A stretch of 27,802 nt of DNA. Source: Macrostomum lignano (lineage: Eukaryota). Of this stretch, positions 1 to 27,802 are shown one piece after another. The stretch spans positions 1 to 27,802 of the forward strand of contig NIVC01005049.1 of NCBI GenBank assembly GCA_002269645.1, written 5' to 3'. The notes under the pieces were generated by a model. It worked only from the letters and a program-made list of their open reading frames with translations, was not told where the DNA came from and ran no database searches. Numbering within the stretch: the first letter of the stretch is position 1; every line of letters starts with the position of its first letter. The position numbers were made by a program, and so were the translations under genes.

Positions 1-1
1 C

Positions 2-82
2 GGAGCTATTCGAATGCTGTCCGCCCTGAGCAGCTGTGCTCAGGAGCAGCTGTTCGATTGGATCAGAGGTGGCAATCGTTGA
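2..82 (+). CDS. Possible 3' end of an upstream gene (GAIRMLSALSSCAQEQLFDWIRGGNR*), truncated by the window edge
   Basis: GC-balanced open frame ending TGA at 80-82, followed by ~450 bp of AT-rich 3'UTR-like sequence; no recognisable homology. Confidence 0.25.
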   Translation, partial: GAIRMLSALSSCAQEQLFDWIRGGNR

Positions 83-590
83 TTTATGATTTTGAATTAT
101 AGGCCGCTTATTATAGACTCATTTAATTTATTTTATTTTTAAGCTTTGATTTTAACCAGACAGCTGCATAGCTAGTAAACTGAAATACTGTGCAATGAAT
201 CCATTGGTATTAATACTGTTATATGCAAACAAGTATTTATATTTATATTTTTACATAATCGGCTAATTTTATCATAGGTATCTTCCCATTCATTGTCTGT
301 GAGTTTTTTTGAGTCCTCCTCACTACTGGCCAATATAGTTATTTTTTCAATTCGCTGTTTAGTCAGCGCCTTTTCTTAAAATCTGATGGCGGCTTTTTGC
401 TTCTAAGTTCTTACCCATTTTATTACTATTTTGTTTTTGTTTTCAATTTGTAAAACAAAATACACAGAAACAATTTACCGGATAATGTCCCTGTAGTTGA
501 TACTGACATTGTAGTTCTTATTGTACTTTTATTTGTATTCCTTGCTAGGTAGTTACTATCCCTGGCTACAAAATAGTGCTAACATTGATA

Positions 591-1831
591 CTGTCTCCCC
601 GCTTATCTCCTGTCTCCCTCTCTGGTCTCCTGTCTCCCTCTCTTGTCCCCTGTCTCCCTCTCTTGTCCCCTGTCTCCCTCTCTTGTCCCCTGTCTCCCTC
701 TCTTGTCCCCTGTCTCCCTCTCTTGTCCCCTGTCTTCCTCTCTTGTCCCATGTCTCCCTCTCTTGTCCCCTGCCTCCCTCTCTTGTCCCCTGTCTCCCTC
801 TCTTGTCCCCTGTCTCCCTCTCTTGTCCCCTGTCTCCCTCTCTTGTCTCCTGTCTCCCTCTCTTGTCCCCTGTCTCCCTCTCTTGTCCCCTGTCTCCCTC
901 TCTTGTCCCCTGTCTCCCTCTCTTGTCTCCTGTCTCCCTCTCTTGTCTCCTGTCTCCCTCTCTTGTCCCTGTCTCCCTCTCTTGTCCCTGTCTCCCTCTC
1001 TTGTCCCCTGTCTCCCTCTCTTGTCCCCTGTCTTCCTCTCTTGTCCCATGTCTCCCTCTCTTGTCCCTGTCTCCCTCTCTTGTCCCCTGTCTCCCTCTCT
1101 TGTCCCCTGTCTCCCTCTCTTGTCCCCTGTCTCCCTCTCTTGTCTCCTGTCTCCCTCTCTTGTCCCTGTCTCCCTCTCTTGTCCCCTGTCTCCCTCTCTT
1201 GTCCCCTGTCTCCCTCTCTTGTCTCCTGTCTCCCTCTCTTGTCCCTGTCTCCCTCTCTTGTCCCCTGTCTCCCTCTCTTGTCCCTGTCTCCCTCTCTTGT
1301 CTCCTGTCTCCCTCTCTTGTCCCTGTCTTCCTCTCTTGTCCCCTGTCTCCCTCTCCTGTCCCCTGTCTCCCTCTCTTGTCCCCTGTCTTCCTCTCTTGTC
1401 CCATGTCTCCCTCTCTTGTCCCCTGCCTCCCTCTCTTGTCCCCTGTCTCCCTCTCTTGTCCCCTGTCTCCCTCTCTTGTCCCCTGTCTCCCTCTCTTGTC
1501 TCCTGTCTCCCTCTCTTGTCTCCTGCCTTGCTCTCTTGTCTCCTGTCTCCCTCTCTTGTCCCCTGTCTCCCTCTCTTGTCCCCTGTCTCCCTCTCTTGTC
1601 TCCTGTCTCCCTCTCTTGTCTCCTGCCTTGCTCTCTTGTCTCCTGTCTCCCTCTCTTGTCTCCTGCCTTGCTCTCTTGTCCCAGCCTTCCTCTCTTGTCT
1701 CCTGTCTCCATTTCTTATCTCCTGTCTCCCTCACTAGTCTCCTGCCTTCCTCTGGTCTTCTGCCTCCATCTCTTGTCCCCTGTCTCCCTCTCTTATCTCA
1801 TGTCTCCCTCTCTTGTCTCCTCCTCCCTCTC
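591..1831. repeat. 20-bp pyrimidine-rich minisatellite (TGTCTCCCTCTCTTGTCCCC)n, ~60 copies, with 19-bp variants
   Basis: Unit read directly; nearly A-free on + strand; degenerate edges; source of all ORFs between 521 and 1936. Confidence 0.97.
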
Positions 1832-3035
1832 ACGTTTAATGTGAGTTGTTATTGCTTGTTTCTAAATTTATTGTCTCAATTCTGTCTGTCCGTGTCATTA
1901 TGTTTTATCTCTCCACCTAACCTAATCAGCAGTTAGGACCTGGCCTTATCTTATTTTTCCTACGCGTCAGGTTTTTTCCAGTCAAAGCAAAATAGAAGTA
2001 CTTTTTGAATTGATTGGGTAGCTACAGACGGCCAAAGCTAATAAAGTTTTTTTGTATCTGGCCAAGGACTATCTACCTAGCCTACTAAATAGTCTTTATA
2101 ATCAAACAGGGTATTATCTAATCTAGTAAGGAAATTTTCCATCAGCGTTAGCTTTATGTTGTCAACTCAGTGCGGTGACAATTAGTCTTTCACTAGCAAG
2201 AAGGGCAGTCAGTCAGTCACTTCACTTAAGGAGCGATTTTAATCTCCAGTCTAGTTGTTATCTGTTTATTACGAGCTACACACGCGTGTCACTTGAGGGG
2301 TGGGGGTGCCATTGCAATTTTAATTTGAGGCTGTTATCACCTCGGTGCCACTCGCAGCTGTGTTTCAAATCAAAACAGGTCCTCGCGGTTAAGGTTAACT
2401 TAGTAAAAGAGAGAAAAAAGTACAAAACTAGTTTTCTATATCTAGTGGACTTTTACAAGTTTGAAAGTTTTTATGTACAGTATCGGTAAATCATATAACT
2501 CTGTCCCACTGACTGGGTTTATAACTTAATATTTTGGTCTCCGCATGCATTTGATGCGTGAGCGAGACGTGAACATGAATGGTATAAGCTAGCTAGCTAA
2601 GCTAAGTAGATAAGAGAAAATAAGATCTGGTCGTACTCGTTTTATGTAATCGATTTAAAATCACGCAGTTAGCACGCCAGTCCCGAGGGTTGAAGCCAAG
2701 CCACGCAGAATAGGAATGATTGATGTGTACATAAACAAGTGAAAAACCCATTGCCGCCAAAACACGCAACCGAGCCTAAACGCAAGAATGACGAAATTCC
2801 CAGAATTTTACACTAGGATAGCATGTGCCACGCAGCCATAGCGTGACCTTCACGCGTGCGCGACTGGACGGGGTTTCTATTTCTAGGTCATTTCAAAACC
2901 CTGTCTACTTGTAGGGGGATTCCCGTTTTTAGTCTGTTTCTAAATATAGCACACGATGCCACGCACAGCCCACGCCGCCGGCCACCCCTCTGCTGCGTGC
3001 TTGTTTCCTTAAGCCAAGTCAGTCAGTCTGTAGGT

Positions 3036-3098
3036 ATTGGCCTTGGTTAGCGTCTGCCTACTCCCCTTGGATTGGGCACAGTAAAAGGAGTATATAAA
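3036..3098 (+). promoter_or_regulatory. Likely core promoter of the DGAT1-like gene: TATA box TATATAAA (3091-3098) with two reverse CCAAT boxes (ATTGG 3036-3040, 3071-3075)
   Basis: Motifs seen directly ~95-155 nt upstream of ATG 3193; function inferred. Confidence 0.5.
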
Positions 3099-3192
3099 TC
3101 ACACTTGAGACCCTTGCGTTCCTTCCAAATAGATCAAGCGAAGTCAGGTCTGTCGTCAGTTTGTCAGTAAAATATAGAAACACATCATTTCG

Positions 3193-3626
3193 ATGCATCT
3201 CACTAGCGGTATTATAGCCGTGGCGCCTTTGGTTCACGCTAATGATGAAGGATCGACTGCTGTTGCTCCGTCGCCTTCGCATTATCGCCTTCTGAGCTCT
3301 ACTAAACTTGCTCAGCCAAAGAAGAATGTCCTTGATAAAACACCGGAAAAATCTTCTAAGCCTTCGAATTCTACATCAAGTAGCGCCGCTGCGTCAACCG
3401 TTATTGAACGTTCTCGACCGAAGCGTCGTCATAGGCGTTCAAATTCGTTCGATTCGGTGTCTACTTTGAGTCGTCGGTCCTATCTAAACATCGATTTGAG
3501 GAGTCGTGCAAAATCGATTGTGAAATCGTCTGCCCTAGCCAATGCTGTTGGTATAGTTGGTAGGCAGTTGCTAGCGTGGCTGAAATGCGACTGGGAGCAG
3601 CAAAGCGTACCGGAAGATCAAGATGG
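3193..3626 (+). CDS. DGAT1: DGAT1-like MBOAT protein, exon 1 of 4 (Ser/basic-rich N-terminal region)
   Basis: ATG 3193; ends GAT GG|gttagt (phase 2), matching exon 2 acceptor ttccag|G. Joined CDS 434+362+389+294 = 1479 nt = 492 aa + stop. Confidence 0.75.
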
Positions 3627-3781
3627 GTTAGTTGGCCTAATTAAAATGTAGTCTGTTGTTGCTAATGAAGCAAGTCCTACCCAGCAATCAGCATTGCTGT
3701 ATTACATCTTTTAAAACCTAGGACAAATCACTAGTTACCTGTGTCCGAATTCAGGATGCCAAATTTAAAACCAGGGTGCCA

Positions 3782-4998
3782 GAGGTATCTACTGTCTCAT
3801 CTTAGGTGGTAGCTACTGTCTCTCAGATGGTAGCTACTGTCTCTTAGATGGTAGCTACATAATCTACTGTCTCTCAGATGGTAGCTACTGTCTCTTAGGT
3901 GGCATCTACTGTCTCTCAGATGGTATCTACATAATCTACTGTCTCTCAGATGGTAGCTACTGTCTCTTAGGTGGCATCTACACTCTACAGTCTCTCAGAT
4001 GGTATCTACAGTCTCAGGTGGTATCTACTGTCTCTCAGGTGGTATCTACTGTTTCTCAGGTGGTATCTACTGTCTCTCAGGTGGTATCTACTGTCTCTCA
4101 GGTGGTATCTACAGTCTCTCAGGTGGTATCTACTGTCTCTCAGGTGGTATCTACTGTCTCTCAGGTGGTATCTACAGTCTCTCAGGTGGTATCTACTGTC
4201 TCTTAGGTGGCATCTACACTCTACAGTCTCTCAGGTGGTATCTACAGTCTCAGGTGGTATCTACTGTCTCAGGTGGTATCTACTGTCTCTCAGGTGGAAT
4301 CTACTGTCTCTTAGGTGGCATCTACACTCTACAGTCTCTCAGGTGGTATCTAAAGTCTCAGGTGGTATCTACTGTCTCTCAGGTGGTATCTACTGTTTCT
4401 CAGGTGGTATCTACTGTCTCTTCAGGTGGTATCTACAGTCTCTCAGGTGGTATCTACAGTCTCTCAGGTGGTATCTACTGTCTCTTAGGTGGCATCTACA
4501 CTCTACAGTCTCTCAGATGGTATCTACAGTCTCAGGTGGTATCTACTGTCTCTCAGGTGGTATCTACTGTTTCTCAGGTGGTATCTACTGTCTCTCAGGT
4601 GGTATCTACTGTCTCTCAGGTGGTATCTACAGTCTCTCAGGTGGTATCTACTGTCTCTCAGGTGGTATCTACTGTCTCTCAGGTGGTATCTACAGTCTCT
4701 CAGGTGGTATCTACTGTCTCTTAGGTGGCATCTACACTCTACAGTCTCTCAGGTGGTATCTACAGTCTCAGGTGGTATCTACTGTCTCAGGTGGTATCTA
4801 CTGTCTCTCAGGTGGAATCTACTGTCTCTTAGGTGGCATCTACACTCTACAGTCTCTCAGGTGGTATCTACAGTCTCAGGTGGTATCTACTGTCTCAGTT
4901 GGTATCTACTGTCTCTCAGGTGGTATCTACTGTCTCTCAGGTGGTATCTACTGTCTCAGGTGGTATCTACTCTCTCAGGTGGTATCTTTTGTCTCAAG
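3782..4998. repeat. 21-bp minisatellite (GGTGGTATCTACTGTCTCTCA)n with shorter and longer variants, inside intron 1 (3627-5236)
   Basis: Unit read directly; 3961-4350 recurs at 4479-4868. Confidence 0.97.
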
Positions 4999-5236
4999 TA
5001 TCAAATCTAGGACCTAGGTTACAGGCTAATTAAGATAATGCTCTAATTTCCTTTACTTATCTTAAAATTATAATTCGATTTTATAATCTGTACAAAAATC
5101 CAAAGACCTGGGCTTGCTTTTAATTTACATGCTTAAACAACCTTAAATGAAATCTTAAATTAAATCCCATTAATTGAATATCAACATACTCAATAGTTCA
5201 CCTGACGCATCTCTTCCCTGCTGGAAATGCTTCCAG

Positions 5237-5598
5237 GCGTCGGCAGATCCACAGTCCAGCAGACAGTCTGCTAAGTCGGCCAGGCCAATTAGGCCAAAGC
5301 AGAGGCGCTTTCAGAGGCCTACTAAGCCCATTGCTAATCCTTCTATCGATGTGCATCGCTCGCTGTCTGTTAGAGTCCCATCTAAGATACGGCCCTCTGG
5401 CTGGAAATCCTCTTAGCTGCCTGGCTGTTGGAGGCGGTCCAGCCTGCATTGCCGGCCTGGTCTGCGTTGCTTTTGCCGCTCTGAATGCGTCTGCTTTTGC
5501 CGCTTCTTCTGGCTATCGGAGGCTCGGAGTGGCCAGCAGTGCCTGTCTGCTTCTGGTGGCTCCCGCTTGCATTGTGCTGTGGTCTAGGCCTTCGCCCA
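5237..5598 (+). CDS. DGAT1: DGAT1-like exon 2
   Basis: ttccag|G ... CCC A|gtgagt; GRRQIHSPADSLLS..FRGLLSPLLILLSMCIARCLLESHLRYG resembles DGAT1 [37 protein letters not shown]. Confidence 0.85.
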
Positions 5599-5808
5599 GT
5601 GAGTATTTCCTATTATCTTTAAACTTGGGTTGAGTAGTGTGTTATGAGCAGCCTTGAATACCTTGATTTAAAGCTTTTTTGAAATACTTCTCTGTACCCT
5701 TAAAACCCTGGTGTGTTAATGTACCCCATATAAAACCCAGGTGTGTTAATGCACTCCATAAACTCAGGTGTAATATAACCCTCCGTCTCGCTATTCCCGC
5801 TTCAACAG

Positions 5809-6197
5809 TTGTCGGCTTCGCAGGAATATCAATCAGTGTGGCTCTGTTCCTCAAGCTGACCAATTTGCACCTGCAGCGTCAGCGCATTGCTAGGCAACTC
5901 GTTGAACTTCGGGTTGTCAGTGTCAACAGAATGCTACTAATTAGCTTTGCTCAACTAGCAGGACTATTAGTTGCTATAGTGGCTCTGACTCAACAGTGGT
6001 TAATGCCTTCTCTAGCTGCCGCCTCATCTGATCCAGCTGCTAATAGCTACGAGTACAATGCGCCCTGCTGGCTGGTGATGGTTGAGAGGCAACTGCGCCT
6101 GTCGCCTCCTGTTATTGCCGTCTGCTTGGCTGCAGGAGCGGCAATGGATCGGATTCTGAAACTGATGGATTGCTGCTTTCAGTCTGGCAGTGACTTT
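5809..6197 (+). CDS. DGAT1: DGAT1-like exon 3
   Basis: caacag|TT (phase 1, A+TT=Ile) ... GAC TTT|gtaagt; VALFLKL, LTQQWLMPSL and VERQLRLSPP resemble DGAT1 TILFLKL, LIQQWMVPTI and IERLLKLAVP. Confidence 0.85.
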
Positions 6198-6489
6198 GTA
6201 AGTGCTATTTCTTTATTTTTAGCTTTTCATTGTTCGTTTCTAAGTTTAGTGTAAGCTTTTAAGATTTTTAGGAATCACCCTTTGAAGTTATTTAGGAATC
6301 GCCCTTTGAAGTTATTTAGGAATCGTCTTTAAAAGTTGCTTGGGAAATGCCTTTCCATGCCAATCATTGTAACGCAAGAATTCCACAAAAAGAAACATAA
6401 GAAATCATTTTTCACCAAAAAAATATTTTCAGCAGCAGAAACCCTCAGCTGAGGACACTACTATCAGTAGCAAACTAACTCAAACCAAG

Positions 6490-6783
6490 CGACTCTGGTG
6501 GAATGCTTCAAGCCTGACCAACCTGCTGAAGTCTGTGTGGCCATCCGCAGCGGAATTCAATCTGCCTAGTCTAGCCTGGGCTCTCCTGGCCCAGCTGGTT
6601 GTGTCCGCAGTGCTTCGATCGCCCCAGCCGTGGCCTCTGCTCACTGTGGCCATCGTGCTGCCCATTCTGGATGCCGCCTGCGTCAGATTCGGCAACAATG
6701 CCTTCGTTTGGCTCTGCCTTGTGCTTGGCCTGCCAGTGCTAGCTAGACTGGGCTATGCTGACTACTGTCAGTACTATCTTTGA
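6490..6783 (+). CDS. DGAT1: DGAT1-like exon 4 (terminal)
   Basis: ctaac branch-like motif and aag|CGA acceptor (phase 0); joins to give DF|RLWWN (degenerate FYxDWWN); FGNNAFVWLCLVLGLPV..YADY resembles YGNAAVWLSLIIGQPI..VHDY; TGA 6781-6783. The AAG acceptor is the weakest site in the model. Confidence 0.8.
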   Translation, partial: RLWWNASSLTNLLKSVWPSAAEFNLPSLAWALLAQLVVSAVLRSPQPWPLLTVAIVLPILDAACVRFGNNAFVWLCLVLGLPVLARLGYADYCQYYL

Positions 6784-6889
6784 CATTAAACTGACGTTTT
6801 CTGTGTAGATATTTGCAACGATTGACATTATATTAGCAATATAATTTTCTGTTGTTAACTCTTTAATTTTTGTTGATTAAAATTCTATA

Positions 6890-6917
6890 AATAAACAATT
6901 CTGTTGGGGGCAATAAA
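6890..6917 (+). terminator. Two AATAAA polyadenylation signals of the DGAT1-like gene (6890-6895, 6912-6917), followed by a T-rich tract
   Basis: Canonical hexamers ~110-130 nt after the stop codon. Confidence 0.55.
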
Positions 6918-7029
6918 CATTTATTTTGTTTTCCTATCCATATAGACTTTCTGTATACTTTTTTGTACTATTATTATGTCTTGGATTCTAAAATGAAAGT
7001 CCATGTTAGATTTCAGGAGAGAATAGATT

Positions 7030-8570
7030 TGAGGGAGATTGAGTGAGTCTAGAGATGACTGTGATTAGGGAAGGTAATAGAAATGAATTGAGACTGAGTT
7101 GGAGATTAGAAATGGCTGGGATTCTGAGAGAATTGAGATTAATTAAGATTAAAAGCTAGAGATGGCTGTGATTGGGGGAGAGAACAGAGTTAAATAAGAT
7201 TAAAGGGGATTAGAGATGGCTGTGATTGGGGGAGAGAACAGAGTTAAATAAGATTAAAGGGGATTAGAGATGGCTGGGATTGGGGTAGAACAGAGATAAA
7301 TGAGATTAAAGGGGATTAGAGATGGCTGGGATTGGGGTAGAACAGAGATAAATGAGATTAAAGGGGATTAGAGATGGCTGGGATTGGGGTAGAACAGAGA
7401 TAAATGAGATTAAAGGGGATTAGAGATGGCTGGGATTGGGGTAGAACAGAGATAAATGAGATTAAAGGGGATTAGAGATGGCTGGGATTGGGGTAGAACA
7501 GAGATAAATGAGATTAAAGGGGATTAGAGATGGCTGTGATTGGGGTAGAGAACAGAGATAAATGAGATTAAAGGGGATTAGAGGTGGCTGTGATTGGGGG
7601 AGAGAACAGAGATAAATGAGATTAGAGATGGCTGTGATTGGGGGAGAGAACAGAGATAAATGAGATTAAAGGGGATTAGAGATGGCTGTGGTTGGGGTAG
7701 AGAACAGAGATAAATGAGATTAAAGGGGATTAGAGATGGCTGGGATTGGGGTAGAGAACATAGCTAAATGAGATTAAAGGGGATTAGAGATGGCTGTGAT
7801 TGGGTAGAGAACAGAGATAAATGAGATTAAAGGGGATTAGAGATGGCTGGGATTGGGGTAGAGAACAGAGATAAATGAGATTAAAGGGGATTAGAGATGG
7901 CTGTGATTGGGGTAGAGAACAGAGATAAATGAGATTAAAGGGGATTAGAGATGGCTGTGGTTGGGGTAGAGAACAGAGATAAATGAGATTAAAGGGGATT
8001 AGAGATGGCTGTGGTTGGGGTAGAGAACAGAGATAAATGAGATTGAGGGGGATTAGAGATGGCTGTGATTGGGGTAGAGAACAGAGATAAATGAGATTAA
8101 AGGGGATTAGAGATGGCTGTGGTTGGGGTAGAGAACAGAGATAAATGAGATTAAAGGGGATTAGAGGTGGCTGTGATTGGGGGAGAGAACAGAGATAAAT
8201 GAGATTAGAGATGGCTGTGATTGGGGAGAGAACAGAGATAAATGGGATTGAGGGGGATTAGAGATGGCTGTGATTGGGGCAGAGAACAGAGATAAATGGG
8301 ATTGAGGGGGATTAGAGATGGCTGTGATTGGGGGAGAGAACAGAGATATATGAGATTGAGGGGGATTAGAGATGGCTGTGGTTGGGGGAGAGAACAGAGA
8401 TAAATGGGATTGAGGGGGATTAGAGATGGCTGTGATTGGGGCAGAGAACAGAGATAAATGGGATTGAGGGGGATTAGAGATGGCTGTGATTGGGGGAGAG
8501 AACAGATAAATGAGATTAAGGGGGTTTAGAGATGGCAGGGATTTTTTAGAGAGAATAGAGATGATTAGGG
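7030..8570. repeat. 54-bp purine-rich minisatellite (GAGATGGCTGTGATTGGGGTAGAGAACAGAGATAAATGAGATTAAAGGGGATTA)n, ~28 copies, with 52- and 42-bp variants
   Basis: Unit read directly; variants cluster by position; ends ~70 nt before the SIRT6 acceptor. Confidence 0.97.
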
Positions 8571-8616
8571 TCCATAACGTTATAGAAAAACAGTCGGTAC
8601 GGCAACACACCAACAG

Positions 8617-8641
8617 CTCATCTCCTTCCTCCCACCTCCAG
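8617..8641 (+). promoter_or_regulatory. 3' splice acceptor (probable SL trans-splice site) directly preceding SIRT6 codon 2
   Basis: ctcat branch-like motif + ctccttcctcccacctccag|TCG GCT AAC TAC; no ATG|GT donor between 6783 and 8641. Confidence 0.75.
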
Positions 8642-10012
8642 TCGGCTAACTACTCGGCCGGGCTGTCCGAATACTCGGACAAAGGCACTCTGGGCCTGCC
8701 CGAAACTCACGAGTCCCAAGCCGATTGGGAGTTGAAAGCTCGTCAGCTGGTGGACCTGATTCGACAGCCCGGAGCTCGAGTCGTTGTCCACACGGGAGCC
8801 GGCGTCAGCACCTCGGCCGGAATCCCGGATTTCCGCGGCCCCAACGGCGTCTGGACTCTAGAACGCGAAGGTCGAACAGTTGAAGCCGGGGCCAAGTTTG
8901 AAGAGGCTCAGCCAACACTTACTCACGCCGCTCTGGTTGCCTTGGAAACGGCCGGATTCGTTCACTACCTGGTGACGCAGAATGTTGACGGTTTGCACCT
9001 TCGGTCTGGATTTCCTCGCAATCGGTTGTCGATTTTGCATGGCGATATGTTTGTTGAGCGGTGCGCCCGGTGCGGCTTGCACCGGGCGAGAGACCAACCG
9101 GTGGAGACGGTCGGTCAGAAAGCCACCGGGAGGCGGTGCGGAGCTCCGGCTAGGCGAGGCAGAAAGAAATCCGTCAAAGCCGGTGGCGATGCTGGTGACA
9201 GTGTTGACGGCATCTGCGGCGGCCAGATGCTGGACACGGTGCTAGACTGGGAGCATCAGCTGCCTCAGGTAGATCTTCGTCGAGCTCGCGAGCATTCCAG
9301 TCGGGCTACCGTTAATCTGACTCTGGGCACCAGTTTGCAGATTGTTCCGGCCGCCGATCTGCCCACAATGGGCGGCAAATTAGTCATTATTAATCTGCAG
9401 CCTACAAAGAAAGATGCTCAGAGTTATCTGCGTATAAATGCTCGTTGCGATCTTGTCATGGCGTTGGTCTGTAGAGAACTGCTCGGCATTGATGCCGAAG
9501 AGATGCTGAGGCCGTTGCTTCGCCTGCAACCGTTGAGACTGTTTTCTAAGCATACGCGAAAGAGTGAACGGTTTCCATGGCGATTCGCCGAGTCTGATCA
9601 GAATCAAAAAATCGATAGAGAAGCTCAAAAAGAAGCTAAATGCGAGATTCCAAGTACAGAACGCACTTTGGAAAGTTCAAAATGCACTTCGGAAAGTGCA
9701 CATTGTACTTCGAAAAGTACAGAACGCACTTTGGAACGCATTTCTGAAAGTACAGAACGCACTTTGGAAAGTTCAAAATGCACTTCGGAAAGTGCACATT
9801 GTACTTCGGAAAGTACAGAGCGCACTTTGGAACGCATTTCTGAAAGTACAGAGCGCACTTTGGAAAGTGCTCAACGCACCTCGTCGGAGAGTTCAAATCA
9901 AAGTATCAAAATCAAAGATGAAGTTGTCACCGATATGAAAAAGAAACTTGAACATTCGAGCGCAGATGAGTCTAACTCTGCCACCGCGACTAAACGTTCA
10001 AAGCTTGCTTAG
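8642..10012 (+). CDS. SIRT6: NAD-dependent deacylase sirtuin-6, intronless; initiator Met not encoded in cis
   Basis: [21 protein letters not shown] matches the SIRT6 N-terminus (M)[45 protein letters not shown], catalytic LHG, four Zn Cys, LGTSLQI and INLQPT present; basic C-terminus KRSKLA. Confidence 0.95.
   Translation, partial: [456 protein letters not shown]
9653..9883 (+). repeat. Coding higher-order repeat in the SIRT6 tail: 96-bp period (starts 9653, 9749, 9845) built from 21-nt subunits
   Basis: [20 protein letters not shown](K/E)[11 protein letters not shown] x ~2.4; frame stays open. Confidence 0.9.
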
Positions 10013-10329
10013 CTTACATTTCTCTTGTACCGTTTGAACGTTCAAACATAGACATTTTCGCATTTATAAATATCGCTTGGTTTTGGTTTATTTATGTCTT
10101 GTACAAATACGTTCGTACCAGTATTTAACTTACAAACCAAGTAGTCTGTTAATCACTTACCAAATGCGTGTGTTTTTAGCTTTTCGTGCATGTCAATAGT
10201 GTTATACAAATCTATGCAATTATCAGTTTTCTCTATAAAAAATTGTTGTGTTATACGTATAAAATCTCCGATAGTTTTAAGCTGTTTCGGTTATTATTTT
10301 TCCTAGTTTTATTATATTTTAAAGTATAA

Positions 10330-10335
10330 AATAAA
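10330..10335 (+). terminator. Candidate AATAAA poly(A) signal for SIRT6
   Basis: First canonical hexamer after the stop, in AT-rich sequence. Confidence 0.4.
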
Positions 10336-10539
10336 ATGCCTACTATCCTACTTTAAGTAGCTTAAGTAGGAATAATTTGATACATTGCTACATTATTTTC
10401 ATTTTATGCCATGATATGATTTATTGCAGCTCAGTGAAACAGACTCACAACGTCGAAATCAATACAGATAGGACTCTAGGCCCCACTACCCTACATATAC
10501 AACACACAGATACATGTAGGGTACAAACATAGATACAAC

Positions 10540-12680
10540 ATACTAATATAGATACATCACATCATCTAGATACAATACAACACTACGCCATAGATACAGC
10601 ATCACCATCTAGATACAATACAACACTACGCCATAGATACAGCATCACCATCTAGATACAACACAACACTACGCCATAGATATAGCATCACCATCTAGAT
10701 ACAATACCACACTACGCCATAGATACAGCATCACCATCTAGATACAACACCACGCCATAGATACAGCATCACCATCTAGATACAATATAACATTACGCCA
10801 TAGATACAGCATCACCATCTAGATACAATATAACACTACGCCATAGATACAGCATCACCATCTAGATACAATATAACACTACGCCATAGATACAGCATCA
10901 CCATCTAGATACAACACCACGCCATAGATACAGCATCACCATCTAGATACAATATAACACCACGCCATAGATACAGCATCACCATCTAGATACAACACCA
11001 CGCCATAGATACAGCATCACCATCTAGATACAATATAACACCACGCCATAGATACAGCATCACCATCTAGATACAACACAACACTACGCCATAGATATAG
11101 CATCACCATCTAGATACAATACCACACTACGCCATAGATACAGCATCACCATCTAGATACAACACCACGCCATAGATACAGCATCACCATCTAGATACAA
11201 TATAACACTACGCCATAGATACAGCATCACCATCTAGATACAATACAACACTACGCCATAGATACAGCATCACCATCTAGATACAACACAACACTACGCC
11301 ATAGATACAGCATCACCATCTAGATACAATACCACACTACGCCATAGATACAGCATCACCATCTAGATACAACACCACGCCATAGATACAGCATCACCAT
11401 CTAGATACAATATAACACTACGCCATAGATACAGCATCACCATCTAGATACAATATAACACTACGCCATAGATACAGCATCACCATCTAGATACAATACA
11501 ACACTACGCCATAGATACAGCATCACCATCTAGATACAATATAACACTACGCCATAGATACAGCATCACCATCTAGATACAACACCACGCCATAAATACA
11601 GCATCACCATCTAGATACAATATAACACTACGCCATAGATACAGCATCACCATCTAGATACAATACAACACTACGCCATAGATACAGCATCACCATCTAG
11701 ATACAATATAACACTACGCCATAGATACAGCATCACCATCTAGATACAATACAACACTACGCCATAGATACAGCATCATCATCTAGATACAATATAACAC
11801 TACGCCATAGATACAGCATCACCATCTAGATACAACACCACGCCATAGATACAGCATCACCATCTAGATACAACACCACGCCATAGATACAGCATCACCA
11901 TCTAGATACAATACAACACCACGCCATAGATACAGCATCACCATCTAGATACAACACCACGCCATAGATACAGCATCACCATCTAGATACAACACCACGC
12001 CATAGATACAGCATCACCATCTAGATACAATATAACACTACGCCATAGATACAGCATCACCATCTAGATACAACACCACGCCATAGATACAGCATCACCA
12101 TCTAGATACAATATAACACTACGCCATAGATACAGCATCACCATCTAGATACAATACAACACTACGCCATAGATACAGCATCACCATCTAGATACAATAT
12201 AACACTACGCCATAGATACAGCATCACCATCTAGATACAATACAACACTACGCCATAGATACAGCATCATCATCTAGATACAATATAACACTACGCCATA
12301 GATACAGCATCACCATCTAGATACAACACCACGCCATAGATACAGCATCACCATCTAGATACAACACCACGCCATAGATACAGCATCACCATCTAGATAC
12401 AATACAACACCACGCCATAGATACAGCATCACCATCTAGATACAACACCACGCCATAGATACAGCATCACCATCTAGATACAATATAACACTACGCCATA
12501 GATACAGCATCACCATCTAAATACAATACCACACCATAGATACAGCATCACCATCTAGATACAACACCACACCATAGATACAGCATCACCATCTAGATAC
12601 AACACCACACTACGCCATAGATACAGCATCACCATCTAGATACAACACCACGCCATAAATACACCACCACCCCATAGATG
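10540..12680. repeat. 43/38-bp minisatellite TAGATACAGCATCACCATC+TAGATACAA(TATAACACT/CACC)ACGCCA, ~50 copies
   Basis: Unit read directly; two halves both start TAGATACA; ~491-bp block duplication near 11510-12476. Confidence 0.97.
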
Positions 12681-12853
12681 CAACACGAACCTAAAACCCT
12701 ATGCGTCACAGACTCGCAGATGTAAGAATATCGTACGTCTTAGGTACTTCTTAGGTACTCGTGCTTCTACTCTCGTCGTACAGAGCACGCCTTATTCACC
12801 TGTAACCCATCCAACCCATTATCTCATGCCAGTCAAGCAGCTCCAACAGACAA

Positions 12854-14797
12854 ATGGCATCCCCAGTCAAGAGCAGCAGCATGCTGCAGTCCATGAAGTC
12901 GCTCGGTACTAAAGCCGCAGCCGCAGCTCTTGACTGGCTAGGCTCAAACGAAGCAACCAATATTCTCAACGATTCCACGGCATCCATGGAATTCGAACTT
13001 CGCCTTGCCGAACGAGTGCTTGCCTCGATTGATTGGTCTAACTATGCTGCCAGAAGTGCCACCGTCTGGACAAAGCATCAGCGTCCGTTGCCTAGCGACG
13101 CCAAGAGTCCAGCTCGCCTAGCGGAAGCTCGTTCGGCCGGTCTGGAAGCCCTCGACTGCGGCCTGCTGCGTTTAGCGGCGCTGCGATTTTCTGAATGCAT
13201 CCGGCACGCCCAGCCAGGTAGCTCGGATCTTGCCGTGGCTTTCGCCAACCGTTCGCTGGTGTTCAAACGTCTCGGTTGCTATGCGGAAGCCATAGCCGAT
13301 GCTGAAGCGGCTCTACGGTTGCCGTATGGCGACGAGCGGGCCGGTAAGCTGACAGGTCGCATCGCTGACTGTCAGAAGAGAATGTCAGTGTCGAAATCCT
13401 CAAGTGTTTCCCAGCCAGCAGCAGCATCTCAATCGTTGTTGCGGGATTTTAATCCCCAGCTGCCGCACGCCAGCGCCAAGGTGCAGCTCGCTCTGGCAGA
13501 CGAAAGTCGCGGTCGCTGTCTTCTTACTCTTGAAGACGTCGATGTTGGAGACCTGTTGGTCTCTGAGCCGGCTTTTAGCGCCATTCTGCTGTCAAATCTT
13601 CGCGATAGTCACTGCTCAGCCTGCTTGGCACCTTGCCAACGGTTGCTGCCCTGTAGCGACTGCTCAGTTGTTGGCTTCTGCTCGGAGACTTGTCGGGATA
13701 ACGACCCGGTCCACAGGGTGGAATGCGGATGGCTGGCTGGATGGCTGGACTCGGCATTCAATGCGAGCATTGGTCGGCTCGCTTTTGCCACCGTGATCGC
13801 CGCTGGCGGTCCGGTTTCCGTTGCTCAGGCTGTTGCTAAGGCGAAGAATTTCAAAGATTTCGAATCGGTTTTCGGATCTGCTGGCGATTATCAATCGGTG
13901 CTGGCTTTGGTAGCTGGAGAACGACAGCGAGAGAGTCGCGATTTGGCTCAGCGAGTCGCCGTTGCCTGCCAGATGGCTCTGCTGCTCAGTGTTGAGTCTG
14001 AGTCAAATTCTCAGCTAGATGTAGCCGCCCCACTTGTTGCAGCACTGCTGCGCCATCTGATGCTGGTGCCGTGCAATGCTCACGATGTAACTGCATTGTC
14101 CGCTCCGCCGAGTAGGCTGACTACTAGTAGTAGTACTGACAATGGCAGTTCGGTAGATATTTCTGCCCTGACTATCAGAGACATTGGGTCGGCTGTGTAT
14201 CCTACGGCCAGTTTAATTAATCATTCTTGCGATCCGAATGTATCGCGAGTCACTTGTCCCGGTTTGAGACTGGAGATTCGAGCTCTCCGACCGATTGCTA
14301 AAGGCGAGGAGCTCCTTGACAACTACGGTTGGCATTGGGCTGTGCATCCGAAACAGCAGCGCCAAGAAAGTCTTGCAGCTCAGTATTTGTTCGACTGCGA
14401 CTGTGTTGCTTGCACCAATGAGTGGCCACTGTATGATGGCTTGTTGGCGTTGGAGCCTAGATGGATTGATGCGATTGCTAAGGACGATAAGAGCGAAGTC
14501 GAGGGTGCCGATAAAAACAATTTAGACGATGTTGCCAATTTTGTTGTCGATCCAACAATCAAAGCCGAGGTGGAATCAACTGTCGGGGTTGTAGCCGAGT
14601 TCGTGTCCTCATTCTCCACTTCCGCGCCACTCTTAGCTAACGAGCTGAACTCGCGTTTCGAGGCCCGACTGTTGTCGCTAATCCGCCTGCTGCAGCGTCG
14701 TGTCAGACGGCCGCATCGGTGGTTTAACGACGCCGAAGAGTGCGTCAAGATGGTGTGGAGCGCGCGGGGCTGCTTGGACACCGGCGGGACTGACTGA
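12854..14797 (+). CDS. SMYD4: SET and MYND domain lysine methyltransferase with N-terminal TPR-like region (SMYD4-like), intronless
   Basis: AVAFANRSLVF TPR motif; ADESRGRCL SET-N; MYND CSAC..CSDC..FCSETC..HRVEC; YPTASLINHSCDPN; LDNYG; post-SET YLFDCDCVAC; 647 aa. Confidence 0.88.
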   Translation: MASPVKSSSMLQSMKSLGTKAAAAALDWLGSNEATNILNDSTASMEFELRLAERVLASIDWSNYAARSATVWTKHQRPLPSDAKSPARLAEARSAGLEALDCGLLRLAALRFSECIRHAQPGSSDLAVAFANRSLVFKRLGCYAEAIADAEAALRLPYGDERAGKLTGRIADCQKRMSVSKSSSVSQPAAASQSLLRDFNPQLPHASAKVQLALADESRGRCLLTLEDVDVGDLLVSEPAFSAILLSNLRDSHCSACLAPCQRLLPCSDCSVVGFCSETCRDNDPVHRVECGWLAGWLDSAFNASIGRLAFATVIAAGGPVSVAQAVAKAKNFKDFESVFGSAGDYQSVLALVAGERQRESRDLAQRVAVACQMALLLSVESESNSQLDVAAPLVAALLRHLMLVPCNAHDVTALSAPPSRLTTSSSTDNGSSVDISALTIRDIGSAVYPTASLINHSCDPNVSRVTCPGLRLEIRALRPIAKGEELLDNYGWHWAVHPKQQRQESLAAQYLFDCDCVACTNEWPLYDGLLALEPRWIDAIAKDDKSEVEGADKNNLDDVANFVVDPTIKAEVESTVGVVAEFVSSFSTSAPLLANELNSRFEARLLSLIRLLQRRVRRPHRWFNDAEECVKMVWSARGCLDTGGTD

Positions 14798-15025
14798 ATG
14801 CTGGTTGTGATGGATTGACAATCAACTTCTATGCCATCTGTGCGTTTTTAATGCCATCTCAGCTAAAAGAATTGTTATTTGCAATGTCAGTAGTCCCTGT
14901 TCTGGTATTTGCATGAAGTCTTTATCCTATCATATCAGTATTATTGTTTGCAGTGAAACAACAGGTGTATGTGCATCGAATTTTTTATGACGCTCTTTTT
15001 CTATATTTTAGCTTTGGAATAAGTC

Positions 15026-15031
15026 AATAAA
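15026..15031 (+). terminator. Candidate AATAAA poly(A) signal for SMYD4-like
   Basis: Canonical hexamer ~230 nt after the stop. Confidence 0.45.
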
Positions 15032-16067
15032 ATCAATATTGTGTGCTCCGTTTTTTGGCCAGATTTTTTAATTGCATGATTCATGACTTATTAATACTTA
15101 GTTGCGAAATTTTGACACCGACAACTGATTATTCACCTTTATTACTTATTATATATTGCTACTAATATTGTACATCATTATTTATTTAGTAAGCATTTTA
15201 CCCCTGTTTTACCATCACTTTTTCAGCTTTTTCTACCTGTTATGCTACAAATATTTGGCTCCAAAAGAATTTGTGCCTTCTCTTTAATCTGGTTTAAGCA
15301 TGAATGCAAACATATCGAATTTTTTTAAAAATCACTAAGGGAGAGTTTTAGCATCAGTTGTTTTGCAAGCAGTTTTTATGGATAAATTTTACCGTGTGTA
15401 TTAATTTGTTAATTAATATTTGCTATGCTAAATAATATAAATTTTCGCAGATTGTCCCGAAGCTAACAAAAGCTTCCGAGTTGTGCAACTTGTTGGCGAA
15501 TTCATTCATTAAATTTTATTTAAAAAACTGGCAGTATGATTAAAAAATTGTGTAATTCTGTAGCTTTTCTTCAAGCTCACAGCCAGCTACTGACGGAAAT
15601 TCACTGAAGGCACAGCACTCATACACAGTTTTAAGAAAACAACCTTGATCATTTCTATGCAATCCTTGAGCCAGGCTCTTGGCAATTCTTGGCCAACAAA
15701 ACCAGCTCATTAAGTAGAATGCATGCCAGACTTTTGTTTATTTTGTGTAGGGAAAATATCCAGTTAGTCTAATTTATAAACAGGGCGTTTTTAGCAGGTT
15801 TTTAATCTTGTAAACTTGTTGTTTTTGTTGGAGAAGCACTTAGTTTTGTTTCGGCTTGCAGTCCGCTAGGGTGTTCGTTTTCATTCCTTGCGTTAGCCTA
15901 AATATAGTTGATAAGGTTGACATTATAATCAAATAAAATTCAACTTTTCGACACCTCAAACACAGAATATGGGCTGCTTAAACTTTACCAATTTTTATGG
16001 AGTTAGTTCACAGACTATAATTCGGAATATTAGTCACGTTTATGAAACCTTTTGTGATCTATTGGGG

Positions 16068-16550
16068 ATTGTGAACTATTCAAGATTGTGAACTATTCTG
16101 AATTGTGAACTATTGTATTTTTGTGAACTATTAGGGATTGTGAACTATTCGGGATTGTGAACTATTGGGGATTGTGAACTATTCGGGATTGTGAACTATT
16201 TGGGATTGTGAACTATTAGGGATGGTGAACTATTTGGGTTTGTAAACTATTGGGGATTGTCAACTATTGGGGATTGTGAACTATTGGGGATTGTGAACTA
16301 TTGGGGATTGTGAATTATTGGGGATTGTGAACTATTGGGGATTGTGAACTATTGGGGATTGTGAACTATTGGGGATTGTGAACTATTGGGGATTGTCAAC
16401 TATTGGGGATTGTGAACTATTGGGGATTGTGAACTATTCGTGATTGTGAACTATTCGTGATTGTGAACTATTGGGGATTGTGAACATTGTGGTTGTGAAC
16501 TATTGGGGATTGTGAACATTGTGGTTGTGAACTATTGAGGATTTTAAAAA
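16068..16550. repeat. 17-bp minisatellite (CTATTGGGGATTGTGAA)n, ~28 copies
   Basis: Unit read directly. Confidence 0.95.
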
Positions 16551-17039
16551 ACTTTGAGATTGTAAAACTTCGGGAATATAAAGCGCCCCACTTAGAAAAT
16601 GTTTTCAAAATTCCTACTGCAATATCCGTGTGCTATCCAGAAATGTTGCAACGCTTCTGCGGGACAATGAAGGTCGAGAATTATCTAAAATCCATCGTAT
16701 TAACCTGCTAATCAGCAGTTCAGCTACGCCCCCGTATCGTTGAGCACACAAGTTTTATAAATTATAGTATCTGTCCACATTAGTAATAGCATTAACGCCT
16801 GTATACTTTATGCGTTTTGTTTGCCTTTCTCACTGTGCTGGTGTTCAACTTGCCAGTGGCTACTAATATTCATAGTAATAATTCTTAGTGCTGGAACTTG
16901 AAAGTCTACTAACAAAAAGATACTGGGGCCACAGCACTAGGCCTATGTGTTATATGCTTAAAGTCCTGAATTGATGGCAGCTTTTATATGGCTAGTGAGC
17001 TTTCTGGCTCTGTTGGGGTGTTGGCTTCTCCTACATGAG

Positions 17040-17790
17040 TTCCTTATCTATGCATCTGCCTTCTAACTCTCACTTTCTATCCTCCCTTCATCTCTTCGGT
17101 TTCTCTCATCCCTCCCTTCATTTCCCTTTCCCTATTTCTCCCTTCATCTCTACCTTTAACCTTTCCTCTCTTCATCCCTCGTCTATCTCATTTCTCCCTC
17201 ATCTCCTCTACCAATTTCTGCCTTCATCTATCCCAATCCCTCTCCTCATCTCTCCCTTCATCTCCTTCTCTCCATATTTCTCCCTTCATCTCCCCCCTCT
17301 CCCCATCTTTCCCTTTATCTCTCCCTCTCCTTATTTCTCCCTATTTCTCCCTGCATCTTCTCTCTTCATTTCTCCCTTCATCTTCCCCTTTCCCCATTTC
17401 TTACTCCATCTCTCCCTTTATCTCTTTCTGTAACCTTTTCTCCCACCATCCCTCGTATATCTCATTTCTCCCTTCATCTCTTCCTCCCCATCTCTCCCTT
17501 CATCTCTCCCTCCCTATTTCCACCATCTCCTCTCCCCATCTCTCCCTTCATCTCTCCCTCCCTATTTCCACCATCTCCTCTCCCCATTTCTCCCTTCATC
17601 TCTCCCTCTCCTCATTTCTCCCTATTTCTCCCTGCATCTTCCCCTTTTCCCATTTCTTACTTCATCTCTCCCTTCATCTCTTTCTGTAACCTTTTCTCCC
17701 ATCATCCCTTGTCTATCTCATTTCTCCCTTCATCTCTTCCTCCCCATTTCTCCCTTCAGCTCCCCATCCTCCATTTCTCCCTTAATCTTT
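17040..17790. repeat. Degenerate polypyrimidine repeat (TCTCCCTTCATCTC-like) with an internal ~256-bp offset duplication
   Basis: Almost G-free C/T-rich tract; tttctgtaaccttttctccc at 17425 and 17681. Confidence 0.85.
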
Positions 17791-17874
17791 TATTCCCTCA
17801 TACATATATCATCCTCAAGAAGGTTAAGCATCTGCGCCAAGTGCCACTCCAAAGCCCGAGTGTGTGTACAGGAT

Positions 17875-17914
17875 ATTAACTGGATTCGTCCCACCGCTTT
17901 CATCTCAACCGCAG
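17875..17914 (+). promoter_or_regulatory. 3' splice acceptor (probable SL trans-splice site) directly preceding PMVK codon 2
   Basis: ttaac branch-like motif ... ctttcatctcaaccgcag|TCG GCC TCA; in-frame TAA at 17825-17827 and no in-frame ATG between it and the kinase motif. Confidence 0.72.
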
Positions 17915-18289
17915 TCGGCCTCAAACTGCAGTCCCAAGCCTCGCCAGCTGCTGCTGATCTCCGGCAAGCGCAAATCCGGCAAAGATCACGTGACCTCTCG
18001 AATATTAGCCGCCGCGGCTGAGCGCAACTTTCCTGCCGCTTGTGTTCGGGTCAGCCAGCCGCTGAAGGCGGAGTACGCCAGGCTGCACAAACTCGATGCA
18101 GACCGACTGGCGGATTCCACAGAGTACAAGGAGGCCTTCAGGGCTGACATGATCGCCTGGGGTGAGCGGCTGCGAGCTGCCGATCCTGGCTGCTTCTGCC
18201 GGCTGGCGGTGCAGATGGCGCAACCGCCTGCTGACGGGCTCTGGGTGGTGTCAGATGTACGCAGGCCTACCGATATCCAATACTTTCTG
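17915..18289 (+). CDS. PMVK: Phosphomevalonate kinase (animal type), coding exon 1; initiator Met not encoded in cis
   Basis: [16 protein letters not shown] P-loop, YKEAFRADMIAWGE, ADPGCFCR, WVVSDVRRPTDIQYF; donor CTG|gtgagg, phase 0. Confidence 0.93.
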
Positions 18290-18384
18290 GTGAGGGTATT
18301 GTCCTGACTGACTGTTTTTGAGTGTGTCTACGGTTTCTAGGGTTTGCTTTTTTCCAAAGTAGCGATTCTTTTCTTTGTAGCTAA

Positions 18385-20030
18385 TGTTATACCCGGTTGC
18401 TAGGGTTATTCCCGGTTGCTCTGGCTATTCCCGGTTGCTAGGGTCATTCTTCTAAGTTTCTACGGCTATTCCCGGTTGCTAGGGTTATTCCCGGTTTCTA
18501 TGGCTATTTACGGTTGCTAGGGTCATTCTTCTAAGTTTCTACGGCTATTCCCGGTTGCTAGGGTTATTCCCGGTTGCTATGGCTATTTACGGTTGCTAGG
18601 GTCATTCTTCTAAGTTTCTACGGCTATTCCCGGTTGCTAGGGTTATTCCCGGTTGCTAGGGTTATACCCGGTTGCTAGGGTTATTCCCGGTTGCTCTGGC
18701 TATTCCCGGTTGCTAGGGTCATTCTTCTAAGTTTCTACGGCTATTCCCGGTTGCTAGGGTTATTCCCGGCTTCTATGGCTATTTACGGTTGCTAGGGTCA
18801 TTCTTCTAAGTTTCTACGGCTATTCCCGGTTGCTAGGGTTATTCCCGGTTGCTATGGCTATTCCCGGTTGCTAGGGTCATTCTTCTAAGTTTCTACGGCT
18901 ATTCCCGGTTGCTAGGGTTATTCCCGGTTTCTATGGCTATTTACGGTTGCTAGGGTCATTCTTCTAAGTTTCTACGGCTATTCCCGGTTGCTAGGGTTAT
19001 TCCCGGTTTCTATGGCTATTTACGGTTGCTAGGGTCATTCTTCTAAGTTTCTACGGCTATTCCCGGTTGCTAGGGTTATTCCCGGTTGCTATGGCTATTT
19101 ACGGTTGCTAGGGTCATTCTTCTAAGTTTCTACGGCTATTCCCGGTTGCTAGGGTTATTCCCGGTTGCTAGGGTTATACCCGGTTGCTAGGGTTATTCCC
19201 GGTTGCTCTGGCTATTCCCGGTTGCTAGGGTCATTCTTCTAAGTTTCTACGGCTATTCCCGGTTGCTAGGGTTATTCCCGGCTTCTATGGCTATTTACGG
19301 TTGCTAGGGTCATTCTTCTAAGTTTCTACGGCTATTCCCGGTTGCTAGGGTTATTCCCGGTTGCTATGGCTATTCCCGGTTGCTAGGGTCATTCTTCTAA
19401 GTTTCTACGGCTATTCCCGGTTGCTAGGGTTATTCCCGGTTTCTATGGCTATTTACGGTTGCTAGGGTTATTCCCGGTTTCTATGGCTATTTACGGTTAT
19501 TGGGATTATTCCCGGTTGCTAGGGTTATTCCCGGTCTCTATGGTTATTTACGGTTGTTGGGATTATTCCCGGTTGCTAGGGTTATTCCCGGTTTCTATGG
19601 CTATTTACGGTTGTTGGGATTATTCCCGGTTGCTAGGGTTATTCCCGGTTTCTATGGCTATTTACGGTTGCTAGGGTCATTCTCGGTTGCTAAGGTTATG
19701 CTAAGGTTATTCCCGGTTGCTAGGGTTATTCCCGGTTGCTAAGGTTATTCTCGGTTGCTAGGGTTATTCCTGGTTGCTGGGTTATTCTCGGTTGCTAAGG
19801 TTATTCCTGGTTGCTGGGTTATTCACGGTTGCTAGGGTTATTCCTGGTTACTAAGGTTATTCCCGGTTGCTAGGATTATTCCCGGTTGCTAAGGTTATTC
19901 CCGGTTGCTAGGGTTACTCCCAGTTGCTAGTGTATTTCCGGTTTGCTAGGGATATTCAGGGGTTGCTAGGGTTATTCCCAGTTGTTAGGATAATTCCTAG
20001 TTTCTAAGGATATTTTGATTGCTATAAGTC
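18385..20030. repeat. 19-bp minisatellite (GGTTGCTAGGGTTATTCCC)n with a 79-bp higher-order unit (22+19+19+19) and a 512-bp tandem duplication, in the PMVK intron (18290-20100)
   Basis: Unit read directly; 18441-18952 recurs at 18953-19464. Confidence 0.97.
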
Positions 20031-20100
20031 ATTTTCTTTACTAAAGTGATAATTAGAGCTTGTGAAGGATGACCTCAGTCTCCCTGATCTGTCACTCCAG

Positions 20101-20322
20101 TCCGCCTACCCAGGCCGGGTTCACCTGCTCCGCCTGCGGGCCTCTGACGAGACTCGAACCCGGCGCGGCTGGGCCTTCGTTCCCGGAGTTGACGATGCGG
20201 AGTCCGAGTGCGCACTGGACTCCTGGGAGCGGTGGGACTCGGAGTTGGATAATAGCGGCGGAGAGTGCGACAGTGAGATTGATCGATGGATTGATCTGCT
20301 TTTTGATAGATTGATTGTTTGA
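20101..20322 (+). CDS. PMVK: Phosphomevalonate kinase, coding exon 2 (terminal)
   Basis: ctccag|TCC phase 0; [20 protein letters not shown] matches PMVK [20 protein letters not shown]; TGA 20320-20322; 198 aa plus Met. Confidence 0.93.
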   Translation, partial: [73 protein letters not shown]

Positions 20323-20410
20323 TACATTGATTGGAGACTTATCTTGTCTTTGAATTTTCTATAGTGGTGCATTTTTTCCTTTTTATATACTTTGTAACTC
20401 TATATCTCCC

Positions 20411-21148
20411 AGTGAGAGTCAGGGAGAGAGAGAGGCCGGGTGAGAGTCAGATCGGTAGGGAAGGGTGAGAGTCAGGGAGAGACGAAAGGGCGAGAGTCAG
20501 GGAGAGAGAGAAGGGTGAGAGTCAGGGAGAGAGAGAAGGGTGAGAGTCAGGGAGAGACGAAAGGGCGAGAGTCAGGGAGAGAGAGAAGGGTGAGAGTCAG
20601 GGAGAGAGAAAAGGGTGAGAGTCAGGGAGAGAGAGAAGAGTGAGAGTCAGGGAGAGAGAAGGGTGAGAATCAGGGAGAGAGAGAAGGGTGAGAGACAGGG
20701 AGAGAGAGAAGGGTGAGAGTCAGCTCGGTAGGGAAGGGTGAGAGTCAGGGAGAGACTGACCCTGTGAGAGTCAGGGAGAGAGAGAAGGGTGAGAGACAGG
20801 GAGAGAGAGAAGGGTGAGAGTCAGCTCGGTAGGGAAGGGTGAGAGTCAGGGAGAGACTGACCCTGTGAGAGTCAGGGAGAGAGAGAAGGGTGAGAGTCAG
20901 GGAGAGAGAGAAGGGTGAGAGTCAGGGAGAGAGAGAAGGGTGAGAATCAGGGAGAGAGAGAGAGAAGGGTGAGAGTCAGGGAGAGAGAGAAGGGTGAGAG
21001 TCAGGTCGGTAGGGAAGAGTGAGAGTCAGGGAGAGACGAAAGGGTTAGAGTCAGGGAGAGATAGAAGGGTGAGAGTCAGGGAGAGAGAGAAGGGTGTGAG
21101 TCAGGGAGAGACGAAAGGGAGAGAGAGAAGGGTGAGAGTCAGGGAGAA
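20411..21148. repeat. 25-bp purine-rich minisatellite (GGGTGAGAGTCAGGGAGAGAGAGAA)n with 75- and 100-bp higher-order blocks
   Basis: Unit read directly; lies between the convergent PMVK and NECAB 3' ends. Confidence 0.95.
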
Positions 21149-21352
21149 ACTAGATGAAATATTCGGATAATATCTTTGGAGGGCCAAAATTAGGGATTAA
21201 TTGTTAAGACGTTTTATTCCATAAATGATCAAATTCGGTATTGATAAATGAGATTCTCACTATAAAGATAGTTATTACAGTGAAATTCAGTTATTATTGT
21301 GTCTTTTACAACACCGAACGCTTTTTTATAATCTATTTGTTTTAATATAGCG

Positions 21353-21358
21353 TTTATT
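21353..21358 (-). terminator. Candidate AATAAA poly(A) signal for NECAB
   Basis: TTTATT on + strand, ~210 nt past the NECAB stop. Confidence 0.4.
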
Positions 21359-21567
21359 TAATTTTAATAATAAACTAACTAATTTGACTTCTATGAACTT
21401 CTACATGTATGAAGCAATAAAAGAATTAAACTTTCAACAGTGTTTATAAATTTCGGCAATACATTGTGCAGCAAGCAATGTGTAAAACTGTTATAATTGA
21501 ATTTGTGTGTTCGGTACTGCGTGTGGCTTTGTTAGTCCCCGTTTATAACAGCTGGCTGTCAATACCA

Positions 21568-21596
21568 TCAGTGATCCATGTTCTTCCACCAGCTCG
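21568..21596 (-). CDS. NECAB: NECAB homolog, terminal coding exon (S)SWWKNMDH*
   Basis: aaatttcag|CG AGC TGG TGG; phase matches the previous exon (T+CG); NECAB proteins end PASWW+few residues. Confidence 0.8.
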
Positions 21597-21709
21597 CTGA
21601 AATTTATTCATTGCGAGGGGGTGCATGTTTGAGTGATTTATTACTTCGGAAATGTTCAGGTAGTTTTGCGAATTCTGCAGATTCCGAATTCATATGCGAT
21701 TTCAGGACA

Positions 21710-23450
21710 ATCTGGGGAATCTTCTATATAAGAATCCGGAGAATCTTTTATGAGAATCTTGGGAATCTTTTATGAGAATCCGGGGAATCTTTTATGAGAA
21801 TCCAGGGAATCTTTTATGAGAATCCGGGGAATCTTTTATGAGAATCCAGGGAATCTTCTATATAAGAATCCGGAGAATCTTTTATGAGAATCCGGGGAAT
21901 CTTTTATGAGAATCCGGGGAATCTTTTATGAGAATCTTGGGAATCTTTTATGAGAATCCGGGGAATCTTTTATGAAAATCTTGGGAATCTTTTATGAGAA
22001 TCCGGGGAATCTTTTATGAGAATCTTGGGAATCTTTTATAGGAATCCAGGGAATCTTTTATGAGAATCCGGGGAATCTTTTATGAGAATCTTGGGAATCT
22101 TTTATGAGAATCCGGGGAATCTTTTATGAGAATCTTGGGAATCTTTTATGGGAATCCAGGGAATCTTTTATGAGAATCTTGGGAATCTTTTATGAGAATC
22201 CGGGGAATCTTTTATGAGAATCCGGAGAATCTTTTATGAGAATCTTGGGAATCTTTTATGGGAATCCAGGGAATCTTTTATGAGAATCTTGGGAATCTTT
22301 TATGAGAATCCGGGAATCTTTTATGAGAATCCGGAGAATCTTTTATGAGAATCTTGGGAATCTTTTATGAGAATCCGGGGAATCTTTTGAGAATCTTGGG
22401 AATCTTTTATAGAAATCCAGGGAATCTTTTATGAGAATCTTGGGAATCTTTTATGAGAATCCGGGGAATCTTTTATGAGAATCTTGGGAATCTTTTATAG
22501 GAATCCAGGGAATCTTTTATGAGAATCTTGGGAATCTTTTATGAGAATCCGGGGAATCTTTTATAAGAATCTTGGGAATCTTTTATGGGAATCCGGGGAA
22601 TCTTTTATAAGAATCTTGGGAATCTTTTATGGGAATCCAGGGAATCTTTTATGAGAATCTTAGGAATCTTTTATGAGAATCTTGGGAATCTTTTATGGGA
22701 ATCCAGGGAATCTTCTATATAAGAATCCGGAGAATCTTTTATGAGAATCTTGGGAATCTTTTATGGGAATCCGGGGAATCTTTTATGAGAATCTTGGGAA
22801 TCTTTTATGAGAATCAGGGGAATCTTTTATGAGAATCCGGAGAATCTTTTATGAGAATCTTGGGAATCTTTTATAGGAATCCAGGGAATCTTTTATGAGA
22901 ATCTTGGGAATCTTTTATGAGAATCCGGGGAATCTTTTATGAGAATCTTTGGAATCTTTTATAGGAATCCAGGGAATCTTTTATGGGAATCTTGGGAATC
23001 TTTTATGAGAATCCGGGGAATCTTTAATGAGAATCTTGGGAATCCAGGGAATCTTTTATGAGAATCTTGGGAATCTTTTATGAGAATCTTGGGAATCTTT
23101 TATGAGAATCCGGGGAATCTTTATGAGAATCGAGGGAATCTTTTATGAGAATCCGGGGAATCTTTTATGCGAATCCAGGGAATCTTTTATGAGAATCTTA
23201 GGAATCTTTTATGAGAAACCGGGGAATCTTTTATGCGAGTCCAGGGAATCTTTTATGAGAATGTTGGGAATCTTTTAATGAGAATTTGAGGAATCATTCA
23301 GGAGAATCTGGGAAATTATTTAGGAGAATCTGGGGAATCTTTATTGAGAATCCGGGGAATATTTTAGGAGGCTAGGGAATTATTCAAGAGAATCTGAGGA
23401 ATCGTGTCGGAGAATCTGGGGAGATTCCATTGAAGAATTCGGGGAATTTT
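21710..23450. repeat. 22-bp minisatellite (GAATCTTTTATGAGAATCCGGG)n, ~78 copies, in the NECAB last intron
   Basis: Unit read directly; CCGGG/CTTGG/CCAGG variants; degenerate right edge. Confidence 0.97.
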
Positions 23451-23539
23451 CCATAGAAAATAGAATATTGCGTGGTAATCTCGTCGGGGAATTCAAGGAA
23501 TCATGAATCGTGGGAGTTCAAATCGAAAATACAATAACT

Positions 23540-23600
23540 CAGAGACACTGGGAATCGAACCCAGGACCTCTGGAACACAAGAGAACGACGGTATGCCTCT
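23540..23600 (-). ncRNA. 60-nt tRNA-like element (acceptor stem + canonical T arm, shortened D/anticodon region)
   Basis: AGAGGCA...TGTCTCT 7-bp stem (one G-U); CTGGG TTCGATT CCCAG T arm with perfect B box; GAGGTC variable region; no A box; not a standard tRNA gene. Confidence 0.5.
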
Positions 23601-23616
23601 GTTACTTTTTACTCAC

Positions 23617-23786
23617 AAGGCATGAGCATGGTGTCGGTGCTCTCGGGCGCATCTGTGCAGTCCACCAGAGCTCGGCGAAGGTCCCGGCTGACTGGGCTGG
23701 GCAGAAATTTTCTCCAGCTGCCCAGCGACTCCCAGAATTCGTAGAGGGTGACGGAGCCCGTGGATCGGTATTGCCGAATGCTCAGC
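23617..23786 (-). CDS. NECAB: NECAB homolog, penultimate coding exon (ABM-like domain)
   Basis: caactcag|G ... CCT T|gtgagt; LSIRQYRSTGSVTLYEFWESLGSWRKFLPSPVSRDLRRALVDCTDAPESTDTMLMP resembles NECAB ..[46 protein letters not shown]; ~75% GC3 in this frame. Confidence 0.87.
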
Positions 23787-23874
23787 CTGAGTTGGGGAGT
23801 GATGGATGGATTTGTGTGTAAAAAGATAATTATGGTTAGTACGTATGATCCTGGTTTTCCATTTTCCCCAATTA

Positions 23875-24325
23875 CGGTTACTAGGGATTTGTACGAGTAG
23901 TTGCTAGGGCTATTTTTGGTTACTAGGGATATTTATGGTTGCTAGGGAATTTGTAGTTGTTAGAGTATTTACAGTTGCTAGGGATATTTATGGGTCATAG
24001 GGATATTTACAATTGCTACGGATATTTATGGTTGCTAGGGCTATTTATGGTTGATAGGGCTATTTATGGTTGCTAGGGATATTTACAGTTGCTAGGGAAT
24101 TTTTGGTTGCTAGGGCTTTTTATGGTTGATAGGGATATTTACAGTTGCTAGGGAATTTTTGGTTGTTTAAGGGTATTTACAGTTGCTAGGGATATTTATG
24201 GTTGCTAGGGCTATTTATGATTGCTAGGGCTATTTTATGGTTGCTATGGCTATTTACAGTTGCTATACTTATTGCTTCAAATGGATAATTGCCAGGGCTA
24301 GGTGCTATTTTCGGTTGCTATAGGG
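23875..24325. repeat. Degenerate 19-bp minisatellite (GGTTGCTAGGGATATTTAT)n, related to the PMVK-intron array
   Basis: Unit read directly; shares the GGTTGCTAGGG core and 19-bp period. Confidence 0.92.
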
Positions 24326-25011
24326 CTACTGTATTTCAAGTTTCTCTCTTTCACAGAGAGCAATGGAGCCTCCTGGCTGAGGCAATTACTCAAATAAACT
24401 TCTGGCTCCAGGGGCGGCTGTTGACAGAGACAAGGAGGCTCTCTGCGACCTCATCAGGGCTAAGTCAAAGAAAAAGACTATGAATAATACAGAAGCTGAG
24501 AGCTTAGCCAGAGACTCTGGTCTTGAAGAGTCCGAGCATATATGAATATGTTGGCCCCTGTTATCTGGCGCAGGACTAGCTACTGCCAACCTGACTTATA
24601 GCTAATGTTGTTTATCCAGGTTATATAGCGATTGGGGATACACCTTATAACTGCCTAAGATGCATGAAAACTCTGTCATGCAGAACCCAGTTAACTTAAG
24701 CTTCATCAAAGCCATACATAAAATGTATGTTTTTGCACGCGTCAATGAGTAATTGCGATTTTCTATTGTTCACGTGGGAGATTTGGTGCCAGTGCGTACT
24801 AAATTTCATAAAGGATCCTGACAGGATTGTATATTAATCCCAACTGCTCCGCATGCGAGCTTTGCCCAGGGATAGTAATCAATACATCATGCTGGGGGGG
24901 GGGTTGATGCTGTGCGATATCATCTGGCATTGTTAGGCCGTATCTGCTATAAGCCCCTGGTTAATTTGCTTCTGCATAGCTCACTCCTAATACAAGAACC
25001 ATCTCCCTAAA

Positions 25012-25690
25012 CCCACTGCAAACTCATTTATCTACCCCACAATTCACTGCAAACTCAAGCTATCTACCTCACAACTCACTGCAAACTCAAGCTATCTACC
25101 TCACACTCCACTGCAAACTCCAGCTATCTACCTCACACTCCACTGCAAACTCAAGCTATCTACCTCACACTCCACTGCAAACTCAAGCTATCTAACCCAC
25201 ACTCACTGCAAACTCAAGCTATCTACCTCACACTCCACTGCAAACTCAAGCTATCTACCTCACACTCCACTGCAAACTCAAGCTATCTACCTCACACTCC
25301 ACTGCAAACTCAAGCTATTTACCTCACACTCCACTGCAAACTCAAGCTATTTACCTCACACTCCACTGCAAACTCAAGCTATCTACCTCACACTCCACTG
25401 CAAACTCAAGCTATTTACCTCACACTCCACTGCAAACTCAAGCTATTACCTCACACTCCACTGCAAACTCAAGCTATCTACCTCACACTCCACTGCAAAC
25501 TCAAGCTATTTACCTCACACTCCACTGCAAACTCAAGCTATTTACCTCACACTCCACTGCAAACTCAAGCTATCTACCTCACACTCCACTGCAAACTCAA
25601 GCTATTACCTCACACTCCACTGCAAACTCAAGCTATCTACCTCACACTCCACTGCAAACTCAAGCTATCTACCTCACACTCCACTGCCAC
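25012..25690. repeat. 32-bp minisatellite (CACTCCACTGCAAACTCAAGCTATCTACCTCA)n, ~21 copies, in a NECAB intron
   Basis: Unit read directly; slightly shorter deletion variants. Confidence 0.96.
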
Positions 25691-26186
25691 TACCTCATAG
25701 CCCACCGAAAACTCGCTTCTAAAACCTTTATCTACTGAAGTACGTAATGTACACCTTAAAGACAACTCTCTAATATTTAGTACCTAATGTGTCCCTTCTG
25801 TCAAAGCATGCATACATGTAAGCACAATACGGCACAGGACTTGTCTGCATTAATCAACTGACTCACATTTCAACCCCGGTGAATGCATGCATGCAGTAGA
25901 AATTGCAGTGCTCATCTTAAGCTCAAGATTTCGTGTCCGCTCTCTCCCTTCCTACCCCCTCTACCCTCCAAAAAAGCCCCCCGACACAAAAATTACAAGC
26001 TACATGTAGCAGATAGGCTCTTGTTTTTCTTGTTCAATTGTATCGACAACCCGGATGAAGGGGATTAGGGGAAGAGAGAATGAGAGCTGGCAGATGAAGG
26101 AGGAGGGAGAACACGGAGATGAGAACACAGATACATGCACATGCGGGCATGGCAGGTCAAACGAAGCGTCCACACGCGCGACTTAC

Positions 26187-26295
26187 AAGAGGCAGGATGT
26201 GACGCCTTCAAGCTGGCTCGAGTACTTCCTCACGGCGGACAGAAATGAGGCCAGCTGCTCTTCCTGGACTGCCAGCCGGCGCGCACGATGAGGAT
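26187..26295 (-). CDS. NECAB: NECAB homolog, upstream exon (start of ABM-like domain); probable 1-nt deletion near 26285; further upstream exons not identified
   Basis: ccccctttcatcgcag|ATC ... CTC TT|gtaagt; RRLAVQEEQLASFLSAVRKYSSQLEGVTSCL resembles NECAB QRQMSVTEEDLEEFQLALKHYVESASSQSGCL; phase-2 join TT+G to the next exon. Confidence 0.8.
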
Positions 26296-26768
26296 CTGCG
26301 ATGAAAGGGGGAGGCTGAGGTGAGGACAAGTGCGCGGAAATGCAGCTGTAAATTTTACAGCAGGTTAAGTGAGAGGAAAGTGAATTGAATGATTTGCAAA
26401 TGTGCTCTGCCCTCTGAGATGTGGAAAGGCGTACACGTGTACGCCTGCTGTGGTTGAAAATTTCCTCTTTGACCATGCATTATCGCTTGCAAAACTAGCG
26501 ACTGTGTATGCTCTAAAGTCCCCCATCATTAGTCCCCTAAAAGTCCCTTCCCAGCTACACTTAGAGTTCTGTCTAACGCGCTCCCTCATCATCGACTCGA
26601 CGAGTTGAGAAAAAAGCCGAAATGCTCAAAGCTGGCGGTAGGAATCCATGCTGGCTGCATGCCTCTCCTCTGGCGCTAATTAGTGTAGCGGCAGTCCAAT
26701 TTTCTTATGGGCTCAAAAGCGAATGAAGTCAGGGGTGTGATGAGGGAGAGGACACGCTGGAGAGAGTT

Positions 26769-26972
26769 GACTGACTGACTGACTGACTGACTGACTGACT
26801 GACTGACTGACTGACTGACTGACTGACTGACTGACTGACTGACTGACTGACTGACTGACTGACTGACTGACTGACTGACTGACTGACTGACTGACTGACT
26901 GACTGACTGACTGACTGACTGACTGACTGACTGACTGACTGACTGACTGACTGACTGACTGACTGACTGACT
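26769..26972. repeat. Perfect (GACT)51 microsatellite
   Basis: 204 bp read directly. Confidence 0.99.
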
Positions 26973-27802
26973 TAATTCCCATTTGCTATTCGGCTATCTA
27001 AAACATGTAGGAGAGAACCTTTTTGAGCTTGAGCCATTTGAGCTAACGGGATTACTGCAGAAGAAGGGAAACCATTCACTGAGGCGTCACATACTTCTTT
27101 CAGCACAATCTCAAATCCCCATGCTCCCCCTAACCAGCCTCATGGGAGATTTATTCCTCAATTTTCTCTGAGCTGAGTTCTCTGCTTGCGGCCCGCATGC
27201 ACTGCTCATGCTAGCTGAACTCACACACACAAGCACAGTCACACCAGTGAAAATGCACAAGGGAGACTGAGGCAACGCTGGGTTAGAATTTTCCAACCCA
27301 GCTAGATGCAGAGAGAGAGGGACAGAGGGAGAGCGCGCGCGCAATGGAGGTTCAAGAGGCGCACTTTTCTGCACCCCATCACCTACGATCCCCAATGTTT
27401 CCATTGCAGTCGGGCGCTTTGCCAGCAGCACCCTGCACTCCCTGCTGCAAATCCACTCTGCAGCTTTGATGTCGCATATATGATTATTAAATACCCGTGT
27501 CTGTGACCCGGCACTGTGCCCCGCACAGGTTGCAGGGAATAAATGGGAAAGAGATGATTGGGAAATATGTCCACTGTATTGGCTCAAAGGATGTGAGCCG
27601 CTGCTTCAGCAGACTCGATCGATTTGAGCAGACTGGGGGATGATGCAGCAGATCGCCCCAGCACCTGCTGCTTCTCACCTTACACCTGTACGCCTTTCTC
27701 GATACCTTGGTCAAAGACCAAAGTACGTAGAAGATCAGCGGTCTGACTCTACAACGACTACACCCTGTATGAGCAGCCTGTATGTACACCTCGTTTCTGG
27801 GC

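What the first reader, a model, noticed from the sequence alone, without database searches (positions are those of the whole stretch)
8617..8710. SIRT6 lacks its own start codon; the spliced leader's terminal AUG would supply Met1
Seen: the conserved N-terminus [15 protein letters not shown] begins at 8642, right after a strong pyrimidine tract and CAG, in phase 0. The position of Met1 is occupied by the acceptor, and there is no ATG|GT donor from 6783 to 8641. Upstream in-frame ATGs (8510, 8561) lie in the minisatellite. Established: flatworm spliced leaders end in AUG, which can act as initiator Met (shown in Schistosoma). Inference: SL-AUG+TCG gives M-S-A-N-Y, in exact register with vertebrate M-S-V-N-Y, making translation of the native protein dependent on trans-splicing.
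Basis: partly seen in the sequence, partly recalled or inferred. Interest (0 to 1): 0.85.

Follow-up and report, generated by a model that had tools for sequence, protein, structure and literature searches.

The report
Flatworm SIRT6 borrows spliced-leader start codon
This SIRT6 gene of the flatworm Macrostomum lignano has no start codon of its own and almost certainly takes the AUG at the end of the trans-spliced leader; this trick has been known in flatworms since 2006 and recurs in neighbouring genes, so it is a correct but ordinary finding.

Summary
The window is Macrostomum lignano contig NIVC01005049.1. An intronless SIRT6 ORF begins at 8642 with S-A-N-Y, and this Ser aligns with Ser2 of human SIRT6. 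It follows an 18/20 pyrimidine tract and CTCCAG, which matches the published M. lignano trans-splice acceptor motif [T/C]TNCAG.

- The M. lignano spliced leader (35 nt) ends in ATG.
- SL + exon reads AUG-UCG-GCU, giving M-S-A-N-Y.
- That AUG is the only one in the first 375 nt of the predicted mRNA. The next in-frame AUG is codon 136, past the NAD-binding motif.
- There is no ATG|GT donor in the 1.86 kb upstream.
- The public annotation, whose 5' ends were cut at peaks of SL-containing reads, starts a Met-less "partial" CDS exactly at 8642 in all three genomic copies.

I could not see SL-junction reads directly.

It is not novel in kind. SL-AUG initiation was shown in Schistosoma (Cheng 2006), and S. 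mansoni Sirt7 uses it. Two other genes in this window (5247, and PMVK at 17915) have the same architecture. I file it as a new member of a known kind, of low to moderate interest.

The parts
8617..8641 (+). Trans-splice acceptor region: pyrimidine tract ending in CTCCAG, with AG at 8640-8641
   Evidence: 18/20 pyrimidines in 8620-8639. The hexamer matches the published M. lignano SL acceptor motif [T/C]TNCAG. It is conserved in all three genomic copies, with one C>T (pyrimidine to pyrimidine) change in L001.
8642..10012 (+). Intronless SIRT6 coding exon without a start codon (456 codons plus stop). The first codon TCG is Ser2 of the native protein.
   Evidence: PDB phmmer E 3.5e-78 to human SIRT6, query residue 1 = chain residue 2. 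Pfam SIR2 E 1.1e-20. Public gene model 8642-10012, product starts SANYS.
6784..8641 (+). Putative outron / intercistronic spacer removed by trans-splicing. It contains 56 ATGs in all frames.
   Evidence: Lies between the stop of the upstream same-strand gene (6783) and the acceptor. No ATGGT donor.
7157..8543 (+). 54-bp minisatellite (about 26 copies) filling most of the outron
   Evidence: TRF, 92% matches, score 2130
8507..8563 (+). In-frame stop (8507-8509) and the two in-frame upstream ATGs (8510-8512, 8561-8563). These are the only cis alternatives for initiation.
   Evidence: The 44-codon extension has no homology, and no public protein starts at either ATG.
9047..9049 (+). First in-frame ATG inside the exon (codon 136), downstream of the GAGVS NAD-binding motif and next to the catalytic His
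   Evidence: alignment
10330..10335 (+). AATAAA, candidate poly(A) signal of SIRT6
   Evidence: The only A[AT]TAAA within 800 nt after the stop. Inferred, not verified.
5247..6783 (+). Upstream same-strand gene (362 aa, no Pfam hit). Its public CDS also starts Met-less directly after CAG.
   Evidence: ggcag|ATCCAC. No in-frame ATG back to the stop at 5175-5177. SL-AUG would give MIHSPADS....
17915..18307 (+). First coding exon of phosphomevalonate kinase. The public CDS also starts Met-less directly after CAG.
   Evidence: ccgcag|TCGGCC. No in-frame ATG upstream. SL-AUG gives MSASNCSPKPRQLLLISGKRKSGKD.

Best explanation
The SIRT6 pre-mRNA of Macrostomum lignano is SL trans-spliced at the acceptor CTCCAG|TCG (8641|8642). 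The upstream 1.86 kb is discarded as an outron. It consists of a minisatellite-filled spacer carrying 56 AUGs, possibly intercistronic after the upstream gene.

The 35-nt spliced leader ends in AUG. It is joined in phase 0 to codon 2, so the mature mRNA reads 5'-SL...UUGC-AUG-UCG-GCU-AAC-UAC and encodes M-S-A-N-Y..., a 457-residue SIRT6 with the universal metazoan N-terminus.

Translation of native SIRT6 therefore requires trans-splicing.

Shown here: the gene, the register, the acceptor, the absence of a cis start codon, the species and its SL sequence, and the annotated boundary.
Inferred: that SL reads map here, and that ribosomes start at the SL AUG.
For: 1. Species and SL. The contig is NIVC01005049.1 of GCA_002269645.1, which is M. 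lignano Mlig_3_7 (protein names). The SL is CGGTCTCTTACTGCGAAGACTCAATTTATTGCATG, and 30-39% of genes are trans-spliced. The terminal ATG is noted as a start codon in Macrostomum.

2. Acceptor. CTCCAG matches [T/C]TNCAG and follows an 18/20 pyrimidine tract. Such sites occur twice in 27.8 kb.

3. Register. Ser at 8642 aligns with Ser2 of human SIRT6, and orthologues start MSxNY.

4. Annotation. The public pipeline cut transcripts at SL-read peaks and then ran TransDecoder. The resulting CDS starts at 8642 without Met in three loci. Versions that are Met-prefixed or start at 8510 or 8561 are absent from 15 billion public proteins.

5. No cis alternative. There is no ATG|GT donor. In the predicted mRNA the SL AUG is the only AUG in the first 375 nt, the next two are out of frame, and the first in-frame one is codon 136.

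6. Precedent. [quoted passage not shown] S. mansoni Sirt7 was shown by RACE to use it.

7. Local recurrence. Two further genes in the window have the same architecture.
Against: I saw no SL-exon junction read or cDNA. The row for this gene was not in the held part of the supplementary table that carries the TRANSSPLICED flag.

The frame is open for 44 codons upstream and contains two in-frame ATGs, so an N-terminally extended protein from an unspliced transcript is physically possible.

The annotated 5' boundary is not an infallible proxy for an SL site. The neighbouring SET gene's 'partial' CDS begins right after a genomic ATG with no AG acceptor.

The three genomic copies are about 99% identical here, so they give no evolutionary test.
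Confidence: 0.85

Rival explanations
1. A non-trans-spliced mRNA is translated from genomic ATG 8561 or 8510. This would give a SIRT6 with a 27- or 44-residue N-terminal extension (MIRVHNVIEKQ... or MRLRGFRDG...).
For: The frame is open from 8510 to 8642 and both ATGs are present in all three copies. ATG 8561 has a purine at -3.
Against: The extension has no homology, and part of it is minisatellite or minisatellite remnant. 44 open codons is expected by chance at about 12%. All orthologues place Met directly before the Ser. Any transcript starting upstream of the repeat would carry dozens of upstream AUGs (56 in 6784-8641). The public transcript model does not extend upstream, or TransDecoder would have called the 500-aa ORF. 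Neither extended protein exists in public collections.
Confidence: 0.07
2. A cis-spliced upstream exon ending in ATG (5'UTR plus Met1) is joined to the acceptor at 8641|8642.
For: The acceptor is a normal 3' splice site. Cis and trans acceptors are similar in flatworms.
Against: No ATG|GT occurs anywhere in the 1858 nt back to the previous gene. The only ATG|GC sites are the 26 minisatellite copies, and the only GTRAG (7043) is not preceded by ATG. The public model is single-exon. The established rule is that an acceptor without an upstream cis donor is trans-spliced (citing Conrad 1993).
Confidence: 0.04
3. The locus is a non-functional or N-terminally truncated copy. Either it makes no full-length protein, or it makes only a product from Met136.
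For: There is no genomic start codon. The genome is highly duplicated, with three copies.
Against: The ORF is intact over 456 codons in all three copies. GAGVS, the catalytic His (LHGD) and all four Zn cysteines are conserved against human SIRT6. A product from Met136 would lack the NAD-binding half. Missing ATGs are the norm for neighbouring, clearly conserved genes such as PMVK.
Confidence: 0.03

Closest known systems
Schistosoma mansoni mRNAs that use the SL 3'-terminal AUG as initiator Met (Cheng, Cohen, Ndegwa & Davis 2006, J Biol Chem 281:733; cited)
   Same: The flatworm SL ends in ...UUGCAUG. The acceptor is placed so that the SL AUG is in frame with an ORF that has no AUG of its own, and the SL AUG supplies Met1 of a conserved protein.
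   Different: The species is a free-living macrostomorph rather than a trematode. Translation from the SL AUG has been shown experimentally in Schistosoma, not in Macrostomum, and not for this gene.
S. mansoni Sirt7 (Lancelot et al. 2013, PMC3772001)
   Same: It is a class IV sirtuin of a flatworm. RACE showed that its full-length transcript begins with the SL and that the initiating ATG is provided by the SL.
   Different: It is a different paralogue (Sirt7, not Sirt6). For SmSirt6 the same RACE study reports no SL. There the evidence is a cDNA; here it is a genomic sequence plus an annotation boundary.
Echinococcus granulosus SIRT6 (P0089; genomic locus L004)
   Same: It is an orthologous flatworm SIRT6 with N-terminus MSLDYASALSEY. 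An acceptor-like ttccag sits just upstream of codon 1.
   Different: It keeps its own genomic ATG (L004:3001), 4 nt after the AG. An SL AUG spliced there would be out of frame, so the protein does not depend on the SL for Met1.
M. lignano SL trans-spliced / operonic genes (Wudarski 2017, PMC5730564; Ustyantsev & Berezikov 2021, PMC8629364)
   Same: Same genome, same SL, same acceptor motif. Same-strand neighbours are separated by repeat-filled spacers that fall below 1 kb once repeats are subtracted (471 and 701 nt).
   Different: Those papers do not discuss the SL AUG as an obligatory start codon, and they do not discuss SIRT6 specifically.

Membership tests
Flatworm mRNAs initiated at the SL 3'-terminal AUG | The species has an SL RNA whose exon ends in AUG immediately before the GU donor | tested here: met
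   M. lignano SL is CGGTCTCTTACTGCGAAGACTCAATTTATTGCATG followed by GTAAG, taken from the literature. No SL RNA gene lies in this window (Rfam none).
Flatworm mRNAs initiated at the SL 3'-terminal AUG | A 3' splice acceptor lies directly 5' of the ORF, with no cis donor upstream | tested here: met
   CTCCAG|TCG with an 18/20 pyrimidine tract. No ATGGT, and only one GTRAG in 1858 nt.
Flatworm mRNAs initiated at the SL 3'-terminal AUG | SL-exon junction observed in RNA (reads, EST, RACE) | not testable with these tools
   Indirect evidence only. The public CDS, from a pipeline that cuts transcripts at SL-read peaks, starts at exactly 8642 and is flagged partial. No transcript contig for this gene is in the protein collection.
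Flatworm mRNAs initiated at the SL 3'-terminal AUG | The SL AUG is in frame with the conserved ORF, with no intervening stop | tested here: met
   SL + exon translates to [20 protein letters not shown]..., 457 aa.
Flatworm mRNAs initiated at the SL 3'-terminal AUG | No genomic AUG in the mature mRNA can give the full conserved protein | tested here: met
   The next AUGs, at mRNA positions 376 and 433, are out of frame. The first in-frame AUG is codon 136.
Flatworm mRNAs initiated at the SL 3'-terminal AUG | Ribosomes initiate at the SL AUG | not testable with these tools
   This needs Ribo-seq, N-terminal proteomics or a reporter assay.
SIRT6 (class IV sirtuin) | Sir2 catalytic domain that matches SIRT6 better than other sirtuins | tested here: met
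   Pfam PF02146, E 1.1e-20. Human SIRT6 scores 266 bits versus 148 bits for SIRT7. The top database hits are annotated SIRT6.
SIRT6 (class IV sirtuin) | NAD-binding GAGxS, catalytic His, and four Zn-binding Cys | tested here: met
   The alignment to 3k35 shows [24 protein letters not shown] (His aligned with human H133), and C141/C144/C166 plus the Cys in GICGG aligned with human C177.
SIRT6 (class IV sirtuin) | Conserved N-terminus M-S-x-N-Y-A/S-x-G-L-S | tested here: met
   S-A-N-Y-S-A-G-L-S is encoded from 8642. Only the Met is missing from the genome.
SIRT6 (class IV sirtuin) | NAD-dependent deacylase activity | not testable with these tools
   This needs an enzyme assay.
M. lignano operon (criterion of Ustyantsev & Berezikov 2021) | Adjacent same-strand genes, the downstream one trans-spliced, with a repeat-adjusted spacer under 1 kb | tested here: inconclusive
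   All four genes are on the + strand. Repeat-adjusted stop-to-start spacers are 471 nt (upstream gene to SIRT6), 701 nt (SIRT6 to SET) and 2034 nt (SET to PMVK). Trans-splicing status is only inferred, and no polycistronic precursor was seen.

The most novel reading that the evidence does not exclude
In Macrostomum lignano, handing the start codon over to the spliced leader may be the rule among trans-spliced genes rather than an occasional quirk. In this window, three of four adjacent genes, including conserved housekeeping and chromatin enzymes, have no usable AUG of their own. If that holds genome-wide, SL trans-splicing would act as an obligatory licence for translation of a large part of the proteome. 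It could then serve as a global translational switch, for example in neoblasts, where trans-spliced genes are over-represented.
Probability: 0.3. Interest if true: 0.5.

Novelty: new member of a known kind. Interest (0 to 1): 0.25.

Why it matters
There are practical consequences. Gene finders and databases list this SIRT6, and many other M. lignano proteins, as 'partial' fragments, or could wrongly extend it to the minisatellite-derived ATG at 8510. The true protein is M + 456 residues.

Anyone expressing the gene, designing transgenes or knock-ins (M. lignano is the transgenic flatworm model), or comparing N-termini must add the SL-derived Met.

Biologically, production of an ageing and chromatin regulator depends strictly on trans-splicing, because the unspliced precursor carries 56 upstream AUGs and no correct start. 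This is already an established property of flatworm SLs. The value lies in correct annotation and in a possible genome-wide tally, not in a new mechanism.

Tried and rejected
1. Transcript contigs carrying the SL-exon junction. A 60-aa query (translated SL + N-terminus) against the 5.8-billion protein index returned 'no candidate shares three words'. This seems to be a limit of the index, since even the identical public protein was not recalled. The full-length search found no transcript-derived copy, and exact look-ups of the Met-prefixed, 8510-started and 8561-started proteins found none.

2. Supplementary tables with a TRANSSPLICED column (Grudniewska 2018). The file is truncated in the library and the SIRT6 row is not held; only the SIRT1 homologue, flagged TRANSSPLICED, was visible. 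The Wudarski 2017 supplements do not list the gene.

3. The 'SIRT6' qPCR primers of Mouton 2018 (Mlig005493.g1-3). They do not match this window even with 3 mismatches, so they were no help in linking the locus to a gene ID.

4. Evolutionary test of the upstream frame using the three genomic copies. They are about 99% identical, so the comparison is uninformative.

5. SL RNA gene or any Rfam family in the window. None was found.

6. Cheng et al. 2006 itself is not held. It is cited through three papers that summarise it.

7. Pseudogene, cis-exon and internal-initiation readings were considered and rejected on the sequence evidence given under the rival explanations.

Full report
**What is there**

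The 27,802-base window is the whole of contig NIVC01005049.1 of assembly GCA_002269645.1. [quoted passage not shown] 2017). Public names of the neighbouring gene's paralogues read 'BOX15_Mlig..., partial [Macrostomum lignano]'.

From 8642 to the stop at 10010-10012 runs an uninterrupted 456-codon frame beginning [15 protein letters not shown].
- It carries a Sir2 domain (Pfam PF02146, E 1.1e-20).
- It matches human SIRT6 far better than SIRT7 (266 versus 148 bits).
- The GAGxS NAD motif, the catalytic His and the four zinc cysteines are all conserved in the alignment.

The alignment to human SIRT6 starts at query residue 1 and chain residue 2. Ser 8642 is therefore Ser2, and the only thing missing is Met1. 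Of about 49 orthologues inspected, from sponges to vertebrates, virtually all begin M-S-[V/A/L/C]-[N/D]-Y. Where an ORF caller added an upstream extension, that M still sits directly before the S.

Immediately 5' of 8642 the genome reads ...CTCATCTCCTTCCTCCCACCTCCAG. The stretch 8620-8639 is 18/20 pyrimidine and the tract ends in CAG. The hexamer CTCCAG fits the top motif reported at M. lignano SL trans-splice acceptors, [T/C]TNCAG. That motif with at least 17/20 upstream pyrimidines occurs only twice on this strand in 27.8 kb. The other instance lies in a CT-rich satellite, so its coincidence with the exact codon boundary where homology begins is not chance.

Upstream in frame there is a stop at 8507-8509, then ATGs at 8510 and 8561. 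ATG 8510 lies in the last unit of a 54-bp, 26-copy minisatellite spanning 7157-8543.

Between the stop of the previous same-strand gene (6783) and 8641 there is no ATGGT at all. The 26 ATGGC are all copies of the minisatellite unit or its flank, and the single GTRAG (7043) is not preceded by ATG.

**How it most likely works**

M. lignano has one spliced leader, CGGTCTCTTACTGCGAAGACTCAATTTATTGCATG. It is 35 nt, followed by GTAAG in the SL RNA gene, and is attached to 30-39% of genes. The terminal ATG is conserved in M. cliftonense and M. hystrix and has been noted as a translation start codon.

Joining this SL to 8642 gives ...UUGC-AUG-UCG-GCU-AAC-UAC, which encodes M-S-A-N-Y and a 457-residue protein. 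In that predicted mRNA:
- the SL AUG is the only AUG in the first 375 nt;
- the next two AUGs are out of frame, opening ORFs of 87 and 68 codons;
- the first in-frame AUG is codon 136, beyond the NAD-binding half of the enzyme.

The discarded upstream 1.86 kb contains 56 AUGs. An unprocessed precursor would therefore be essentially untranslatable for SIRT6.

The strongest piece of indirect experimental evidence is the deposited annotation. Wudarski et al. trimmed the SL from SL-containing RNA-seq reads and mapped them. They cut transcripts at the resulting peaks (their TBONE pipeline) and then ran TransDecoder. The resulting public gene model is a single exon, 8642-10012, whose product starts with SANYS and has no Met. 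It is identical in three genomic copies: the window (returned as locus L002), L001 and L003.

Had the transcript model extended even a few dozen bases upstream, TransDecoder would have extended the open frame, or chosen the complete 500-aa ORF from 8510. Neither that protein, nor the one starting at 8561, nor a Met-prefixed version exists among about 15 billion public proteins.

I did not see the junction reads themselves. That step remains inferred, as does initiation at the SL AUG in this species.

**Rivals**

1. Initiation at 8561 or 8510 on an unspliced transcript. This is physically possible because the frame is open. However, 44 open codons is about a 12% chance event. The extension is repeat-derived and has no homology, every orthologue puts Met next to the Ser, and the public model excludes it. 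I give it about 0.07.

2. A cis-spliced upstream exon ending in ATG. There is no ATG|GT donor before the previous gene. An acceptor without a cis donor is the known determinant of trans-splicing. I give it about 0.04.

3. A dead or truncated copy. This is contradicted by the intact ORF in three copies and by conserved catalytic residues. The same lack of an ATG is also seen in neighbouring conserved genes. I give it about 0.03.

**Comparison with what is known**

Use of the flatworm SL 3'-terminal AUG as initiator methionine was established in Schistosoma mansoni by Cheng et al. 2006. As summarised in later papers, the SL AUG is in frame in 28% of trans-spliced mRNAs, and more than 40 cDNAs need it for the correct frame. 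All reported flatworm SLs end in AUG.

A sister class IV sirtuin, S. mansoni Sirt7, was shown by RACE to take its initiating ATG from the SL. No SL was reported for SmSirt6 in the same study. The cestode orthologue (E. granulosus SIRT6) keeps a genomic ATG 4 nt after an acceptor-like ttccag. Loss of the genomic start is therefore lineage-specific, not ancestral to flatworm SIRT6.

Within this very window the same architecture recurs.
- The upstream gene starts at ggcag|ATC (5247) with no in-frame ATG back to the preceding stop.
- Phosphomevalonate kinase starts at ccgcag|TCG (17915), likewise with none. There the SL AUG yields MSASNCSPKPRQLLLISGKRKSGKD, whose SGKRKSGKD motif I recall from the N-terminus of human PMVK (from memory; not aligned here).

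SIRT6 is thus one instance of a common feature of this genome.

**Novelty and verdict**

The mechanism, however, is two decades old. It is documented for a related sirtuin in another flatworm, it is implicit in the public gene model, and it is shared by the neighbours. I found no paper that states it for M. lignano SIRT6, and the main M. lignano trans-splicing study does not discuss SL-AUG initiation. I therefore file it as a new member of a known kind, with interest about 0.25.

The most novel reading still open is that obligatory use of the SL AUG is pervasive in Macrostomum (3 of 4 genes here). That would make trans-splicing a general licence for translation. It needs a genome-wide count.

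**Loose ends**

- The SET-domain gene's public 'partial' CDS begins at 12857, right after a genomic ATG and without any AG acceptor. This shows that annotated starts are not always clean SL sites.
- The upstream gene has two annotated starts among the copies. This implies a second acceptor at 5259|5260 where the SL AUG is out of frame.
- Repeat-adjusted stop-to-start spacers of 471 and 701 nt suggest that the upstream gene, SIRT6 and SET could form an operon by the published <1 kb criterion. This was not tested.

Noticed in passing
window 5247 and 17915 (+ strand): Two other genes have public CDSs that start without Met directly after CAG, with no in-frame ATG upstream: an unnamed 362-aa protein and phosphomevalonate kinase. 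Both would also need the SL AUG, giving MIHSPADS... and MSASNCSPKPRQLLLISGKRKSGKD...
   Followed up: partly
window 12833-12857: The public 'partial' CDS of the SET-domain gene starts at 12857, immediately after a genomic ATG (12854-12856), with no AG acceptor at any compatible junction. A canonical in-frame acceptor, tgccag|TCAAGC, lies at 12832|12833. The cause could be an annotation artefact, multi-mapped SL reads or a non-canonical site; it is unexplained.
   Followed up: partly
window 5247-5262; L001 6550-6565: Gene models of the upstream gene differ between copies by 15 nt although the sequence is identical. This implies two alternative SL acceptors: ggcag|ATC, where the SL AUG is in frame, and tccag|CAG, where the SL AUG is out of frame and gives MQTVC*.
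   Followed up: partly
window 7157-8543, 10529-12671, 16052-16567, 17217-17783: Every spacer between the four same-strand genes is largely filled by a different minisatellite. After subtracting them, the spacers are 471, 701 and 2034 nt. By the published <1 kb criterion the first three genes might form one SL-resolved operon.
   Followed up: partly
window 9652-9868: A 96-bp tandem repeat (2.3 copies, 97% matches) lies inside the SIRT6 coding region. It encodes a repeated STERTLE(S/R)...SESAHCTS tail in the non-conserved C-terminal extension.
   Followed up: no
window about 9167-9211: There is a roughly 15-residue insertion ([15 protein letters not shown]) in the zinc-binding module of SIRT6 relative to the human enzyme, between the third and fourth zinc cysteines.
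   Followed up: no
whole window (searched), Mouton et al. 2018 supplement: The published M. lignano 'SIRT6' qPCR primers (genes Mlig005493.g1-3) do not match this locus even with 3 mismatches. The genome may hold a second SIRT6-like gene, or that assay may target something else.
   Followed up: partly
L004 2990-3003 (Echinococcus granulosus SIRT6): The cestode orthologue has its own ATG 4 nt after an acceptor-like cattccag. An SL spliced there would put the SL AUG out of frame, as a short overlapping upstream ORF.
   Followed up: no
window 591-1831, 3784-4995, 18386-20014, 20412-21138, 21709-23422, 25013-25687, 26768-26972: Minisatellite load is very high, with strongly strand-skewed composition. 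It includes a perfect (TGAC)51 microsatellite at 26768-26972. This is typical of this repeat-rich genome.
   Followed up: no
L001 about 9977 (equivalent to window 8619): The only substitution among the three copies in the 130 nt before the acceptor is C>T inside the pyrimidine tract, so the pyrimidine is preserved.
   Followed up: no

Follow-up and report, generated by a model that had tools for sequence, protein, structure and literature searches.

Spliced leader AUG as the very probable start codon of a phosphomevalonate kinase gene in the flatworm Macrostomum lignano

To our knowledge, every reported flatworm spliced leader (SL) ends in AUG. That this AUG acts as an initiator methionine in flatworms goes back to Cheng et al. 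(2006), whose work is represented here by the accounts given in PMC9851317 and PMC12582326, and for SmSirt7, a class IV sirtuin of Schistosoma mansoni, the initiating ATG has been assigned to the SL by RACE (PMC3772001). Near-cognate initiation has also been found in organisms that use SLs (PMC9851317). The SL of M. lignano is 35 nt long (CGGTCTCTTACTGCGAAGACTCAATTTATTGCATG; 3' end ...TTATTGCATG) and ends in TTGCATG, with the GTAAG donor of the SL RNA gene following immediately (PMC8629364), so that the terminal AUG assumed for this leader in an initial annotation of the DNA studied here agrees with the published sequence. The public annotation of this species (Mlig_3_7, assembly GCA_002269645.1) was produced with the TBONE pipeline, in which the leader is trimmed from SL-containing RNA-seq reads, the remainder is mapped, and transcriptional units are cut at the resulting peaks (PMC5730564). 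Multi-gene units of M. lignano have been described as containing repeat-filled spacers (PMC8629364).

Here we analyze a stretch of 27,802 nt of M. lignano DNA (contig NIVC01005049.1, positions 1 to 27,802; hereafter the window) that contains four co-oriented genes, encoding a 362-aa protein, a SIRT6-like protein, a SMYD-like protein, and a phosphomevalonate kinase (PMVK). The anatomy of the locus, the position of RNA-based gene model starts at acceptors, the published SL with its ATG/GTAAG donor, N-terminal homology, and a step in divergence between gene copies together make it very probable that PMVK lacks a genome-encoded start codon and that its AUG is supplied by the SL, trans-spliced at 17914/17915 (a slash marks a junction throughout). 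The features concerned are as follows.

5247-6783, + strand: fourth gene, 362 aa; public CDS directly after the acceptor ggcag/ATC
8639-10012, + strand: SIRT6-like gene; acceptor ctccag (CAG at 8639-8641), single-exon CDS at 8642-10012, 456 aa, SANYSAGLSEY...
12854-14797, + strand: SMYD-like gene (SET and zf-MYND), annotated as 'partial', 646 aa; genomic ATG at 12854, public CDS from 12857
16052-16543, + strand: 17-bp tandem array TTGTGAACTATTGGGGA, 29 copies, in the spacer between the SMYD-like gene and PMVK (TRF)
17040-17800, + strand: C/T-rich degenerate tandem repeats filling the outron up to near the acceptor; bounds set by eye, TRF arrays only at 17238-17681
17825-17827, + strand: upstream in-frame stop TAA, the same in all four copies
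17828-17914, + strand: pyrimidine-rich 3' end of the outron, up to the acceptor ccgcag; no ATG in any frame, includes GTG 17864
17915-18289, + strand: PMVK coding exon 1, 125 codons, with the P-loop, ending DIQYFL; donor CTG/GTGAGG
18290-20100, + strand: PMVK intron, nearly all of it a 19/79-bp tandem array (18386-20014); acceptor ctccag/TCC
20101-20322, + strand: PMVK coding exon 2, 73 codons and TGA

The PMVK frame is closed upstream by the TAA at 17825-17827, which is kept in all four genomic copies, and a sequence scan of 17701-17990 found no ATG in any frame, thus none between this stop and the P-loop. The earliest in-frame ATG lies at 18149, within the domain (ADMIAW). GTG 17864 is the sole in-frame near-cognate codon 5' of the acceptor, and three in-frame CTGs precede the P-loop, with in-frame CTGs at 17948-17954. 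The acceptor itself, ccgcag/TCG GCC (17909-17914/17915, its CAG at 17912-17914), is in phase 0, is common to all four assembled copies, and lies one position off the enriched SL-acceptor motif [T/C]TNCAG; in paralog L001 the same site reads CTGCAG. The initial annotation had described this stop, the missing ATG, the first methionine in DMIAW, and the phase-0 acceptor, and every PMVK coordinate it gave proved correct on re-checking.

An additional acceptor-like site, aaactgcag/ (17926-17932, with ctgcag/ at 17929-17931), lies 17 nt into PMVK exon 1 and fits the motif [T/C]TNCAG; an SL joined there would place its AUG out of frame with PMVK. The cis acceptor of exon 2, cag/TCCGCC (S-A; 20098-20106), resembles the two SL junctions cag/TCGGC(C/T), a likeness that we assume to be coincidence. 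Tandem arrays are found in the PMVK intron (18386-20014), in the upstream spacer (16052-16543 and 17238-17681), and in the 3' flank (20412-20900, 25-bp units).

The public PMVK CDS, PAA46112.1 (hypothetical protein BOX15_Mlig029511g4, 'partial', 198 aa, SASNCS...), corresponds to window positions 17915-20322 of NIVC01005049.1 in Mlig_3_7, and our two-exon reconstruction without methionine is identical to it. UniProt models of the M. lignano PMVK copies (P0002, P0123-P0125) likewise begin with SASNCS. Since the frame is stopped at 17825, a 5'-partial ORF from 17915 is possible only if the transcript model begins at 17913-17915. The junctions named in the initial annotation are accordingly matched by public models based on RNA-seq and SL reads, which start exactly at 17915 for PMVK and at 8642 for the SIRT6-like gene and are flagged 'partial', and we infer that SL reads are positioned at 17915. 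An annotation habit of dropping codon 1 was considered as a source of such methionine-less models and rejected, as the GAPDH entries of M. lignano are complete, with the initial methionine in place. An exact look-up of the 199-aa PMVK with its methionine in a collection of 15 billion proteins returned no match, and the members of its cluster came from genome annotation only, with 0 transcript assemblies.

Public models begin directly after an acceptor in at least three of the four co-oriented genes (the 362-aa gene, the SIRT6-like gene, and PMVK). For the 362-aa gene, the start is at ggcag/ATCCAC both in the window (5236-5262) and in copy L007; in copy L005 (6550-6567) it lies 13 nt downstream, at tccag/CA GAC, where the SL AUG is out of frame and opens a 5-codon uORF. 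A Pfam search of the ORFs of this gene (5331-5633, 5679-6254, and 6535-6783) gave no match. The SMYD-like model starts one codon past a conserved genomic ATG in good context (acaaATGg), so that its 5' end follows TG and not AG; the nearest AG acceptors, at 12847-12849 and 12830-12832, are 7 and 24 nt upstream. This start is a caveat on the use of model 5' ends as evidence for SL sites. It seems doubtful that donated (SL) and genome-encoded start codons stand side by side at this locus, with the ATG of the SMYD-like gene lying where the SL AUG lands. If the junction after TG were true, it would suggest either a non-AG trans-splice acceptor or evolutionary interconversion of donated and encoded start codons.

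Under the naming rule of the annotation, genes cut from one transcriptional unit carry a common name prefix. On each of two paralogous scaffolds, the SMYD-like gene and PMVK have a prefix in common (Mlig029511, g1/g2, and Mlig002561, g4/g5), which indicates that PMVK was modelled as the downstream gene of a multi-gene unit, with its 5' end set by trans-splicing. The spacer between the two genes measures 3.1 kb, of which approximately 1.25 kb is tandem repeats (the TRF 17-bp array plus the C/T-rich stretch bounded by eye), and it exceeds the repeat-adjusted threshold of 1 kb applied to M. lignano operons (PMC8629364) unless its repeat content is greater than the TRF call. For Mlig029511 and Mlig002561, no gene-level SL table was found in the supplements of either annotation paper on M. 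lignano.

As judged from its domain and P-loop, the product of the gene is an animal-type phosphomevalonate kinase (PF04275). The P-mevalo_kinase family is precomputed on the public protein, the P-loop (GKRKSGKD) is the same as that of human PMVK (PDB 3CH4), which is also of the animal type, and the alignment with the human enzyme spans residues 9-196 (E = 6e-48). A protein search with PMVK returned M. lignano entries at 97-100% identity. It had been proposed that a methionine supplied at the acceptor gives a leader of nearly human length; in line with this, the 3CH4 alignment begins at residue 9 in both proteins, and 17 residues precede the P-loop in the SL-AUG model, compared to a median of 15 (IQR 12-16) among 114 PMVK orthologs that start with methionine.

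Comparison of the window with paralog L001 reveals 10 differences in the 90 nt upstream of the acceptor (11%; as codons, 8 nonsynonymous and 1 synonymous change) versus 6 in the 375 nt of exon 1 (1.6%; 3 synonymous and 3 nonsynonymous codon changes; Fisher p = 1.4e-4), a step from which it follows that coding constraint starts at the PMVK acceptor. This bears on the possibility that PMVK is translated from a non-AUG codon, either GTG 17864, if the transcript escapes trans-splicing, or an in-frame CTG at 17948-17954 on the spliced mRNA. Near-cognate initiation in SL organisms (PMC9851317) provides a precedent, and suitable codons are in place, GTG 17864 being in frame and 3' of the stop and three in-frame CTGs lying before the P-loop. 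However, GTG 17864 is GCG in paralog L001, the 29 codons 5' of the acceptor evolve like non-coding DNA, and a start at the GTG would produce a leader of 33 residues, longer than in roughly nine of ten orthologs (90th percentile, 32.5). A start at a CTG would leave merely 3-5 residues ahead of the P-loop glycine, and on the spliced mRNA an AUG precedes the CTGs. We therefore consider a non-AUG start very unlikely and favour initiation at the SL AUG.

The strongest support for an SL-donated methionine is provided by the SIRT6-like gene. Its public CDS begins at 8642, directly after ctccag, its residue 1 aligns with residue 2 of human SIRT6 (several PDB entries), and its homology begins exactly at the acceptor. 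A start of the form M-S-x-N-Y-[AS]-x-G-L-S (MSxNY) is present at the same offset in 104 of 119 SIRT6 orthologs; given that the genome reads cag/TCG GCT AAC TAC (SANY; 8639-8660), the conserved Met1 falls on the acceptor CAG. The ortholog set came from a search for SL-carrying SIRT6 transcripts of a congener, in which none were found. The anatomy of the gene is the same in three copies. With public models starting at 17915 and 8642, and with MSxNY restored by a methionine at the acceptor, the claim that PMVK relies on an SL-donated methionine is supported.

The initial annotation had presented the two genes as ATG-less and as sharing cag/TCGGC. Both junctions stand, but 'ATG-less' does not hold strictly for the SIRT6-like gene, whose outron contains two in-frame ATGs (8510 and 8561) with no stop before the acceptor; starts there would add 27 or 44 unconserved residues. 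The shared string CAGTCGGC has exactly two matches in the window (8639 and 17912), and at least two were obtained in 4 of 100 shuffles; the other SL-type junctions in the window, cag/ATCCAC and (ATG)/GCATCC, do not contain TCGGC. As the identity goes only weakly beyond chance and the other junctions differ, we treat it as coincidence pending genome-wide data. Selection of AUG/UCGGC (M-S-A) as a context for initiation or N-terminal processing at SL-AUG starts would be a weaker variant of the doubtful reading in which donated and encoded start codons stand side by side.

The PMVK start codon could alternatively be supplied by a cis-spliced upstream exon ending in ATG and joined to 17914/17915. 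The candidate named for this in the initial annotation, ATGGTGAAC (ATG/GTGAAC; 16222-16230), is present in a variant unit of the 17-bp array and is the sole ATG/GT in the 3.1-kb interval 14798-17914. The 17-bp unit contains no other ATG, so the AUG at 16222 would come first, and unit variants are also found in paralogs L001 and L002. Against such an exon, the donor GTGAAC is weak, with no G at +5 and a T at -2, and it arises from a single T-to-G variant of the repeat unit that occurs once in the window, once in L002, and four times in L001; this variation in copy number is expected of a repeat polymorphism and not of an exon end that is conserved. The exon is also missing from the RNA-based public models, which are 5'-partial at 17915 and with it would be complete at 199 aa. 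Furthermore, the SIRT6-like gene has the same missing methionine, with no ATG/GT between 6784 and 8641 upstream of its CDS, so that a common SL explanation is more economical. A cis-spliced start exon is thus highly improbable, and donation of the AUG by the SL remains the preferred reading.

Gene duplication bears on a further explanation, that the missing ATG reflects a defective copy or misassembly at this locus, with functional PMVK lying elsewhere in the partly duplicated genome. M. lignano has many near-identical gene copies, and one PMVK copy, in L003 (1232-3457 of NIVC01001605.1), has two homopolymer deletions and a frameshift. However, the acceptor, the upstream TAA, and the lack of an ATG are common to all four assembled copies, three of the four retain an uninterrupted frame of 198 codons and differ little in exon 1, and the neighbouring SIRT6-like gene displays the same anatomy in three copies. 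We regard a defective locus as extremely improbable and retain the SL AUG as the start of PMVK. Agreement of the four copies in acceptor, TAA, and absence of ATG excludes local sequencing error, against which the initial annotation had also argued. The significance that it gave to the shared M-S-A and TCGGC was overstated.

The two L003 deletions are single-base losses in G runs (window equivalents approximately 18238-18245) and shift the frame to give a 139-aa PMVK model; this copy reflects either homopolymer assembly error or decay. Among the paralogs, the PMVK gene span ranges from 1215 to 2408 nt, with an approximately twofold variation in intron length.

Metagenome contigs were scanned with a 21-mer of the SL, and one genomic contig and five transcript contigs matched. 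The genomic contig (L012, Ga0302322_100095745, 625-664) is environmental and contains an SL RNA gene reading ...CGGTCTCTTACTGCGAAGACTCAATTTATTGCATG/GTAAGACACC..., that is TTGCATG/GTAAG, with a 35-nt leader identical to that of M. lignano. In the published SL and in this contig alike, AUG forms the end of the SL exon and is followed at once by the GU donor. Within the window, no match to the SL 35-mer was found with up to 3 mismatches, and the 13-nt 3' end of the SL had no match in the paralog loci; these scans rule out that the methionine comes from an SL gene close by or from a retroposed remnant of the SL. An Rfam scan of the window detected zero RNA families.

The five transcript contigs (L008-L011 and L013; Ga0316592) carry the SL at their 5' ends and come from a Macrostomum-like relative; a search gave 87% identity between its GAPDH and the M. 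lignano protein. They apparently encode VDAC-, IDH-, CNBP-, GAPDH-, and arginine-kinase-like proteins, the GAPDH being search-checked and the others assigned by N-terminal sequence. In each of the five, the frame opened by the SL AUG is a uORF of just 2-41 codons, and a separate AUG starts the main ORF; the 41-codon uORF, in the IDH-like transcript, overlaps the main start. It follows that the SL AUG is not generally the initiator, that initiation there is gene-specific, and that bypass must be frequent. The context of the SL AUG is poor, with U at -3 and U at +4. Frequent bypass is a caveat on the efficiency with which PMVK would be translated from the SL AUG.

In the mechanism that we propose, the PMVK pre-mRNA would probably be one part of a longer transcriptional unit, together with the SMYD-like gene upstream, and the 35-nt SL, whose last three bases are AUG, would be trans-spliced to the acceptor ccgcag/TCG at 17914/17915. 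The junction would read TTGCATG/TCGGCCTCAAAC, with the read starting at 17915. In the model mRNA (SL, exon 1, and exon 2), the SL AUG is at nt 33 and opens an ORF of 199 aa; the following AUG comes 184 nt later in another frame, and the next in-frame AUG corresponds to residue 80, with the P-loop lost. The SL AUG, 32 nt from the cap, would be the first AUG of the mature mRNA and the sole in-frame AUG before the P-loop. We infer that ribosomes initiate at this AUG, in which case residues 2-199 of PMVK would be encoded by the genome and Met1 by the SL RNA gene. The SIRT6-like gene, 9.3 kb upstream of PMVK, would have its start codon supplied likewise.

If so, the Met1-less 'partial' entries for M. 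lignano in GenBank and UniProt, PMVK and the SIRT6-like protein among them and probably many others, most likely represent complete proteins to which the SL AUG adds the first residue. The missing Met1 matters for completeness statistics, for comparison of ortholog N-termini, and for anyone designing transgenes or knock-ins in M. lignano; a construct consisting of promoter and first exon would have no start codon in the absence of trans-splicing.

With regard to described systems, the human PMVK gene carries its own start codon, unlike M. lignano PMVK, and the 8-10 N-terminal residues are unconserved between the two. The study of M. lignano trans-splicing (Ustyantsev and Berezikov 2021, PMC8629364; Wudarski et al. 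2017, PMC5730564) concerns the same organism, SL, annotation, and acceptor type, and describes co-oriented trans-spliced genes with repeat-filled spacers such as those around PMVK. The SL AUG is not analysed as a start codon in these two papers (a term search of PMC8629364 gave 0 occurrences of 'ATG' and 1, generic, of 'AUG'), and a systematic count of SL-AUG-dependent M. lignano genes was not found in the searchable literature. SmSirt7 has the same start anatomy as the SIRT6-like gene of the window, with the differences that one is a Sirt7 and the other a Sirt6 of another species, and that the anatomy is read from genomic sequence here. Flatworm mRNAs initiated at the SL AUG share with PMVK an SL ending in AUG, a phase-0 acceptor before codon 2, and no usable genomic AUG; M. 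lignano belongs to another order (the free-living Macrostomorpha) and has another SL sequence, and use of the AUG is deduced here. With a phase-0 acceptor in four copies, the SL AUG in frame, and no other AUG before the essential residues, PMVK matches these mRNAs in every feature that defines them at the sequence level. The novelty of an SL-donated methionine was overrated in the initial annotation: as flatworm SL-AUG initiation dates back to Cheng et al. (2006), PMVK is a new gene-level example of a known mechanism, a well-supported but ordinary case. With it, initiation dependent on the SL AUG would be known not only from parasitic flatworms but also from an early-branching, free-living one and for an enzyme of the mevalonate pathway, an extension that is expected rather than surprising.
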